Shown here piece by piece: positions 1 through 64,000 of a stretch of 64,000 nucleotides of DNA. The stretch covers positions 1,959 through 65,958 of the forward strand of contig JBAYMS010000003.1 of the NCBI GenBank assembly GCA_041663425.1, in the 5' to 3' direction. This stretch comes from Candidatus Omnitrophota bacterium (lineage in GTDB: Bacteria; Omnitrophota; Gorgyraeia; 2-01-FULL-45-10). The notes under the pieces are model-generated. The model searched no databases and was not told where the DNA came from. It worked only from the letters and a program-made list of their open reading frames with translations. Made by a program: the position numbers and the translations under genes. Within the stretch, counting starts at the first letter, position 1. Each line of letters begins with the position of its first letter.

Positions 1-3000
1 GAGTGGCGGATATCATATTCTTTCATTAACGCTGAACCGATATCGACGCCGGAACCTACAGGAAAATCGCCCGGCTTGTAAGGTGCCCTATAAAGCGTAA
101 GACCGCCCCTCTCCAGGATTAGCTCGATGCCCGTAGTATTCATGTCGGCTATGAGCGTTTCGGAAACAATGCTGAATACCGCTGTCCGCTCAATACCGGC
201 AGCGTTTTTATATGGCACTATCCAGATGGGGCGATTACTTACATATGCCACTCTTCCACCTGTCAGAGTTATATCTTCGCCGATCTTTCGGGCCATACGC
301 AACCGCATAGAGTCAGATATCATATTAAGCTGATCTGCCTGCGAAGATCCTAGAAGCCTAGTCTCAATATCATCTTTAGCGCCCTCATTATTTTGCCCAA
401 GAGTTAACGCTATAGGCCTGGTTTCGGTCCTTCTCAGGCTGCGATGCTGATAATAAACAAGGCTTATTTCTCTGACTGAGATCTCGCCAAGTTTGCCGTT
501 TCTGGCCGCTACTATGGCGTTAAGTTTCTGAGCCAGTAACTCTCTTTGTTCCGGGGTAAGCTTGTCGAGGTTCTTTATATATCCTATTGCCGTATGCACC
601 CCATTATGCCTGTCAAAAGACCTTATATCAAAATTGGCAGCGTCAAACAAACCTTCACGCAACTTTTGCAGCTCCAGGCTGCTATCCCCCTCACCAATGA
701 AAAGGATCTCTCCGGAATTATTTATCTTTATGGAATTAAAGCTCAGACCAAACGGCTTTCCGTTTGAAACCATATCTACAGCCTTAGTAAGATCGAGAGT
801 GGCCGGAGCTTTTCTCTCTGTAGAATCATAAGTCAAACTTGTTACAGGGCTTGCCTGGCTGCGAACCATAGTCCCTACCGTAGTATGCATATGATACGAA
901 TCGTAGAATGAGCCATTTTCCTGACCGATAACCTCAGTTATGGCTTGCTGCACTTCTTTGGCCGTCTCAAGAAAATCTTTAAACTTACCGGTATCCTGCT
1001 TAAGATAAGCTACTGAGGTAAGCCCATACTGAGTGGTCGAAGGATTATTATCTACAAGCCGCTTGGAATAACTATTCCCAGGCTGCGGAATAGTTATATT
1101 CGGTAAAGTTCCAATCTGAGGCTGTCCGGAAACCGGCTTTGCATTATTATCAGCCATCAACATAGCTTCAACTTCCGGCAGAGAATCTAATACATTCAGC
1201 TTCTGGCCTGGTCTGCCCAGCTCCAATGTCTCGGCTTTCAACACTTCATTGTTAGACACCGTCCTGTGAGAATAGACCACAACCCTGAGGCTGTCTATTG
1301 AAAAATCCGGCAGCTCATCCATTCCCTCTTTTTTGAAAAGGGTATTAAGCTCATCTATCTGCCGCTGATCGATAGGCCTCGTAACACGGCCAAGGGTAAT
1401 ATGCATCGGAGCTTCTCTTTTTTCTGTCGGCAGAGTGGCTAAAGCATCCATAACCTTTAAAGTCTTATGCCCGTCTTTGTCCACATTAAATTCGCTGACC
1501 GGCTCAACTGTAAAATACAATTCTCCATCAAGTGAAGAATATTCAAATCCGGTAATTTTCAGGCTGAATGGCCTGGAAGATGAAGCAGTTTGGGCAATAT
1601 ATTCAGACAGGTCGCCCATGCTATTATCCGTCATTCTTTCCTTAATATCAGAGACAGCGTTTGTCAGCTCGGTAAATGCAGCGCTCTTTGAAGTCGGAAT
1701 ATCGGTATCAAAATTTCTTGTCCTTACTACAGGGCGGATCGTTATGAACAGCCCGTCGCTGCCCTGGTCACGGTTAAATTGAACCCTGCCGTTCGTTATT
1801 TCCTCTATCTTCTTACGAATTTCTGTAATGCCCCGGCTTAAATCCTGATTACCTTTATCAAGATCAACATCCGCCAGAACAGTTATTCCCAGCCCTCTTT
1901 TCCCGTTCTTGTGGATATTGTCGGCGATATGAACCGTATCAACAACGCGCTTGAAACCATCCACACCAAGTTGATCAAGGTAGGCATGCGCTTCAACGGT
2001 CAGCTGCTTAGCCAGAAGATGTTTGTATTTCAGATATATCATATGGAAGAATCCTTTATCTTCAATGACTCTTCCCAATGAATCACGCCGAGGCTTCTCC
2101 AGATAGTCCTTCTTCTCTTTCTCACTATTCCAGTATCTGTATTTACCATTTGCGTCAGGAACATCGTTTATAATATCACTGTAAACCATGTCGTAAGCCT
2201 GGGCGATCTCCCTATTAAGTGACCTTAATCCAAATATCTCGCCCATAAGAAAAGAGATGTGATTTCTCAGGAAACCAACATGCGGAACCGGCTGCTCAGC
2301 TGCTGAGCGCGGTAGCGCAAACTCAATACCTGCCAGGAATATATCACGATATACACGAAGATGCCTGTACTCAGTTTTAATCGTGTTTATCTCATCCGCG
2401 GCATACAGCATTGGCCCGCGGCTCTTCTTGGCTTCTTTAGATGCCTGACCGGCGTCTGTTCTTATTTCAATTTTGGGTTTCCCATATAGCGTACCTATAT
2501 ATTCACGCATCTTTACTTCCAGATACTCCTTAAGCGTTATATATTTCTGTCCGTTAAATTCGATGGGCTTACCATTATCATTTTCTATGTAGAATCGGCG
2601 GTCGCGCGCACCAGAAAGAATATTACTGCTGCCTCCCGTAGCATCGGAAAATTTTTTGATCAGATACTGAAAATGAGACAACCCCAGCTCATCTATAAGC
2701 ACAGGATTATTCATTACGGCATCGACATACCATTCCGCATTCGCGGGCCTGGAATTTTCCGGCATACCGAAATACTCTTCCAGCTTTACTGTGTCGTCCT
2801 TGTTTATAATGAGATCCGTAAACATAGAGTCAAACGGAATTCTCCTGCCAACCCTCTTCGCAACCGCATCTTCTATCATCCGAAGCATGTCAGGTATGCT
2901 GAATTCTGTCGTCTCGTTATCGCGATTCGGATTAATTATCAGAACTATCGGGATGTCGCCTTTGGCCCGGCGCTTCTCTAAAGCTTCGGCTAAGCCTTCT

Positions 3001-6000
3001 ACCATAAAATGCGGCATGATGCTGGTCAAGAAACTGCCCGGCCCGAAAATTATTCCTTTTGTCTCAGCATTCTCAACAGCGGCTATCATATCCTTATTAG
3101 CCGGTGTGCTTCTATTGGTCCGTTTTCCATCCTGGTCCACCAACCCCAGATCTTCGATCTTGGAAAAATTGGCCGTTTCGCTAAAATGCGTCTGCATCTT
3201 TGTAAACCTGCTTCTTATATAAACATTCTTTCCGCCCATCACAAGAGCCTTAGTCTCTGCTTTATCAGACCTGGCAACCCCAGGCTTATAAACCATACCC
3301 GTTCCATCAGTTGCTATAAGACGCTGCTTATCTTCGTTCGCTAATTTTACCGCCGTCTCTTCAACAAGACCTTCAGGCTCTATCAATTCCGCAAATTCTG
3401 AATCGCCTACCTTAATAGCAAAGTTCCTGTCAACTTCTGACATGCGTAAAACAACCGGAAGCATGCCTACAAACACTTTTTTCTCCTCGCCGGCCTTTAT
3501 TGTATATTCTTTATATAAATTTGTGTCATCCTTGTCGAGTATTTTAACGGTGGTTTCGCCTCTGGCTTTGTCAACATGGACTACAAGCGCGCGCAGTTCC
3601 TCGACAGATTTAACAACGCCATTCTCGCTCACTTTCGGTTTCACCTCTATTATAACGACATTATCTCTGTAAACAGCATACATCGTTTCGGGATTATTAT
3701 GCGACAAAGAAACCCTGCCGTTCCTGACTCCCGCAAGCTCTGCCATGGAATCGAGTGCTACCTGAAATTTGCTATAATCAGCTTCCGTTGCAAGCATAAA
3801 ATCGCGGCTGCCCGGAGCATGGGTAGGTTTGGCAATGCCTAAATAGTCCAATGCGCTTATCAGCATCAGGTTTCGTATTGACGCTCCGCTTACAGGGATT
3901 ACGGATTTTTCGAAATAATTAGCATCGATACGGCGCGCTAAATTTAAAACACTCGCGGCAAAATACGCAAAATCTTCGCTCAACACATTTGTCTTCTGTA
4001 TTCCTCCTATTCCCTGCTTATTTATAACGGTCTGGAGAACGATACGGTTTAGGAGCTTTACGGATAATTCAAAGAAAGAATTAAGATATGTGACATTTCC
4101 GGCATCGTCACGATAAACGATCTGACCGACGTGTTCTCCCGCGTCCGCAGGAAGCTCTTTCTTTGCGATTGCCTCCGCTATTTTTTCTTCTTCAGAAGGC
4201 ACTACATCTATTCTGCCCTGGGCATCCAAAAGTTTATATAGCTTGTCCGCTTCGGCAAATCCTTCAAAGATAGAATTAACCATATCTCCGGGGGAAGGCA
4301 TCCAGCCATAACCTTTATTTATGAGCCCGGTAACACTTTTAAATGTAGATCCGCCGTCATCGGTAGAACATTGCATACTTCTGACATAAGCGCCCATCTT
4401 CACAAGAGGCTTAATAGAAGCTAAAAGGCCGGTGCCGCCTCCAAAAGCAAGGATAGTCTTTCTATCTTTCGTCCTGTCTCGCCCAGCCATAATATTTTCT
4501 ATGGTCTTTTCAAAGCTTCGGATCTTATCAGCATCTGTGGTTGGAGCAAACATACCGGCTATCACATCGTCAGGGCTCTCCAATCCCATCTCTTTATGTG
4601 TTTTCAGGGCTTTATCTATATACTCCATCATCAATTTTTCTTTACCGCCAAAAACCTCAAGAAGGGATTTGCGCTGCTCTGCTATAAGCCTTGCGCGCAA
4701 AATAAATTCTGTTAATTTATCGTTATCAGCCCTGCCAAAAACCTTATCCTGCAGGCCAAGCCCGTCCTGAAGGTTTCCCTCGTCGAGCGTCATCTCTTCC
4801 CTGACGCCCAGTCTTATGCCTTTACCTTTGCCTCTAAGATAGGTATGATTTCCAACATTTACCCCTGGAACAGCAGGGTTTGAAGAAAGAAATCCTTCGC
4901 CGCCTTCGTGAAATAAGGCGATATGCCCGACTTCGTTATTATTGATACACAGTTCTGAGATAGCTATTATTTGCCCATCCGAAAAACCAAATACATTTTT
5001 ATCGTTCTCTTTCAGGACAACTATGTTGCCTTCCCGCTGCTTGTCTTTTATAAACTGGATAATTTGTCCTGCGATCTTTTTATCTTTTCTGCTTAACCCG
5101 GCACTTTTAACTGCGCCCTCCATCGCTTTGATCTGGCGGTCTATAACACTGTCGTGCGCCTTACCTAAAACACTCAGGTCAAAGGAGTAGCCCTCTCCCT
5201 GAGAAGTCTTGGCAGTAAGCGTTAATTTTTTACCGTTCGCGGATAGGGTGCCTTTAAACCCTGTTGCCGCGCAGCCGTCAGGTCTTCCTATTAAACCGCC
5301 AGTAGGCGGGCCTGTCGAATCCACCGGAAGAATCGCAGCGCCCGAAGGCATCTTTGTAACCTCGGGAAGCTGGGAAGCAAAAGCCCTCTGGAACTCTTCG
5401 TTAAATTCATTTGTAGACGTTATAGCATCTATTATAACTTTTACGGTTTTTCCATCGGCGCTCTTACCCTGTTCTTTTAAATAATTAGTGAGGCTAAGCT
5501 TCATTCCGGATATATAAGCCTGTTTGATAAAATTCTCATCGCGTGTTAAAACCTGATTTGGATAAGCAGCCAATACTCTGCGCAGCCATCCACTCACAGC
5601 ATATGAAAACCAGGTTTTCCTGAAATTTACCGTTCTGTCCGTAATGCCTTCTACAAGACTCACTATTTCAGCGTCCATGGGCGAGCACTGAAGGAATGCT
5701 TTTAATTCCTTAGGGGACATCGTTGCAAGCTCAACAGCCGATATAGGCGCAAGCATACCCTTCTTCGAAGCCTCGGGGCTGGCCAGTATATCTTCTATCG
5801 GGGTGCGCTGATTGGTAAGGACCTGAATATATGGAGTGGGGACATCTTTTGTGATGGAAGGACATACTACCACATAAGACACGCCGCGTTTCTCGAGAAG
5901 TTTCGACATGCCTTCAGAGTGGAATCCGCCCGTGACAAGAACCGCCACCTGCAGTTTATCCTTCTCCATCGCTTTTATCGTATTGTCAACAAGCGCCTTA

Positions 6001-7355
6001 TCGCGCTTCATAGCTATAACGTAAAATTCCTCAAGCTTAGGTATGCTCTTGGCAACAGCTTCTGTGGGCGGCTCAACCTCATAGCTTAAGCCGTACTTTT
6101 CGCCCTGTTTCTTTATGAAATCGGTAAATGCCTCGTGTGTAAACCCTTCCCTGTGCGTCTCAAAATAATTAAAATCACCATTAAGCAATTTGATATTGGC
6201 CATGCCTATAAGAATATCTATGTGGCGCGATAATTTATCAAGAGTCCTCTGGTCGTCGCTCGTAAATAGCTTCTCTTTTATATCGGACTCAACCGTTTTT
6301 ATTTCATCGAACAATTTTTCATTATCGATCTTCGCGTAAACCGAATTATATATTATGTAGTTATAAAGGTTTGGATATTTTTTCGCTAGATCAATGTCAT
6401 TCTGGAGCGCAAGCTTCTTAAGATGATTATAGAATTCTACCGAGGAGATGGCGCCTGTTTTGAATGCTATAGACTTCGATACCATATCCGTAAGCTCATC
6501 CTTAGATACCGCTTTTGAGAGCTCATCTATGAGGATAGCCCTCTCCCTATCGGTAATACTGAAATTTATCTTCTTTTCATATGTAAGAACGCTTGTGATC
6601 CTGAATAGATTTTCATAGTTGCGCACGTTTATTTTTTGCTTCTCGGCCATATCCTGTAGGAATCTTATATAATCGTTAAATTGAAGCTTCTTTGATTCGT
6701 AATCCTGAGATTTGGCATCCATCGCCTTAAGGTCGGCGCTGTAGATTAAACCTTTAAGACGGCTTAATGAGTTTCTTATGGAATTATAATATTTCTCTGT
6801 CTCGGCTTTAAGAGGATAACTCGAGGTAAAAGCATTCAAGTTTTGAATGTAGGATTCGCGGTCTTCCGCACCGAATAATTTTATAGGATAGTTTTTGGTA
6901 ATAGAGAGAAATTCCGGCCCTGTGATCTCGCCCTTCTTCATGAAATAAGTAGCAACTTCTTTACGCACATCTTCATCCGGGAATGCCTTAAACCATGCCG
7001 TATCAATAATGCCATCCGCGCCTTCAACCGATATAAGGCTAAGGCCGTGATTATTTATAAGGCCTTCGAGGATATTAACAATGTTGGTTTGGGCCTCATA
7101 ATTGCAGTGTGCATCCTGAATATTTATTATGAGCTTGTTTGAATTACCTGAGAACTTTGATTTGATGATCCCATGGTCTTTTTCTATAACAATGTTGTTA
7201 ATATCGGCTGGCGACTGAGTCTTTTTAGGGGCGTGATTCTTTTTTTGAATGGATTCTGCAAAAGTTATGTTTGAAAAAACAAAGGAAAGAATTACAAGGA
7301 TCGATACTGACTTGCAAAATAAGCTCTTACGACAGAATTTTGGTAAAACTTCCAT
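1..7355 (-). CDS. Giant ORF, 5'-complete and 3'-truncated by the window edge (>2,450 aa visible). It has a signal-anchor, a Tiki/TraB-like N-terminal domain and a YvcK/CofD-like domain. It is a paralogue of the N-terminus of the 8,360-aa ORF.
   Basis: ATG at 7355-7353 (minus) with AAAAGGAGAG 6 nt upstream. Hand translation gives MEVLPKFCRKSLFCKSVSILVILSFVFSNITFA..IINIQDAHCNYEAQ... with no stops in the sampled segments (7355-6600, 5940-5820, 4460-4320, 3060-2920, 1740-1380, 120-60). The frame is confirmed by the conserved motif LVTGGFHSEGMSKLL at 5940-5820, matching ALITGGYHTRGISDLL of gene A. All plus-strand ORFs here are under 150 aa. The ORF is absent from the supplied track, presumably because it has no stop inside the window. 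Confidence 0.8.
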   Translation of the reverse strand, partial: MEVLPKFCRKSLFCKSVSILVILSFVFSNITFAESIQKKNHAPKKTQSPADINNIVIEKDHGIIKSKFSGNSNKLIINIQDAHCNYEAQTNIVNILEGLINNHGLSLISVEGADGIIDTAWFKAFPDEDVRKEVATYFMKKGEITGPEFLSITKNYPIKLFGAEDRESYIQNLNAFTSSYPLKAETEKYYNSIRNSLSRLKGLIYSADLKAMDAKSQDYESKKLQFNDYIRFLQDMAEKQKINVRNYENLFRITSVLTYEKKINFSITDRERAILIDELSKAVSKDELTDMVSKSIAFKTGAISSVEFYNHLKKLALQNDIDLAKKYPNLYNYIIYNSVYAKIDNEKLFDEIKTVESDIKEKLFTSDDQRTLDKLSRHIDILIGMANIKLLNGDFNYFETHREGFTHEAFTDFIKKQGEKYGLSYEVEPPTEAVAKSIPKLEEFYVIAMKRDKALVDNTIKAMEKDKLQVAVLVTGGFHSEGMSKLLEKRGVSYVVVCPSITKDVPTPYIQVLTNQRTPIEDILASPEASKKGMLAPISAVELATMSPKELKAFLQCSPMDAEIVSLVEGITDRTVNFRKTWFSYAVSGWLRRVLAAYPNQVLTRDENFIKQAYISGMKLSLTNYLKEQGKSADGKTVKVIIDAITSTNEFNEEFQRAFASQLPEVTKMPSGAAILPVDSTGPPTGGLIGRPDGCAATGFKGTLSANGKKLTLTAKTSQGEGYSFDLSVLGKAHDSVIDRQIKAMEGAVKSAGLSRKDKKIAGQIIQFIKDKQREGNIVVLKENDKNVFGFSDGQIIAISELCINNNEVGHIALFHEGGEGFLSSNPAVPGVNVGNHTYLRGKGKGIRLGVREEMTLDEGNLQDGLGLQDKVFGRADNDKLTEFILRARLIAEQRKSLLEVFGGKEKLMMEYIDKALKTHKEMGLESPDDVIAGMFAPTTDADKIRSFEKTIENIMAGRDRTKDRKTILAFGGGTGLLASIKPLVKMGAYVRSMQCSTDDGGSTFKSVTGLINKGYGWMPSPGDMVNSIFEGFAEADKLYKLLDAQGRIDVVPSEEEKIAEAIAKKELPADAGEHVGQIVYRDDAGNVTYLNSFFELSVKLLNRIVLQTVINKQGIGGIQKTNVLSEDFAYFAASVLNLARRIDANYFEKSVIPVSGASIRNLMLISALDYLGIAKPTHAPGSRDFMLATEADYSKFQVALDSMAELAGVRNGRVSLSHNNPETMYAVYRDNVVIIEVKPKVSENGVVKSVEELRALVVHVDKARGETTVKILDKDDTNLYKEYTIKAGEEKKVFVGMLPVVLRMSEVDRNFAIKVGDSEFAELIEPEGLVEETAVKLANEDKQRLIATDGTGMVYKPGVARSDKAETKALVMGGKNVYIRSRFTKMQTHFSETANFSKIEDLGLVDQDGKRTNRSTPANKDMIAAVENAETKGIIFGPGSFLTSIMPHFMVEGLAEALEKRRAKGDIPIVLIINPNRDNETTEFSIPDMLRMIEDAVAKRVGRRIPFDSMFTDLIINKDDTVKLEEYFGMPENSRPANAEWYVDAVMNNPVLIDELGLSHFQYLIKKFSDATGGSSNILSGARDRRFYIENDNGKPIEFNGQKYITLKEYLEVKMREYIGTLYGKPKIEIRTDAGQASKEAKKSRGPMLYAADEINTIKTEYRHLRVYRDIFLAGIEFALPRSAAEQPVPHVGFLRNHISFLMGEIFGLRSLNREIAQAYDMVYSDIINDVPDANGKYRYWNSEKEKKDYLEKPRRDSLGRVIEDKGFFHMIYLKYKHLLAKQLTVEAHAYLDQLGVDGFKRVVDTVHIADNIHKNGKRGLGITVLADVDLDKGNQDLSRGITEIRKKIEEITNGRVQFNRDQGSDGLFITIRPVVRTRNFDTDIPTSKSAAFTELTNAVSDIKERMTDNSMGDLSEYIAQTASSSRPFSLKITGFEYSSLDGELYFTVEPVSEFNVDKDGHKTLKVMDALATLPTEKREAPMHITLGRVTRPIDQRQIDELNTLFKKEGMDELPDFSIDSLRVVVYSHRTVSNNEVLKAETLELGRPGQKLNVLDSLPEVEAMLMADNNAKPVSGQPQIGTLPNITIPQPGNSYSKRLVDNNPSTTQYGLTSVAYLKQDTGKFKDFLETAKEVQQAITEVIGQENGSFYDSYHMHTTVGTMVRSQASPVTSLTYDSTERKAPATLDLTKAVDMVSNGKPFGLSFNSIKINNSGEILFIGEGDSSLELQKLREGLFDAANFDIRSFDRHNGVHTAIGYIKNLDKLTPEQRELLAQKLNAIVAARNGKLGEISVREISLVYYQHRSLRRTETRPIALTLGQNNEGAKDDIETRLLGSSQADQLNMISDSMRLRMARKIGEDITLTGGRVAYVSNRPIWIVPYKNAAGIERTAVFSIVSETLIADMNTTGIELILERGGLTLYRAPYKPGDFPVGSGVDIGSALMKEYDIRH
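2900..4470 (-). other. YvcK/CofD (UPF0052, PF01933)-like domain in gene 3
   Basis: Hand translation gives KTILAFGGGTGLLASIKPLVKMGAYVRSMQCSTDDGGSTFKSVTGLI (4460-4320) and KGIIFGPGSFLTSIMPHFMVEGLAEALEKRRAKGDIPIVLIINPNRG (3060-2920). This matches the family signatures vviGGGtGls..LrgL, vaDDGGSsG and iiGPGSlfTSilPnLlvpgiaeAi as recalled. The spacing is about 470 aa, longer than free YvcK, which implies an insertion. Confidence 0.6.
5830..7130 (-). other. Tiki/TraB/GumN-like domain of gene 3 (paralogous to the N-terminal domain of gene A)
   Basis: IINIQDAHCNYEAQTNIVNILEGLINNHGLSLISVEGADGIIDTAWFKAFPDE... and, C-terminally, LVTGGFHSEGMSKLLEKRGVSYVVVCP. The C-terminal GxxH..G motif is typical of the TraB/Tiki family. 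The first motif is the non-canonical QDAH. Confidence 0.4.
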
Positions 7356-7360
7356 AATAG

Positions 7361-7367
7361 CTCTCCT
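7361..7367 (-). promoter_or_regulatory. Shine-Dalgarno (AGGAG) for gene 3
   Basis: Minus-strand AAAAGGAGAGCUAUU-AUG, with the AGGAG core 6-7 nt upstream of the start codon. Confidence 0.5.
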
Positions 7368-7420
7368 TTTATATCATTGGGTAAAAAGGTGCCTTTTCTT
7401 TTATTTACAGAACGTGCATA

Positions 7421-7449
7421 AGTCTATCATATATAAGGAAGCAAGTCAA
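7421..7449 (-). promoter_or_regulatory. Candidate sigma-70-type promoter for gene 3 (TTGACT-17-TAGACT)
   Basis: Minus strand reads TTGACTTGCTTCCTTATATATGATAGACT in the AT-rich spacer about 70 nt upstream of the gene 3 ATG. The -10 element is imperfect (4/6). Confidence 0.3.
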
Positions 7450-7492
7450 TGCTTGGAAACTAACTATTTTATACTTTAATTGGCTGGCCTCA

Positions 7493-7564
7493 CTCTCGCG
7501 AGCCGCTTGGCGGAAGCTGCGAGAGCGAAGACCAACCTACTACCGGGGTGGCACCACGGTAGTA
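7493..7564. terminator. Two intergenic stem-loops between the gene A stop and the gene 3 promoter. They may be a terminator or other RNA structure.
   Basis: CTCTCGCGAGC..(12-nt loop)..GCTGCGAGAG at 7493-7525. TACTACCG-(11-nt loop)-CGGTAGTA at 7538-7564, followed by TTTT on the plus strand. On the minus-strand transcript no clean U-tract follows either stem. Confidence 0.3.
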
Positions 7565-7577
7565 TTTTAAGCCCATA

Positions 7578-10500
7578 TTATGCCGCGCTGCTGAGCAGCA
7601 GCACCGCGTTTCTATAACTCGATATCTCCTTTTCGATGCCTATTGGCAGTATCGGCCTAAATTTGAACCTACCGCTCATCTTCAGGTCGTCTATTACGCC
7701 AGGAGGTAGTTCTTTTTCGCCACTCACTACCAAGCTGACCAGTGTGGCATAAGAGTGTATAGCGGCAAGCACCTTAGTGCCGTTTATATCTATCTCGTCC
7801 AGTTCCAGGAATTTTTCTTCGCCTGGTTTTTCGTTTTCTTTGAGCAGCTCACCCCTGGCAGCACGGACACCTATATACTTACGCTCTGTATTCATCTGCT
7901 TCGCTATGCCGCCCATCATGTCATCGTATGAAGCATAGTCATGCTTATTGATGAACCTGACCCTGCCTACGTCCTTGATAGAGCCGCTTGAATTCAATAT
8001 AGCAAAAGCCTCTGTCTCTGTCTTGACTTCGTCTCCGCCGATAATATAGGTAGTAATGCCCTGTTCAGCGGCTTCGTTGATATTGTCTACTGTGTAAGGA
8101 TCTGACAAGTTGGATTTTTCACTTGTAACTATAACCACAGGGCGATCTTCAGACAGCATGTCCTTAACGCGCGGCACGCTCTTATAATATGCAGCCTGCA
8201 CCTTTTCATCAGATTTTCGTTCTGCTATAAGCCGGCGCAGCTTAGCAAGCCTCTCCTGTCTTTCAAGCATCTCGGTCCTATTCGGCCTGGCGCTAAGATA
8301 GTTGAGTATCGCCTGTTCGAGATCAACTTTTCCAAGGTCAGGGAGAAGGGCTTTAATAGTTGCGTCTATTTCATTTCGTATGGCATCATCTATAGAGGTC
8401 ATCCTGAGTATAATTCCGTAATCATTGGCCAGTTTCATCGTAGCGGCTTCCCTGACAATCCTTTCATTTTCCTCCGGACTAAAACCTATCGTCTCGTCAA
8501 TATATATGCCTGCCTGGTTATTTTTTAATTCCAATTCTTTAGGCAAATCAACCCTTCGGACTTCTATATTGAGCCCGGAGCGTCTGAAAGATTCTCTCAG
8601 CCCTTCTTCCTGCTCAGGCGTGACTGATTTCGGCACACCAATAACCAGCCCTGCGGCAGGCCTTTCTTTCAGAGCCTGGACTTCGCCTATCAATCCATTA
8701 ATAGCATACCTGTCATCTGATTCATTTATATACCGATTAAATATCTCCGCCAGGATCTTCACCCTATCGCCCTTTGAAGCAATAAGCGGCGTTTTCGCCG
8801 ATCGCTCTCTATTATGCGATGCTTCAATATCTAAGCGGAAATTAAGCATCTCTCCCAATATGATCGCTAATGCAACAACATCATCCTGAGGCATGGCGGC
8901 ACGCCCTTCTCTCTGCCTTTTTACACTTATATAGTTGTTACGCAGAATACTTTTACGATAACTGTCAGCGGCTACTTCGTCGGTTATCGGAGACACAGAA
9001 TCGTTATCGATGAAAACAACCCGGTCCGCACCATGCAAGCTTTCGCCCGGAGAAATCACTATACCCGCGGGATTTATGTCACCCGCTACACAGCCATTAT
9101 CAAAATAGGTCTTCTTATATGCATCTAATACCGCCAGAGCCAGATCAATGAATTTATCGTCGTTACCTTCCTCCTGATGTAAAACAAAATTTTTAGATAC
9201 GTAATTCCACAGACTTTCCCCTTTTACGTATTCAGTGATAAGAGCGTCTCCGTAAAACTCGCCCTCCAACGTCGTCCCCCTGACGTCAAGCAGCCCAACA
9301 AGGTTAGGTATAGATGAGTTTATATTATTGCGGTTTATCTTATTGGCAAGAATCTCCGCCTGCCGCCTTATAATAAAATCTGAATTCTTCGAATCCAGCG
9401 CGGCCTTTACTACATAATCATGCCCGTTTTCCAGGACAACACCGTTAGCAAGTTTTTGCTCAGGCCCTTCATATCTGAAACGCATCGCACCCCATTGTTT
9501 AACAAGCCTGTTTGCCATAGAAAGCTTTTCCTGGAATTTGAAATGCTCGTTAAAAAATCCATGGTCTAATTGAACTATCGGCGAAACCGCACCGGACGGC
9601 CTGCCGGAATATGCAGCGCCTAGCACAGCCACACCATAAAGTGAAATGAAATTTATCAGATGCGGCAAAATAACAATATCTTTTGGTATAGGTATTACAA
9701 AATAAGCCAGCAGAATGCCTATAACAGTTATGGATAATATAACCGGAAGAGCAGCGGATCCCGCTCTAGAGTATCCTCCATGATCGCCTTGTCTCAGACT
9801 ATCTTTTGCGCCCGATATTATCTTCCTTATGATCTCTGATATCTGACCGCTCGTTATATGAAACACAGAGACCATCTCTTTAGGCGTCTGACCCTGCGCA
9901 GCACGCTCAAATATCTCCCTGTTCCTGGGGCTTATTTTTAATTCGTCAAAAATTTGCTGCAATCTGACCTTTCGATTAACGAATTCTGCTTCGCGCACAG
10001 CTTCGTCGCCTGGCCTGTCCTCAAGGTGTTCCATGTCTATAATATTAGAACTGACTGATTCTCTGGCGATCCTTCTCCTCTCAGTCACATTATGATTTCT
10101 CATTTCGGTATGTATGATTTTTGCCGCCCATGTGGAACGCTGGAATCCCAGTTCGGGTTTAAATGTAATCGCAGCCTTCCAGAGCCCTCCGATAGAGTTG
10201 TTGCTGTTTCCATGAAGCCCGGCGGAGACCAATTTATCCTCACTAAGATATGGGTATTTCTTTTTATAGTATTGCGCTATTTGCCTGACCAGATATTCAT
10301 TATCCCTGATAAAGTCACTTATCCCTTCCTCGTTTCCTGACTGGAAAGAATGGTCTCGCGCAGCACGTATCATCATGAGCGCACCGAGGCCTATTGCACT
10401 ATTTGCAAAATATGGCGCCGCGGCGGTAAAATATCCCGAGGCGAAATAGATGTAATCACTTAAGAACTGCGCGAAACCAAATTGAGCGATAGCGGCAAGA

Positions 10501-13500
10501 TATGGCATGCTAACAAATACTAGTCCTGTGAGAAGAGCAAGCGCTATAACCATAGCCGTAGAGACAAACCCGGCACGGTTCGCTTCAGATAACGCAGTGA
10601 CGGCGAACTCGTAACCGCGGGAGGCGGAGTCACGTAATCCATTCATAGCAGAGTTTCTCAAGTCCTGATCGATGGCGCTGTTTTTAATAATAGATAATAA
10701 TGCGGTGACGGCGGGTGCGTGGCCGCGGGAGGCGGAGTCAGACAATATATCTATAGTAAATCTTCTTGAGTCCTGATCAATGACACTGTTTTCAACAATA
10801 GATAATAATGTAGGTGTAAGATCATTAAGTGCGGTGACGGCGGGTGCGTGGCCGCGGGAGGCGGAGTCAGACAATCCACCTATAGCGCCGATTCTTAAGC
10901 GCCAACCGATGGCACTGTTTTCAACAATAGATAATAATGTAGGTGTAAGATCATTAAGTGCGGTGACGGCGGGTGCGTGGCCGCGGGAGGCGGAATTCCA
11001 CAATATGCTTATAGCAAATTTTCTCAAGTCCTGATCGATGGCGCTGTTTTCAACAATAGACGACAACGCAGCGATGGCGGGCACGTAACCGCGGGAGGCG
11101 GAGTCATGCAATCCATTCATAGCAGAGTTTCTCAAGTCCTGATCGATGGCGCTGTTTTTAATAATAGATAATAACGTAGGTGTAAGATTATTAAGTGCTG
11201 TGACGGCGAGTTCTTGACCGCGGGAGGCGGAGTCATGTAATGCATTCATAGCAGAGATCCTTAAGCCCGGATCGATAGTATTATTTTCAACAATAGACAC
11301 ACCATCTATCGCAATATTCTTTAGTTCTTTCGCTGGCTTATCATCCAAACCAATCCTCATCTTATCTATAAACTCATCGTTCCATCCCTGTTTTTTAATA
11401 TGCTCATCGTACGACAATCCTAAACCTTGCCCACGATAAAATTTCTCTACTGCCTCATCCTGTTCGTCAGCCATATCCGCCGGAAGAGGAGGAGTATTTC
11501 CGGTGTCAGAAAAAAGCTGCAGGAACGCTATAATGCCTTCCGGGTTGTTCCCAAAAAGATGGTTTATATGTCTGCGCAGCAGCACAGAATGATCCGGCGT
11601 GTATATAGCATGTTGATATAAAGGAAGCCCCGTATGAATAATGTTGAACTCCTGCGGCCGCGTCAAGGCATTATGCACTATAGCCATAGCTACTGCTATA
11701 GTAAGCTGCATTCTCCCAAAATATTCATCTTGTCCCAATTTTATGGGGGCAGGCGCAAAAGTATTCAGGGCCACATTATGTGTTCTTCCATATTTAGTAT
11801 CAAAGTAGAACGGGGTTTCATTTTTTTCCGTATAGCTTGAACCTAAAAGCGCTATTTCATCAAAAGTAAGTATGCTATGGCTGTATGCAAATTTACTCCA
11901 GCAATACTCCATAGATTTACCTATAAAAGTCAGCGCCTTAAGTGAATCATCGCTAAATTTCTTTTTCGAACCGACGTGTATGTGCAAACCCTGCGATAGC
12001 ATCAATCCGTTACGATTACGATCGACATATTCCATTATTTTCCTGAGACCTGAATTTAACCTGTCGAACCCTTCTCTGTTGTTTGGTAACCCACCCTCAC
12101 CCGTAGTTACTTCTATATTAGCCCCGTCTCTTTTGATTACCCAGCCCTGATCTTTTAAACCTTCCTCGGTAGCAAATCGATCTAGCCCATCATAAAGAAC
12201 ATTCGTTGCCGCAATGTTCTTGTCATTTATATTATTACTGTTAAGAAGAGCCATTTCGATCTCTATGCCGAATGTCATATCTTTAGGCATGTTCGGCACG
12301 CCGTCTTTGTGATATCGATCAAGTCGTTTTACTATATTAAGGTAAACCACATACCACTCTTCCGAGAGAGAAGCAAGATCCAGTGCTACGATATTTATTA
12401 TGCGCCTCGAGAATTCATCATCCTGAGTCTTAAATGCATCTATAGAACCAAGGATCATCTCAAGCTCTTTTATGTCATATTTAAAAGAAACGTTAACTTT
12501 AATTAAAAGACGGTATGCCTTACTATGCGCTTCTTTATTCCCGGATTTAGTTAAAATAAGCAATGCTGCTTTTTTCAGAGCTTTCTCATCGTCCACACTT
12601 AAAACTATGCCCGTTTCATCTATAAAGAAAATATTATCAAGATGCGCTTTAAGCTCTCCCTTCTCCTCAAGGGCAATAACATCGGTTACGCTGGTTATAT
12701 TGCGAAGGGCTGATAAGGATACCTGACAATCTCTTTTTATTTCATCAAGCTTTTTCTGTTTCGTAGGAGTTAAAACGATAACCGTTTTATCCGGTAAGAG
12801 CAAATTATTTTTCATCACATATTCAGGTTTATAAATTTTATCTAGAGCGGGTGTTTTTGTAGCTACCATCGTGAGCACGCCGATGCCAATCCCGTTATTC
12901 GCAAGATACGGTAAGACGGAGAAAATATCATTCGAGGCAAAATAGATGTAATCGCTTAAGAACTGCGCGAAACCTAATTGAGCTATCGGTATTATGAAAT
13001 ATGCAATAAATAGGCCGGCAACAATAGAGGCCGTTAAAACAGGTATTAGCGTAAACCCTTTTTGATCAGATGGAGGAGTTTCGGGCGTTGCCTGGCCGGC
13101 AATATCTTCAACTTTCTTCAGGCGCTTGTCAAACGAATCAAACTGTTCCGTTAAAACTTTAAGCCTTTCGCCCATATCCGTAACAGCATTCTGCAAGGTA
13201 ACCAGCAAAGTAGGTTTTGCAGCATTTTCCGCATCCAGCATGGCACGTATACGCTTAAGGCTCGTGCCCAACATGCCCATTTCCCATCCTTTACCTGTTG
13301 CCGGAAATTCTAGTAATGGCTGCAGCAGTTTATAAAGCTCGTCGGAGACTGCAAGGCTCACCGGTGCCTTGACCCTATGGTCAGGATGAATAGAAAGCAT
13401 AATAGTCCGGTGCCATTTTTTATATTCTTCATTATCCAATACCTGCCCTGACACTATTTCCATTATCAGTTTTTTAGCGCCTTCGATATCGCCGTCAAGG

Positions 13501-16500
13501 ATAAGGACTGTATTTTTATCCAGGTTAAAACTGCGGAGCCGCTCGATAAAATCTTCAAATAATGGTGACGAAGAAACCTTTTTAATCGAAACGGCCGATG
13601 CATCTTTTGCCGCCACTACCTTCTGCCCTTCTACAGGTGCCCTCTCTACTGATTTGGGCTTTGGAGCTACTTCTTCCGCGGGCTTAAATACCACTTCCTC
13701 GCGAGGTGCTTCTTCAGAAATAACGCCCTCGTCCCTAGTCTCAGTTTCAGAAGCTGTGCCTGCCCTTCGCTGCGCATCCATTTCAGCGAACTCCCTCCGA
13801 GCTATTTCCTGCGCTGCAGCGTCTTTAGCCTTATCCTCGCTATCCTGCCTGATCCGCTCTCTTCTCTCAGCTGCTGCTCTGGCAGCACGCTCCGTCTTTG
13901 CCTGGTCCGATATATCCTCGCCCTGTGAAATTTCCTGCTCTACGCCCACCCAATACCTTCCGATAACTCCAAATAAAGCCAGGCCTCTTTCTTCCGCTAT
14001 GTTGTTAAGGTTGGACATTACTAAACGGCTTTCGGGCTTCGCAGAGTCCCCATAAAGCGCCTTAAGAATTACCGTAAATAATATGACGACCTTCAATTCT
14101 TCAGCTGCAAAAACATCAAGTCCAGCCTCTTTGGCCAATCTGCTTATATTTAATTTTTCGCGCGCGATCAATTTGTTGAATTCCTTGAGCACTTCGGGCA
14201 TTATTAAAATAGAATGCATAAATAAGAGCCACTCGGAAAGCTCACTCATACCGCTTTCAGTCTTTTTATCTCTTCGGGCATATGAAATCTTTGTATTCTT
14301 TTTTATACGTTCCGCATTATTGCGTATCTTGTCTTTAAGATCTTTAAGCGACTTTGATTTTTTTATGTTTTCGATAAGCTCTTCTTTGAGTAACGTCGCC
14401 CCTACAACATAACCCTGATCGGATGAAAGGCGCGTCATATATTCTTCCTGGATGGCACGATCGGATTGACCGGCAGCTTTTGCTCCTGCAGGGCCCTGTA
14501 ATAAAAGCGGCCTCTGCTTCATGCTTTCGGTAAGCAGAGCGGCAAAACCTCCGCCTCCTTCAGCTTGAGACGCAGGGCCTGTAAGCAACGCCGCCGTGGC
14601 CTGCCCAAGCGCGGATTGCGCATTGCTAGGACTTGCACTCCTCAACTCTGATGCTGTAATGGCCGATACGTCAAGCGTCTTAAGTGTTTCAATAAATGCG
14701 CGCCTGGCCACAGAGCCATCGATCCTATCAGTAACATTATCGGTGTCGATCCCTGCACTATTATAGATAAGCTGAACTTTCTTTGCCCCATATCCGCTAT
14801 CGCCTGGTCCGGAAGAATTCAGATAAGACGCCATGACTTCGGACAAAGTTCTGCCGGCATTTATCGAAAGGATATTTCTGGCAGTTTCCGCATCTATCCC
14901 TTTGTCTGCGTATTGGACCGACTGGCTATAGCACACAACTGCATAAGCACTCAGAAGCCTTTCAAGCAGCCTTGCTATGCTATTTCTGTCTACACCATCC
15001 AGAGTATTCGCAAGGTCATCTCTATATAAAGTCCACGAAGATGACATATCCCCACCGTGTTCAGTGCCGTATGTTAATAGCGCCTTTATAAGTTTATGAT
15101 CTTCTTTGGAGGGTTTTTTAATTTCAGGTTTATGGTCAGTAGCTGCAATGGCAGGTTTTTCAACGGGTCCGATAGCTTCGCCCGCGACCTCTTCTGCTTC
15201 TTCCGCCGTTATGGCAAGTGTCGTCCTGGCGATGATCTCTCCGGCTATTTTTTTGGCTTGCGGAATCAGCGCTTTAGCTTTCTGCGGATCAGTCTCACTC
15301 TTCTGAACCATCTGGAGCATTCCGGCCCTTATCAATAAACGCGTAATCTGCCTGGAATCTGCGCTGCGGGCAGAGGCAGGTAAAAGTATCCTTGAGCCTG
15401 AAGTATAAAAATTATTATCTTCGGCGAAACCGATAGAGGCCCCGGACACAGAATTTTTAATATCGGACACATATTTATAATAAGAACTTTTAGTATTAAA
15501 CCGCCTCATCGCTTCTTCGAATATCTTTTTCGCCGCAGCAATTTTTTCTTCATCGCTGCTACCACTACCCAAAATCACAGATGCAACCGCACCGAATCCG
15601 CCGATAAAAATCACTTTGGCCATAACAGGCGATATAAAATAAGCAGCTCCAGCAAGAACGGTTATAAGAATAAGCCCAATAACTCCCCTTCCTCTGAAAA
15701 GAGCCCTATGTTTTTTATTCAAGTCCTCGGCGGCTATACGGCAAGCTTTTATAATAGCACCGCACTCTTTCGCTTCCGCCATAACCAATGCCTTTTCATC
15801 GGGGTCGCCTATCCTGGAGATTAAAGCCTTCACCCTACCCCTGTCACCGAATAAAATCTCCATATCGGCCAGGCTGTCTAAAAGGCTTAATGTCTGCGGT
15901 ATGTGCTGGAAGGTGTCAAAAAACTTCAAATAATCGGAAGCAGAATCTTTAAAACTGCCTATAGCATCTTTTAGTAATTCTACATTTACGCTTTCACCTT
16001 CTTTTACGCTGCGCTCAACATTTTTAACGTCATCCATTCCTTCTCTATAGCAACCTATTGCCTTATCAAGAATTTCCATTTCTTTGAAAGACGGCCTTTC
16101 TGAGAAATATTTTTCCGATTTAGCCTCCGTGCCAGGGTAGGTCTTTCCGAATATCCAACCGCGAACAAGTTCTACTAATTTTGACAACATCCCGCTTCTT
16201 AAATAAGTCATACCTACGGCAGCCACACCGAAAGAAGCAAACAAACTGCTTCCGACAAGCCATGAAGGCAATGCACCGGAGGCAAAATAAAGATAGCTAT
16301 GCAGAAATTCCGAAGGGCCTATTATCGATATTCCAAAAAATACTGATATGGTAAGCGCTGTAATAAGACCAACCATCGCGAGAGCTGCTGACACTTCAAT
16401 CGTTGTAAAACCTGAGCGTTTATTATGGGTCTCGATCTTATTTACAAATTTTGCTTTAAGCATAATTTCATCGAATTCCTTCAATCTGGACAAGCACAAG

Positions 16501-19500
16501 TCTCTCCAGTCCTTATCCTTAAGATCAGCGATAAGCTCTTCTATTTCGGCATACTTATTACTCCTGAGAGGCAGCATCATATTGATAAAGTGAGACCCAA
16601 GAGAAATTCGTCCTTCTCTGAGTCTTTTTAAAATCCCAATAAATTTTGAAAAATCTACTATAGCCTCAGATAAAATTGCCGGATCCGGATGTTGCGCGTT
16701 TTTAAAGCCTTCCAGGCAAAGCACGCCTTCCTGATAATATTCATTAGCCTCGTCCTTAAGCTTTGCGGCCTCTTCATCAGATAAAGCCTTGCCGCGCCGC
16801 AGCACCATAGACACAACTTGAAAAATCAAAGCAACCCCTAAGATAGCGATAATAGCCACTGCTACTACCGGGACAAAATAACACGCAGCTAAAAATATTA
16901 TGCCAAATATACCTATGGTCTTAGCAGTCCTTAAATCCCCTCCTTCTTCACCATCATCCATATTGTCTTTGCCAAAATATATCAGACCGGCAACGCCCAT
17001 AATAGGAATGCCGGCCTTATCCGGAGAAGCAAAAAATTTCATCGCCTTATTTATAAGATCCTGAACCTGTGGCCAATTAAAGAATGCATAAACTGCACCC
17101 AGGCCGATGGCTGTAATGAGGACACTGCGCAGCATATGCGTCTTTGCTTTGTCGTGCCGGACCACCGGTGCCGAACGTGAGAATAAGGATAGGAAGGCTA
17201 TCGCATCGGTTAAAATGAACACTGCGAGCACCAATGCCAAGCTGGTACCAGGATTTTGTTTAAAAAACTCAATACCTGCATTTATAGCATCATTTACTCC
17301 TTTAGCAAATGGACTCCCGGCTGCGGCAAGTAACAACATCGGTGCGTGGAGCTGACGAGGCGCTGCGGCTTTGTCTGATAAAAATTTCTCACGCTGGACT
17401 AACGTGGATTCCCACATACTAACTGATTCGGCCTGCTTTACATTTTTCTCCGATTTCAGATAATCCATATTAGCTATATGATGAATATTTGTGGTAAGCA
17501 CAAATTCTAGAAGATTCAGTAAAATCGCGATAATACCAAAGGGCGTATTGATCAAGGCAGGATTGGCCAGGATTTCTGAAAAATCAAAAGGCGCTACGGC
17601 CAGCGAGGCCAGAACATTAAAAGCAAATATCTTGAATACTGATTTCGTCGGGGGCGCTCTTATGCCTCCGACTTCGATAGAATGCGCTGCGTAGAATATA
17701 GCCCAAGAAACAAATATCGCTCCTATAGCACCGCCGAAGTAATTCATCAATGTAAATGCCTGCGTAAGCGCAAAGAACCCGAGCTGTTCCCAGAAAGCCT
17801 GATAGTGCTCAGTAAGCCCCAGCCATTTAAGCGGCGTCTTCTCCGCAGACCTTAAGAATGCCCGCACCATAGGTATCATCCCCGCGGCAGGAGTTTTATT
17901 ATTTAAAATATTCGCAAGTCTTTCCGTTTCGGCCGTTACCTCTGATATCCTCTTTTCAGTGCCTTCCGGCAGGCCGGAATATTTCATAAAGAAACCCGAA
18001 ATATCTTTTTGCAGCTGCCCGGGCTCTTTTTCTCTTTCGATTTTACGATGTGATAAAATTTTCTCTACGGCCATCATAGCACCGCAGGCCAAACCGAAAG
18101 CAAAACAGAGGGCAACAGCTCCTCCGCCGAAGGCAAAAAGGCTTCCTAAAGCAATGGTGATATAATCATATTCCCAATGCATCGCTACTATCGCGACAAA
18201 TGTCCCCACACCTGCAATAGCCCCGGCTGTCCCGGCAATAGATATGAGGATCTTTTCTTTGAAATCGAAGAAAGGCTCGTTAATAAATGCAGGACCTGCG
18301 ACAGGCGCTTTTAAACTATCTATTTTTTCACTATTTTCGATAGCCGTATTATAAAGTTTAAGGCTTCTGTAAAGATGAGTGAGTATTTTTGCCCTGTCTT
18401 TATTTAAAGTGAATACCGGATCGCCTGTATTGCTGTCACGCCCCGACCTGTAGAAAGGCCAGTCCTGGTCCCTGAATGGCCTTCCGGCCGGATCAAATTC
18501 AGAGTTGAACAAACTTACTTCCGGAAGCAGCATCTTTCTGTCATGGCTGTATCCGACAAAAACCCTGACATTTATATCAACGTTATTTTTTCTGCCAAAA
18601 TACTCAAGGACTGATTTAACATATAAAATAGTTTTACCGGTAGCGGCCATATCCATCAAAAGAATATCCTTATGGTCAGTTATACCGCTGCGCCTCATCT
18701 GTTCAAATAGCAGCTCCGCCTCTTTTGCGAGAGCAGGATCGCTATTCCACTGTTTTATCATTTCATCTTTAAAATAAGCACTGATCTCATTAACTAATTC
18801 CGGGTGATAGCTGGCATAAAAAGCATCCGTCTTCTTTGAAGGCATCCTGCCGCCGCGGCCTATTACCGCATTGCTTAGCTTTTGTATAGAATGCGCTTTC
18901 GCTTTTTCGGTAGCACGCTGCACCATTTCAATACCGCTATCAGGCACATAATCACTGACAATAGCATTATTATTCATACCCGGCTGATACACCAAAGCGC
19001 CTGCGGCGGAATAACCGTTCGCCATACCGTAGTATTTCATAAATTCAGCGGCAGTTATAGCGTCACGGGCGAGGAAAACCGGAAATTCACCATGCTTAAT
19101 ATCAGCGGCATTGAAAAACGAAGGCAGATTTGATATAAGCCTGTCCAGGTGTGTCATATCCATATATAAAGACTGGCGGTGATATATAAGCTGGTAGCGG
19201 AAATATTCTATGGGATCCAGCATATTATATTTTCTGGATATATCACTTACCGGCACACCGCTTTCTATAAGTTTATTGTTGGCTTTTTCCAGGATAGCGA
19301 ATATCTCTTCGTCAGTGAAAGCCCTTGGCTTGTTATTATTATCACGCGGCATCTGGTCTTTAGGTAATGCCCATATGATATTATTGAGATCTTCCAATGT
19401 AAAAGTTTTATGTCTGGCGAATGCGGCTATCTTAGCGGCTATTTTTTCGTATAGGATAGATGCCACGGCAGACGGCTCAACACCATCAGATGCAGACGCA

Positions 19501-22500
19501 TAAGGATCTTTTATTTTCTTTGTCAACTCACGGTCTTCCGCACCAAACACGTGCCATTGCAGCGCCCTAAGAAGATAGTGTTCTTCCACGTGCTTATCCG
19601 GATTCGATCCGGCTTTTAACATCATTATCTCAAGTTCATCCGGGGCTGTTTCCTTAAGATAATTTTTTATAGCTAAAACAAGCCCGGGATTCAGCATAAT
19701 AGCTGAATGGGCTATCTCGTGGAATAGGGCTACAGGATTGTCAGATATTGTTTTTGAAATGACTATAAGATCTGGCGTAGCAAACGAAATGACCGGATCG
19801 CCGGGATGAGAAAGCAGTATAACGTTTCCTTTAAAAGATTTAAGATACGTATCTATAATGGCATTCGCGACAGGATTGTTGTGTTTTTTAATGTCATCTA
19901 AAATGGTTTTTATATTCCTTGGCGGAGCACGACCGACAAAATCTGCCTTACTCAGATCTATAACATTACCCGTCTCCCTATCCTTTAATAAACCTGTCAG
20001 CCTATTTTCGGGTGCATTGTATTGCGGGACAGCACCTTCCACTGGATCGTACTTTCCTATCATACCTACCTGTGAACCCTCAATTATCGTGCCTTTGCCA
20101 TCATGGAAAAACTGACATTGCGGATATGCCTCGGCCTTTTCAAAAATAGCCCGCTCATGCTTTGCCCAGGCGGATACTTCTCTATCGCGCGCATTAATAA
20201 AAGTATTTGCGCTCATTATGTCTATGGCCGCGCCCATAGCGAGTCCTTCTTTCCTGGCTTTAGCTCTGCCGATGAGGACATTTCTGCGCTTCCAACCTTC
20301 TTTACGTGCAAGAAAGCCCACGTCTCCCATATCATTAGACCTGACCCATGACCTTACAACGGCCTTCCACTGAGATCCGATAGATGAGTCAACTGTCTTG
20401 ACGCTGAAAAGACCGTTGTTCAATTCTTCTTCTTCGAGGAAATGATCACCCAGTCTTAGTATATTGCGCACTCTTCTGGCATTTGCCCCAATGGGCCTTC
20501 TGATGAATTCTATTATCGCGCTTCTGTTCTTTTCAAGATCCTGCCCCTTATATAGATCCGCAAGTCGTATACTAACCATATCTTTTCCACTGAATTCCTG
20601 CTTATCAAAATTTGGGGTTATGAGCGCTGCGCGCAGCAAACCCGCCATCTCCTCGCGCCGCTCGGTGGAAATCCCTTCATCCCTTCCTTCTTCCACAGCC
20701 ATCAAATAGGCATGAAGTTTTGAATATTCTAAAAGAGTGTCAGAGACTAAGTCTACCTGTTTTGAATATGGCGTTACAACAGCTATATCGTCAGGGGCAA
20801 GATTGCGCTCATTCAAAAGCCAATTGACCCATGTAACCACCCTGCTGACTTCACCTATATTAACTATTCCTCTGTCAGCAGTATCTTTTCTGGCCCTTTC
20901 CGAAGAGACAATTTTTTCCTGATATATCCTTTTGTCCGTCAAACCTTGCCCATCACTGATCGCATAATGATCCCTTACCAATGTCCCGGTCTCTTCACGA
21001 CCGGCTTTCAGCCTACCATTGTAAAAATAGTTCTCTTCGTCTACTACTAAAGTACCCGACCGGCGCTGTATGTCAAGGAAACGGAAGCTGGGCCTTGTCA
21101 CTTTGAATACCGTATTATCGTAAAGATCCAGGGATTTTTCGAGAAGTGAAATTTTAAACCTTTCCACCACATCCGTCTCAAACACTTCGGCTAACGGCCT
21201 GTTCTCCCCGACTTCACTCCATCCTACGATCTCGCTCTGTCCGCTTAAGTCACGCAGTGCGGCTGCAATATCTTCTTTGCTGATACCATATGCCGGCAGC
21301 TGATCCTGGTCGCCTACGAATATGGCTTTTTTAACATCGCTGAGATTGGTAAACATCCAAAGCGCCCATAAAGACTCCGGAACCGTCGCCCTGCTAGACT
21401 CATCCACTATAACATAGTCCGTCTTCATGAGCTCCTGTCTATCTCTTACATCACGATCTCCGAAAAATCCATTTACAGTTCCGCAGACAAGATTAGGTGC
21501 TTTTTTCTGTATAATATTATCCAGAGCGGCAGCCTTATTCTCCCAGTCACCTAATATCTGAGGATCTACGGCATCCTCATTATTACCCACTCTGGCAAAA
21601 GGGATCTGTTTCACTCCTGACCGCTCCTGTTCACTGAACAGCCCATCTATATCCTTTAGCACCTTTAAAATGTTATCCAATGCGTCATTCTGCTGGGACA
21701 ATAACCTTAGCCTTTTCTTCTGGTTTTCGACTATCAGTTTTGCAAGAAGCGTTATGACCATGGTCTTTCCTGTGCCGCCCGGGCCCTGTATGAGCGTGAT
21801 GGGAATTTCCTCGCATAAACCGTCTATCAAGGCCTCTTTCTGTTCGGAATCAAGAGGATACTTAAGCATTCTTTCCAGCGGTTCTATAAGATCGCGCTCT
21901 ATGGCATTTCTTTTTTCAGCTATGGAGGATGCTCTGGCTTTATCAGGCACATCGATCAAAATCCCGAGAGATCTGTCTGCAATAGGCCGGCCTGTTGTAG
22001 CTAAACCGAAGGATTCGCCTTCACCTATAGACTGCTTCGTTGAGACTTTCAATCTTCCTATAATAGCAGCGAGCATTTCGCACTGTCTCTGCCAGACATT
22101 ATCCTTTACCATGACCAGTTTGCCGCCTTCGTTCAGCGCGTAGGACCACTGCATAAGCAGCTGATCATAACCTGCCCTTACCTTAGGCTGCTCAAATTTA
22201 ATGGTATCCTCTCCTACATAACGCACTCTAAAAAACGGCTGCAGCTCTTTCTGGTTTGATTTAGCAGGGCGGACTTTAAATGAATCGCCGCGCCTTACAA
22301 AATTTGCAATATCTATTTTTTGACCTGTCGTAGGATGTTTAAAGCCGGATACGTAAAGGAAGCCATTTCTCACACTAACCTGTTCAAATACGAATTCCGC
22401 GGCAGCGTCCTGGGATATGTGCATACCCTGCCTCGTCTTCTTATCCCTCTCGGCCTCCGACAGCATCATTGCCTTAGCGATAAAATAATCGTCCATAAGT

Positions 22501-25500
22501 TCCGGCAGCCATATATTCGCCGCAGCCTGTGAAATTATTTTCTGAGCTTTTTCAAGATGCGCTTTTGCCGGAGAGAAATCTCCGAGTTCAAATATCGCGC
22601 GCGCCATATCAAGAGCTGCCTTATAAGCTTTTTCTCTGGCGGCCTTCTCCTTTTTGTCGATCTTACCGGCCTTATTAAATTCATCAATAGCTTTTTGGGT
22701 AAGCAATTCAAAAACGGCCGTCTTGTCCGCTTCTTCCGGATACTGCAGAAGGAGCCTTGATTCCTTCAGCACCGTTTCAACATCCTGTGCATCCCTGATA
22801 TTTTTTGTATGTTCAGCTATATTATCCCTACACTCCTCTATCCTCTGGATCAGCCTCGTAAGAGCGGGGCTATTTTCGTCTATCTGCACGCCAAGGACAG
22901 GCTTAACCCTGCATATATTAGCCACTATAGCAGAAGCTTCTCCATATCTGCGTTCGGCGATTTTCGACTGTGCTTCCGCCAGCAGTCCCTGAACCTTTAA
23001 AAGACGCTCTTCTGCAATTTTCTGCTTCCGCTCTTCCATTATGCTGCCCAAAGCGCTTAAGGCTTCGTCTATATTCCTTCCATCTATAGAAGGATCGCGA
23101 AGGGCTTCGCCCGCATAGATACACCAGCCGGCATCCTCTCCGGCAATTTTAGCTGCACGATCCCCTTGGTTCCTACCCAGAAGTGCCTGTGCGGTAACGG
23201 AAGCTCCTTCGAAATTACTGTCTTTATATTGTTTTTCAAATTTCTCCCATTGCGCAACAGCAGCCAGTATTTCATCTCTTAATGGACCGAGAATACTTGC
23301 AGCATCAGCTCTGGTATTCATAAGTTCCGCGGCATTTTTATACAACGCCGATTTATATAACGAGTCTACGGTAGACTTATACGCATCCGCGCTAAGTTCT
23401 TTTTTTATAGACGAAAGAAAAACACGCATCTTATCTTTTAATTCGCCTTTTACTTTTTCCGAATGGGATAGATCTGACAACGCTATATATACTTTATTCC
23501 CTTTTTCATTCAATCCTATTTCGGCAGCAAATTCGGCTATGCGCATCACCCTAGCGACATCTTCCTTATTATCTATTTTTATCTCTCCACTGGCTATTTT
23601 TTCTAAGTACCCTATTATTCTGGAGAAATCTAAAGAACCGGAAAGCACGGACAAAATATTGCATATGATATGCATTGAATCCTGCGACAAGGGCTCATCG
23701 GACTCATTCAGGAGAAGATCCGTCAGCATATCTACTATTTTCTGGGCCCACTCGTCTGGCAGTAATTTTATGAGCATCGGATAAGAAAATCTGCTCGAAC
23801 CATCCGCCCTTCTGCTGTTTACTACGTTCCTTCTATTGCCATATTCTTTCCCTTCAAAGGCTATCGCATCCTTCAAACATTTTTCTGCTGCCCGAACGTC
23901 CCCTTTCGCATTAAAAGCAATCGCGCCCACTACGTTCATCTGAAAAGCCGTTTCATATCCTTCGTTTTTAAGCGCCATATCCACAGATTCGTTAAGCACT
24001 TCTACGGCATCATCATTGCGGCCTGCAAAAACATCCATAAGCATATGCTGCAAAGTAATATTTTCGCGCCTTTTTTCGGAAACAACTTTATTTATAAACC
24101 CTCCGGATATTTTAGACATAGCCTCGGCCTCACTAAACCTGCCCTCACTTTTATACATATGTGCCAGATTCTGGAGTAAAAGCATATTAAGTAAATTTAC
24201 TTCGTCGTTTTCGGTAGGATAATATTGCTGATTGACGGCAATGACTTCTGCTAATTTTTTAAAGTTATCCCGGTCTTCCAGAATATAAGCCCAAAACGCC
24301 ATGGGGACGCTCTCTGACATCATATTATTTTCTACTATAGGGGGGGTGTAAACAGTTACTGCATTTCTGATAGCTGCATAAATATCAGGATTATGAATAG
24401 CCGCAACGAATGCCGCATTTATATCTATTCTGGATATAGCGTCAAGAACATCCCTTGCCGGCGACACAACCGTTCCGTCTTCCTCAGTCCAGCCATGGTT
24501 TTTTACCATTTTACTTATATTGTCCGACCACACACCCCAGATGTAATCAGCTTTCTCAATATCGGCTTTCTCTCCTAAATACTGGAGAGCCATAGCATAG
24601 CTAGTCAATACATAAAGATCGTCGGCTGAAATCCTTACAACCCCCTTACTTCTTGCAAAATCACGTAAAAAAGAAGTCCGCTCAAAGAACTTAACTGCCC
24701 GCCTATACATACCGGCATTAGAGGCGATTCTACCCAGCCTAGTATATAGTCTGTTAGCAATTCTAATAAGCTTTGAGTCGGTGGCCTTATCCAAAGTATC
24801 AAAGAAAGAACGAAATTCTGCGCGGCTCTTTTTATCTCTCTGTTTTGCAGTTTTTTGAACCTCATAGTTATTATTTATATATTCGAACATCGCTTCCAGC
24901 CTATTTTCAAACTCACGCTTTTTGGGCATATCCCATGAAATTATCTTGAAATGCTCCAGCACTACATCTAACAAATGGTCATGCTTTAGAGGCGTAAGAC
25001 CTATTATCCCGGAAGCTTTGACAATCCTTTGACCCGATTCATCCTGAAGGCATAACACTGAGACAGGGTCATCATTTTTTTCGGTAAAATACCTGCTGAA
25101 AATATCGGAGTATTCTTTCGCTATTAAAGCATAAGTCTCTTTTAAGCCGCGCCCACAGAAGTTGGATATTACAAAAACATTATCTAATTTCTTATCCGCA
25201 AGAGGATCAGCCGCAAGCTCTTTCCTTAAAAATTCATTTAAAGAGTTTGATAGCGGGATATTGCCGTAATGCTGTATGAGAGATTTTACCCAAAGCATTG
25301 CATCGCTACCGTCTCTCTCATTAAAAGCCGCTGCTATAACCTTAATCTTGGATAATATCTCCGGAGTAAGCTCCCTCTCTCTAAGTTTGTCATCCAGCAT
25401 TTTACGCATTCCTCTGGAAGGGTCGGATTTAAATTGCAGCCTGAAATTTATCATTGCAGCAAACGCATCGTCAGGGACAGCTCCCCAGCCATCTATGTCA

Positions 25501-28500
25501 CTTATTGTGTTATCAGCCTTATCCATAAGCAATTTACGCTGCTCGTTGGACAACCCCATGAAAATATCAAATGGTAATATAACACCTCCGGAAAGAAAAT
25601 AATTTTTATCATGTGTATGCATCCTTTTAAATAAATTTATAGCGGCAGCATCAGCTGCATCGGCCTTGCCAAGATGCGAAAGGATGTCTATATAGTATGG
25701 CAAAGCGCGTATGATCTGTTCGTCACTGCCTTTATCAAGAACAGCCGCACATCTTTTTTCCAGCGCTTCACTGAAATTACCTTTATTGCATTCCAGAGAA
25801 ATGCGGAACATCTCGCGTTCGGCATCCTGCTCTGCTGACGGCATCATCTTTGTATCGGACATTGCGATCTCCGCTTCCTCAAAAGTCTCCGACACCATCT
25901 TAAAAAGTTCGGCAGCGCGTGCATCATCTTTACCGCGTAATGAACAGGCTAATTTGATTGCGGCATTACAATACAAAGTGTCAATACGGCCATTGGCGGG
26001 ATAGTCAGCTCTCAATCTTTCCAGAAGGTCAAATGCCTTTGACACGTTTTTATCATCACCCATCATAAGGTCTGCCTCAGCGCATCTTTTAAGCATTTCC
26101 AGCTTGGTATAATTTCTCATACTATCATTTATCATATTTTTAGCGCACATCTCATCTGCGATCGCTACATATTTAGCGGCTATCTTTTTTATCTTGTCGG
26201 GGATGTCTTCTTCTGCGAATAAATATTGTCTGACGTAGATCTTCAGTAAAGCTTGGGCGGAATAAATACTTTCTACCGGGGGCGGCCCTTCCCTGTAGAC
26301 TATAAATTCCAGGATGATCCTGGAAGTCTCCCAGTCTCCCAACATATCTGACGCCATAGCCAATACTGCCAGCCATCCGGTCTTGGGAGATGGTTCCGAA
26401 ATTTTTAACAACAGATATTCATAGGCTAATTTAGCTAACTTCTCATAGTTCTTTTGTTCGACATACACATCTTTCATAGCCGCATAAATCTCCTCCAAAT
26501 CAGCCTTCATCTCACCGGTTCTTTTGCAAAATTCCAAAGCCTTAAGACCATACTCTTCTGCTTTCGCCAACAATATGCCAACTATTTCCGGCATCGTTCC
26601 TTTTTTAGCAATATTTAGAAGAATGCTCGGAAATAATACATAAAAAGCATCGCCTTTCCCCTGCTTACCCTCCAAGGCGTTGCCTTTTTTTGCCATTTGG
26701 CTAACTGCATAATCAAGCAATTCCTCAACCATTACCACTCTGCCTTCAGCCACAACACGGCGTAACATCACGGCAACTTCTTCTTCGAGTTCCGCCTGCC
26801 TCTGTGGTTTTATAGCATCATTGGCAATATCTGCAAAAAGTTTTGAAACAATCCGGTCCGCCTCCTGTTTGTCAGAGGCAGGCAATCCCCTACCACCACC
26901 TAAAGCAGCATATAGTAATATTTTTTTATTCTTAATGACATTTATCACGGCTACGATAACATTTACGCCTAGGTGCACAGCCATCGACACGAGGACTGCG
27001 AGATGATAATTTGACGAGAAGTAGCTTGCTGCAATTATTCCTGCAACACTTACTATGAATGGAGCGGTAAATACCCTGAAGATATAAGAACTGTAGTCTT
27101 TCGTTATTTCTGATATAGCTCTGCCTTTTATCGGAGGAGCGCGCTCATTAAATATGTGCAGTATGGTAAATATAGCCGCGGAGATTGAAAGCGCTGCAAA
27201 AGAATATCCTCCAGTAAACGCCATAGGCAGCCACACTTTAGCAGCTTCCTCAAATACAGGCGCATGAGCAAATGGTGAGTATCCCGAGCCGAATATGCCT
27301 GTAAGAGATCCGTATCTCGCTTTTACAGCATCCTTTGGAATAGTTAGTTCGGCTACAGGTACGAAACCAGCTTCCGGCGCCTTAGCCCTTGATGCAAAAC
27401 CGTTTTCAAACCCTTTTTGCCAATGAGCCATTAAATTTTCCACGGTAAGCCTTTTGCCAGCCTGCTCTATAAAATAGTTTTGAATATCTATGCTTGCATC
27501 CTGAATGTCCTCTTCTTCATTCCTCTCGATAAGTTTAGGAATGTAAGTCTTTGCAAGTTCTTCCGCCTCCTTCTGTGTATTCATAGTCACGAATCCGCCC
27601 AGATCAAAGAAGCAAACCTTTATGCGTTTATTTTTTTCCTGCGCCGATGGATCCAAACTAACCCCTGCATTAACAAGAAGCACGTCATGATTAAATATCC
27701 CGGCTTCCCACATGTCTTCAAGTGCTCTGAAATAATCATCAATAATAGTCTTTGCTGTTTCGACGTCTTCGCTACTGCCTTTAGAAAGAGTTTCCAGTAT
27801 ACCGTTTTCTACAAAACGTGACCCCACCTTCATATACTCCGCATCAAGCCCTACTATAGGCACTATTTCATCTTCTACATACACAGTACTCGGCGGCGAC
27901 CATATCATACGGTCACGGAAACGCGCGGGAACTTTCGGCCTTATATCGTCGATGACACGATTGGGTAAAGTCACTCCTTCAAGCTTGGTTGTAGGTACAA
28001 ACCTCGTCCCGAGATTATTAATAGCCGTCTGCGCACTAACCAGGCTCAGCTGTGCAACCGGGACATGAACTATAAATCCTCTGCAGTGATAAACATAACA
28101 AGGCGTTTCATCATTCGACCGTGGCCTGCTGATAAGCTCCCAGTCATTGTTTGCGAGTTCTTTATGTAAATCGGCTTTGACAGGTTGGCCTTCCCCAGTC
28201 ACACCTGCCATACCCACCGGGAAATGGGTGCTGGTTTTTTTCGAAAGCCACTGAGAGATTTTAACATTATAGAATGCATGGCCTAGAATGCCTGAAAATA
28301 CGGAGAGAGTCGTAGCAGGATAAACCGGCAGGAATAAAAATGGCACAATATTTATAACCCGCAAAGCTGCGCCTAGCAATGTTATTATATTTATCATATC
28401 CGGATGTGATGGTGAATACACAGGTCTGCCATCCTCTGTAATTATATAAACACCACGCCAATGCGCTGCCTGAAACAGAAAGATGCTTAGCAGGGCACCG

Positions 28501-31500
28501 AAAATAATACCCGTGGAGGTCCCAAAGCCTGTGCAGTCTGCCAGAAAAGCACCCGCGCCCACAAGAGCGCTGAAGAATAATTCTTCGAAACCGGCGAGGC
28601 CGGAGATCGCCCTGTATGACCATCCACGATCGTGCAGATAGTGAACAAGCCCGTCTCCTTCCACTGCGCCTCTCCATATAAAAGGCGTCATTCCTTCAGG
28701 AGCTATCGGCCCGCCCCCTTCCGGTTGCAGCTGTTCTGCTAATAACATTTTAGCCCATATTCTTCCGAGCAGTTCTACATATTCATCATCATTTATCGGG
28801 CCCACACTTTTCATGACGGAGGCAACTATATTGCTGACATCCCTTTGGATCCCTCTGGTATATTCATCTGCTATGCCCGGCCTTTTTTCTGCAGATATAA
28901 TATACGAAATGTCATCCGCGCCCATTTTATCTCCACGTATTCTATCAACTATTTTATCTATGACGGCTTCCTCTACGTTTACGGCAAGAACACTTAAAGG
29001 CTCACCAGGAAGAGCTGCTACGGATTTTTCTATCTGTCCAAGCAAACTTTCTATATCTTTTGACATCTGCACATCTTCCTGCGTAACTTTACCGCCCTGC
29101 GCTATGCAAAACTCTTTATTAAGGCCATCCAGCTTCACCCACAATTTCTTAGCATCTTTTTCGGAAATAGGAGAGTTTGCTATTATGAAATTTAAATCCT
29201 TAAAAAGCGATTTTATTACAGCCCGCGCTTCAGCACTCTTATCCACTCTGCGTCTTGAGATTAAAGAATCGCCCATAGCCACCTTAATATCAAAACCACT
29301 GACAAGCACTCCGGCGGTCTCAACAGCATTTTTTGGAGCCCCCCTTTCTCTCCTTTTAGCCCATGAGAATATACCTAAAATGCCGACGCTATACAGGAAA
29401 TTAAGCATAACTATTCTTATGCGCTCCGAGAATGTCCGCTTAACCGGCCTAACCTCTTTTTTTTGCTTTTCTGCAGGCGCGGGTACACCAGGCTTTTTTA
29501 TTTCCTCAGGCACTTTAATATCAGGAATATCCACGTCTACGGGCATCTGTGCTTTTTTCAGATCCGAAGGAGCTGTCACCGGCACTTGCCCCATACCTAT
29601 TTTTATCTTTCTAAGATACCAAGGCGTGCTGGTCGCCAGTGCCATACCAGCTTCTGCCGCAAGCATACCACCCATAAGAACGGCTATCATAAACCCTTTG
29701 ATTACGGGATTTATCCCGGCCGCAGGCGCGGCGGCTTTAGCAGTCTCTGGCACAACTTCTGCAGGCGCTAAATTTGAAGGAATAGTTGATGGTTGTTCTG
29801 ATACTACAGGAGCCTGAGGGATCACTGTCTCTGAAGTCTTTTCTACCGTTCCATGTATATTTGTTTTCGACCAGGATTCTGCCAGGAACGCTTCTACGCG
29901 CGCGCCGCCGCTACGGAATTTTGTTATCATTGCATCGCGCAAAGTTAAAAATTCATTCTTTCTGTTTTCAAAATCAGGCATTCTGTGAGCAGGGTTACTT
30001 TCGATCTGGGCAACCGGGTTATATTCACCCACTCGCAAGAAAGATTTTTGGAATGAAGTCGTCGGCATTGTGGAAATAATATGATAGCCGGCATATTCAG
30101 GACGGTTGAGCAAAAATTTCATAAGAGCCCTTCCTCTACCGCCTGCGTTTTCGAGATTGGGGAACGGGAAGAACTGGGTAAAAACGATGGTTTTATATTC
30201 CGTTATCGGATAGAAGTGAACCCGCACTTCATTTATCTGGATACCGTCTTTAAAAACTTTCAAATTCTTAAAAGATGCTCCGGCTTCGTTGTCAAACACA
30301 TCCTCGACAGTAAACTGATAACCCTCATTAATAAGATCATCTATGGTTAAGTCGCGCTTTTGCGGCAAAGGCTGGCTTGGCACCGGGACAATCTCTTCCG
30401 TCTTTTCCATCCCGGCCATTCTTCTGTTCACTTCTTCTCTTATGCTCTCTTTTAAATCACCTTCTATCCTTAAGATACGGCAGACAGTATCAAAGTCTTT
30501 ACCAGATGCTGCCATCCTGCTAGCAACGTCATCTACCAAGTCCTTAGTTTCTTTAAGCGATGATTGATACCGTGGTGCGGTGATTATTGATGCTTCAGCC
30601 CGGACAGCTTCCGCGAAGGCTTCAGGAGAAGGAGCGTCGCCCTGTGCAAAATTGGCAGTGGGAGCAATGTGCTGGTCGCCAATAGTGCCTTCATGTATCA
30701 CCGTGCTTTCATTTTGCGAGATCTGAATGGGTGATGTTTTTGTGGCCGGATGATGAGGTTTTATTATGCCTTTTTTAACAAGCTCATCATAGCTATCCTT
30801 ATAGCTTTCTATCCAGAGTTCCGCGATATTCCTTACGTTCTTACCCTGGCTTTTCGCCTGTTTTAAGTTTGTAACAATTATATCTTTTATAAAAGCTTCG
30901 ACCTTACCGGGATCCTGTATCGAATCCTTGAGATAGTCTTCTGTAAGCAGCTGATACTTGCCTGATTCCAGCTGTTCTTCGTAGTTCTCTTTCTTGTTGG
31001 TAAGTATGGCTACATATGGCCTCTCACCTTTGGATGCGTCAAACTTGGGGAGAATGACAAGGTATGAGGTGTCTTTGGCTTTGAGCAGATCGGATATGCC
31101 TCTTGTGTGATAACCGCCTGTGATAAGGGCGGCTACCGTCTGGCCTTCTTTGGTCATACGGCTTATAGTGTTGCTCAGTATAGTGTGATTACGTTTTTCA
31201 GCGGTGGTGTAGAAGCTTATGGCCGCAGGAATATTTGAGAAGATATTATTTAAATCGTAGCTGCCCTCTATGGGTATGTCATATTTTAAAGATTCTTCTT
31301 TGATGAAGCCTGATATGCATTCGGCATTACAGATAGCGATGTTCTTTTCCAGATACTCGAAGTCTGAATTGGTAAGCTTTAAGTCGAATATGTCGCGGAC
31401 GAAGCTTACGCACTTCAGTATGTCGTGCAGCTTCCTCTGGTCGGGGGAAGTGTAGAGTTTTTCTTTGATGGCGTCTTCTAAGTATTTGGCCTCTTCGAAT

Positions 31501-32660
31501 ATCTCGAGAAGGTCGATCGATTCGTAAAGTGTGATGTAATCTGTGTATGCTATGAGGCTTGAGTAGGGTTTGGGATCTATGGCGTAATCATTGGCAAGAC
31601 CCTGGAGGAATACGTAATACTCTCCCTGGCTTATCTTGCCCTGCTTGAACGATAAAGACTTTAAGACGAGCTTCTCAAGATCGGGTTTTGTGGCGGTCTT
31701 GCTTACTGTGTCTATGAGGGCATCTCGTTCCTTGTTGGCCTTATCGAATGATATGGATTTTTCTGAGGAGATGGATTCGACGAGCTTGGCAAGGTTGGGA
31801 TAATTCTCATAAGAGATGCCGAGCTTTTTGGCTAAAGAGTCTACGTAGTTCCATCTTGCCGTAAATGATACTGAGCCGTTCCTGCTAAGCACCGAGTTGG
31901 ACTCCAATGCCTTGAGATCTTTCGAATATACTTTGTCCTGTATAGCTTTTAATGTATTTAAAAGATTGTTGATATCGCCTGATACTTTTTGATTTATCTC
32001 GCAGATCTGCCTGAACTGCTCTACGTTCTCTTTGTAAAGCTCTTTGTTCTCAATGCCGTATAATGCTATGGGCTTATTGCTTGTGACGGAATAGAACTCT
32101 CCGGCAGACATCTTACCCTTTGCCATGAGGTATTTGGCGGTATTATTACGGATCTTTTCATCGGGGAATGTCTTCAATACGGATGTATCTATATAGCCTG
32201 AGGAACCTTCTATAGCTACTAACTTAAGATCATAGTTAGTGACTAATGAATCGAGAATGGATGATATTGATTCCTGGGCAGTTAATGATGAGTGGGCATC
32301 CTGGATGTTAATGATGGTTTTATTATCGCCGTTATTGCCATGATAGACTTCTTTTGTTACAGCGACATCTTTGGGAATAGCTATATTAGCATTTAAATTA
32401 TTATTATTAATAGGGGTCTTGACATTAAAAGACCCGTTTGATGGTTTTGACCAAACGGGTGTGCCTTCCTGCGCCCATACTATGTCCTGATTTATAAATG
32501 CGACTGTTAAGGTAATCGCCACCAGCCTGATCCACCACTTATTGTTAGGACTTTGCCAGTCCATGATAAGTGATTTCGAACCAAGCTCTTCGCGTATTGA
32601 GTCGCCGCCAGTTGAGACGACCTTTCCGCCTGTAAATGTCATGCTTTGCCAAGCCAACAT
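7578..32660 (-). CDS. Giant polytopic multidomain protein (8,360 aa), gene A
   Basis: A single uninterrupted 25-kb reading frame, which cannot arise by chance at this AT content. Recognisable domain motifs run along its whole length (see domain features). The stop TAA is at 7580-7578. The start is ambiguous: the first ATG is at 32660 with a weak AAAGGAAAA upstream, and alternative in-frame ATGs lie at 32642 and 32561 (MDWQSPNNKWWIRLVAITLTVAF signal-anchor). Confidence 0.9.
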   Translation of the reverse strand: MLAWQSMTFTGGKVVSTGGDSIREELGSKSLIMDWQSPNNKWWIRLVAITLTVAFINQDIVWAQEGTPVWSKPSNGSFNVKTPINNNNLNANIAIPKDVAVTKEVYHGNNGDNKTIINIQDAHSSLTAQESISSILDSLVTNYDLKLVAIEGSSGYIDTSVLKTFPDEKIRNNTAKYLMAKGKMSAGEFYSVTSNKPIALYGIENKELYKENVEQFRQICEINQKVSGDINNLLNTLKAIQDKVYSKDLKALESNSVLSRNGSVSFTARWNYVDSLAKKLGISYENYPNLAKLVESISSEKSISFDKANKERDALIDTVSKTATKPDLEKLVLKSLSFKQGKISQGEYYVFLQGLANDYAIDPKPYSSLIAYTDYITLYESIDLLEIFEEAKYLEDAIKEKLYTSPDQRKLHDILKCVSFVRDIFDLKLTNSDFEYLEKNIAICNAECISGFIKEESLKYDIPIEGSYDLNNIFSNIPAAISFYTTAEKRNHTILSNTISRMTKEGQTVAALITGGYHTRGISDLLKAKDTSYLVILPKFDASKGERPYVAILTNKKENYEEQLESGKYQLLTEDYLKDSIQDPGKVEAFIKDIIVTNLKQAKSQGKNVRNIAELWIESYKDSYDELVKKGIIKPHHPATKTSPIQISQNESTVIHEGTIGDQHIAPTANFAQGDAPSPEAFAEAVRAEASIITAPRYQSSLKETKDLVDDVASRMAASGKDFDTVCRILRIEGDLKESIREEVNRRMAGMEKTEEIVPVPSQPLPQKRDLTIDDLINEGYQFTVEDVFDNEAGASFKNLKVFKDGIQINEVRVHFYPITEYKTIVFTQFFPFPNLENAGGRGRALMKFLLNRPEYAGYHIISTMPTTSFQKSFLRVGEYNPVAQIESNPAHRMPDFENRKNEFLTLRDAMITKFRSGGARVEAFLAESWSKTNIHGTVEKTSETVIPQAPVVSEQPSTIPSNLAPAEVVPETAKAAAPAAGINPVIKGFMIAVLMGGMLAAEAGMALATSTPWYLRKIKIGMGQVPVTAPSDLKKAQMPVDVDIPDIKVPEEIKKPGVPAPAEKQKKEVRPVKRTFSERIRIVMLNFLYSVGILGIFSWAKRRERGAPKNAVETAGVLVSGFDIKVAMGDSLISRRRVDKSAEARAVIKSLFKDLNFIIANSPISEKDAKKLWVKLDGLNKEFCIAQGGKVTQEDVQMSKDIESLLGQIEKSVAALPGEPLSVLAVNVEEAVIDKIVDRIRGDKMGADDISYIISAEKRPGIADEYTRGIQRDVSNIVASVMKSVGPINDDEYVELLGRIWAKMLLAEQLQPEGGGPIAPEGMTPFIWRGAVEGDGLVHYLHDRGWSYRAISGLAGFEELFFSALVGAGAFLADCTGFGTSTGIIFGALLSIFLFQAAHWRGVYIITEDGRPVYSPSHPDMINIITLLGAALRVINIVPFLFLPVYPATTLSVFSGILGHAFYNVKISQWLSKKTSTHFPVGMAGVTGEGQPVKADLHKELANNDWELISRPRSNDETPCYVYHCRGFIVHVPVAQLSLVSAQTAINNLGTRFVPTTKLEGVTLPNRVIDDIRPKVPARFRDRMIWSPPSTVYVEDEIVPIVGLDAEYMKVGSRFVENGILETLSKGSSEDVETAKTIIDDYFRALEDMWEAGIFNHDVLLVNAGVSLDPSAQEKNKRIKVCFFDLGGFVTMNTQKEAEELAKTYIPKLIERNEEEDIQDASIDIQNYFIEQAGKRLTVENLMAHWQKGFENGFASRAKAPEAGFVPVAELTIPKDAVKARYGSLTGIFGSGYSPFAHAPVFEEAAKVWLPMAFTGGYSFAALSISAAIFTILHIFNERAPPIKGRAISEITKDYSSYIFRVFTAPFIVSVAGIIAASYFSSNYHLAVLVSMAVHLGVNVIVAVINVIKNKKILLYAALGGGRGLPASDKQEADRIVSKLFADIANDAIKPQRQAELEEEVAVMLRRVVAEGRVVMVEELLDYAVSQMAKKGNALEGKQGKGDAFYVLFPSILLNIAKKGTMPEIVGILLAKAEEYGLKALEFCKRTGEMKADLEEIYAAMKDVYVEQKNYEKLAKLAYEYLLLKISEPSPKTGWLAVLAMASDMLGDWETSRIILEFIVYREGPPPVESIYSAQALLKIYVRQYLFAEEDIPDKIKKIAAKYVAIADEMCAKNMINDSMRNYTKLEMLKRCAEADLMMGDDKNVSKAFDLLERLRADYPANGRIDTLYCNAAIKLACSLRGKDDARAAELFKMVSETFEEAEIAMSDTKMMPSAEQDAEREMFRISLECNKGNFSEALEKRCAAVLDKGSDEQIIRALPYYIDILSHLGKADAADAAAINLFKRMHTHDKNYFLSGGVILPFDIFMGLSNEQRKLLMDKADNTISDIDGWGAVPDDAFAAMINFRLQFKSDPSRGMRKMLDDKLRERELTPEILSKIKVIAAAFNERDGSDAMLWVKSLIQHYGNIPLSNSLNEFLRKELAADPLADKKLDNVFVISNFCGRGLKETYALIAKEYSDIFSRYFTEKNDDPVSVLCLQDESGQRIVKASGIIGLTPLKHDHLLDVVLEHFKIISWDMPKKREFENRLEAMFEYINNNYEVQKTAKQRDKKSRAEFRSFFDTLDKATDSKLIRIANRLYTRLGRIASNAGMYRRAVKFFERTSFLRDFARSKGVVRISADDLYVLTSYAMALQYLGEKADIEKADYIWGVWSDNISKMVKNHGWTEEDGTVVSPARDVLDAISRIDINAAFVAAIHNPDIYAAIRNAVTVYTPPIVENNMMSESVPMAFWAYILEDRDNFKKLAEVIAVNQQYYPTENDEVNLLNMLLLQNLAHMYKSEGRFSEAEAMSKISGGFINKVVSEKRRENITLQHMLMDVFAGRNDDAVEVLNESVDMALKNEGYETAFQMNVVGAIAFNAKGDVRAAEKCLKDAIAFEGKEYGNRRNVVNSRRADGSSRFSYPMLIKLLPDEWAQKIVDMLTDLLLNESDEPLSQDSMHIICNILSVLSGSLDFSRIIGYLEKIASGEIKIDNKEDVARVMRIAEFAAEIGLNEKGNKVYIALSDLSHSEKVKGELKDKMRVFLSSIKKELSADAYKSTVDSLYKSALYKNAAELMNTRADAASILGPLRDEILAAVAQWEKFEKQYKDSNFEGASVTAQALLGRNQGDRAAKIAGEDAGWCIYAGEALRDPSIDGRNIDEALSALGSIMEERKQKIAEERLLKVQGLLAEAQSKIAERRYGEASAIVANICRVKPVLGVQIDENSPALTRLIQRIEECRDNIAEHTKNIRDAQDVETVLKESRLLLQYPEEADKTAVFELLTQKAIDEFNKAGKIDKKEKAAREKAYKAALDMARAIFELGDFSPAKAHLEKAQKIISQAAANIWLPELMDDYFIAKAMMLSEAERDKKTRQGMHISQDAAAEFVFEQVSVRNGFLYVSGFKHPTTGQKIDIANFVRRGDSFKVRPAKSNQKELQPFFRVRYVGEDTIKFEQPKVRAGYDQLLMQWSYALNEGGKLVMVKDNVWQRQCEMLAAIIGRLKVSTKQSIGEGESFGLATTGRPIADRSLGILIDVPDKARASSIAEKRNAIERDLIEPLERMLKYPLDSEQKEALIDGLCEEIPITLIQGPGGTGKTMVITLLAKLIVENQKKRLRLLSQQNDALDNILKVLKDIDGLFSEQERSGVKQIPFARVGNNEDAVDPQILGDWENKAAALDNIIQKKAPNLVCGTVNGFFGDRDVRDRQELMKTDYVIVDESSRATVPESLWALWMFTNLSDVKKAIFVGDQDQLPAYGISKEDIAAALRDLSGQSEIVGWSEVGENRPLAEVFETDVVERFKISLLEKSLDLYDNTVFKVTRPSFRFLDIQRRSGTLVVDEENYFYNGRLKAGREETGTLVRDHYAISDGQGLTDKRIYQEKIVSSERARKDTADRGIVNIGEVSRVVTWVNWLLNERNLAPDDIAVVTPYSKQVDLVSDTLLEYSKLHAYLMAVEEGRDEGISTERREEMAGLLRAALITPNFDKQEFSGKDMVSIRLADLYKGQDLEKNRSAIIEFIRRPIGANARRVRNILRLGDHFLEEEELNNGLFSVKTVDSSIGSQWKAVVRSWVRSNDMGDVGFLARKEGWKRRNVLIGRAKARKEGLAMGAAIDIMSANTFINARDREVSAWAKHERAIFEKAEAYPQCQFFHDGKGTIIEGSQVGMIGKYDPVEGAVPQYNAPENRLTGLLKDRETGNVIDLSKADFVGRAPPRNIKTILDDIKKHNNPVANAIIDTYLKSFKGNVILLSHPGDPVISFATPDLIVISKTISDNPVALFHEIAHSAIMLNPGLVLAIKNYLKETAPDELEIMMLKAGSNPDKHVEEHYLLRALQWHVFGAEDRELTKKIKDPYASASDGVEPSAVASILYEKIAAKIAAFARHKTFTLEDLNNIIWALPKDQMPRDNNNKPRAFTDEEIFAILEKANNKLIESGVPVSDISRKYNMLDPIEYFRYQLIYHRQSLYMDMTHLDRLISNLPSFFNAADIKHGEFPVFLARDAITAAEFMKYYGMANGYSAAGALVYQPGMNNNAIVSDYVPDSGIEMVQRATEKAKAHSIQKLSNAVIGRGGRMPSKKTDAFYASYHPELVNEISAYFKDEMIKQWNSDPALAKEAELLFEQMRRSGITDHKDILLMDMAATGKTILYVKSVLEYFGRKNNVDINVRVFVGYSHDRKMLLPEVSLFNSEFDPAGRPFRDQDWPFYRSGRDSNTGDPVFTLNKDRAKILTHLYRSLKLYNTAIENSEKIDSLKAPVAGPAFINEPFFDFKEKILISIAGTAGAIAGVGTFVAIVAMHWEYDYITIALGSLFAFGGGAVALCFAFGLACGAMMAVEKILSHRKIEREKEPGQLQKDISGFFMKYSGLPEGTEKRISEVTAETERLANILNNKTPAAGMIPMVRAFLRSAEKTPLKWLGLTEHYQAFWEQLGFFALTQAFTLMNYFGGAIGAIFVSWAIFYAAHSIEVGGIRAPPTKSVFKIFAFNVLASLAVAPFDFSEILANPALINTPFGIIAILLNLLEFVLTTNIHHIANMDYLKSEKNVKQAESVSMWESTLVQREKFLSDKAAAPRQLHAPMLLLAAAGSPFAKGVNDAINAGIEFFKQNPGTSLALVLAVFILTDAIAFLSLFSRSAPVVRHDKAKTHMLRSVLITAIGLGAVYAFFNWPQVQDLINKAMKFFASPDKAGIPIMGVAGLIYFGKDNMDDGEEGGDLRTAKTIGIFGIIFLAACYFVPVVAVAIIAILGVALIFQVVSMVLRRGKALSDEEAAKLKDEANEYYQEGVLCLEGFKNAQHPDPAILSEAIVDFSKFIGILKRLREGRISLGSHFINMMLPLRSNKYAEIEELIADLKDKDWRDLCLSRLKEFDEIMLKAKFVNKIETHNKRSGFTTIEVSAALAMVGLITALTISVFFGISIIGPSEFLHSYLYFASGALPSWLVGSSLFASFGVAAVGMTYLRSGMLSKLVELVRGWIFGKTYPGTEAKSEKYFSERPSFKEMEILDKAIGCYREGMDDVKNVERSVKEGESVNVELLKDAIGSFKDSASDYLKFFDTFQHIPQTLSLLDSLADMEILFGDRGRVKALISRIGDPDEKALVMAEAKECGAIIKACRIAAEDLNKKHRALFRGRGVIGLILITVLAGAAYFISPVMAKVIFIGGFGAVASVILGSGSSDEEKIAAAKKIFEEAMRRFNTKSSYYKYVSDIKNSVSGASIGFAEDNNFYTSGSRILLPASARSADSRQITRLLIRAGMLQMVQKSETDPQKAKALIPQAKKIAGEIIARTTLAITAEEAEEVAGEAIGPVEKPAIAATDHKPEIKKPSKEDHKLIKALLTYGTEHGGDMSSSWTLYRDDLANTLDGVDRNSIARLLERLLSAYAVVCYSQSVQYADKGIDAETARNILSINAGRTLSEVMASYLNSSGPGDSGYGAKKVQLIYNSAGIDTDNVTDRIDGSVARRAFIETLKTLDVSAITASELRSASPSNAQSALGQATAALLTGPASQAEGGGGFAALLTESMKQRPLLLQGPAGAKAAGQSDRAIQEEYMTRLSSDQGYVVGATLLKEELIENIKKSKSLKDLKDKIRNNAERIKKNTKISYARRDKKTESGMSELSEWLLFMHSILIMPEVLKEFNKLIAREKLNISRLAKEAGLDVFAAEELKVVILFTVILKALYGDSAKPESRLVMSNLNNIAEERGLALFGVIGRYWVGVEQEISQGEDISDQAKTERAARAAAERRERIRQDSEDKAKDAAAQEIARREFAEMDAQRRAGTASETETRDEGVISEEAPREEVVFKPAEEVAPKPKSVERAPVEGQKVVAAKDASAVSIKKVSSSPLFEDFIERLRSFNLDKNTVLILDGDIEGAKKLIMEIVSGQVLDNEEYKKWHRTIMLSIHPDHRVKAPVSLAVSDELYKLLQPLLEFPATGKGWEMGMLGTSLKRIRAMLDAENAAKPTLLVTLQNAVTDMGERLKVLTEQFDSFDKRLKKVEDIAGQATPETPPSDQKGFTLIPVLTASIVAGLFIAYFIIPIAQLGFAQFLSDYIYFASNDIFSVLPYLANNGIGIGVLTMVATKTPALDKIYKPEYVMKNNLLLPDKTVIVLTPTKQKKLDEIKRDCQVSLSALRNITSVTDVIALEEKGELKAHLDNIFFIDETGIVLSVDDEKALKKAALLILTKSGNKEAHSKAYRLLIKVNVSFKYDIKELEMILGSIDAFKTQDDEFSRRIINIVALDLASLSEEWYVVYLNIVKRLDRYHKDGVPNMPKDMTFGIEIEMALLNSNNINDKNIAATNVLYDGLDRFATEEGLKDQGWVIKRDGANIEVTTGEGGLPNNREGFDRLNSGLRKIMEYVDRNRNGLMLSQGLHIHVGSKKKFSDDSLKALTFIGKSMEYCWSKFAYSHSILTFDEIALLGSSYTEKNETPFYFDTKYGRTHNVALNTFAPAPIKLGQDEYFGRMQLTIAVAMAIVHNALTRPQEFNIIHTGLPLYQHAIYTPDHSVLLRRHINHLFGNNPEGIIAFLQLFSDTGNTPPLPADMADEQDEAVEKFYRGQGLGLSYDEHIKKQGWNDEFIDKMRIGLDDKPAKELKNIAIDGVSIVENNTIDPGLRISAMNALHDSASRGQELAVTALNNLTPTLLSIIKNSAIDQDLRNSAMNGLHDSASRGYVPAIAALSSIVENSAIDQDLRKFAISILWNSASRGHAPAVTALNDLTPTLLSIVENSAIGWRLRIGAIGGLSDSASRGHAPAVTALNDLTPTLLSIVENSVIDQDSRRFTIDILSDSASRGHAPAVTALLSIIKNSAIDQDLRNSAMNGLRDSASRGYEFAVTALSEANRAGFVSTAMVIALALLTGLVFVSMPYLAAIAQFGFAQFLSDYIYFASGYFTAAAPYFANSAIGLGALMMIRAARDHSFQSGNEEGISDFIRDNEYLVRQIAQYYKKKYPYLSEDKLVSAGLHGNSNNSIGGLWKAAITFKPELGFQRSTWAAKIIHTEMRNHNVTERRRIARESVSSNIIDMEHLEDRPGDEAVREAEFVNRKVRLQQIFDELKISPRNREIFERAAQGQTPKEMVSVFHITSGQISEIIRKIISGAKDSLRQGDHGGYSRAGSAALPVILSITVIGILLAYFVIPIPKDIVILPHLINFISLYGVAVLGAAYSGRPSGAVSPIVQLDHGFFNEHFKFQEKLSMANRLVKQWGAMRFRYEGPEQKLANGVVLENGHDYVVKAALDSKNSDFIIRRQAEILANKINRNNINSSIPNLVGLLDVRGTTLEGEFYGDALITEYVKGESLWNYVSKNFVLHQEEGNDDKFIDLALAVLDAYKKTYFDNGCVAGDINPAGIVISPGESLHGADRVVFIDNDSVSPITDEVAADSYRKSILRNNYISVKRQREGRAAMPQDDVVALAIILGEMLNFRLDIEASHNRERSAKTPLIASKGDRVKILAEIFNRYINESDDRYAINGLIGEVQALKERPAAGLVIGVPKSVTPEQEEGLRESFRRSGLNIEVRRVDLPKELELKNNQAGIYIDETIGFSPEENERIVREAATMKLANDYGIILRMTSIDDAIRNEIDATIKALLPDLGKVDLEQAILNYLSARPNRTEMLERQERLAKLRRLIAERKSDEKVQAAYYKSVPRVKDMLSEDRPVVIVTSEKSNLSDPYTVDNINEAAEQGITTYIIGGDEVKTETEAFAILNSSGSIKDVGRVRFINKHDYASYDDMMGGIAKQMNTERKYIGVRAARGELLKENEKPGEEKFLELDEIDINGTKVLAAIHSYATLVSLVVSGEKELPPGVIDDLKMSGRFKFRPILPIGIEKEISSYRNAVLLLSSAA
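8900..9500 (-). other. Protein-kinase-like fold domain 2 (APH/Kdo-like)
   Basis: N-lobe YVVKAALDS (beta3 Lys) and RRQAEILANKI (alphaC Glu). Hinge LITEYVKGESL. Catalytic loop GCVAGDINPAGIVISPG (9061-9120; HRD replaced by AGD, with Asp and Asn retained). VVFIDNDS (DFG-like). Confidence 0.45.
9790..10290 (-). other. Sigma-70 family domain (region 2 + short linker + region 4; ECF/group-3-like) embedded between TM hairpins
   Basis: LVSAGLHGNSNNSIGGLWKAAITFKPELGFQRSTWAAKIIHTEMRNHN matches region 2.2-2.3 (G-L-x-K-A-x-x-x-F-x-x-x-x-G-x-x-F-S-T-[YW]-A-x-x-x-I). LKISPRNREIFERAAQGQTPKEMVSVFHITSGQISEIIRKIISGAKDSLRQ matches region 4 (L-x-x-R-E-x-x-[IV]-x-x-x-R-[FA]..T..EI[AG]..x.[IV][TS]..x[IV]..I...[AG]...LR). 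Coordinates 10100-10260 and 9835-9950. Confidence 0.65.
10590..11290 (-). repeat. In-frame tandem repeats (6 units of about 102-135 bp) encoding PBS-lyase HEAT-like repeats. Two adjacent units are nearly identical.
   Basis: The DNA unit ...CCGCGGGAGGCGGAGTCA..TCCTGATCGATGGCGCTGTTTTCAACAATAGATAATAATGTAGGTGTAAGATCATTAAGTGCGGTGACGGCGGGTGCGTGG recurs. Units 10780-10908 and 10909-11037 are about 95% identical. They encode DQDLRNSAMNGLHDSASRGHAPAVTALNDLTPTLLSIVENSAI repeated. Confidence 0.75.
11300..12300 (-). other. Glutamine-synthetase-like / GCS2-family (YbdK-type) carboxylate-amine ligase (amidoligase) module
   Basis: PKDMTFGIEIEMALLN (12251-12278) and LSQGLHIHVGSKKKF (11971-11994) match the GCS2/amidoligase G-[IV]-E-x-E and G-x-H-[IV]-H-V-G signatures. 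Spacing is about 95 aa. Confidence 0.4.
15590..18260 (-). other. Polytopic membrane region of gene A (about 10 predicted TM helices)
   Basis: Successive hydrophobic 20-25 aa segments, for example AGTAGAIAGVGTFVAIVAM, ITIALGSLFAFGGGAVALCFAFGLACGAMMAV, GFFALTQAFTLMNYFGGAIGAIFVSWAIFYAAH, IGIFGIIFLAACYFVPVVAVAIIAILGVALIFQVV, GVIGLILITVLAGAAYFISPVMAKVIFIGGFGAVASVILG. Confidence 0.6.
18633..18675 (-). other. PRPP-binding (type I phosphoribosyltransferase)-like motif
   Basis: DILLMDMAATGKTILYV resembles the PRTase loop VLLVDDVLATGGTL. Single motif. Confidence 0.2.
19707..19721 (-). other. HExxH (HEIAH) putative zincin metalloprotease active-site motif in gene A
   Basis: Context LIVISKTISDNPVALFHEIAHSAIMLNPG. 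A hydrophobic stretch followed by HE[IL]xH[AS] mirrors the HELIH site in gene B. Confidence 0.35.
20260..22430 (-). other. SF1B Upf1/Sen1/DNA2-like helicase domain (AAA_11/AAA_12)
   Basis: Motif I ITLIQGPGGTGKT (21762-21785). Motif II YVIVDESSRAT. Motif III AIFVGDQDQLPAY. Motif V IAVVTPYSKQVDLV. Motif VI VDSSIGSQWKAVVRSWVRSNDMGDVGFLARKEGWKRRNVLIGRAKA (20262-20325), compare Upf1 FQGREKDFIILSCVR...GFL.DPRRLNVALTRAK. There is an insertion of about 100 aa between motifs V and VI. Confidence 0.7.
22500..26900 (-). other. TPR-like / all-alpha repeat region of gene A
   Basis: About 1,400 aa of amphipathic helices with recurring A/L/Y/G/K patterns (for example AYEYLLLKISEPS, LYCNAAIKLACSLRGKDDARAAELF, AEFAAEIGLNEKGNKVYIALSDL). 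There are no TM helices. Confidence 0.5.
27540..28100 (-). other. Protein-kinase-like fold domain 1 (atypical; Kdo/RIO/APH-like)
   Basis: GIFNHDVLLVNAGVSLDPS (catalytic-loop-like, with H-D....N) at 27661-27695, then RIKVCFFDLGGFVTMN (DFG-like DLG) at 27597-27640. Confidence 0.4.
28260..28600 (-). other. CPBP/Abi (CAAX-protease-like) intramembrane metalloprotease motif triad within a TM cluster
   Basis: FEELFFSALVGAGAFLA (motif 1, EExxx[R to S]) at 28569-28589. SIFLFQAAHWRG (motif 2, FxxxH). FSGILGHAFYNV (motif 3, HxxxN) at 28266-28280. All three lie in predicted TM helices in the canonical order. Confidence 0.45.
29950..30330 (-). other. Possible GNAT-like acetyltransferase motif region
   Basis: TQFFPFPNLENAGGRGRALMKFLLNRPEYAGYHII (30121-30180) resembles GNAT motif A (R/Q-x-x-G-x-G/A). 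This is a single motif only. Confidence 0.25.
31000..32330 (-). other. N-terminal signal-anchor plus Tiki/TraB/GumN-like domain of gene A
   Basis: WWIRLVAITLTVAFI TM helix. Then IINIQDAHSSLTAQESISSILDSLVTNYDLKLVAIEGSSGYIDTSVLKTFPDEKIR ... ALITGGYHTRGISDLLKAKDTSYLVILPKF (GxxH..G at 31105-31125). About 40% identical to the gene 3 N-terminus by eye. Confidence 0.4.
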
Positions 32661-32745
32661 TTGGGAGATTTTCCTTTTTTTAAAGCTTTTCTACTTCTCT
32701 ACTGCAAACCTGTTAAAACTAACTTTTGTCATGTCTTACGTATAT

Positions 32746-32773
32746 ATTATATCATATAATACTAACTTGTCAA
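32746..32773 (-). promoter_or_regulatory. Consensus sigma-70 promoter for gene A (TTGACA-16 nt-TATAAT)
   Basis: Minus strand reads TTGACAAGTTAGTATTATATGATATAAT. The -35 element is at 32773-32768 and the -10 at 32751-32746. It lies in the 198-bp AT-rich spacer about 85 nt upstream of the gene A ATG. A weak AAAGGAAAA lies about 12 nt upstream of the ATG. Confidence 0.55.
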
Positions 32774-32858
32774 TATGCTAACTCTAACTTTTTGAAATAC
32801 TAATGCACTCATAAACTATTGATTTCCAAAATGTTATATAAACAAAATTTGGTTTTAT

Positions 32859-35800
32859 TTACACGCTTATTGCCGTAGCTTTGATTGCCGTAAATATCTC
32901 GGATATCGCCCTTCCCACGTTGGTTATGAAGCCGAACCAGCCACCTATCCCACCGAGAATTTTTTCGATAGGCGCAAATTTTCCTTTAAGGTTTTTGTCA
33001 AATCCCAACGCTATAAAGCACGGGGATCTCTTCACTGCAGCCGCCGCAACTATTGCACCTATAGGCGCATCCTTCTTCTCGTTGATCAGGATATATGATG
33101 GTATGCGCTTAGCATTTTCACCGCGGTAATAACTCAGGTCGCTGACGATATCGTCTATGCGGTCACCCTCCGCTTTCACATCCGCGATATACACTCTGTT
33201 GGCATCCGGGATCCTTGCCCCTATCTGCGCAGAAAGAGATGTTCCGTCACCAATAATAGGAAGCTTGATCATTCCCGGCATAATGCTCTGCATCTGCGCG
33301 ATCAATTCTGCATATTTTTTCTCATCACCAGGTTTTACAAACATAACCGTTCTTATAAATTTCTTGTCCCGGACCGCTTCTAAAAGTTTTGCTATATCAC
33401 TGCGTGCAGTTTCCTTGCCAAGCATAGATCCGTTAAATGCAAGGACAGTAATTCCATCATTTCTGGATATATTAAACGCTGCGGAATAGAATGCTGATTC
33501 CATACCGTTATTAATATTGCCGTTTGCATTAGTCCAATACTGCGAGGCGGCGATCGCTTCATGGTTTGCAAGTATTTTGCGAATCTCCGTCGGAGATTTG
33601 CCGGCAAGGTAATTCACCAGCTCGCCGTTCATACTCTTAATATCTGCCTTTTTACCGGCACTAAGCGCGGCGACATATTCTTTTACCCATTCATTTAATT
33701 TTTCTGGTTCCGTAAATTTATCGGGAACGGATGCGCTGGCCGGTAACGCAGTTATTGAATCCACAATAAGAGATTCCACATTGAGCGACCGTGCCTCTGG
33801 CAGGCTGGCTTTGATAATATCGAATATCTCAACTAAAGTATTGCGTGTAAGATTAGACATGTTGTCCGGACTCAATCCGGCCATATAAGTATTGGCAAAC
33901 AGGAACGCCTGGGCGCTCTCTTTATCCGCTATACTTGTTATGTCTCTTATGGCCTGCCCGTCTATATTCGACAGGTCTATCAGGACGCGCTTTGCAGCCT
34001 GCGGATAATTGGCTTCGAGATACTTAATGCCATCGCTGCCACCCTGCGCAACGGATACAAACTTCACATTTTGCGGGGCAGGCCCTATCTTTTTAAAGTT
34101 TTCCGCACCGGCCACTACACCTATTACCGCATAATTACTTTCCGCGGCCTTCCCGTCGATAAATCGACGCAGTTCTTCCGTTAACAGTCCGGTCAATTCC
34201 CGATGTTCTCCCACATTCACCTGAGTAACTCCTTCATAATTTTCGGGGAACAATATCATCTGTATCTTCCTTGCTATCTGATGGCCTTCTTTAGGATTTA
34301 TCTGGCTAAACCTATAGCAGATAGCTTCATGTAAAAGATATTCAGCCCTCAAACCCAACGGCAGCGCAGAGAGAAGCTCGAGACTATACCCCAGAGTATC
34401 TTTTGTCGCGAAACCAAGCGCGTATTCTTCGCCGCTATTCACTATAGCTTTAAATCCGATGATGGTTTTCCCTTTTTCTGAGACCAGGTCATCCGCGGCA
34501 GCACGGATTTGATCAAGCATAACTTTTCGCTCTACACCGAGAGAATCCGCAAGCTCAGCTATCGCCGTCTGTTGAGAAGCGCTTAATTTCATTTTGGAAA
34601 TAATATTAATTATTGTCTCCGGTTGTTCCCGTATATTTATAGGATTCTTGCTTATATGTGCCAGAACATTATCGAGAGACATCCCTCTCATTATAGCGCC
34701 ATGGTCCTCGGTTACACCTGCATAAGCAGCTGGCGTTTCAACAGCCGTAAGATAATTAAGATCCCAATCAGATTCTCCGCCTTCGACAAGACGTTCGTCT
34801 ATGTCTTTTCTTAAGATCTCCAGCTTAGATATTCCGTCGGCAAATTTGTCGTAATTGGCCTTGTTGGGTGAATGCATATATTCAGTGTTATAATAACCTC
34901 TCGCCTTGGTAAGGTCTCCCGCCTCATCTAAAAGCTCCATGATAACGATAATCCTGTATAGCGACTCTTCGTATTCCCCTGCCTTGTCCAGGTCATTTTT
35001 AAATTTCTTATGCGAATTAACATCTTTTGAATTATAGTTTAATGCGCGCAAATACTTTCCGGCTATCTTAAGCGCTTCCGCCCTGTCACGCCCAGCTATT
35101 GCCCTGTCAGTGGATGAGAGCTTGCGCGTGATCCAATTCCATCCGCCTACGATCCATTTGCCCTGCGCCAATGCTATCTTAACGTAAGCCAAAGCTATTG
35201 CAGATGTTTCAAATCTTTCAAGCCTGCCCGCTTCTGTTAAATTCTTAACGGCCTGAGCGTAATCTCCCTTACCTATATTAAGATAGGCACGCGAGATAAG
35301 TGTTTTTGCCGTAATAATTTTTGTCTCAAATCCATTATCCGGGAATTTCCCGGCTATCCGGGATAGCGCAGATTCAAAGTCGGGGACATTCTTCAATTCA
35401 TTAAATTTCACCCTAGCAAGAGATTCGCTTATCGCTTCCACTAAAGCTACAGCTTCTCCGACGGAGGCAATGCGTTCGGGTATAAGATATGGAATTACGC
35501 TGAACACCTGGGACTTAAAAGCAGACTGTATTAATTTTATAACTGCCGGAGGCGAAATATCACCGAAATAATCAGCTATATTCTTATATATAGTCAACCG
35601 ATCACCAAATGTTTCCCAGTAGCGGCTCATCACAGAAAGGACTTCTTCTTTATATCTCTGATCCATATTAGGCAGGTTTCCATCTTCCAGAATATCCCTT
35701 ATACGCCAGCTCAAATCCATCTGTGATGACTTTAAATTAATAAGGCTATTTACGGCTATTATAGACATCGGCCACGCATCAAGTGCGTCGGTGAAAGCGG

Positions 35801-38800
35801 TTATAGCTTCAGATCTGGCACCTTTTTTGCTTTCATAGTATCTACCCAATGCTATCAATGCCTCGCTTTTTATCTTCCGATCCTCAATAAGCTCTATCTG
35901 CTGGCGAATCACTGATTCAAGATCTGCCGTTTCAGCCTGCCAGCCTTTTGCCTTTATTCTGAGCGCTGAAGAGGCTCTATTTATAAGCCTTTTTACCTGA
36001 AGCAGGCCCAGTCCCTCATCCTGGATGCCGTAGTTATCTGCTTTATATATCAACTCCTCCAGATCCTGGTCTTTAGAAGAAGTTAGCATGCCGTTGCCTA
36101 TGGCAACTACCCTTTCCGGGAAATCCTTCATCCTTTTTACCTCATCAGGAGAAGACGGCTGTGCCGCGATACCACTCTCTATAGCTTCCTGGATGCCCGA
36201 AGCTTCTTCTTTTGACACATCCGGCTCCTTACGAGTGCTCTTTCTGTAAAATTCTTTAAGACGGACCTGTAATCCCAATCGCGATTTTACCTCATCCGAC
36301 AATCTATTGCGCAGCGCGGAAAGCTTAGAGTCCCTCTCGTCTTTATCTGCTATGGCTTTCGCCTGCTCTATCTCTTTTGCAATGTCCCGGTCCGCTCCGC
36401 CGGTTATGACGGCGTCGATAGCGTCAAGGCCTTCTATCGTATTAATAAACTCAGACCTTGCTTTGGCATCTTCAACGGATGCGGCAGCTTTTTTCAGCAC
36501 CTTTTTAGCCTCATCATAATTACCATCGTTTATATAAATATCTGCCAGCTGCTTATACGCTCCGGCCATCTTGGGATCGGCGGCTATCGCTTTATCAAGA
36601 TAAGTCTTTTTCTCGACGGTATCCGCAGCTTTACCTGCCTTATCTATATATATACCGGCGAGATATTTATCTTTGTTCTCCGCTGTCAAAGCTTCACCGG
36701 CGCGGCCTGCCGATAGCGCTGCTTCTTCCAGTAAAAGCGTCTCTTCCAGGCCCATTATTGCATCTTCATTATCAGCTTTTATTGCCAGAGCTTTTCTATA
36801 ATATTCTTCCGCACGCTTCATATCTTTGCCGTCAAAACTATCCGCAAAGGACATGGCCATAGCAATAAGCACCTCTATCCTTGCGCGGTTAAAAGCATCT
36901 AGTGTTTTATAATTCTTCCGCACGCTTCGCCCGTCCTTTTCGTAATATTCCAGCAAAGTATTCGCGGCTTTTAAGAATTCGTCTCTCACCTCAGGCCATG
37001 CGGCTTTATCACGTAAAGACATAGCCAGCGTCTTGAGCGCATCCACTCTCTTCTTCATGCGGGATTCGAAATCATATAACATGTCAGATAAAGATTTTTT
37101 GTTTATCTCTTTTATCCGTTCTTTAAAGCCCTTCTCTTGTTTTACCGCACGCCTGCCCGCATTCCACGTTGCCCGCAGCATAGCCGCACCAAATCGCCAT
37201 CTGTCCTGCGCCCGGTAAATATATACCAACAGATCCCATGGCCGCACAGACTTATCTGTCTTCATATAATCTTTTATGTCTTTTTCAATATTCTGGGCGG
37301 TAATTTTATCTAAAACCGCAGGCATCGCTTTTAAATTTTCTTTCAAACCGCTTATTATGCCTGCCTTATCCTCCCTGGAAATTTCACTATCAGCCAGAAG
37401 CGCTGATACAGCCGTTATTTTCTGCGGCGCCTGAGTCAACACAAGCTTTATTAAGCTGCCCGCCAGTCCGAAATTACGCAGGCTCTTCATCGACTTTATT
37501 AATTCATCTATATAGGAGGGGTTTACCTTAATTTCACCGTCTAATGATGCCCTTATAGCGTTTTCAATTGCCCCGACCATAGGATCTGACATAGCGTCAT
37601 CTCTGTATCTGCCCCACGCCTCGTCATTGTAGATCTGTAAAGCCTTAATAGCTTTATCCATGGCCATGACCGCATCTTTATCCCGCAACGATATTCCGGA
37701 CGAGAGTAGATTGGCCTCTATTATTACATCGTAGCTGATATTCATCCCCGGACCGAGGAGGCGATCCAGTATATCTGCCGCCTTCTTCTGCATCTCGCTA
37801 TCAGTGCCCGCACTGCTGTAATAATATCTTGCAAGGCTAATGGCCATATACTCAGCGCCGGGGATACTGCCTGCCTCGGCCAGGCTCAGGCACTCTTCAA
37901 GCACAGTCATCGCCTCTTTTTTATCCGATCTCTCCAGGCGGGAAACTATAAGACGGATCGCATCTTCTTTTCCAGCGGGGAAATTCACAATACTGCTTAT
38001 CAGCATATCCAATATCTTTTTACGATCTTCTTCCAGCTGTGCCGCTTCTTTAAGATCTGCTGATAAAAATTCTACCGCTGCGGCGATCTGACTGTCCCCG
38101 CCGACAGCTTTTTTCAGAATATCGGCACCAGTATTATCCATTATTAATTTTTCTATAAGCAGGCGCCCGTCTTTTATAAAAATATCCGTCTTCTTTGAAT
38201 CGGCCAGCGCCTTCATCACCTTTTCACGGATATCTCTGTTAGTATTTATAGCGTTCAGCAATTTTTCCGACTGCTGCTGCAGAGCATTTCTCATAGCTCC
38301 GGCAACAATAGCTTTATCTACGAGAGCGTAGAGAGCGTTTTGCAAAGCTTTGGAGGCATCTATCCGGTCTTTCTCCGTCGGCGCAACGATGCTCATCGTC
38401 CGCAATTCAGCATCCATCTTCTGAGCTTTCGCGTAATCGCCTGCCGCTTCATATAGTTCTGCCAGTTTTTTAACAGCGCTCATCCGGAGACTTTCATCGA
38501 ACCCTTCCGCTTTAGAAGCGGGCATAAATTTCTCCAGATGGGTTATGGCAAGTTCATTTCTGCCCGCTGAAGCATACGCTAACGCTATACCATAATGGGC
38601 CATGTAATTACCGTCATCCAGCAGTATGGCTTCCTTATAATCTTCTATCTGCCCCGTCCTCTCACCCCTGGCTCTGTATGCAGCGCTTAAAGACTTGTCA
38701 ATATCAGATCTCACTTTTTCAGGCGTATTGCTATTTGCCCTCAGCTCTTTAAAGACATTTATAACGCCGTCGATCTCCGTAGTTTTTTCTCCGCCCTTGG

Positions 38801-41800
38801 CATCCAGATAAGCGCTGATCATTTTATAAAGTTCTGCGCGGACACTATTTATCTTCGCATAGCGTGAAGCCTTGTATAGCCGGGGTTTCAGGGTTATCAA
38901 TTCTGCGTCAAGCTGCTGTGCCCTTGCGTATATTGCGGTTAATACATCGGCCTTATCTTTCACGTCGAGCGTTAATGCAATATCATATGCTTTCTTAAGA
39001 TCTTCTGCCTGACGGCTTACCCGGTCTATAACTCGCTCCATAAATTTGCCTGGCAAAGCGCTCTTCTCCACATATAGGAGAGCCGCTTTTTTGTCCCAGC
39101 TCTTTTTCATCTTTATTTCAGACGCTGAAATGCCTTCGGCTAATTCTATAGCCTTAGCAATACCATCAAGCTGACCCTCTTCGCTATAGTGTTCAAAAAG
39201 CTTCTTCTTCATCTCAATATCGTCTTTGGACAAACTCATCGCTTTCTTAAAGGCCGAGCGCGCCATTAAAATATTGCCGGATATCTTATAGGCTTTGCCT
39301 TCTATAAAGGCTGCGGCGGCAGAATTTTTAACAAATGACTGATAATCCTTAATAATATTTATCGCAGCACGGGCCCCCGCGGCATCACCTGCAGCTATCG
39401 CGATGCCGGCCATGGTTTCAATAAGACTCGCGGCGTCTTCTGATGTGATCGTAAGGCCGTAATCCGTCTGCTCCTTTTTCGACTTACCAAAGAACCACAC
39501 GCCCCGCAGAAGCAATAGATCGTCCGTAGCCCATATAACAGCGGAGGCGATATTCTGCGCCTCGCCGAAAACACCTTTTTTATACAGAACACCTGCCAGC
39601 TTCGTCCATGCAGTGCCCAAACGCGGCGATATCAGCGCTGCGGCACGAGCATGCTTTTCCGCGTTATCATAATTCGCCTTCGGGTCGATCCCGGCCTTTT
39701 CATCTTCTCCGGCTTTTTTCATATATACATCGCATATCTTTAATTCCGTCGCAGCGCACCCGACGTTATCATGCAGCTGTTTCTGGATATTACTAAGCAG
39801 CTCCAGCATTTCTATATTATCCGCCGCTTTCGCGAGAGCTTTATTTACAAATTTACGGGCATCATAAAGCCTGCCTAAGAGCATGAATACATTTGCCTTA
39901 TAAAAATTGGCCATTGGCTGGTCCGGAGAAATCGCAAGGGCTTTATCGAGCAGCATTAAGGACTCGTAAAAATTACCTTTATCCATTTCATCTTTACCGA
40001 GCTCTGCAAATGCCGCGGCATTAAATTTAGCCGCTTCCTCCCGGAGAATTCTTTCTCTGGCCGCTGCATTATCCGCGGCAAATATAAGCTGGCGTTCAAA
40101 AAGTGCCAGCTCATCCCACTTCTTATCCATGCCTTTCATCTTACCCAAAGCTTCATTCAATAAAGGCGATATCGCCTCAAGCATGGCTCTGTCTGCCTCA
40201 TACTTCTTATCGCCTTTTGAAAACTTTTCCAGGAACATTTTATAAAGGATACCGGAGATATCTTCATCGCTCTTGTCTTTTAAAACATCAGGGTTGTCTT
40301 TTAATCCGATAAGCTCAAATATCGCGCTGCACATCTTTTCACGGGCCGATATTTTTATTACTTCATCCGCGGCGGTATTCATAATATCTGCCAGCATTTC
40401 TATGAGATCTTTTTTATCCGCCATCTTCCCGGCGGTATAATCCAGAAGGGCCGTGGCAGATAATGTCCTGCCTTCCAGCACAGCTTCATTATTATTGGCC
40501 GCCTTTATAGCATTAACCGTATTTTCCCTGCCTGCAATTTTATAAATGATATCAAACTCCAGTTCCTGCAAAATATCAAGCTGACGCATCCTTTCCTTAC
40601 GGGCTGCCTCAGATCTGATCTCCCCGCGTTTCCTGTCTATCGCAGTAAACAGCACCCCGCGCGCATTCTGGCCTACAATATTCAGAAGCGCCTGTCTCGC
40701 ATCCTTCACAGAGGCGTCATCTTTGTCGCCATCTACAATAACAGCGATGGCATCACGGACAAAATTACGCAGTCTTGCCACGATCATACTTGCGCGCTGG
40801 TCAGCTTGGTCGGATTTATCCTGCAGATCCATGACGTCGTATTCGGAGTCCGTAACCTTTTTGTTTGCACGATCGAGCTTTTCGGTTTCAGATTTAATAT
40901 TCCCTTTAACTTTATCTATGCCGGACGATGCCTCATACGCATCCATATCCGCGAGCGCTTTTTCTTTGGCATCCGTCCCGTCAGCGGCCAGCCGGACTTT
41001 TTCGCCGCGCCTGCTGGCAATATCCGCTATTTCCAGTTCTCTCAGATCAGTCTTAAGTTTCTTTATCTTTTCAGATATCTCATCTCTCTCCTTGACCGCC
41101 TTATCCCTCTTTTCTTTGGCCTCTGCCAGCTTCTTAAGCATTCCAGGATAATTAATGCCCAGCTCATAATTCAGCTGTATCCGCGAAGCCTCAAGCCGTG
41201 CCAATTCAAATGTTATTTTCAGTTTGGCATTGCCCGGGTCGATACGCTGAGCTTGTGCGAGATTTTTGAAAACCTTGGCCATCTGCGCCATGGCTGACGC
41301 AATGTCCCCTTTCAGCGCATAGAACCTGGCGAGCTCCATCTCGCCCTTGGCCAGGTTCATATACCACTGAGAGTCAACCTTATCCTGCTTTTTCAGGATA
41401 CTTTCCATCCTGGCAGTTATTTTATCGGCTTCAAGCACAAGACTATCCGGGCTACCACCATATTCGGACAGCTTATCACTATCCTGAAGAGCTATTACTT
41501 TTTTACACTCATCATTTATAAGCTTATTGGCTTCCTCTAATATACTAATAGCCTCGTCGTGCCTGCCCTCTACCTCATTAAGATTAGCTAGCGCGATCAT
41601 ATTATAAGTACTAGCCATGATCGCATCATACGCGGCCTTGCTCGCCGCAACCGAGGCAGACTCACGCTTGCTGATTATAGCTTTGCGGGCAGCCTCAAGC
41701 CCATTCGTTATGCGTTTATTGATCGCATCGTCTTTTATGCCTGCGGCCTTCATCGCCAATAACGCATTGAATGTTTTTACAAGCAAAGCATCGGTTGCTT

Positions 41801-44800
41801 TATCTGGATCTCTCAGGCAAGGCTCAATAAGATCCAGCAAAATACCTGCATCGACATTATCTTCCGGCTTTATTTTTCCAACCTGCGATGAAAGAAGCGA
41901 GACAACCTGTTCCCTCTCCTTAACATCTTTCGCCTGATCCATAAGGTATCTGCATAATCTCATCCTGGATTCCGTAGAAAGGCTTCCGCTCTCTGCAAGC
42001 TTTATAACAAGCGGCCGTTTAATATCTCTTCCGTCTGTATCATCGACGCCGTTCATATAATTTGCCATTATATTTATAAGGCCGGCGAGTTTATCTTTAT
42101 CGCTGACGCCGGTTATTAAACTCAAGAGCTCTCCGGTCAATGCACTCTTCTTAGATTCATCGGTTTCAGCCACTATGGCCTGGATCTTGAGCCGCAGAAA
42201 CCTTTCGGTTTCTTTGAAGTCCGGCGACACAGATCCTATGGCACGGGTGAATACCGTCATAAACAATTCTCTCATCTGCGCATCCGGACTTGCGCCTCTC
42301 AACCCGCCTTCATTTATTATGCGCTCTATAAATAGATCGGCCAAATACACTTCACGCGCACCCGCCGCCTCTGATCTCAAGATAAGTTTTGGAATAATTA
42401 TTTCTAACGCGATAGGTCTGAAACTGTCCTTAAGTTCCCTCAAACCTGCCGACAGCTCTTCGTTTATCCACTGCAGAGTAAAAGATGAGCCTCTCTGGCC
42501 TTTTTCCAGCATCAACATAGAATCTACATACCGCGACAGCATCTTAAGGCGCAGCACCGTGTTCCAGTTAGAATCTTCTGTAGACATATCTCTATCTATT
42601 AAAACGATCTCATCGTCGCTTATACTAAGACTGCCTTGCTTACTTATCCTGTCTTGGGGGCTGACAGCTTTTAGTTCTTTCATCCTATCTAAAATCACAT
42701 CAAAATTATGCCAGTTCTTTTCTCCGCCACCACGTGCGATATCCACCTCCGCCTTGAAATAAGCGTCCACAAAATTATCCAGCAGGGCCAGAATGGCCTT
42801 CTGCATGTTGTCATCACCATTAAAATTATCAAATAGCTGTTTGAGGTCACTTATCGCATACATTGACTTACTGCTCTTCTGCGCAAGGTCTTTACCGGCA
42901 GATTCAACGTCATTTTCCATTAAAGCAGCCAATATCTTTATAGCCTCTTCGATCTTCGGGGAAACCGCTTTTCCAAAAACAGCGCTTTCTTTAAATTTCG
43001 ACCGCAATTCCATCAGGCCTTTCAGGATCTCCCTCTGCCGCTCCAGCAATACTTTATTGTCATCCGTCAGATTTGTATCGCGATAAGCCTTTTGTAATTC
43101 TGCAAGCCCAATGAGTAATTGCGCTGCTATGACAGGATCGCTTTCAGCAAGCACTTCACTGAAAGCCTGCTTGTATGCCTGTTCCGGAAGCTTCAATTTA
43201 TTGGCTATACGGACATTGGCATCGGCAATCTCTTTATTAACACCGCGGATCCGCCGCATAGAAACGTTGTTTCTGCGGTATTCGTTAAGTCGAGAGCTCA
43301 GTTTCCTTACACGATCCTTTAAACTTTTTACAGCGGTTATAAGCTCATTCATATTTTTGGCAGATCTTGTCACCTTATTCATAGCCCCTGAATGATCTGC
43401 GGCGGCGGCCGCCAGCTTTCCTATGTTCTCATCCTTAAGCGCGTCTTCCACCTTTAACCCTAATTCCTTAGACGAAAATTTCTTATCTTTAAGCAGCTCT
43501 TTTAATTGCTGCAATGCGTTCACCGCGCCAAGTCTCATTGCGTTAAATCCGCTGCCATATGCAGGATCTATATTTTTAGTAACCGCCGATGCGAACGCCA
43601 ATAAGACCACAGCTTCTCTGTCATTTATATTGTCGGATGCGGGAATAACCTGCTTGATAAAGCCGAACAACTTTTCCATATCCGCTGCGTTTTCGTTATT
43701 TACCCTGGATAAAGCACGCATAATATCTCTTTCCGGTCCCGGCGCTATCTTACGCAAAGTCTTCCTCGACGGCACTTTGCCCTGCACTATGTCTATAGCT
43801 GCTAAAATAGTTGCAGCTTCTGATATGTCGTGCTTATTTTTGGAGTTCTTAACGGTGTAATTCATGAGCTCTTCGGCTTCGGCATAATGCCCTTCTCTTA
43901 TATGGATATGCGCAAGCATAGACCTGGCCGCAAAATTGTCCGGGTCCAAATCAAGCTCTGTAGTAAAACGCTGGGATTCTGACGGCTTCGGCAGATCAGT
44001 CTTCTCTTCTTTTATTTCCGCAACCTTCTCATCCGGCGCACCGTCTTTCGCGGCTTTAAGATTTGCGTCCGTTTCATCTTTTCTTTTATTTTCCAGAGAT
44101 AAAAGGGTTCTCTTTATTTCTGCATACGTTTTACTTAACGCAAGCTTTTCTTCCGGAGTGAATTGCTCCATAGGCCCCGACAAAACACCTGCTATGCTTT
44201 TTATTTTAGATATGAGATCATCAACTACCGCCTTATTTATCGCGGATTCCCCTGCGGCTTTATCCAGTAGTTCCTTAAGGACATCCATCTTAAGCTGCCG
44301 TATAGCCCTGTTGGCTTCATTGTTCAGATCCAGATTTATGACATCTATTTTGTCAAGGTAAACAAGCGCCTGCTCTGCATAGCCTCTAGACATTGCCAAT
44401 TCCGCAAGCATAGCGTTAATATATATGCTGCCCACCGGCATACTAAGCGTTTTAGCTATAAGACCGCCCCTTATAATACCGACCAGCTCTTTTTTAATAA
44501 TTTCATTTTTAATTCTCGATCTTAAAAGTTTAAATATGAAAACTACCAGCGTGGGATGATGCTTCGAGAATAAATTTGCGGCGGAGAGAATCTCTCTATA
44601 CGCATCTCTTTCCTTACCCATAGCGATATAGTGGTTAATGAGTGCAAGACGCGCATCCATATTTTCAGGCTGTCTTTTAGCCGCGCGCTTTTCGATATTC
44701 AGAATAGTCCGTTCCGATTTTTTTGCAGAATAAGCAACCTCTTTTTTCACAAATCGTTTATACCCCTGCGGTATCCATTGCCCAAAAATTATCCTGCCCA

Positions 44801-47800
44801 GGGCCACTATAAGCACAGCGCTGGGCGTATTAAGCAACGATGCTGTAGAGACCGCTCCCGCAAGGACAATAGGCGCACCGAAAATAAACGGTATGCCTAC
44901 CATAAGGCATAAACTTACTACTGAGACCGCCATCATCATTTTCTTGCCGGTCATTCCCGCGAAAATCTGCTTCACTGTATCTTTTACAGCCGCCCGGAAA
45001 CCAGGTCCAGCTTCTTCTTTTCCTTTTTTAGCCGCTTCTGCTTTGTCATTTCTTTCTTTAAGGATGGTTTCGCGCAGAGATATCATCTCGTCCATGCCTT
45101 CGCGATCCAGCGCCTGACGCCATAATCCGCCCGCAAATGTCCACCACTGCACCTTTACGGCAGACTCTATCTCTTTCAGGGCTTCATCATTTTTACCTTC
45201 ATCCCGAAGTAATTTTGCGGACGCGGCATGATATACTGTGCCATTTCTATAATTTTTATTAAAGTATAAGGCCGCATAATAATATTTGCCGGCGAGAAAC
45301 CGTAACTCTGCTCCTTTTTTAGCGCTTTCGTTTTTCACAGCATTTTGAGCCCGCTTCACAAGCGCTTCGGCAAGATCAAAGTAAGCCCCGGCATCCCTGC
45401 CATTCTGCGCCAAAGCACCCAGAAGACCCACTATCTCGCTATCATTCACGCCCAGCCAGTCTTCACAAAGCTTTTCCCTTGCGTCTAAATCTGCAGGGAT
45501 CGCGTAAGAGCCCAATATCTTGCTCTCCTCCGGCAGTTTCGCACCGGCAAAATAGCTGCGCAGCGACAGGAACTTATTATCAATCCATGGTATAACCTTA
45601 CCGTTCAATATCGAATTTCCGGACATAAAGACCGCCGATAGCGCCTGGGTAAACAGGTTTCCGCTGAATATCTGGCTTGGTGCGGTTACAAAAACAGCTC
45701 TGACAGCTTTAAGAATTTTAGGATGACCTCCCAGGTTTCTTTCCAGGAAAATGAAACTGCGCCTGTTCCTGAAGAAATCTTCCAGCCGGGAGAGTAAAGA
45801 ACGTGTCCTGCGTGTAAGCCAATATGCAAATTTCATGGCCCAGCTTACACGCGGAAGTATAATGCGCTCCTGCATTCCGGCATCTTCTGTTTCTATAACT
45901 TTTTCAAGACGCGCTTTTCCGTCTTTAAAAGATACTATAGCCTCTTTTACACCGTCGGGATTTGTTACAAATACCCCGTCCGGTGTTATGGATATATCCG
46001 AAGCCTTCATTGGAGTATTTTGCGCCTTATCCCTGAGGATAGGATTTCTCGCGGCCATCTCTTTATCGTCTTCGCCATGCATCCTGCTTATCATTGCCGC
46101 TGCCGCCCCAAACCTGCGGCGCGACTCTTCCCTGGCACGGACATTGGCAGGAGAACCATATTCGGCAATATCTTTAACACCGTGTTTCTTGGCCACGCTG
46201 AAAGCAGCGGCAGTTTCTATAGCGTCCATCGTTTCCCGGCTGGGATTGGCCCCAAGCGGAAGCACCATCACCTGTCCGTTATCGCATCGCATGATCGCGA
46301 CAATATTACCGTCATGATTACGGAAATCTACGGCTTTGCCGTCAGAGAGAGTGAAGTCCACCGTCTCCCCGGACTCTTCGGAAAGTTTAGCGAGTTCCGC
46401 GGCAGTTGAATAGCTCATAGGTGTGGCATCTGTCAACCTGCGCCCCTCGCCTTCAGGGCAGGGCGCCATACCTCTGGCAAATAAACAGACCGGCTGCGCA
46501 ATAGGCTGGCCCGATCCATCGCGGGGCCTGTATTGGTCCAGGATATCCTCGATCGCCCGATCCTTATCTTCGCCGTCTTCCGTCTGAAGATTTATCGAAC
46601 CGGCGGGCACGCATATAAAGTGCGGCATAGCCTGGACGCCAGCTGCGGGAGGAGCCGCTCCTCCGCCTGCGGGAGCCCCTGCGGCCGCTGCTGCAACAAA
46701 AGCGGGCATACCTGCCTTATCCCATGCTTCTTTATAATCCTCCGGCGTTATAACGGCTGTGCCGGCTTCAGAGTCTTCATCCGCCTTTACCTCAGCCACT
46801 ATTACCTTCTCACCAGCTGCCGTAGTAGTTTCGCGTATATCTATATTTTTCCTGCGGTCTTCTTTGCTTTTCTCTTTCTCGACAGCGGGCGTTTCACTTT
46901 TTAATACTTCCTCCAGAATAGGTGAAATCTTTCCATCCTTATCACGCCCCATCATGAGGTCAGACAATTTTCTTTCTTTGCCATTGGGGATAGCCTTAAT
47001 ATAATCCCGTCTCTGTGCCAGCGGCGCCGCCTCTTCCGACTCTACATTTATTCTTCCGGCTTTAGTCAACCCTTCACTTGCATTACGCAAAACAGACACA
47101 GTGCGAGGAGATACCACCCTTCTGACTGAAGAGATGAAATCACCGACAAATACCGTTCCGCCCACTATGGCAGCCGCCGCACCGCCCACTATGGCAGCCC
47201 CTGCAGCATAAGTTAATACAGCAGCTGTTATCGCCGCGAACGTTACATACCCTAACGCTGCCAAAGTCAAAGCACCGATTATCACAGGCGCAGCCACGAC
47301 CGTTGCTATTAACGCAACGGCGCCAAAAGTCAGTAACGCACCCATAGCCCCTTCGCCGAGGCCGCGCACTGTATCTTTGACTATGGTTCCCAGGGCAAGC
47401 AGAGAGGCTTTCATTATGCCGTTCTCTTTTCTCAGCTTCGCAAATCCGATATTCGTATCTACAAAGCGCTCAATAAGCCCTCCGGCTGCCGCTCCTAAAA
47501 GTCCGCCTAAAATAGTACCGAGGACAGGAACAGCGCTTCCCAGATACGCCCCCACTCCTGCGCCGACCACAGCACCAGCGCCTGCACTCACAACAACCCG
47601 TCCTGCGATCGTCCTTGGCTTAACCTCTGCCCTCTTAAGAAACGACTTAAATACCGATCCGAAAAATTCACTCATCCGGGTCTTTTTCTTCTCCGCCGTA
47701 TCCTGTCTGCGGCGATCTCCGGTGATCTCACGCTTGCACTTTTCAATGATCTTTCCAGACAAAACACCGGCCAAATCGCGTTTTACCGCACCAAGCCAGC

Positions 47801-50800
47801 TCTGCAGTTTACCTTTAAAATCTTTGGGATAACCTTTATCCAGCGACGTCGCTTTTTCGAAATAGTCATACTGAATGGCCTGCAGAGCGCTTTCAAAGAA
47901 CAATTTAAAGCGCTGGCCCAGCATTTTATCAGGAGAGTGCGATTCGCTAAGCCTATTGAACTCGTCCTGCGATATATGATCTCTCAAATCTTTATCCAGC
48001 CCTTTATATAAGACTCCTGAATCAAGGAAGCTCTGCCTTGCAAAAGCCATCATCGCTGCAAACATATCGGATAAAGCATCTTTGTTACTGTTAAATATGG
48101 CATCATGCAGCTGCTTTGCCCCTCCAGCACTAAGACTGGAACCTGTGGCGCTTTTTATACGTTTTTTTATCCTCTCTACGGCCTTTTCCGCGGCAGCGTC
48201 TATCTCTTTTTCCTTTTTGCGGAGCTCGGCTATTACAGATATATTTGCAGCAATTGCCTGCACAACAGGAGAATCGGATTTAAGTTTCAATATTTTTGCT
48301 ACACTTTCCGCATCTGACAACGTTGTTAATGCCCGGGAATCTATGGCCGCTATGATATTGTCCATATGAGGCGCTATTTCAGGCGCAGCCGCCTCAGCTG
48401 TGCCTATCTTTGAAACCGCCTTACTGCGTAAACCGGTTTTTGATTCCAGTAAAGCCATGACTTCATGCGCTTCCTGTCTGGCTTTCAGAAATTCGTTCCG
48501 GCTCTTTTCTATGCGCGCATTATTAACAAGCCCTTTCAGCACTCCGCATATTAACCTGGCATTGTCTTTATTCAGATCCCTTATTGATACTTCATAAACT
48601 GTACGCTCATTCTTAGTACCTTTATTCAGGACGACCGGTAACTTAAGATGTATTACAAAGTTTTCTTTATCCATAAATGCGGCGTCTTCGCCGAACACCA
48701 TTAATAGCGTTGCCCGCAGACGCTGGAGAGTTTTTTCATCGGCACTTTCAGCACCTTTTGCAATATCGTCAAGCAATTGTTCGGCAATATCCTCATATCC
48801 TGCCCCTGCGATTTCCTGGCCCGCGACTTTAGTGCTATACGGCGCAAACTCGTCACGGAAAACGTCAAACTCCGCAAGTTCCGCTTTGGAATTTTTAACC
48901 CTCTCCTTCTGCCCTTCAAGGTCTATCTTCAGCAAGGCGTCAAAAATATGATTATATATTTTAGCCTTCAGTGCTTTGCGCCTATCAGCATCCTGCTCCG
49001 TAAGGGAAGTGCCGCTCTTTAAAATATTTGTAAGCCTCCTGTATTCGGCAATATCTTCTTCTATCTCTGCCATACGGCTCGTATTCTTAAAAGCAGACTG
49101 AAGTATATCCATATCACTGCTTCCGGCGCTGAGATTGAAATAGAGCTGGTAGCTCATAGGATCCGCCTGCCTTCCGGCGCGTCCTACACCCTGGACGAGA
49201 TCTGCTACCGCCTCTTTAGTTAATGTGCTGAGCAGGCGATAACCTTCTATATACCTGGCATTGACGCCGGTCCTGAATTTCGTCAGCACCTGCAGCATGG
49301 CTCCGACACGCTGCTGTCCTGCCAGAGGTTCAAGCGCAATCAGCCTGTCCTCCAGCCCGTTAAAGAGCATGTTCGATTCGTTTTGTATGTTTTCAAACCG
49401 GACCTCTTCGCTTCCGCGATTTTCGTTAGCATCCGCCGCAAGTAATATCTTTCTAAGATTCTTAGCTTCGGGAGAAACCAAAAGCTGGACCGTCGCCAAA
49501 GCTTTGTATATATCGTCCAGGCATCCCTTTATCAGCGCCGCTTTTATCTTTATATCTTTCGTTTCTACCGATCCGGCAAAAATACCTTCAATGTATTTTA
49601 TATTCGCCAATACACTTTCCTGAAGCGCCATCATCTCTTTTTTGACTGCCGCGTCGACATTGTTGTTCGCAATAACCTCATCAAAAACTGCATTAATATT
49701 TTTCTTAAGGCTTTCTATTGCTACACTGATCCTGGTCCTTGCATTTTCTATGGCATTCCCTATGGCAACTTCGTCATCCCTGGCCGCACTTATTTCTTTC
49801 TTCAATACGGCCAGCGCATCCTTTATGTCTTTTTTTAAGGCCGGTATCTGCCCGAACATGCTGCCGCCCGTATCCAGCGCTTCAAGAACCTCGAACAGGC
49901 GGTCAAATTGAAATGCCGTTCCGCCATTATCCAATGTGCGTATATTGCGGAAAAACAGTTTATAGTCTGTGCCGCGCGCGCCGGCCTCTGTAAATATCGT
50001 AAGGCAATTACCGCCTGCACGGCTTATAGCGGCGTCAAGATCCTCCCCTTCAAGTTTACCGTCTATTATCTGCACATCAAGATCCGGGAAACACTGTTTG
50101 AGGAAATTAAGCGCTTCCTGCGCATCGTTTGTTGTCCGGACGAAATGCATACTCGGCCTGAACACCCTCAGCGAATCTTCACCCATCGGACATATGCTGT
50201 ATCCGTTCTCTACGTATGTCCTCAGCATCTCCATCTCATCGCCGGAGCCGTCTATAAGAAGCGGCTCTTTTTCCCGGATTATCTTAAGACAGTGGGGCGG
50301 CACCTGCACCACGCCAAATTTATTATCATAAACGTTCATGACTTCCCATTCGCTTGTCAAAGCTGTAGCGCTGGCTCCACCCCTTGTCAGGAAAAATTGT
50401 GTTCTCGCCACACCGCCGCCCACCTGGGATGATGTCCCGGTGTCGCGGAAAACCTCGGCATTGGGATCGACAAACAAGCGGACATACATTTCAAGGACTG
50501 TCTGCATACCGTCGCTTAATCGCCTGTTGCCGAGTATGCCCTGGCTGTATAATTTGATCATACCGTGTATAACTTCGCAGTCTTCACCTATACGGTTTGT
50601 AAGGAAAGAGCGGATGAACTTTCTCACCCATCCGGCCACATCTTCGGCTGAATAAGGATTGCCGTCCTCGTCGCGCAAATTTGAGGAGCGCAATGTCTCG
50701 GCCAATTTTTCACATTCCGTCCTCAGGAGCTCTTCGTTAAAATCTACCGCTCCGGTGTAGCTATTGAACGAAAAATATTTTCCGGATGGCACTCCGCTCT

Positions 50801-53800
50801 CTTCACGCTCTCTTCCGGTCTCAGTCTCTTCAGTCGCCATATCCCAAAGCCCGGATTTTCTGATCTCCTCGCCCAGCCTTACAGCCGCTTCGATCAGTTT
50901 AAATTCAGGTTCATTTTTATCGATGGTTTCGGCCTGGTCGGAAAGTTTATACTGAGTGCGCGCATCCCTTAAAGATGCGTCTATTTCATCCGTAATAACA
51001 AACAGCGCCCTTCTCTTATTTCTGAATAGTTTCGTTGTATCATTGACATCATCTTTAGGATAATCTTCGGCTATAAGGAAGTTCATTGAGGCAGTGTCAA
51101 AAGTAACGATGGCGCATCCGCCTTCTCTGAACAGCTTGTTCAGCTCATTCTGCCGCTCATCACTGGTCAAAGTATTAAGTTTGGCGGGGTCATACACATC
51201 CGATTCTATTCCGATAAAATCGAAGACGCCTTTTCTTGTAAGATGATTAGCGCGCGCTAAGTTTATATTGGAAGTTTCGGCGAAGACTGTAAGCCCGGTG
51301 AGCGACTGTGCCGACAATGCAATTATGGAAAGTTCCGTCTTACCTTCACCTGTGAGCAGATTTACGATGTAGCCCTCCGCGGCCATAAGTCCCGCCATCA
51401 GCTGTTCACCATAAAAACCTTCAGCGTATCCTCCGACGTATTTTATGCTCAGGTCCGCACAAGCCGCCGCACGGAATTTATCATGTGCCGTCACGCACTC
51501 GGTCGAGATTATCCGCATCTCCTCTTCGGTAAAGTTACCCTCTTTATCGGGATTTATACCCTTCTGCTTCATAAGCCCGGCTCTCGAGTCTGTCAGCCTC
51601 TTTCTCTCCTTGAGAACACGCTTCTTCACAAATATAGGCATAAGGCTATCTCCCAGACGCCCCAGGCCATCTTTGTCCAGCTTTCCCAGCTTTCCCTCAT
51701 TTATAAGCCCAATAACTGTGTCGAGAGATTTCACCAGTTTCATCTGCCCGACAATTGCATCCCTAAGCTGGTTCATCGCCTCGCTTATATCTTTTTCCTG
51801 GTCTTTTAACGCGAGGATCTTTTCAGCCTTTGTTATGGGCACACCATCTTCATCCACGCGGCCTTCTATCATCTTTCTCGTCTTATCCAGACGCTTTCTC
51901 ATTGCGTCCAAGGCAGTGTTCATTTTGTCAATATTCTCGCCTGTCAGTTTTTTTATCTCTCCGACATCCGAAATAAGACTGCCCCCTTTATTCTCCAGAT
52001 CGGACAGATAGCCTTCTATATCCTTACGAGCAAGAGCCTCTTCAGCCTTATCCCATGATTTAATAAGCGCATTCACCCATTGGCAGGCGTATGTTATATC
52101 CGTATCTTTCAGGTAACGCATCTGCGGCATAAGGACGTTATAGAAGAAATCGACCATCGTGTTTTCCAGCTCCAGGGCTTTTTCATCATTTCCGGCCAGA
52201 CGCAGGCTTAAAATGATCTCCGGAACTACCATCTCAAGATCGGAGGCAAGATCCAGCTCTTCCTTCCCCGACTTCACACGCTCCTCATTTATAGACGCAA
52301 TGGCATTTTCGACATCACCATCACCTTTAAGTTTGCCGGCTATTTTGTCCCTCGCCTTGCTTACTATCCTGTCGGCACGGCCTCTTCTGCTCTCAATACT
52401 ACCGAAACCAAACAATGCCAGAAGCCTGTCTTTTATCGACCACGGATGGTTGTCGCGCGCCTTATCGGTCAATCTTTTTATAAGCCCGCCTTCCGGATCC
52501 TTCGGAGTAAATTTATCAGTATCCTGACCTACAATATTCACCGTCGCTCCGGAAGCGATCATTCCTCTGAGTGCCGCAATAAGCTTGTCGGCATCTTCTT
52601 TCTTTAAACCTGCTGAAACTAAAGTCTCTTCGATCATGGCAAGATATTGCCCAGCGGCACCGAGATTACCGGCTTCTACCATATCTGTCATATCTTCAAT
52701 ATACCGGTTTATAGTATTTTTATATTTGGATGAAATATTAAGGCCTGATATATTTTCCGTAAAGGAAAGTAAGGCGGATTTGATCATATTTCTGAAACCA
52801 GTGAACGAAGGGTTGGAAGAGCGCCCTAATAGTTCCTCAAGCCTGTCAAGACGGACAGATATCCTTCGCTGATAACGATTATTGATATTTGCGCCAAGCC
52901 CTGACACTTCAGCCCTTACCTTAGCCAGTATCTCTTTCGCTATGTTAAAGTCTCTGTTCTGAAATGCCCTGTAAAGCTCCAGCAGCATCCGGGAAATGGC
53001 CATCATGTTCTGGGCATAGGCTCTTCCGACACCGGATCCGGAAACGGCCGTTTCAAGCTCTGTCAATACTTTTGCCGCCTCATCCTTTATCTTTACCGTC
53101 TCCTCACACACCAGAGCCATTATCTCTACGGCATCACATCTCGATCCCATAGCCGGCGCAGCTTTCTTTAATTGCTGAGCAGCGCTCCTTATCCTATCAA
53201 GCCGCCTGCTCCCCACAGCATCGCGCATAGCCTGAATAGCAGAGACGGCATCTTTTGCTATAACGCCTCCGGGACTGGCAGCTTTAAGCTCCGCCTCAAG
53301 AACATCGATAGTATCTGTTATTGTCTGCCATACAGCCAAGGGCATACCCTTGGTCAATTCCAGGTATTCATTAGCCTTGTTCCTGTAATCAATGATTTTG
53401 TTATTTGCAGTTAAGACCGCGTCTTTTACGCTCGACTCCAACGCAACAAGCTTTGCGCGCAGCTCTGTTATCGCTGACGGCACAACAGACGGATCGCCGA
53501 AGGAGCTTATCAGATCGTCTATATCTTTAATAAGGCCTTTGATATCTTTTACAAGCCTATCTTCATGCACCTTATCTGTGGCGATGCCAAGCTCTCCTGC
53601 GAGCTTAAGCAATTTCATGTAATCATCATCTGTTTTTTGTTTTTTGGCAAACAGGGCGTCAGCTTCATTTGTTAACAAAACAATACCTTTATGACGGCCG
53701 GAAACATCACTATTGCCCTCTTCAACCTCGATCATCTTTTTAATAGTCGCAGCCAACCAGGTAAGCTTTTGTCCCACTTCTATATCCACGCCCGGATCAT

Positions 53801-56800
53801 TTTCAAGAGAGCGGGTAAGAGCATTTATGATACGAAGCTTTTCAAGGTCTTTATTTTTTTCAGCCGCGATATACAGCTCTGCCGCCTTACCTTTAAATGC
53901 GGAGTCTATCGCACCTTCCATATCGCTTGTAGTAAAACCTGCAAGCATAGCAAGAACGGTCCTGGCTTTTTGACGAACGATAGAGGAGGCTTCTTTGTCT
54001 GTGGCTATAAATATTAAGGCGGTTACGCGGTCGGAACTTTCCTGGGAACCTTTATTAGCATCAATATATTCGATAATAGGCTTGGCTTGGGCTGCAACAT
54101 CTGCGGCTGGCTGATCGGATTCGGTTAAGAGGGATTCAATGACACTTCTTTCTCTGCGCGTTGAGGGAGTTTCCGCTAACACTGCAGCGGGCGGAGCAAG
54201 GCCATGAGTAGCAACACCGGGATGTGTAGTCAGCGCGGCTGCTTTAGCAGCCTCCAACCTGCCTATTATCCCATCAATATCTACTATGTCTGCATCGGCT
54301 ACGGGCGTTACATCCCCTAATGGTATCCATCCCAAACCGCCTTCGGTCTGATGCCATACAGCAACACCCTGCATCCCTGCTTCAAATGCCGACGCACCGG
54401 CCATTGTGCCTCCTTCGGCGGCAAGCACAAAATCCGGCTCTGCGGAAGTGGCATGTATAAGTTCGTGACCTATTAAAAACAGATCTTTCTTAGCTACTAA
54501 GATAATTATGCGTCCATCCTCCAGCCTGATCGTAATACCATTCTTCGCATCACCTTTATATCCCATGAGCGCGGCTATTTTATCGATCTTTTCCTGTTCT
54601 GTAAAATACACAGGATGGCCGTATCCGGCAAGCATCACCGGAGAACCCTCCCATATTTTTTCCAGTATATCCACAGCCCTCGGGGCTATTTCTTCGGGAG
54701 AATTTGTATTATTAAGCACTATCTTAAATAATTGTTCCCACTTTTTAACATCAAATTCCACTCCCGCTTCAGCAAAAGCTTCTTCGAGGGCCAGATACGC
54801 TTTATCCCTTTTTTCACTCGACCACTTCCGGAGCGCAGCTCTCATGTGCTCAATTTTCACAGTCTCTGATTTTCTCGACTTTGCGACATCCTGCGCCATA
54901 TTAAATATCTGCGCCAGTTCCGCGCCGGTCAATTTTCTTTCAAGGAAACCCTTCAAATAAGCATTTGCCCTGTAGCTAAAAGCCATCCAGTATTTAAGCG
55001 CCTGTTTAAAATCATCCTGCGCTAATACCCTGACTTTGTCTTCCTTTTTCGCTTCTTCGTAAATTGAATAAGCAATTTCATACATACGCACCATTTCGGC
55101 ACCTGCGAGAGAGCGGCCGATAGCAGCTTTCCATTGCTGCGCATTCGCAACCCAATCGGCAATTACAGAGTCAACATCCGTTCCTGCTCTTTGGGCAAGG
55201 CCATAAATATACAATGCTTCTTCAGCGGTCGGCTCTCTTTTAAGCGATTCAAACCCTTCTTTAATGCGCTTAACGGTTTTTGCCCAATCTTCTGCCGCGG
55301 CCTTAATATGAGCCAGAGCAACAGGATTGTCTTTACCGGCAAGCTGTGCGGCAATACCTTCTATCTGAACCGATTCTTCTTTATCAGCTTCTCTTCCCAA
55401 CGCCTGCTCCGCTAATATTTTCTTTGCCGCCTTTAAAATATTTTCTTTTGTTAAATTTTCGCCCCGCACAGTCGCCATCTTTATTATCTTCTGCAGCAGC
55501 CCGGAATCTTCTAATAATTTTATAGCCCCTGCGTCAAGGCCGTTTTCAGCTAAGATATTTTTTGCAGCTTCTGACATCTTAGCTTTTTTGCCGCTTATCA
55601 TCCTTATGGCAGCTGCCCTGACAGCATCATCATAATCTTCGTCTTCTTTATAATCTTCTCTTCTGACTTCTTCTTTTATGATGTCAGCCAGGGCTTTCTC
55701 TTCACCTGGAGTAACTTTAAATCCTTCTTTCTCAAAAACCTCACCAACAAGAATAAGTATAAGATAGTCGCCTAAATGCGCCTTAACCATTTCGTCCGCT
55801 GCGGCTTCTATGTCTTTTTTAGTCAGCTGTGCTGTTTTTGCTTTTTCGGCCAAACTGGTTTTTATAGCATTAAGGATATCAGACCTCCTGGCCGCGGATG
55901 CTTTAAGCCCGTTATTCCAGAAAATACCGGCAATTATGCTGAGTATTTTCATGTCCGCCTGTTCCTGCGCAGCGCGGTCTAAGTCCGCCAGGGTCGGCTT
56001 GCCTTTGCCTGCCTCTTTAGCCGCACGGGCTCTTATCTCGGTTATATCACGTCCTGTAACATCCACCATAGTTCCGCCCGCAGCATCTACAGAAGCAAGG
56101 CCGTAGGAAGCAAATACTCCCGAAGCCCTCTGCCGCACCATATCATTAACAACTTCTTCTATAGCTTTACGCGCCGACATCGCTGCATTGGCTTGTCTTT
56201 TTTGGCTGGCTGCTTCCATAACCTGAATAAACAGACCGTAATCATGCCCTCGGATACCGCCAGCATCTTCTAGCACATATTTCATTACCAACTCAATAAT
56301 ATTTAAAGCGGTTATATCTTTACCAAAAAATCCTGAGCGCATCATTTCGCCAACTATATCATTTATGAAGCTGTCGGATAGGGCAAGCGTCCCGCCAAGA
56401 GCCGCTGCCGACATTTGCCCTTTAAGTTCGCTCACAATCAGTGATCGGATACTCGCTTCGGCCGCTGCCCGGATAGTATCTATTGTAGGTTTTTCCGCTA
56501 ACTTTTTTGCATCTGCTTTTATAGCATCTATCTCGCTCCGGGTAGCAGCTCTGTTAAACATCTTCATAAATATAGCATCTATATGCGCATCGACAGTCCG
56601 TTCCGCCGCTGCCCTGGCAAAAGCCTTTATTTGTTCAAAATCATACGTCCTGCCGTCCTTTAGATTTTTACGGACGGTATTCATATCTCCAGTCGATGGC
56701 GAAATACCGGCCTCTGCCATGCCTTCAGTTATAGCGTCCCGGATCAAACCGTTAACCAGATTTTCAGCCGCCATCTCTATCTCATGCGCCCTCTCGTCAG

Positions 56801-59800
56801 ATAACGCAGGAGCCATGGTTAAATAATCTGCTACCATTTTGCCGAATATCGCATCTCTCTCGACCTTGGCAAGCACTACTCCGCACACACGCAACACACC
56901 TTTAAGTATCCTGTCTATTTCGGCTTTCCTGGCATTTATAATTTCTCTGGCGGCTTCCCTGGCAATATCCTCAAGCTTGCTGCCTGCCTTGGCAGACGCC
57001 ATCCTCTCTTCTACCACACTCATCAAGTAATCTACTTCTGCTTCAGTTGCCGTCCTTTCAGCAGAACTTAATATTTCATTCAGAACCCGCCTGGCCGTAT
57101 TTCGCTCAATAATTTTCATTGCGGATTTTTCCGCGCTTTTCGCGGAAAGCGTCCCATCTGTTATTTGTTCAATATCCTTATCATTTATAAGTCCTTCTGA
57201 TATCTCCCTGGCAAATTTTCCTTTTAGCTCTCCCTGCATATTGGCTTTAATGCGATCCCTGTCCCAATCGGCTTTATTCCTTGCGGCATTTCTTATATCT
57301 TCAAGTGTAGGTTTTTTATTCTCGCCTGCGGCTAATTGCGCATCACCCATCATCGATTTAATAAAATCAGGATTTGCGGCCGCGTCGGCACTGAAGCCTT
57401 TTTCTCCAAGAACTTCCTCTATGACTTTTCGCATCTCTCTCTCAGCTTGCGCCTGAGCCTTGTGCCACAATGCTTCGGCAGGCTTTGTCTCCCTGGAAGC
57501 TGAATAGTCAAATAATAGCTCATCTTTAAACTCAGACAGCATGCCTTCCATTTCCTCTGGCGAAACAGACATTCCCGCCTTGGCAAATCCTTCTGTAAGA
57601 GCACTACGCAATAAATTCTCCACCGCCTGGCTTGCCGCACGCCTCGCAGCCGAGTTGCTAAGCTTAAGGTCTTTTGTAGCAACTCCTTTAACGCCGTCGG
57701 CCTGCTCCATAGCAGTAAACAATTCAGACCACATCTCTGTCGTTACGCTATCCGGGTATATTCCAAGTTCTGCCAACTCACCATATATAAAATCTTTAAG
57801 CGTATCTTCCCTTATTTTCGCCGCATCCAATCTGGCGGCAAGCAGTTTTGGACCTCTCTCAAGAACGGCAGCTTTAACATCCTCCGCCGTTACCGTCTTT
57901 GCTTTGCCTTTTACCGCACCTGCCGCTCTCCTCATATAATCAAGCACCTGCACCACTTCTGCCTCAGTAGCTTTCTGGCTATGAAAAAAGTCTTTAAGAA
58001 CATCTGCTATTTCATTTTTAAGCCGTTTTTCAGCCGCATCCCTTTGCGCCTTCAGCGCAGCGAGCCTCTCCTCCTCCTTGCGGCTTCGTTCAATATCTCT
58101 CAGCTTCGATGCAAGTTTTTCGCTTATCCTCTCCAGCGAGAGCCTTTCTCCGGCCTTGGCGCTGACAGATGTACCCGCCATTACCTCTCTGAGACCTTCA
58201 CCCTTTACGAGATTATCGATAAAAATTTCCTTACCATATTCAGTAACACCTATACCATTTGCCAAGGCAACTGCGTCTATTGCTTTACTTATCGCATCTC
58301 GTATAAGCTCATCACAAAATTCAGGCGTTATAGTCTGGGCTGTAATACCGGATTTTTTCGCTGCGGCTAAAAGTTCTTTTTCTTCGTTTTCGCTCAAATT
58401 AATACCATGCATGCCTGCCGACTCAGTAATAGTACCCAGCATTTCGGCTGTTTTCTGTTTGGCAAATTCACTGGCGGCCTCTTCCATCACCGCTTCGTTG
58501 CACCTACCCACACCTGTTGTTTTAGTAAGTTCGCCTTCATCTTTAGGGGCGAGGGCGGCCTTTTCTGTGGCCATTTTAATTATTTCTTTTTTTATGGCTT
58601 CCATTTCCGCGGGCGAGAAACTACTCATATCGATCCCGCTGCTTTTAAGCCCTTTATCGATAGCTTCGGTTAAAATAGCATTAAGGCGGGTCCTGATTTC
58701 CTTTTTCATCTGAGATGTCGAGACTCCGTCTTTCTGAATACCATCCCGCACCGCCCTCACTATGGATTCACTTGGCAGCCATCCAAACCCCATAGCTTTA
58801 AATTCATCATCAATAGCCTTCTCCATTGTTTTTTCAGCTCTTGCGGTCAGTTCTTTTTTAAATTTATCCGCAGTCTGGGCTTCGCCAAATGCCGCTTCAT
58901 TCTCTATGCCTGCTCCAACCTTTCTGGCAAAAGCTTTGTCATTCCATTCTGCCATTATCGAATCTACGACTTCCTCAGAAGGAGTAAGGCCTACAGACGC
59001 AAAAGCCTCAGTTACCATAGAAGTTATAAGAATTTTTAATAACGCTTTCGCTACTTTCAATATATCTGCATCCGCAAGGCCTTGGCCATCCAATAAACTC
59101 TTAAGGTCCTTAGGGCTTATCTTTACGTCTTTTCCATCAAGGGATATGTCGTATAAAGCAAGCGCCATCTCCTGCATATTTTCCGCCAATGCCCGCAGCC
59201 TCTGAGAAACTACTTTCTTAGCTTCCTTAACCGCAGCATCAGCTGGTGCTGTCCGTTCGGCTATTTCCATTAATTCAGCCTTGGACAAAACCTCACTGCC
59301 CGTCACCCCACCTCTCACAGCCTGCTCCCTCACAAGAGCAGCTCTGAGTTTCGCACTTTTATACTCAGCGACTCTTTCTTCGGCCGCTTTTTTAAGTCTC
59401 TCTGCCTCAGCTTCCTGCGCAGCCCTCTTCTCGGCAGCGGCTTCAGCAGCAGTTTTCTCGGCGGCGGATTTCTCGGAAACGGCTTTATAAGCAGCGGCTC
59501 TATCGGCGGCGGCTTTCTGAGCGTCAGCACGCGCAGCAGTAATTTTCTCAGCAGCAGTTTTTGCGGCGGCTTCTTTTTCCGAAACAGCTTTCGCAGCGGA
59601 GGCTTCTTTTTCGGCGGCAATTTTTGCGGCGGCCTCATAGACGGCAACTTTCGCGGCGGCGGCCTGCTCTGCGGCAGCTTTCGCTTTAGTGGCTCTCGCG
59701 GCGGCGGCACGTGCGATGGCAGCTTGCGCAACGGCGGCTTTCTCAGCGGCGGATTTCTCGGAAACGGCTTCCTCTGCGGCAGAAGATTCCTCGGCGGTTA

Positions 59801-62800
59801 TTTTAGCGGCGGCGGCTTTCCGAGCGGCGAGTGCTGCGGCGGCCTCATAGACGGCTTTTGCTTCCTTCGCTGCTTCGGATCCGGCTTTCGCAGCAACGGC
59901 CTCTGCCTCCATCCGCGCTTCAACTTCGGATTTCGCAGAGACTTCCTCGGCAGAAGCTTCCTCGGCGGCTATTTTAGCGGCAGCGGCTTTCCGAGCGGCT
60001 ACATCAGCGGCAACACCTGCCACAGCAGCTTTCACGGAGGCAGCTTCTGCTTTTGCCAATGCTTCGATTTCGGCCTCTTGCCTGGCCCCCTCAGCGGCAA
60101 TCTTCTCAGGAGTAAGAGAAGGTGCTCCAGCGGAAAGTTTTGCATTTATTTCCTGCGCTAATACATCATAAACTGCTTTGGCAAATTCATAATTATCTTT
60201 AGCGAGCTTTTCGCCATAATTCATACGCTCCATTATCCTTTTAATTATATAGTTTTTAATATAATCATCGTGCTCTTTCAGGGATGCGCCCAGATTAATA
60301 GAAGATGCGATCATGCTTTCGGCAATTTGATAAGCCTCATCCTGCACATAGCCTACTGTAGCCCCCTGCTCAACTCGCCTCGCTATGATCATTTCAGCTA
60401 AAAGTTCGGTAAGTAAATTCATATTTTCGTCGAATAGATCCCCCGCCTCTTCACCTTCCATGCTTAATGTCGGCACCAATCTTATTATTTCGGCTATTCT
60501 TGCCACTTTATCAGCATGGCTTTTAAGTGCTGACCGGGCAGCTGTCTTCCTTAGCGCCGCAGCTTCGGTGTTAGCGGCGACTTTCTGGGCGTTTGCCTCT
60601 TCAGCAGCCTTTGCCGCTGCGGCGGATTCCTGGGCGGCTATTTTGGCAGCGGCGGCCTTCTCCGCGGCTTTTGCGGCGGCGGCTTCATAAACAGCTTTCG
60701 CTTTTTTCAGTGCTTCGGATTCTGTTTTCTCTGCAGCAACAACTTCTGTTTTTTTCAATGCTTCAGATTCGGCCTTTTGCCTGGCTTCCTCAGCGGCAGC
60801 GCTCTCCGCGGCAGCTTTATCAGCGGCGGCTCTCGCGGATGCAGCTTTCTCCTTAGCAGCAACGCTCTCAGCCGTAGCTTTCTCAACGGCAGCCTCCGCA
60901 GCAGCTATGTTTTCGTTTGCGGTTTTTTCTTCCGCGGCTTTATCAGCGGCAGTCCTCTCAGCGGCGGCTCTCGCGGATGCAGCTTTTTTGGCGGCAGTTT
61001 TCGCAGCAGCGGCCTCTTTGGCATCGGCTTCCGCAATAACATCTTTCTCAGCAGTAGCCTTCTCTTCAACAGCTTTCACATCGGCGGCTTCTTTATCCGC
61101 AATTCTTTTTTCCTCGGCAGCTTTCTTTGCGGCGGCTTTTTCCTCGGCAATTTTTGCTTCAGCCTTCTGCCGCGCTTCTGCTGCAGCCTTTTCGGCTGCA
61201 AGCTTATCCGCGACGGCTTTTGCTTCAGCGGCCTCTTCAGCAGTTTTCGCAGCAGCGGCCTCACTTTGCGCTTTTGCAGCGACATCTTCTTTTCCAGCGG
61301 CTTCCTTAGCGGCTTCAAGATGCTCCACGAAATTATTTTTTAAGTCTTCTGCCTTGTTTTTAAAGGCTATCCCATGAACATCAGAAAAATCTATAGGCTC
61401 TATCCTTTGGTCACCTTGTTCTAAAACACCTTTGTCGTGAAGAACCATCAAAGAGTTGTTTTCAAAAATTCCTTTGATTTGATCCAATACCTCTGTCTGC
61501 CCAATCCTTCCAAGCCTTGCCTTTATCGCTTCGTGGACAAGTTTCGGATTCTTTGCAAGAGCGCCATTAATGCTTTCAAATTCTGCTTTTGTCATTGTAA
61601 AATAGAAATTTGCATGAAATCGCCTTCTTGTAAATTCTACATAAGGCACCCTAACATATATAAATACCTTCCCCTTTACCATACTGACCAGCATAGTAAT
61701 CGGCTTAGTGTCAAACGAATCCGTAGAGCGTTCATACAGCGCTTTCCTAAGTAATTCGGGAATACTAAAAACAACGTCACCGTATAATCTATCAGCAGCG
61801 TTTTTATCTATCCCTTCCCAATAGTTACCTTCTCCGCCATCAGACCTGAAAGAAGCATTTACCTTAAAACCTACTCCCGGCGTATTATTCCCGAGAACAG
61901 CTATTGTTTCCTCCTCTGTTTTCGCCGGTATAGTAGATGCCTTGCTCTTCTTTCCAGCCACATCACGCGCTGTTTCCAGTCTAGATGCCTCAATGCGTTT
62001 TTCTACGAGCTTCTTCATAACACCTTTAGCTTCTGAGACATCCACGCCTCTTGTTTCGGCTTCCGATATCGCTTTTCTGAGATTTTCTGCTTCTTTGTCA
62101 ATTTCCTCAGATTTAAATACTCTTGTCAAAGGCTGGGATAAAATATTGCTATTTGCTTTGCCCATAGCGGCATCAAGCTCACCTTTGGCTTTGGCCTGGG
62201 CCTGTTTTGCAGCAGCTTCTTCAGCGGCTTTATTTACAATAGCCTTCTTAAGCATACCGGCCATATCGATAGCGTTATCTATTTGCATAGAAAGAAGATC
62301 CGCCATTTCTTTTTCATTCGAAGTCTCACGCGCCTTAAGCATTTCTATCTTCAACGCTTTAAGTCTGTCTACTTTCCTATCAACTTCCTCTTGCGTAGCC
62401 GCATTTTGTATTTCACTATCAACATCTCTGGCTTCTTTTATGATGCCATAGATATCACGTCCAGCCGTCACGGACTTAGCGGCCTTCTTTTGCGCTTCAG
62501 CTTTTTCTGCTGCCCTTAAACTCCTGATCTTATCTGTCATAGCCCTGCGCACCGCGACCTGCTGAGCATCATCCATTCCCGCACCGCTTATTTTTAAGTT
62601 TCGCACTTCTTCTTCAGACTTCGCGTCTCTGATTTGCGTAATAGCCGCTTCTACCCTTGCCTTCACCTCTGCCGCAGCGACTTCCTTGGCTTTGGCTTTG
62701 GCTTTGGCTTTTTCTACAACAGCAACCTTTGCGGCCTCAATACCATTCTCAAGTATAGACCTCAATTCTTCCTTCGCATCATCTATTTCATTGATTTCGT

Positions 62801-64000
62801 ATGAACCTTTATTTCTATAGCTAGCTTTTATCTTTTCCTGATACCTTAAACTCTCATCGAGACCTTCTAAAGCTCTTTCAAAATTGCCATCTTTCAGATT
62901 ACGAATAATACCAGCGAAACCCATAGAGAATTGATCCTCAACACAACCATTAGGCGCGCCTCTTGCTTCTTTTCTCCGTTTAAGACTTTCTCTTACGCCT
63001 TCAGCCAATTTAATACCTTGATTTTTTAGATTATCGGCTCTTTTACTGCCTGTGTCAGTTTTGGCTTTCACAGCTTTTTCGGATGCCATAGTGGCAGCTT
63101 TCTCCGCAACAGCTTTCGCAGACTCGGAGGCATCTGAAAGCTCCACAGAAAGATCCGTATTAAAATCAGCTAATGCTTTGCTAAATGCGGCAAGCCTATC
63201 ACCAGTCGTCATCTTTAACCAGGCATCCCGGCCGACTTCTTTCAACAACTTAGCCACAACATCTTCAAATGGCCCGGGATTGTCATCGCGCCACTGTTTT
63301 CCATTTTTGGTATTATTATCCAGTAATTGCTCGGCATCTTTTTCTACGGCGAGTTTCTTTTCTGCTATCATTTTTTCCGCCATCGCTATAACTTTGGCCT
63401 CATACGCTTCACCATCAATACCAAGTGCTTTATAAATATCGGAGTGAAGTCCTCTTCTCTCTGCCATTAAAGCTTCGAGTTCTGAAATACTCATATTATT
63501 AAGCTCTGAGTAATGGTAAGGCGTAAGACCACCCAGTTCTTTTCTGCCAAATCTCTGCGCCTGCTCAGCGCTTGCGCGTATATGTACTTCCCTTGCACTA
63601 TATCCTTGCTTGATCCAGTAAGCTTCCTGGCCTTCATGAAACAGCATTTCTTCAAAAACATCTTCGTAAGTAAAATTAGTTCCGGACAATCCCGCTTCTA
63701 CCCTTTTCCTGAAAGCCACGTTGTCATTAACAACGATTATTAACCTACCATCAGCAGTCCTGACATCAGTCCTGAATTGATACATCACTGCGGCATCGCC
63801 AAGATCAGCCGATACCATAAGTGCCTCTTCGCCGTTTACAGTTCTTGTTTGCCCCGAAGATTTAGCCGCAGCAAGAAATTCACCCTGGCGCGCCTGTAAA
63901 GCCCTTGCCTTTTCACCGGTATCCTCATCCGTGCCGACTCTCTTGCCAGCACCTGCTGCAGCTTCCGGCTGAGCCAGCTTAGCTAGCTTTACAACTGTAG
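32859..64000 (-). CDS. Giant polytopic multidomain protein, gene B (>10,379 aa; the 5' end lies outside the window)
   Basis: Uninterrupted frame from the stop TAA (32861-32859) to the window edge. Hand translation of 63819-64000 in frame gives ...[67 protein letters not shown] with no stop, so the ATG at 63818 is only the first in-window Met. Confidence 0.9.
   Translation of the reverse strand, partial: [10379 protein letters not shown]
33500..44700 (-). other. TPR / TPR-like superhelical region, about 3,700 aa, forming the C-terminal half of gene B
   Basis: Dozens of 34-aa-like helical hairpins with W-LG-Y / A-F-A-P signatures. Examples: [109 protein letters not shown]. Confidence 0.6.
44790..44950 (-). 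other. TM hairpin preceding the TPR half of gene B
   Basis: [55 protein letters not shown]. Confidence 0.5.
47110..47630 (-). other. Gly/Ala-rich multi-TM bundle (glycine-zipper-like)
   Basis: [47 protein letters not shown] ... [69 protein letters not shown]. Confidence 0.55.
49100..51520 (-). other. SecA-like DEAD motor ATPase domain (SecA_DEAD plus helicase-C-like), with a large insertion between the two RecA lobes
   Basis: [33 protein letters not shown] (motif I, 51353-51336), compare SecA QLIGG..L..GkIAEMk[31 protein letters not shown] (motif II, 51010-50977), compare [41 protein letters not shown] (motif V, 49983-49966), compare [47 protein letters not shown] (motif VI, 49185-49159), compare [29 protein letters not shown]. 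Confidence 0.7.
54050..54700 (-). other. Putative zincin-like metalloprotease module with a HELIH site
   Basis: [66 protein letters not shown]. HELIH is encoded at 54467-54453. Confidence 0.35.
56400..59050 (-). repeat. At least 7 copies of a divergent helical protein module with a TEG[FM]A[KE]AG[IM]S[PV]S-like signature
   Basis: [29 protein letters not shown] (58981-59030). [89 protein letters not shown] (about 57570-57625). [56 protein letters not shown] (about 56685-56770). [20 protein letters not shown] (56403-56452). Confidence 0.5.
59360..61300 (-). repeat. Two duplicated Ala/Glu/Lys-rich low-complexity helical blocks (GCN-codon repeats) separated by a short helical domain
   Basis: Block 1 is about 60540-61300 (..[37 protein letters not shown]..). 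Block 2 is about 59360-60110 (..[37 protein letters not shown]..). The DNA is GC[GAT]-rich and repetitive. Out-of-frame readings produce the K/R/P-rich shadow ORFs 59330-59731 and 61076-61318. Confidence 0.7.

Follow-up and report, generated by a model that had tools for sequence, protein, structure and literature searches.

The closest described systems are the eukaryotic Upf1-like helicases of superfamily 1B (IGHMBP2/SMUBP-2, Upf1/NAM7, Sen1/SETX, DNA2 and ZNFX1), which combine the Pfam domains AAA_11 and AAA_12, the colinear motifs I–VI and a catalytic Lys, Asp-Glu, Gln and Arg in a common plan of β-barrel, stalk and two RecA domains. In bacteria and archaea, Upf1-like helicases are found as stand-alone proteins of 600–1,100 residues, which keep the motifs DEAxQ, QYRM and QGxE. 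The Upf1-like helicases of bacteria are common in defence systems, and a core of this type is present in MkoA and MkoC of the Mokosh system (PADLOC). Giant genes were discovered in Omnitrophota only recently, are still poorly understood and remain largely unannotated; the sole motor discussed in them to date is the divergent SecA_DEAD module, also a P-loop motor within a long protein rich in transmembrane (TM) segments (10.1101/2023.11.21.568195).

The window analysed here, a stretch of 64,000 nucleotides from a Candidatus Omnitrophota assembly, encodes a complete Upf1-like SF1B helicase in a gene that we denote gene A. The helicase shares the two Pfam domains, the motif order, the catalytic residues and the domain plan with the eukaryotic enzymes, which are its best matches in both sequence and fold, but identity in the structural alignments is only 14–17%. 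It has DExxR, QRRS and IGx(E/Q) in place of DExxQ, QYRM and QGxE, carries an extra helical insert of ~100 residues in RecA2 and another of ~65 residues after motif III, and is devoid of the CH, R3H, zinc-finger and nuclease accessory domains; unlike the eukaryotic helicases, it is embedded in an 8,360-residue polytopic membrane protein. The stand-alone prokaryotic helicases have the same core, without the barrel-proximal family motifs and the RecA2 insert, and appear from rank ~39 downwards in an exhaustive search. We consider it reasonably likely that gene A encodes, in residues ~3422–4178, a true Upf1-like motor, probably catalytically competent, that is tethered to the membrane and handles nucleic acid within a conserved block.

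The accessible parts of the main text and supplement of the 2023 study of West-Roberts et al. and of a 2026 survey (10.64898/2026.06.07.730766) make no mention of AAA_11, AAA_12 or Upf1-like domains, and a literature search gave no relevant account of such domains in Omnitrophota or in giant proteins. The helicase block is so far a conserved, hitherto undescribed part of the Omnitrophota giant genes, and it adds a second, unrelated motor domain to their products.

Fold, motifs and catalytic residues of the helicase

A preliminary description of the DNA had placed a helicase module of the Upf1/Sen1/DNA2 type at 20260–22430. On the minus strand this interval is stop-free and corresponds to residues 3411–4133 of gene A (32660..7578), and the class assignment is borne out independently by profile HMMs, by motif-by-motif alignment and by the predicted fold. 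Its bounds need adjustment at the 3′ end, which stops just past motif VI; the conserved module is ~45 residues longer, to ~20127. The 5′ part (22107–22382) is β-barrel and not RecA1. The module is laid out as follows.

20127..22397, minus strand: Upf1-like SF1B helicase module with barrel, stalk, RecA1, RecA2 and a conserved C-terminal extension (gene A residues 3422–4178)
22107..22382, minus strand: N-terminal β-barrel, like domain 1B of Upf1-like helicases (residues 3427–3518; strands 17–108 of the AF2 model)
21864..22100, minus strand: stalk helices leading from barrel to RecA1 (residues 3521–3599; AF2 helices 111–132 and 164–189)
21312..21848, minus strand: RecA1 with motifs Q/I, Ia, Ic-like (GTVNGF) and II (residues 3605–3783)
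21096..21296, minus strand: low-confidence insert between motif III and RecA2 (residues 3789–3855; pLDDT <50 at model residues 379–445)
20196..21089, minus strand: RecA2 with motifs IV, Va, V and VI (residues 3858–4155)
20460..20765, minus strand: family-specific helical insertion of ~100 residues in RecA2, between motifs Va and V (residues 3966–4067; AF2 helices 556–657)

As anticipated, both AAA_11 (PF13086; E 9.7e-20) and AAA_12 (PF13087; E 5.5e-18) were matched, with 71.9 and 65.7 bits against a cut-off of 27 in each case, and AAA_19 and AAA_30 were also matched in the Pfam scan of gene A. Searching the PDB sequences with the module returned IGHMBP2 (8.7e-13) as well as DNA2, Upf1/NAM7 and Sen1; with the family profile the matches were IGHMBP2 at 1.3e-45, Upf1 at 1.7e-32, Sen1 at 7e-30 and DNA2 at 8e-30. 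These Pfam and PDB E-values exclude a chance match. The assignment is to the Upf1-like group at large: the score for the IGHMBP2 family (NCBIfam TIGR00376) is 69.4 bits against a cut-off of 348.9, those for RecD2 and RecD (TIGR01448, TIGR01447) are 34.9 against 500 and 20.7 against 310 bits, and Pfam found no R3H or zinc-finger domain in gene A.

The AF2 model of the module consists of a β-barrel, a stalk and two RecA domains, and is of moderate quality (pLDDT 71.9, pTM 0.66, with 136 residues below pLDDT 50). The accessory barrel (1B; 17–108) and the stalk (111–189) are positioned on RecA1, as in the Upf1-like fold. The 20 best Foldseek matches are Upf1-like helicases throughout (6.6e-20 to 1.9e-16), led by Upf1 (8rd3, 6.6e-20) and IGHMBP2 (4b3g), both at ~7e-20, and including Dna2, Sen1, SETX and ZNFX1. 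The relatives align to positions 12–769 of the module. In the barrel they have a family motif, GD.F.(I/V)R...LQPFFRV, with the conserved columns D49, F51 and G103; motif III spans the C-terminal boundary of RecA1, and the insert that follows it closes with a conserved (F/L)(K/R)ISLLEK element. At the site of the RecA2 insertion IGHMBP2 has a few residues only, its chain passing from 551 to 556 where the family profile covers 550–649.

Motifs I, II, III, V and VI, which had been recognised previously, are all found and stand in canonical order, although motif V is not itself canonical. In an alignment with 40 relatives and IGHMBP2, motifs Q/I, Ia, II, III, IV, V and VI are colinear.

21762–21785, minus strand: motif I, GPGGTGKT
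21672–21698, minus strand: motif Ia, SQQNDALDN
21384–21413, minus strand: motif II, VIVDESSRAT
21291–21314, minus strand: motif III, GDQDQLPA
21054–21068, minus strand: motif IV, QRRSG
20757–20774, minus strand: motif Va, TPYSKQ
20364–20396, minus strand: motif V, TVDSSIGSQWK
20259–20318, minus strand: motif VI, GFLARKEGWKRRNVLIGRAK
20370..20372, minus strand: codon CAG for Gln4097, at the glutamate position of motif V (QGRE in IGHMBP2)

The Walker A lysine (K3632), the Walker B pair (D3753, E3754), Q3787 of motif III, R3867 of motif IV (within QRRS) and both arginines of motif VI (R4125, R4132) are present in gene A; the preliminary description had proposed the Walker B Asp-Glu and the motif VI arginine as points to check, and both are kept. 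All of these residues are invariant in an alignment of ten family members (A1), in which the invariant columns include G216, K222, D343, E344, Q377, R456, R457, G685, R715 and R722, together with the nucleic-acid-contact residues D252 of motif Ia and T318/G321 of the Ic-like motif. The members of this alignment are only 30–41% identical; invariance of the catalytic residues despite this divergence points to selection on catalysis.

A dead or weakened helicase-like domain, serving as a nucleotide-dependent switch or as a scaffold that binds nucleic acid or protein and not as a motor, could be read from the departures in motifs II (DESSR, without the canonical Gln), IV (QRRS) and V (IGSQ) and from the large insertions in and beside the RecA domains. 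The canonical QGxE, whose Gly and Glu face the nucleotide, is absent from motif V, where Gly4095 is kept, Ile stands for the Gln, and Gln4097 stands for the Glu; the latter is conserved in the relatives (E687, ≥90%), with IGxE in nine of nine aligned relatives and Gln in gene A alone, a substitution that could weaken the coupling of the ATPase. This reading is nevertheless unlikely. The lysine of Walker A, the Asp-Glu pair of Walker B, the glutamine of motif III, the arginine of motif IV and the two arginines of motif VI remain invariant among relatives with only ~35% identity. The non-canonical residues (R after DExx, QRRS, IGxE) are themselves conserved in the family, as is typical of a functional subfamily, and this argues for an adapted enzyme rather than a decaying one. 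The helicase of gene A is probably catalytically competent.

Host protein, conserved block and relatives

Gene A (8,360 residues) is one of three tandem giant open reading frames, the others being gene B (10,319 residues) and gene C (>2,457 residues); an Rfam scan of the window gave no match, and no rRNA or tRNA marker. At 8,360 residues gene A falls short of the 10-kaa limit set in the 2026 survey (10.64898/2026.06.07.730766), which gene B exceeds; the combination of a very long reading frame with numerous TM helices is that of the Omnitrophota giant proteins.

7578..32660, minus strand: gene A, 8,360-residue reading frame and host of the helicase (ORF list and six-frame check)
Gene A residues 44–62: N-terminal signal-peptide-like or anchor segment (hydropathy scans)
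Gene A residues ~978–1906: TM cluster 1 (hydropathy scans)
Gene A residues 1907–4807: stretch of ~2,900 residues without strong TM segments (hydropathy scans)
Gene A residues 4808–7680: TM cluster 2 (hydropathy scans)
19482..26801, minus strand: conserved supermodule of a ~1,450-residue helical/TPR-like scaffold, the helicase and an HExxH domain (gene A residues 1954–4393)
19494..20057, minus strand: zincin-like HExxH domain adjoining the helicase (HEIAH at 19707–19721; gene A residues 4202–4389)

The membrane megaprotein proposed as host is upheld by hydropathy, with ~7–9 hydrophobic helices on the N-terminal side of the helicase and at least 14 on its C-terminal side (~21–30 in total). Ahead of the helicase lie the signal or anchor segment and seven strong TM helices. 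Lys and Arg are enriched after the TM segments at 1888–1906 and 4847–4865, which places residues 1907–4807 on the inside; the helicase-bearing stretch is therefore predicted to be cytoplasmic, on a topology drawn solely from hydropathy and the positive-inside rule. TM predictions for long Omnitrophota proteins differ from program to program (West-Roberts et al., 10.1101/2023.11.21.568195). In several relatives a signal-like segment and one TM segment precede the helicase, giving the same parity as in gene A.

The helicase does not stand alone in the chain. The supermodule of gene A is colinear with residues 1821–4113 of one relative (P0002) and, through the helicase, with residues 101–2303 of another (P0003), with 28–30% identity over 2,317–2,437 BLASTP columns (E = 0). 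Weak TPR matches were found by Pfam at residues 2637–2934, and the HExxH domain is present in the closest relatives.

In an exhaustive HMMER search, the closest relatives of the helicase (33–43% identity) all lie in proteins of 3,000–7,800 residues or fragments of such proteins. The 12 best of 1,783 matches among cluster representatives are proteins or fragments of 3,227–7,818 residues throughout, and ~25 more distant representatives mostly exceed 1,300 residues. Members of the giant-protein clade were matched at E-values between 1e-64 and 1e-150, the stand-alone helicases at 1e-12 and weaker. The five named relatives are all proteins of Candidatus Omnitrophota MAGs and, as judged from these matches, dozens of further Omnitrophota proteins of very great length contain the helicase block. 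A setting first described as unusual is so in comparison with the textbook stand-alone helicases of bacteria, but is the rule in this lineage. Gene A and the giant-protein helicases were monophyletic in 97 of 100 bootstraps of a neighbour-joining tree, while the more distant tier of relatives was not cleanly monophyletic with the closest one. By sequence comparison the giant-protein helicases form a distinct clade with DExxR, QRRS, IGxE and a RecA2 insert of ~100 residues as signatures, which defines a bacterial Upf1-like subfamily for helicase phylogeny.

Word-indexed searches with the module, the family alignment and the pre-helicase alignment returned generic helicases or nothing, though the collection contains relatives, and the exhaustive search of representatives was therefore required. 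No relative was found when genome and metagenome contigs were scanned with peptides from the window, and a scan of the genome contigs for a generic P-loop pattern returned one true relative (L003, identical with P0005).

Some relatives (P0003, P0014 and P0015) have an N-terminal signal-like segment alone ahead of the helicase, with no TM segment in between, and read literally their helicase would be exported. It is conceivable that the N-terminal signal peptide found throughout the family, the conserved C-terminal domain and the TM clusters serve secretion of a multi-effector protein, and that the helicase is cargo that acts in a prey or host cell, on prey RNA or DNA and with prey ATP, possibly after proteolytic release. 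Signal-peptide-like N-termini ending in (W/F)A, found in A, C and most complete relatives, fit this account, as do neighbouring long paralogues, which have the same N- and C-terminal modules and different cargo (GH15 with amylase, or a Ser/Thr kinase), the RSE.R linker motif enriched in relatives (8–11 copies against 0.15–0.25 expected, often directly past the helicase), and the zincin-like domain next to the helicase. MARTX-type multi-effector toxins are likewise very long, with conserved termini, variable central cargo and a protease in cis; the likeness serves as a lead only. The helicase of gene A is predicted to be cytoplasmic, and repeat regions of the MARTX kind were not found. Omnitrophota have been reported to be predatory, and the domains of their giant proteins are mostly predicted to be extracellular (10.1101/2023.11.21.568195). 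Set against this, TM parity and the positive-inside rule place the helicase of gene A in the cytoplasm, no RSE.R-like motif occurs in A, B or C, and the window shows no sign of secretion-system genes. To our knowledge there is also no precedent for the secretion of a Upf1-like helicase. The 2026 survey regards TM-rich giants as inner-membrane-anchored (10.64898/2026.06.07.730766), and export of the helicase of gene A as an effector appears unlikely. A more general form of the idea is distinctly unlikely. In it, predatory Omnitrophota would possess an unrecognised class of exported modular megaproteins that have in common a signal peptide with an N-terminal module and a C-terminal domain terminating in SA/SAA, and whose central cargo (helicase, glycoside hydrolases, kinases, zincin) can be exchanged; the Upf1-like motor would be delivered into prey against RNA or DNA and, in some lineages, be set free at RSE.R sites.

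Putative mode of action and remaining alternatives

In a membrane-tethered Upf1-like motor, the reading that we prefer, the ATP site would lie between RecA1 and RecA2 and be formed by Lys3632, Asp3753/Glu3754, Gln3787, Arg3867, Gly4095 and Arg4125, and a single nucleic-acid strand would run across the top of both RecA domains, beneath the β-barrel and stalk. Translocation would be in the 5′→3′ direction and powered by ATP hydrolysis. Because the module is covalently fixed in the ~2,900-residue loop between the TM clusters it could not travel, and would instead act on nucleic acid from the membrane face, drawing it in, unwinding it or stripping it. The upstream helical/TPR scaffold is a probable recruiter of partners, and the downstream zincin-like domain may process a protein partner. 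RNA is tentatively favoured as substrate, given that the structures of IGHMBP2 and Upf1, the nearest solved relatives, are RNA complexes; DNA is a somewhat weaker candidate. The helicase hints at a role of these megaproteins, at least in part, in the handling of nucleic acids rather than cell-wall polymers, and a soluble module of ~760 residues with predictable mutants offers an experimentally tractable handle on them.

A defence module of the Mokosh type (MkoA/MkoC), or of another helicase-based system, fused into a large protein would agree with the frequency of Upf1-like helicases in bacterial defence, and MkoA is indeed the strongest match in the defence library (PADLOC PDLC03920, E 1.2e-42). 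The match is limited to the helicase core (profile positions 611–1008 of 1112), and its 144 bits roughly equal the generic AAA_11 and AAA_12 scores added together. No PLD nuclease (MkoB, or fused as in MkoC) turned up when A, B and C were scanned with Pfam, and no defence partner when C and the remainder of A were scanned with PADLOC; flanking domains and genomic setting also differ from Mokosh. The helicase lies within a conserved block of 2,400 residues, and the P0002 gene is adjoined on the chromosome by PFOR and flanked by the housekeeping genes dnaX and recR. With a score no better than that of a generic helicase and no partner found in these scans, the defence reading was rejected as very unlikely.

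It has been proposed that the SecA_DEAD domains of Omnitrophota giants act in self-export (West-Roberts et al., 10.1101/2023.11.21.568195). By analogy, the helicase might be an ATP-driven polypeptide motor that aids insertion or export of the giant protein itself; a SecA_DEAD domain is present in the adjacent gene B (residues 4135–4301, E 1.9e-12), and TM clusters lie on both sides of the helicase. SecA_DEAD was not found in the Pfam scan of gene A, and its SF1B motor is of another superfamily than the DEAD-like motor of SecA. The nucleic-acid-contact motifs Ia and Ic-like are conserved, as are motifs IV and V and the barrel and stalk typical of Upf1-like enzymes that bind RNA or DNA, and protein translocation is not known to us for any SF1B helicase; such a role is highly improbable.

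The chance that mis-assembly or a frameshift joined a stand-alone helicase gene to its neighbours is negligible, as no support for it was found, a stop-free frame of 25 kb is beyond chance, and independent JGI, ENA, NCBI and Logan contigs have the same architecture, colinear over >2,300 residues.

Elsewhere in gene A, residues ~7110–7360 form tandem HEAT-like repeats of ~40 residues, and these are the source of the enriched k-mers DSASRG and AVTAL, which had been candidates for a cleavage or linker motif. The spacer between genes B and A contains a promoter of sigma-70-type consensus, ~85 nt upstream of the start of gene A.

32746..32773, minus strand: sigma-70-type consensus promoter, TTGACA-16-TATAAT with TG (12/12)

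Fold and catalytic residues of the helicase module

The window holds three giant minus-strand open reading frames (A, B and C), and a preliminary description had placed an Upf1/Sen1/DNA2-type SF1B helicase in gene A at 20260-22430. Both the observation and the Upf1-like SF1B classification are right, as judged by Pfam, PDB profiles, the predicted fold and the colinear motifs. The interval corresponds to A aa 3411-4133, although the conserved module extends slightly beyond its 3' end.

Helicase module of gene A and its motifs
20127-22397, minus strand, A aa ~3422-4178: conserved helicase module, from motifs and alignment
Motif I: GPGGTGKT
Motif Ia: SQQNDALDN
Motif II: VIVDESSRAT
Motif III: GDQDQLPA
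Motif IV: QRRSG
Motif Va: TPYSKQ
Motif V: TVDSSIGSQWK
Motif VI: GFLARKEGWKRRNVLIGRAK

The Pfam matches named in that description, AAA_11 and AAA_12, are both above cut-off (71.9 and 65.7 bits; cut-off 27 each), and the top NCBIfam match is the IGHMBP2 family, with a score far under its cut-off. Searching PDB sequences with the module alone retrieves IGHMBP2, DNA2, Upf1/NAM7 and Sen1. A 10-sequence family profile finds IGHMBP2 (1.3e-45), Upf1 (1.7e-32), Sen1 (7e-30), DNA2 (8e-30), SETX (1.7e-24) and ZNFX1 (9e-24), with nsp13-type coronavirus helicases and Aquarius next in rank (~1e-15 to 1e-11). The AlphaFold2 model, built with the family alignment as input (pLDDT 71.9, pTM 0.66), consists of an N-terminal β-barrel, two stalk helices, RecA1, a disordered insert and RecA2, which carries a ~100-residue helical insertion. 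Foldseek comparison of this model with the PDB gives Upf1 (8rd3, 6.6e-20), IGHMBP2 (4b3g), Dna2, Sen1 and SETX, and further matches to ZNFX1, Aquarius and nsp13.

Motifs I-VI, placed by coordinate, are colinear. In an alignment of the module with nine relatives (30-41% identity to the module), the Walker B Asp-Glu pair (D343 and E344 in module numbering) and the motif VI arginines (R715 and R722) are invariant, so that motif order and catalytic residues bear out the earlier reading. Also invariant are G216 and K222 of Walker A, Q377 of motif III, the motif IV arginine pair (R456 and R457), G685 of motif V, and residues in the nucleic-acid-contacting motifs Ia and Ic. Relative to canonical Upf1-like helicases, the clade shows conserved departures of its own (DExxR for DExxQ, QRRS for QYRM and IGxE for QGxE) and carries two insertions; since the departures are conserved, they indicate a functional subfamily signature rather than decay. 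One residue is unique to gene A: Gln4097 (codon CAG, 20370-20372) is a glutamate in all nine aligned relatives and in IGHMBP2. Judging from the sequence, this substitution may lower the activity of the gene A protein.

Recurrence in long Omnitrophota proteins

Searched exhaustively with HMMER, 1.84 billion representatives yielded 1,783 matches, 22 of them with E <1e-30. The best 12 (E 1e-150 to 1e-64, 33-43% identity) cover the entire module, barrel and RecA2 insert included, and belong to proteins 3,227-7,818 aa long or to evident fragments; even the nearest is only 43% identical. A second, more distant tier of ~25 representatives (1e-41 to 1e-21) is found mostly within proteins of 1,300-6,900 aa, and ordinary helicases of 600-1,100 aa first appear at ~1e-19 and make up most of the matches weaker than ~1e-12. 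Neighbour-joining on 302 core columns groups gene A with the closest tier as one clade in 97 of 100 bootstraps. The named relatives (MDD5137074.1, MDD5437268.1, MDD5438819.1, MFH1997001.1 and MFQ5951897.1) are all Candidatus Omnitrophota MAG proteins. The arrangement is thus recurrent and not an isolated case: long and giant Omnitrophota proteins conserve, as a core part, a new and lineage-specific variant of Upf1-like helicase. The literature searched (10.1101/2023.11.21.568195 and 10.64898/2026.06.07.730766 included) does not describe this link and makes no mention of Upf1-like, AAA_11 or AAA_12 modules in such proteins.

In the second-tier relatives P0014-P0038, Walker B is Glu-Glu rather than Asp-Glu throughout the group (V(I/V)EEAGRAT), and motif IV is a conserved NRRS.

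Topology, proposed function and alternatives

Segments and domains of the gene A protein (minus strand)
A aa 44-62: signal-peptide-like or anchor segment (…IVWA/QE), by hydropathy
A aa 43-587, 30900-32534: N-terminal module shared with the gene C fragment (aa 19-532, ~5780-7319)
A aa 978-1906: ~7 strong transmembrane (TM) helices, by hydropathy
A aa 4202-4389: HExxH domain, ~190 residues (HEIAH, 4314-4318)
A aa 4808-7680: at least 14 TM helices, by hydropathy
7581-8483: conserved C-terminal domain, ending ..SA/..SAA/..QAA (LLLSSAA in A)

Hydropathy scans give no strong TM helix in A aa 1907-4807, and K/R clusters follow the TM helices at 1888-1906 and 4847-4865. By these simple methods, helix count and the positive-inside rule would place this region, and hence the helicase, in the cytoplasm; TM predictions are fragile for such giant proteins (10.1101/2023.11.21.568195). 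Several relatives have a signal-like segment and one TM helix upstream of the helicase, giving the same parity as in gene A, and a few have the N-terminal segment alone. A aa 1954-4393 is colinear with aa 1821-4113 of the relative P0002 and, up to and including the helicase, with aa 101-2303 of P0003 (28-30% identity over >2,300 columns). In this block a helical/TPR-like scaffold of ~1,450 residues is joined by the helicase and, in A and its closest relatives, by the HExxH domain (47-48% mutual identity).

From the sequence and the model, the module is probably a Upf1-type translocase that is driven by ATP and moves 5'->3' on single-stranded nucleic acid. It would be tethered at the cytoplasmic face of the membrane within a scaffold-helicase-zincin unit; held in a polytopic protein, the enzyme would stay in place as it translocates, so that nucleic acid would be pulled or remodelled locally. 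RNA is slightly favoured over DNA as the substrate, by analogy with IGHMBP2 and Upf1, the nearest solved relatives.

The most interesting alternative is an exported multi-effector megaprotein with the helicase as cargo. Most complete family members begin with a signal-peptide-like segment ending (W/F)A. In A and C it is followed by the paralogous N-terminal module (35% identity, E 1e-87), which has an IQDAH....AQ motif and no Pfam match, and which also heads P0004, P0006, P0008, P0010, P0012, P0034 and neighbouring long genes at their loci. The C-terminal domain, also present in P0003, P0005, P0006, P0009, P0010, P0012, P0014-P0023 and P0028, may serve the whole family for sorting or recognition; the SA/SAA ending occurs in 14/37 close relatives compared with 6/113 other matches. 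Neighbouring non-helicase long paralogues share both terminal modules and carry GH15/amylase or kinase cargo. An RSE.R motif, which may be a linker or processing site, occurs in 8-11 copies per protein in P0008, P0010 and P0012 (also in P0005, P0006 and P0009) against 0.15-0.25 expected from shuffles, typically between domains and 50-80 residues past helicase motif VI. However, the motif was not found in A, B or C, and the topology of gene A favours a cytoplasmic helicase.

The invariant catalytic residues speak against a catalytically dead scaffold, though Gln4097 leaves room for one in gene A itself. A defence module of the Mokosh MkoA type is a weak candidate: the PADLOC MkoA match (1.2e-42) is limited to the generic helicase core of that profile, its score is about the sum of AAA_11 and AAA_12, and no PLD or other defence partner turned up by Pfam in A, B or C, nor by PADLOC in C and the remainder of A. 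We know of no precedent for an SF1B protein-translocating motor, and a SecA-like role conflicts with the conserved nucleic-acid-contact motifs, barrel and stalk. The 25-kb open frame rules out an assembly artefact, as do independent contigs that share the colinear layout.

Neighbouring giant genes and further domains

Giant open reading frames and their domains (minus strand)
63818..32859: gene B, 10,319 aa
50916-51416, B aa 4135-4301: divergent SecA_DEAD domain (Pfam E 1.9e-12)
36468-40073: TPR region of gene B, strong Pfam matches
32660..7578: gene A, 8,360 aa
9816-10325, A aa ~7446-7615: sigma-70/ECF-like region between TM helices (TIGR02937, E 3.2e-10)
7373..3: open frame of gene C, start ~7355, leaving the window at its left end (2,457 codons, >2,450 aa)
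2778-3116 and 1269-1628: gene C, CofD domain (2-phospho-L-lactate transferase, E 1.5e-16) and weak match to the 2'-5' RNA ligase superfamily

The three co-directional, tandem frames nearly fill the minus strand (3-63818), and their Pfam yield is very sparse; the matches in gene A are AAA_11, AAA_12, AAA_19, AAA_30 and weak TPRs. Gene B has five hydrophobic helices (aa ~5408-6313). Its SecA_DEAD and TPR combination is an architecture published for Omnitrophota giant genes, among which tandem, TM-rich genes with SecA_DEAD domains have been reported (10.1101/2023.11.21.568195; 10.64898/2026.06.07.730766), and the setting of the window fits this picture.

The sigma-like region of gene A scores 39.9 bits against a cut-off of 42.9, with near-full model coverage and a weak Pfam Sigma70_r2 match. 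A separate ECF sigma and zf-HC2 anti-sigma gene pair lies immediately upstream of the giant gene encoding P0002 (7791-8832 of its contig, L001), and P0002 shows faint HTH matches. These elements, like the sigma-like region, are further parts of the family with a relation to nucleic acids. In gene A, the sigma-like region and a TM pair are preceded by ~6 tandem HEAT-like repeats of ~40 residues (…SAID.DLR..A...L.DSASRG..PAVTAL…; A aa ~7110-7360, 10581-11333). Near the C-terminus, A aa ~7784-7952 (8805-9311) gives a weak kinase-like signal (Pfam Pkinase, E 0.041), which a PADLOC PD-T4-6 match (E 8e-4) overlaps.

The 198-bp spacer between B and A contains a perfect sigma-70 consensus promoter on the minus strand (TTGACA, 16 nt, TG-TATAAT; 32746-32773); no comparable promoter signal and no terminator were found in the A-C spacer. 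The ATG of gene A is preceded by a Shine-Dalgarno-like AAGGAA. The coding strand of all three frames is purine-rich, so that the GC skew of the plus strand is negative throughout.

What the first reader, a model, noticed from the sequence alone, without database searches (positions are those of the whole stretch)
28260..28600. CPBP/Abi (CAAX-protease-like) intramembrane protease motifs in a TM cluster of gene A
Motif 1 (EELFFS), motif 2 (FQAAH) and motif 3 (HAFYN) occur in successive predicted TM helices in canonical order. Motif 1 lacks the usual Arg, and the spacing between motifs 2 and 3 is longer than typical. An intramembrane protease inside the same chain as HExxH motifs and a sigma domain fits a self-processing model.
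Basis: partly seen in the sequence, partly recalled or inferred. Interest (0 to 1): 0.55.

Follow-up and report, generated by a model that had tools for sequence, protein, structure and literature searches.

The report
Hidden Rce1-like protease modules in giant gene
The flagged motifs are real and strictly conserved: they mark one of three small four-helix membrane modules inside an 8,360-residue bacterial protein. The modules look like very divergent relatives of the CAAX/Rce1 (CPBP) membrane proteases, so they are candidate cutters of these giant proteins, but they fail the standard database threshold and no cutting has been shown.

Summary
EELFFS (aa 1359), FQAAH (aa 1396) and HAFYN (aa 1461) lie in an 8,360-aa minus-strand ORF (7578..32660), on helices 1, 2 and 4 of a confidently modelled four-helix module (pLDDT 91.5).

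Family-level evidence still supports a remote CPBP relationship:
- An exhaustive search found homologues, mostly in large Omnitrophota proteins. At about 30% identity, the 11 invariant columns include E-E, F...H and H...N.
- PF02517 is the top Pfam hit for the family consensus (20.7 bits against a 22.4 cutoff) and for two members.
- hhalign against 31 genuine CPBP proteins gives 60-79% probability (P about 1e-5 to 1e-4) with all motifs in register. Shuffled controls score far lower.

Weak points: Foldseek finds no Rce1 match, the motif-1 Arg is absent, and the module has only four helices. The "HExxH plus sigma domain" context is weak, and self-processing is untested.

Verdict: a divergent, unannotated CPBP-like variant in a new architectural setting. 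It is probably an intramembrane glutamic protease; its substrate is unknown.

The parts
7578..32660 (-). Gene A: uninterrupted 8,360-aa ORF that contains all three CPBP-like modules
28236..28700 (-). Module D1 (aa 1321-1475), the flagged domain. It has two short N-terminal helices, four long helices, and a beta-hairpin after helix 2.
   Evidence: Homologue boundaries. AF2 pLDDT 91.5, pTM 0.85.
28581..28586 (-). D1 motif 1: E1359-E1360 (EELFFS). Invariant in the family; aligns with E140/E141 of MmRce1 through the CPBP reference profile. No Arg at +5.
28461..28475 (-). D1 motif 2: F1396...H1400 (FQAAH). F and H are invariant; H aligns with H173 of MmRce1.
28359..28361 (-). R1434: invariant Arg in the middle of helix 3. 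It is family-specific and may stand in for the missing motif-1 Arg (inference).
28266..28280 (-). D1 motif 3: H1461...N1465 (HAFYN). H and N are invariant and align with H227/N231 of MmRce1.
27366..28169 (-). Soluble domain between D1 and D2 (aa 1498-1765). It has its own homologues (P0001, P0002, P0008, P0010, P0013) and only a weak AceK-kinase-like Pfam match (16.9 bits).
26901..27305 (-). Module D2 (aa 1786-1920), the second CPBP-like module. Motifs: YSPFxHAP, EEAAKV (E1804/E1805, K1808), FTILH (F1831/H1835), NERAPP, HLGVN (H1896/N1900). PF02517 scores 19.2 bits (E 0.0015), below the 22.4 cutoff.
17436..17915 (-). Module D3 (aa 4916-5075), a paralogue of D1. Motifs: GMIP, FWEQ (E4957, Q4958), FYAAH, GGIRAPP, IHHIAN. 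The second Glu is replaced by Gln.

Best explanation
The flagged stretch is the catalytic-motif core of a 155-residue, four-helix membrane module (aa 1321-1475 of an 8,360-aa protein). It is one of three paralogous modules in the same chain (also aa 1786-1920 and 4916-5075). These modules form small, unannotated families found almost only inside large or giant multidomain proteins of Candidatus Omnitrophota. They are remote, stripped-down relatives of the CPBP/Rce1 family of intramembrane glutamic endopeptidases.

By analogy with MmRce1, Glu1359 on helix 1 and His1400 at the end of helix 2 would hold and activate a water molecule. His1461 and Asn1465 on helix 4 would form the oxyanion hole. 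A peptide segment lying next to or within the membrane would then be hydrolysed.

Shown here: the motifs, their invariance, their placement on helices 1, 2 and 4, and statistically supported but sub-threshold profile similarity to CPBP.

Inferred: catalytic activity, and the role of the invariant helix-3 Arg1434 as a replacement for the missing motif-1 Arg. [quoted passage not shown]
For: Motifs present and in frame.

The exhaustive HMMER search finds homologues of the module in 6 other proteins, 8 further copies in all, and of the second module in about 8 proteins.

Invariant columns in A1 are E39, E40, F76, H80, Y85, R114, H141, N145 plus three aliphatic residues. A2 likewise keeps E19, E20, F46, H50, H111 and N115 invariant.

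PF02517 is the top Pfam family for:
- the D1 consensus (E 5.3e-4, 20.7 bits);
- the P0016 copy (18.2 bits) and the P0012 copy (17.2 bits);
- the window's D2 (19.2 bits).
The register is consistent across these hits: EE at about profile position 19-20 and H/N at about 87/91.

Profile-profile comparison:
- A1 against 31 real PF02517 proteins: probability 60.4%, P 8.5e-5, all three motifs aligned.
- D1+D3 merged: 78.9%, P 1.6e-5.
- Controls: column shuffles 11.5 +/- 2.3 (max 19.9), reversed 12.9, against the observed 33.9.
- The reference profile itself hits MmRce1 4CAD at E 1.8e-8 with E140/E141/H173/H227/N231 in register.

Specificity: of 522 tiles of the three giant ORFs, the six best against the real-CPBP HMM all overlap D2 or D1.

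Structure: the AF2 model is confident, and the motifs fall on helices 1, 2 and 4 with one helix between, as in Rce1 TM4/5/7 (PMC11980579 for the Rce1/MrtX layout).

Family coherence: D3 links D1 and D2 (87% to A1; P 0.0034 to A2).
Against: - The window's own D1 sequence gives no PF02517 hit even at E <= 10. All family-level hits are below Pfam's gathering score.
- NCBIfam CPBP models give nothing.
- The A1 and A2 profiles do not hit 4CAD by sequence.
- Foldseek of both AF2 models against the PDB gives no significant match, and Rce1 is not among the top 50. BFVD gives none either.
- hhalign probabilities are 60-79%, not above 95%. A2 alone against CPBP is only 3.4% (P 0.013).
- The motif-1 Arg, part of the classical EExxxR signature, is absent.
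- The module has four helices, against seven or eight in Rce1.
- The alignments are shallow (8-9 sequences).
- Nothing here shows proteolysis or identifies a substrate.
- Membrane orientation is unresolved: the charge distribution is mixed for D1.
Confidence: 0.72

Rival explanations
1. The module descends from CPBP but is not a protease. It would act as a membrane scaffold, sensor or regulator, as reported for some bacterial CPBP-family proteins that work without catalysis (from my own knowledge: S. aureus SpdC, group B Streptococcus Abx1, bacteriocin immunity proteins).
For: - The motif-1 Arg is missing in all copies.
- D3 has E-Q instead of E-E.
- The module is reduced to four helices.
- The modules sit between signalling-type domains such as kinase-like, TPR and helicase.
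Against: The residues that do the chemistry in Rce1 (first Glu, motif-2 His, motif-3 His and Asn) are invariant in all 19 sequences of the three sub-types at 25-35% identity. That is hard to explain without catalytic constraint. Non-catalytic CPBP relatives typically lose some of these residues (own knowledge).
Confidence: 0.13
2. The module is an independent four-helix membrane domain unrelated to CPBP. Its conserved Glu/His/His/Asn/Arg would serve another role, such as metal or ion binding or a different hydrolytic chemistry. The resemblance to CPBP would then be convergence plus hydrophobic composition.
For: - There is no above-threshold hit in Pfam or NCBIfam.
- Foldseek finds only generic helical bundles.
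- Family-specific features are absent from CPBP: the R-[AG]-P-P loop with a beta-hairpin, the invariant helix-3 Arg and the N-terminal G-M-x-P-x-x-W.
Against: - Composition-preserving shuffles and reversal do not reproduce the hhalign score.
- Four independent sequences plus one family consensus pick PF02517 as the top family out of 24,736, in the same register.
- The order, helix assignment and spacing of all three motifs match Rce1.
Confidence: 0.13
3. The three motifs co-occur by chance in a hydrophobic stretch and have no shared function.
For: One such ordered triplet is expected in about 10% of shuffles of an 8,360-aa protein. The window sequence has no Pfam hit.
Against: - The motif residues are the invariant columns of a family recovered from 1.84 billion representatives.
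- The triplet occurs twice with identical motif 2-3 spacing (P(>=2) = 0.006).
- A third paralogue exists.
Confidence: 0.02

Closest known systems
CPBP / Rce1-like intramembrane glutamic endopeptidases (Pfam PF02517; MmRce1, PDB 4CAD; myxosortase MrtX)
   Same: - Glu-Glu on one helix, F-x-x-x-H on the next, and H-x-x-x-N two helices later.
- All four catalytic residues of MmRce1 (E140, H173, H227, N231) have invariant counterparts (E1359, H1400, H1461, N1465).
- Spacing is similar: 41 and 61 here, against 33 and 54 in MmRce1.
- PF02517 is the top Pfam family for the consensus and several members.
- hhalign probability is 60-79%.
(PMC11980579)
   Different: - All scores are below Pfam's gathering threshold, and the window copy itself has no hit.
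- The motif-1 Arg is absent.
- The module has only four helices and no peripheral TM1-3/TM8.
- It has an extra invariant Arg in helix 3 and an R-[AG]-P-P loop with a beta-hairpin after motif 2.
- It occurs as one to three internal modules of 2,000-8,000-aa multidomain proteins, not as a free-standing protein of 200-300 aa.
- Foldseek does not retrieve 4CAD.
PrsW-type intramembrane proteases (Pfam PF13367; from my own knowledge, the same Pfam clan as PF02517)
   Same: The second module type (D2) has E-E-x-x-K. One member hits PF13367 at E 0.0019, and the D2 consensus hits it at E 0.085 over profile positions 43-176 of 196.
   Different: The hits are sub-threshold and less frequent than those to PF02517. 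There is no conserved linkage to a sigma or anti-sigma domain.
Archaeovorin-type giant proteins of Omnitrophota (West-Roberts et al., bioRxiv 10.1101/2023.11.21.568195)
   Same: - Tandem giant ORFs with many TM clusters.
- A divergent SecA_DEAD domain in gene B, plus TPR, helicase and kinase-like domains.
- Homologues of the modules come from Omnitrophota MAGs.
- That paper proposes post-translational cleavage of the giant proteins.
   Different: That paper attributes possible cleavage to C39 and S8 peptidase domains. It excluded TM regions from structure prediction. Neither it nor the 2026 Omnitrophota preprint mentions CAAX, CPBP or Rce1. The window's source organism could not be identified.

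Membership tests
CPBP / Rce1-like (PF02517) | Score at or above Pfam's gathering threshold (22.4 bits) for PF02517 | tested here: not met
   - Window D1: no hit at E <= 10.
- D1 consensus: 20.7 bits; members 18.2 and 17.2 bits.
- Window D2: 19.2 bits.
CPBP / Rce1-like (PF02517) | Motif 1, EExxxR, on a TM helix | tested here: not met
   E-E is present and invariant, on helix 1. The Arg at +5 is absent in every D1 copy. D2 has Lys/Arg at +4. D3 has E-Q. So the Glu pair is met but the full motif is not.
CPBP / Rce1-like (PF02517) | Motif 2, FxxxH, on the following TM helix | tested here: met
   F1396 and H1400 are invariant in A1, at the end of helix 2. The same holds in A2 and D3.
CPBP / Rce1-like (PF02517) | Motif 3, HxxxN/D, on a later TM helix with one helix in between (TM7 in Rce1 and MrtX) | tested here: met
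   H1461 and N1465 are invariant, on helix 4 with helix 3 between. The layout is as described in PMC11980579.
CPBP / Rce1-like (PF02517) | Significant profile-level sequence similarity to bona fide members, with the motifs in register | tested here: inconclusive
   - hhalign against 31 PF02517 proteins: 60.4% (P 8.5e-5); merged D1+D3 78.9%; D2 3.4% (P 0.013).
- The observed scores exceed all 150 column-shuffle controls.
- All values are below the customary 90-95%.
CPBP / Rce1-like (PF02517) | Fold similarity to MmRce1 (4CAD), with the catalytic residues converging on one cavity | tested here: inconclusive
   Foldseek against the PDB gives a best E of 0.7 (D1) and 5 (D2), and 4CAD is not in the top 50. 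The crude depth estimate is consistent with convergence.
CPBP / Rce1-like (PF02517) | Glu/His-dependent endopeptidase activity | not testable with these tools
   This needs expression and mutagenesis.
PrsW-protease (PF13367) | Score at or above the gathering threshold (23.5 bits) | tested here: not met
   The D2 consensus scores 12.8 bits (E 0.085), and one D2 member reaches E 0.0019. D1 gives no hit.
   The match is 15.2 bits (E 0.019) at aa 7492-7528 only, with no r3 or r4 hit. There is no homologous stretch in the other module-bearing proteins.
   There is a single HExxH at aa 4314, with 0.13 expected by chance. No Pfam family hits aa 4200-4450 at E <= 1.

The most novel reading that the evidence does not exclude
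The three built-in CPBP-like modules are the enzymes that cut the giant protein, and perhaps its two giant neighbours, at juxtamembrane sites into separate membrane-anchored pieces. The giant gene would then be a bacterial self-processing polyprotein cleaved by intramembrane glutamic proteases embedded in its own transmembrane clusters. Repeated copies in homologues (three in P0004; two each in P0003 and P0011; at least two in P0014) and the conserved G-M dipeptides on both flanks of the module would mark local cis-cleavage units.
Probability: 0.2. Interest if true: 0.85.

Novelty: new variant of a known kind. Interest (0 to 1): 0.58.

Why it matters
Whether the giant proteins of Omnitrophota act as single chains or are cut into pieces, and by what and where, is stated as an open question in the paper that described them. 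[quoted passage not shown] It left transmembrane regions out of structure prediction, which is exactly where these modules sit.

A conserved, repeated, Rce1-like catalytic module inside the TM clusters gives a concrete and testable candidate. Point mutants of one Glu and two His residues in a 155-residue module would show whether it cleaves. It would also extend the CPBP superfamily to a minimal four-helix, Arg-less form that current Pfam and NCBIfam models do not detect. None of the homologues is annotated as CPBP.

Tried and rejected
- Direct Pfam and NCBIfam scans of the flagged region: no hit.
- BLASTP of module 1 against module 2: nothing.
- phmmer and profile searches of the PDB with the window sequences, A1 and A2: no relevant hit.
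- Word-indexed homologue search with the region and with A1: one timeout and two empty results. Only the exhaustive search worked.
- Foldseek against PDB and BFVD: no significant match.
- NCBIfam on the consensus sequences: nothing.
- A PDB search with the synthetic CPBP bait: nothing.
- hmmsearch of the real-CPBP HMM on the whole giant proteins: only a -0.4-bit domain at D2. Tiling gave a specific ranking but low scores.
- Internal paralogy between genes A and B by BLASTP: none.
- 'GM' cleavage-site idea: the dipeptide flanks the module in the window and its homologues. Overall it is not clearly enriched (19 observed against 12.5 expected in gene A), so it is kept only as a note.
- Sigma linkage: gene A's sigma-like stretch has no counterpart in the other module-bearing proteins.
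- P0007 as a stand-alone module gene: rejected, because its locus shows frameshift-type ORF fragmentation.
- Source organism and close relatives: no match in genome contigs or metagenome contigs.
- Membrane orientation from charge bias: mixed for D1, cytoplasmic-loop-like for D2; left unresolved.


Full report
**Setting**

The window carries three tandem ORFs on the minus strand:
- gene B, 32859..63818 (10,319 aa);
- gene A, 7578..32660 (8,360 aa);
- a third ORF of at least 2,457 aa that starts just downstream of gene A and runs off the window start.

The finding lies in gene A at aa 1354-1467.

Other Pfam content of gene A is an SF1-helicase pair AAA_11/AAA_12 (aa 3603-3980) and TPR repeats. 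Gene B has a SecA_DEAD domain and TPRs. This is the make-up described for 'Archaeovorin'-type giant proteins of Omnitrophota (bioRxiv 10.1101/2023.11.21.568195).

**The observation**

EELFFS (aa 1359), FQAAH (aa 1396) and HAFYN (aa 1461) are present in frame at the stated coordinates.

An ordered triplet EE / [FYW]xxxH / Hxxx[ND] with CPBP-like spacing is expected 0.11 times per shuffle of gene A. It occurs twice, the second time at aa 1804/1831/1896 with the same 65-residue offset between motif starts. P(>=2) is 0.006.

Pfam gives no PF02517 hit on the flagged region, even at E <= 10. NCBIfam gives none either. The second motif cluster does get a sub-threshold PF02517 hit: 19.2 bits, E 0.0015, against a cutoff of 22.4.

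**Homologues**

The word-indexed search found nothing. An exhaustive phmmer search of 1.84 billion representatives with aa 1290-1930 returned 19 proteins. Local iteration sorted them into three groups:
- copies of the flagged module, D1: three in P0004, one each in P0005, P0012, P0015, P0016 and P0018;
- copies of the second module, D2: P0003 x2, P0007, P0009, P0011 x2, P0012, P0014, P0019, and a split copy in P0005;
- homologues of the soluble domain between the two modules.

Most are proteins of 1,500-7,400 aa from Candidatus Omnitrophota MAGs, and one is from Endomicrobiales. None is annotated as CPBP.

**Conservation**

At 27-36% identity to the window copy, the invariant columns of the D1 alignment are E1359, E1360, F1396, H1400, Y1405, R1434, H1461 and N1465, plus three aliphatic residues. 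In D2 the invariant columns likewise include E-E, F...H and H...N. This rules out chance. It also shows that selection acts on exactly the residues that carry out catalysis in Rce1. There, Glu plus His activate water, and His plus Asn form the oxyanion hole (PMC11980579).

**Link to CPBP**

- Pfam. PF02517 is the top family for the D1 consensus (E 5.3e-4, 20.7 bits) and for two D1 members (18.2 and 17.2 bits). The register is the same as in the D2 hit.
- Reference set. I fished 31 genuine PF02517-labelled proteins with a synthetic bait and aligned them as A3. A3 finds MmRce1 (4CAD) at E 1.8e-8, with E140/E141/R145/H173/H227/N231 in register.
- Profile-profile comparison of D1 against A3. Probability is 60.4%, P 8.5e-5, score 33.9, with EE, FxxxH and HxxxN aligned. 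150 column shuffles give 11.5 +/- 2.3 (max 19.9), and the reversed profile gives 12.9.
- Profile-profile comparison of D2 against A3. This is weaker (P 0.013, score 21.0) but still above all 150 shuffles.
- Specificity. Among 522 tiles of all three giant ORFs, the six best against the A3 HMM all overlap D2 or D1.

**A third module**

Inspecting all hydrophobic segments of gene A revealed a third module at aa 4916-5075: GMIP...FWEQ...FYAAH...GGIRAPP...IHHIAN.
- It has an orthologue in P0005 (E 8e-31).
- It matches the D1 profile at 87% (P 3.8e-6) and D2 at P 0.0034.
- It keeps the first Glu, but the second is Gln.
- Merging D1 and D3 raises the match to real CPBP to 78.9% (P 1.6e-5).
- MAFFT aligns all 19 D1/D2/D3 sequences with the Glu, F...H, R-[AG]-P-P and H...N in shared columns.
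- No further copies exist in the window.

**Structure**

AF2 with the 8-sequence alignment gives a confident model of D1 (pLDDT 91.5, pTM 0.85). It has four long helices carrying E39/E40, F76/H80, R114 and H141/N145, and a beta-hairpin after helix 2. D2 is modelled less well (pLDDT 73) but also as four helices.

The helix assignment (1, 2 and 4) reproduces the TM4/TM5/TM7 pattern of Rce1. A crude depth estimate puts the conserved residues in the same half of the bundle.

Foldseek finds no significant PDB or BFVD neighbour, and 4CAD is not in the top 50.

**Differences from canonical CPBP**

- There is no motif-1 Arg.
- There are only four helices.
- There is an invariant Arg in helix 3 and an R-[AG]-P-P loop.
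- The modules are embedded, one to three per chain, in very large multidomain proteins.
- In P0005 and P0014 the D2 module is even split by an insertion of about 200 aa after the R-A-P-P loop.

The single HExxH (aa 4314; 0.13 expected by chance) has no peptidase-family support. The 'sigma domain' is a 15.2-bit Sigma70_r2 match with no counterpart in the other module-bearing proteins. Self-processing is therefore an inference from architecture only. It is nevertheless a reasonable one:
- CPBP enzymes cut next to membrane-embedded segments.
- The modules are repeated within polyprotein-like chains.
- The literature on these giant proteins explicitly leaves cleavage, and the responsible sites, open.
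- Neither giant-gene paper mentions CAAX, CPBP or Rce1, and no paper in the library pairs CPBP with Omnitrophota.

**Verdict**

The CPBP interpretation is probably right at superfamily level (about 0.7), but formal family membership is not established. Protease activity is plausible, and self-processing is speculative (about 0.2). This is a divergent variant of a known enzyme kind in a new architectural context.

Noticed in passing
window 1-63818, minus strand: Three giant ORFs lie in tandem on one strand: 10,319 aa, 8,360 aa and at least 2,457 aa (the last runs off the window start). They are separated by a 198-bp AT-rich spacer (32661-32858) and about 20 bp. No paralogy between genes A and B is detectable by BLASTP.
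   Followed up: partly
It has an orthologue in P0005 and bridges the other two module types.
   Followed up: yes
window 26901-27305 (gene A aa 1786-1920): A second CPBP-like module with an extra invariant Y-S-P-F-x-H-A-P box just before the E-E, and a conserved Y-A-[AT] about 20 residues after HxxxN. It is the only part of gene A that touches PF02517 directly (19.2 bits).
   Followed up: yes
P0005 aa 4248-4305 + 4513-4566; P0014 aa 5481-5566 + 5733-5785: In two homologues the second-type module is split by an insertion of about 200 aa immediately after the R-A-P-P loop. In P0005 the insert looks GNAT-like by eye. So the loop tolerates a whole inserted domain.
   Followed up: no
window 28206-28214 and 28686-28694 (gene A aa 1483-1485 and 1323-1325): A G-M dipeptide flanks the flagged module on both sides (PEGM|TPF before, PVGMAG after), and it recurs at both flanks in the homologues. 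'GM' is not clearly enriched in gene A overall (19 against 12.5 expected). It could be a module boundary or a cleavage site; this is unexplained.
   Followed up: partly
window 27366-28169 (gene A aa 1498-1765): The soluble domain between modules 1 and 2 has its own homologues (P0001, P0002, P0008, P0010, P0013). It gives only a weak AceK-kinase-like Pfam match (16.9 bits), so it may be a kinase-like fold.
   Followed up: partly
window 32472-32540 (gene A aa 41-63); third ORF start near 7450-7559: Gene A, the third ORF, and homologues P0012, P0014 and P0015 share a signal-peptide-like N-terminal leader ending ...A-F-x-N-[QN]-D-I-x-W-A (FVFSNITFA in the third ORF). This suggests a common export route for these large proteins.
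   Followed up: partly
window 10077-10187 (gene A aa 7492-7528), followed by hydrophobic segments at aa 7640-7680: A sub-threshold Sigma70_r2-like stretch (15.2 bits) lies directly upstream of two hydrophobic helices. If real, it would be a membrane-tethered sigma-like domain. NCBI annotates homologue P0004, which has three module copies, as a sigma-70 family protein.
   Followed up: partly
window 50916-51416 (gene B aa 4135-4301): Gene B has a divergent SecA_DEAD domain (E 1.9e-12), the hallmark reported for Archaeovorin-type giant proteins of Omnitrophota.
   Followed up: no
window 20721-21854 (gene A aa 3603-3980): An SF1-type helicase/ATPase (AAA_11 E 1e-19, AAA_12 E 5e-18) is embedded in gene A.
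   Followed up: no
L004 4158-7930: The apparent 185-aa stand-alone copy of the second module (P0007) sits in a chain of overlapping same-strand ORFs in shifting frames. It is most likely a frameshift-fragmented long gene in an error-prone assembly.
   Followed up: yes
gene A aa 502-697 vs P0005 aa 1-194; gene A aa 110-402 vs P0018 aa 82-366: P0005 (7,316 aa, Omnitrophota MAG) shares the N-terminal region and all three module types with gene A, and is its closest overall relative found. P0018 (1,999 aa) shares the N-terminal domain and module 1, and sits beside hemerythrin, LexA and RecA genes.
   Followed up: partly

What the first reader, a model, noticed from the sequence alone, without database searches (positions are those of the whole stretch)
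49100..51520. SecA-like DEAD motor embedded in gene B
All four diagnostic SecA nucleotide-binding motifs are present in the right order (I, II, V, VI; sequences and coordinates in the feature entry). A 330-aa insertion sits where SecA carries its preprotein-crosslinking domain. SecA-type motors outside the Sec translocase are rare. Here the motor is flanked by TM segments in a megaprotein, which hints at a self-contained translocation or remodelling device.
Basis: partly seen in the sequence, partly recalled or inferred. Interest (0 to 1): 0.75.

Follow-up and report, generated by a model that had tools for sequence, protein, structure and literature searches.

The report
SecA-like ATPase inside giant Omnitrophota protein
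A real but highly divergent copy of the ATPase core of the protein-export motor SecA sits inside a 10,319-residue membrane-anchored protein, and such modules were already reported in 2023 for giant proteins of Omnitrophota bacteria, so this is a new example of a known and still unexplained oddity.

Summary

Two details need correcting:
- The "330-aa insertion" is SecA's normal motif II-to-V interval and contains a divergent preprotein-crosslinking domain (PPXD). The true insertion is about 200 poorly conserved helical residues between motifs V and VI.
- Hydrophobic segments lie only downstream, starting 517 aa after motif VI. There are none upstream.

No wing domain or C-terminal tail was detected, and a scaffold helix is at best hinted at.

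About a dozen relatives exist, and every named one comes from Candidatus Omnitrophota. All are embedded in giant proteins with the same layout. West-Roberts et al. (bioRxiv 2023) already described divergent SecA_DEAD plus PPXD modules without scaffold/wing in Omnitrophota giant proteins and proposed self-export.

Verdict: a new member of a known kind. Function is untested, and interest is moderate to low.

The parts
32859..63818 (-). Gene B. A 10,319-aa ORF with no N-terminal signal peptide. It is colinear with Omnitrophota giant proteins over about aa 3800-10319.
48948..51656 (-). SecA-like ATPase module (gene B aa 4055-4957), with the order NBD1-PPXD-NBD1-NBD2. It is the only copy in the window.
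50913..51416 (-). First part of NBD1 (aa 4135-4302), the Pfam SecA_DEAD hit. It contains Walker A LLTGEGKTE (51333-51359), FAETSNINLA (51249-51287) and Walker B DEIDASLRDARTQY (50949-50990).
   Evidence: 25.8% of columns are invariant across 8 family members.
50451..50939 (-). Divergent preprotein-crosslinking domain (aa 4294-4456), ending in the SecA-like GNRRLSDGMQTVLEM stem motif (50481-50528).
   Evidence: hhalign of this segment alone against SecA residues 248-347 gives E 4.1e-8 and probability 95%. Relatives P0101 and P0102 give sub-threshold PF01043 hits at the same place. In model 1, 11 of the 16 ten-residue pLDDT blocks covering module residues 241-400 are 82-95 and five are 51-78.
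49962..50378 (-). End of NBD1 and first half of NBD2, from motif III GASATA (50361-50378) to motif V LTIFTEAGARGTDY (49962-50003).
   Evidence: A weak Helicase_C match covers aa 4557-4619.
49269..49943 (-). Helical, poorly conserved insertion of about 225 aa between motifs V and VI (aa 4626-4850). It lies in the same motif V-to-VI interval where, from my own knowledge of the E. coli sequence, SecA's 'variable' subdomain sits.
   Evidence: V-to-VI spacing is 267 aa against a SecA median of 71 and maximum of 128; the family range is 135-509. Only 0.9% of columns are invariant. Predicted all-helical. VAR residues 519-547 are cited from PMC6620043.
49149..49262 (-). Last strand of NBD2 plus motif VI (aa 4853-4890), RYIEGYRLLS...GVGRAGRQADPMSY.
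   Evidence: 30% of columns are invariant.
47619..49121 (-). Helical region after the motor (aa 4900-5400), conserved in the family. It includes a 36-residue helix, followed directly by a 22-residue one, beginning about 55 aa after motif VI. This may be a remnant of the SecA scaffold helix. The window sequence carries an extra insertion of about 170 aa here.
47142..47609 (-). First hydrophobic cluster (aa 5404-5559). It is Gly/Ala-rich and glycine-zipper-like, with 4-5 segments and K/R on both flanks and in the middle loop. It occupies a conserved position after the motor in all relatives examined.
44832..44948 (-). Second pair of adjacent hydrophobic segments (aa 6291-6329).

Best explanation
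Shown:
- Gene B contains one highly divergent SecA-family ATPase core: NBD1 with an inserted PPXD, then NBD2. It is comparable to the SecA-N68 fragment.
- The catalytic motifs are intact and are the most strongly conserved part of the module across relatives that share about 30-40% identity.
- NBD2 carries a long variable helical insertion between motifs V and VI.
- No detectable wing domain or zinc-binding tail follows.
- The module heads a conserved core of about 6,200 aa in a small family of Omnitrophota giant proteins. In every relative examined it lies about 350-520 aa upstream of the first glycine-rich hydrophobic cluster.

Inferred:
[quoted passage not shown] The downstream cluster tethers it to the inner membrane.
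- It most likely works as an ATP-driven polypeptide clamp at the membrane, docking on SecYEG as SecA-N68 does.
- In that role it would assist insertion or translocation of segments of the giant protein itself that are synthesised after it. This is the hypothesis already published for this class of module.
For: Homology to SecA:
- Pfam SecA_DEAD, 51.6 bits against a cut-off of 24.6.
- Apart from one chance-level hit (E 0.49), only SecA chains in PDB by sequence, and only SecA/SecA2 models in NCBIfam.
- All 97 non-family hits in the 5.8-billion-protein search carry full SecA Pfam architectures or fragments of them.
- hhalign E 4.8e-41 over SecA residues 3-658; the PPXD segment alone gives E 4.1e-8.
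- Foldseek: the top 36 hits are SecA/SecA2, best E 6.5e-19, and the next family comes at 9e-5.

Active ATPase under constraint:
- Walker A, Walker B and motifs III, V and VI are retained, with minor substitutions in motifs III and V, in 8 of 8 aligned family members. L001 retains all five, and in L005 motifs I, II and VI were found.
- Invariant columns make up 26-30% of the motif regions and 0.9% of the insertion.

Conserved layout:
- Motor, then helical region, then TM cluster in the 8 relatives whose sequence extends past motif VI: P0101-P0107 and L001 and L005 (L001 partly duplicates P0001).
- The distance from motif I to the C-terminus is the same in B and P0103, 6163 and 6215 aa.

Literature:
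- Divergent SecA_DEAD plus PPXD modules lacking scaffold/wing, lying next to TM regions in Omnitrophota giants, with self-export proposed (10.1101/2023.11.21.568195).
- SecA-N68 binds SecYEG, binds signal peptides and has constitutive ATPase activity (PMC5603524).
Against: - No experiment or direct computational test of function was possible.
- Gene B has no signal peptide. The first hydrophobic cluster has K/R on both flanks and in its middle loop. This fits hairpin anchors with the bulk of the protein staying cytoplasmic, which would leave little in cis to export.
- The topology rests on a crude hydropathy scan, not a trained predictor.
- AF2 confidence is moderate (pLDDT 67). The C-terminal half of NBD2 in model 1 is unreliable because MAFFT misaligned motif VI.
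Confidence: 0.5

Rival explanations
1. Trans-acting accessory motor. The membrane-tethered SecA-like module exports other proteins, in particular the co-oriented giant neighbours A and C, which unlike B begin with signal-peptide-like sequences. This would be analogous to SecA2 systems dedicated to very large adhesins.
For: - B has no signal peptide and no TM segment in its first 5,400 aa.
- Gene A begins with ...KWWIRLVAITLTVAFINQDIVWA/QE and has more than 20 hydrophobic segments.
- Gene C begins MEVLPKFCRKSLFCKSVSILVILSFVFSNITFA/ES.
- All three genes lie in tandem on one strand.
- K/R on both sides of B's TM cluster suggests that B stays cytoplasmic.
Against: - Synteny with signal-peptide-bearing giants could not be checked in relatives, because the loci are cut at +/-10 kb.
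- NCBIfam SecA2 models score lower than SecA models, 20-28 bits against 43.
- Gene A has its own perfect-consensus promoter, so B and A need not be co-expressed.
- Omnitrophota genomes also encode a normal SecA (West-Roberts 2023).
Confidence: 0.15
2. Docking or regulatory ATPase rather than a motor. The N68-like core only tethers the giant protein to SecYEG or to a partner, or acts as a nucleotide-controlled switch. The variable V-to-VI helical insertion would regulate ADP release, as proposed for the E. coli VAR subdomain.
For: - SecA-N68 binds SecYEG with high affinity and hydrolyses ATP but cannot translocate (PMC5603524).
- No scaffold, finger, wing or tail was detected.
- The insertion lies in the same motif V-to-VI interval where, from my own knowledge of the E. 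coli sequence, the regulatory VAR subdomain sits.
Against: - The PPXD, the substrate clamp, is retained with its conserved stem motif. That would not be needed for docking alone.
- The family-conserved helical region after motif VI could replace the scaffold.
Confidence: 0.2
3. Nucleic-acid helicase or remodeller. Under this reading the module acts on RNA or DNA like other SF2 enzymes.
For: - The neighbouring gene A carries an SF1 Upf1-like helicase.
Against: - No DEAD, ResIII or SNF2 Pfam hit.
- SecA-specific features are present: the PPXD, the GRRxSDG stem and a GRxGRQxDP motif VI.
- SecA scores far better than any helicase.
Confidence: 0.05
4. Decaying relic of a captured secA gene with no present function.
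For: - Extreme divergence: about 43 bits against SecA equivalog cut-offs of around 800.
- Long branches reported by West-Roberts 2023.
Against: - The reading frame is intact.
- All catalytic motifs are conserved in every relative at about 30-40% overall identity, and conservation is concentrated on the motifs.
Confidence: 0.03

Closest known systems
SecA_DEAD/PPXD modules of Omnitrophota giant proteins (West-Roberts et al., bioRxiv 2023, 10.1101/2023.11.21.568195; 20-protein PF07517 architecture cluster in 10.64898/2026.06.07.730766)
   Same: A divergent SecA DEAD domain plus preprotein-binding domain embedded in a giant ORF. There is no scaffold/wing domain and there are TM regions nearby. 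Every named relative is from Candidatus Omnitrophota.
   Different: - This protein is 10,319 aa, below that paper's threshold of more than 30,000 aa.
- It is TPR-rich and lacks the glycosyl-transferase, dockerin and peptidase content of the 'Archaeovorin' and 'Dockerin' types.
- Its own subfamily is small: 10 representatives among 1.84 billion, plus L001 (which partly duplicates P0001) and L005 from the contig scans.
Canonical SecA, specifically its N68 core (NBD1-PPXD-NBD2)
   Same: The same domain order, the same motifs I, Ia, II, III, V and VI, and the same PPXD stem motif GRRxSDG. SecA gives the best sequence, profile and structure matches.
   Different: - 14-22% identity to SecA.
- About 43 bits against NCBIfam cut-offs of around 800.
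- Embedded at aa 4055-4957 of a 10,319-aa protein.
- An insertion of about 200 aa between motifs V and VI.
- No detectable wing domain, zinc-binding tail or two-helix finger.
Accessory SecA2 ATPases
   Different: SecA2 proteins are free-standing and retain the scaffold domain. SecA2 HMMs score lower than SecA HMMs here.
E. coli SecA 'variable' (VAR) subdomain of NBD2 (aa ~519-547; Das et al. 2012 as cited in PMC6620043)
   Same: An insertion in NBD2 in the same motif V-to-VI interval, variable in length between lineages. The placement of VAR between those motifs rests on my own knowledge of the E. coli sequence.
   Different: Here it is about 225 aa (135-509 in the family) and predicted all-helical, against about 30 aa in E. 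coli. No sequence similarity was tested or claimed.

Membership tests
SecA family (ATPase core) | NBD1 matching Pfam SecA_DEAD (PF07517) above the gathering score, with Walker A xTGEGKT and Walker B DE[VI]D | tested here: met
   51.6 bits against a cut-off of 24.6, E 1.1e-13. Motifs located.
SecA family (ATPase core) | Preprotein-crosslinking domain inserted in NBD1 between motifs II and III | tested here: met
   No PF01043 hit for the window sequence itself. However, the segment aligns in register with the SecA PPXD (hhalign E 4.1e-8, probability 95%). Relatives give PF01043 at E 4e-4 and 0.01 at the same place. The GNRRLSDG stem motif is conserved.
SecA family (ATPase core) | NBD2 with motif V (AGRGTD) and motif VI (GRxGRQGDPG) | tested here: met
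   AGARGTDY and GRAGRQADP, conserved in the family. Pfam Helicase_C is sub-threshold only, at 14.3 bits.
SecA family (full-length translocase subunit) | Helical scaffold domain with a two-helix finger | tested here: inconclusive
SecA family (full-length translocase subunit) | Helical wing domain and C-terminal linker with a zinc-binding SEC-C motif | tested here: not met
SecA family (full-length translocase subunit) | Orthology to housekeeping SecA or to SecA2 (NCBIfam equivalog scores) | tested here: not met
   42.8 and 42.6 bits against cut-offs of 814 and 800. SecA2 models score 20-28 bits against cut-offs of 725-1100.
SecA family (full-length translocase subunit) | ATP-driven translocation of preproteins through SecYEG | not testable with these tools
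   Needs biochemistry. No secY gene lies in the window.
SecA-like modules of Omnitrophota giant proteins (West-Roberts 2023) | Divergent SecA_DEAD plus PPXD embedded in a very long ORF, lacking scaffold/wing, with TM regions adjacent | tested here: met
   compared with the description read. The ORF is 10.3 kaa, not more than 30 kaa.
SecA-like modules of Omnitrophota giant proteins (West-Roberts 2023) | Omnitrophota origin and membership of the published long-branch clade | tested here: inconclusive
   Every named relative is Candidatus Omnitrophota. The window's own taxonomy is unknown, the closest relative is only 38-43% identical, and no tree with the published sequences was built.
Other SF2 helicases (DEAD-box, SNF2, RIG-I-like, DinG) | Best match to the DEAD, ResIII or SNF2 profiles, or to those folds | tested here: not met

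The most novel reading that the evidence does not exclude
The module is a membrane-tethered accessory SecA carried by a cytoplasmic 'platform' giant (B). It would feed the co-encoded, signal-peptide-bearing giant proteins (A, C and their like) into the Sec channel. That would make it a dedicated export machine for proteins thousands of residues long, with the variable helical insertion in NBD2 and the conserved downstream helices replacing the missing scaffold and finger.
Probability: 0.12. Interest if true: 0.7.

Novelty: new member of a known kind. Interest (0 to 1): 0.3.

Why it matters
How bacteria insert or export polypeptides of 10,000 to more than 100,000 residues is unknown. A built-in SecA-like motor is the only obvious lead, and it has been in the literature since 2023.

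This window adds a compact and well-delimited example from a small TPR-rich subfamily, with three features worth recording:
- It has a retained PPXD and intact catalytic motifs.
- It has a large variable insertion in NBD2.
- It has a fixed position ahead of the first membrane cluster.

At about 900-1,350 aa, the module is a tractable construct for testing ATPase activity, SecYEG binding and polypeptide clamping. It does not change the current picture.

Tried and rejected
- The first exhaustive profile search failed because the profile exceeded 1,200 positions. It was repeated with a trimmed alignment.
- A single-sequence scan of genome contigs found nothing. The alignment-based scan found two Omnitrophota loci plus two ordinary secA genes.
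- A word-index homology search with the region after the motor (aa 4880-5620) found nothing. Local BLAST against giants recovered did show conservation.
- Looking up names for the nearest free-standing SecA hits returned no names, so the origin of the module within bacterial SecA phylogeny was not resolved.
- The MAFFT alignment A3 placed SecA motif VI against window positions 568-575 instead of 822-830. As a result, the C-terminal half of NBD2 in model 1 is modelled as helices and should be ignored.
- I rejected the idea that the motif II-to-V interval is a novel 330-aa insert, assignment to another SF2 family, a second SecA-like module in genes A or C, and a reading of the module as a pseudo-domain.
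- I did not interpret the slightly higher Foldseek TM-scores to SecY-bound SecA structures (0.40-0.42 against 0.31-0.37). The model's domain orientation may be inherited from the SecA-rich alignment.


Full report
**Setting.** The window is almost entirely occupied by three co-oriented giant genes on the minus strand.
- Gene B spans 32859-63818 (10,319 aa).
- Gene A spans 7578-32660 (8,360 aa).
- A third ORF is open from 7373 to the left edge of the window (at least 2,457 aa).
- The finding (49100-51520) lies inside gene B and corresponds to about aa 4100-4906.

**Check of the observation.** Translating the minus strand shows the SecA-type motifs in SecA order.

| Motif | Sequence | Window coordinates |
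|---|---|---|
| I | LLTGEGKTE | 51333-51359 |
| Ia-like | FAETSNINLA | within 51249-51287 |
| II | DEIDASLRDARTQY | 50949-50990 |
| III | GASATA | 50361-50378 |
| V | LTIFTEAGARGTDY | 49962-50003 |
| VI | GRAGRQADP | 49158-49184 |

The match is well beyond chance.
- Pfam SecA_DEAD scores 51.6 bits (E 1.1e-13) against a gathering score of 24.6.
- No DEAD, ResIII or SNF2 model hit at E up to 1. Helicase_C is sub-threshold at 14.3 bits, at the expected place.
- A phmmer search of all PDB sequences returns SecA chains, apart from one chance-level hit at E 0.49.
- NCBIfam returns only SecA and SecA2 models, at 20-43 bits against cut-offs of 725-1493, so this is not an orthologue.

**Homologues.** Close relatives are few, and everything else that matches is ordinary SecA.
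- The word-indexed search of 5.8 billion proteins found two close relatives. One is labelled Candidatus Omnitrophota. All other hits carry full SecA Pfam architectures or fragments of them.
- The exhaustive HMMER search of 1.84 billion representatives found ten proteins below E 1e-30. Most are fragments or wholes of proteins 1,500-7,700 aa long. There is then a gap from 5.6e-37 to 3.9e-15, after which hits have ordinary SecA lengths.
- All named members are from Candidatus Omnitrophota. This includes Candidatus Makaraimicrobium, which NCBI files under that phylum.
- Scans of species-representative genomes and of JGI metagenome contigs added two loci, L001 (Omnitrophota Bin_214; part of it duplicates P0001) and L005. 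Both are open frames of more than 6,300 aa that run off the fetched DNA.
- The window's own protein is not in these collections. Its closest relatives are 38% identical over the full module and 43% over NBD1 only.

**Anatomy of the module.** I aligned eight family members and compared the alignment with a 55-sequence SecA alignment using hhalign.
- The comparison gives probability 100% and E 4.8e-41. It covers 617 columns and SecA residues 3-658 of 910.
- Motif spacings (I-II, II-III, III-V, V-VI) are 121, 204, 131 and 267 aa in the window. The SecA medians are 105, 168, 118 and 71, and II-III ranges up to 281.
- That interval holds a divergent preprotein-crosslinking domain (PPXD). Taken alone it aligns in register with SecA residues 248-347 at E 4.1e-8 and probability 95%. 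Without the GRRxSDG stem motif the figures are E 1.8e-4 and probability 49%.
- Relatives P0101 and P0102 give near-threshold PF01043 hits at the same place.
- The real anomaly is between motifs V and VI. The window has 267 aa there and the family has 135-509, while the maximum among 48 SecAs is 128.
- That stretch is predicted helical and is almost unconserved, with 0.9% invariant columns. The motif regions have 26-30% invariant columns.
- It lies in the same motif V-to-VI interval where, from my own knowledge of the E. coli sequence, SecA's 'variable' subdomain sits (residues 519-547 per PMC6620043).

**Structure.** Two AlphaFold2 models were made.
- Model 1 covers aa 4057-4916, with mean pLDDT 66.7 and pTM 0.50.
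- Foldseek against PDB ranks SecA/SecA2 in the first 36 places, with best E 6.5e-19. The next family, RIG-I, comes at 9e-5.
- One caveat applies. The alignment used for model 1 misplaced motif VI, so the second half of NBD2 in that model is not trustworthy.
- hhalign does extend from motif VI into the first scaffold helix of SecA (probability 82%). Model 2 also has a 36-residue helix, followed directly by a 22-residue one, about 55 aa after motif VI.
- This is a hint of a scaffold helix, not a demonstration. No wing domain and no SEC-C tail was found in the window or in four relatives.

**Context within the protein.** The membrane segments lie only downstream of the motor.
- A Kyte-Doolittle scan finds no hydrophobic segment at or above 1.6 in the first 5,403 aa, and there is no signal peptide.
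- The first cluster is at aa 5404-5559. It is Gly/Ala-rich and gives a weak Gly-zipper hit.
- It starts 517 aa after motif VI. So the motor is not flanked by TM segments; it lies upstream of them.
- The same order recurs in the 8 relatives whose sequence extends past motif VI (P0101-P0107, L001, L005): motor, then helical region, then Gly-rich cluster.
- Gene B is colinear with other giants from about aa 3800 to the C-terminus at 25-36% identity.
- The distance from motif I to the C-terminus is nearly the same in B (6,163 aa) and P0103 (6,215 aa), while the N-terminal parts vary from about 1,100 to 4,100 aa. The motor therefore heads a conserved core.
- K/R residues lie before, within and after the first cluster. 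By the positive-inside rule this suggests hairpin anchors, but it comes from a crude analysis rather than a trained topology predictor.

**What is known.** This phenomenon has been published.
- West-Roberts et al. [quoted passage not shown]
- They report the SecA preprotein-binding domain, the lack of scaffold and wing, the adjacent TM regions, and a separate long-branch clade.
- They also note that normal SecA and SecYEG co-exist in the same genomes.
- They propose that the domains help export the giant protein itself.
- A 2026 preprint lists a 20-protein PF07517 architecture cluster among Omnitrophota long proteins. It also finds that 46% of such proteins are 'TM-only', which fits gene B.
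- For comparison, E. coli SecA-N68 (NBD1-PPXD-NBD2 only) binds SecYEG, binds signal peptides and has constitutive ATPase activity, but cannot translocate (PMC5603524).

**Mechanism.**
- Shown: the module is a SecA-family N68-like core with catalytic motifs under constraint.
- Inferred: it is cytoplasmic, tethered to the membrane by the downstream cluster, and acts as an ATP-driven polypeptide clamp at or near SecYEG.
- Whether it serves the protein's own later-synthesised segments is open. That is the published idea and my leading choice. It fits the conserved position just ahead of the first membrane cluster.
- The alternatives are that it exports other substrates or merely docks the protein.
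- The trans-acting variant deserves mention. B lacks a signal peptide, while its two giant neighbours A and C both start with signal-peptide-like sequences. I could not check this synteny in relatives.
- A helicase role and a relic status are unlikely.

**Verdict.**
- The central observation is correct and the SecA assignment is robust.
- Two descriptive details, the "insertion" and the "flanking" TM segments, are wrong or imprecise.
- The functional interpretation repeats an existing, untested hypothesis.
- This is a new, fairly divergent member of a known kind. Its interest lies mainly in being a compact construct for testing that hypothesis.

Noticed in passing
window 3-63818, minus strand: Three giant genes lie in tandem on one strand: B (10,319 aa), A (8,360 aa) and C (at least 2,457 aa, running off the left edge). 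Intergenic gaps are only about 200 nt. The GC skew is uniformly negative on the plus strand.
   Followed up: partly
window 20721-21854 (gene A aa 3603-3980): An SF1 Upf1-like helicase core (Pfam AAA_11 at E 1e-19 and AAA_12 at E 5.5e-18) is embedded in gene A. Gene A also has more than 20 hydrophobic segments. It is a second, unrelated P-loop motor inside a neighbouring giant protein.
   Followed up: no
window 32559-32660 (gene A N-terminus) and about 7250-7355 (gene C N-terminus): Genes A and C both begin with signal-peptide-like sequences (...KWWIRLVAITLTVAFINQDIVWA/QE and MEVLPKFCRKSLFCKSVSILVILSFVFSNITFA/ES). Gene B, which carries the SecA-like module, has none.
   Followed up: partly
window 32746-32773, minus strand: A perfect sigma-70 consensus promoter (TTGACA, 16 nt, TG, TATAAT; 12 of 12 matches) sits in the 198-nt gap between the gene B stop and the gene A start. 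No terminator-like site lies between them.
   Followed up: no
window 2778-3116 and about 1270-1630 (gene C aa 1420-1532 and 1916-2035): Gene C has a CofD (2-phospho-L-lactate transferase) domain hit at E 1.5e-16 and a weak 2'-5' RNA ligase superfamily hit.
   Followed up: no
window 47142-47609 (gene B aa 5404-5559): The local GC peak (0.523 in the 46-48 kb bin) coincides with a Gly/Ala-rich, glycine-zipper-like hydrophobic cluster that is conserved in all relatives. K/R residues lie on both flanks and in the middle loop, which suggests hairpin membrane anchors.
   Followed up: partly
window 32859-44018 (gene B C-terminal third): Multiple TPR repeats are present (TPR_19 at E 2.8e-21, among others), and a relative is annotated as 'TPR repeat protein'. 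The conserved core of about 6,200 aa from the SecA module to the C-terminus has almost the same length in gene B and P0103.
   Followed up: partly
window 59340-59825 (gene B aa 1332-1493): A low-complexity stretch gives a weak hit (E 0.0044) to the histone H1-like HC2 model.
   Followed up: no
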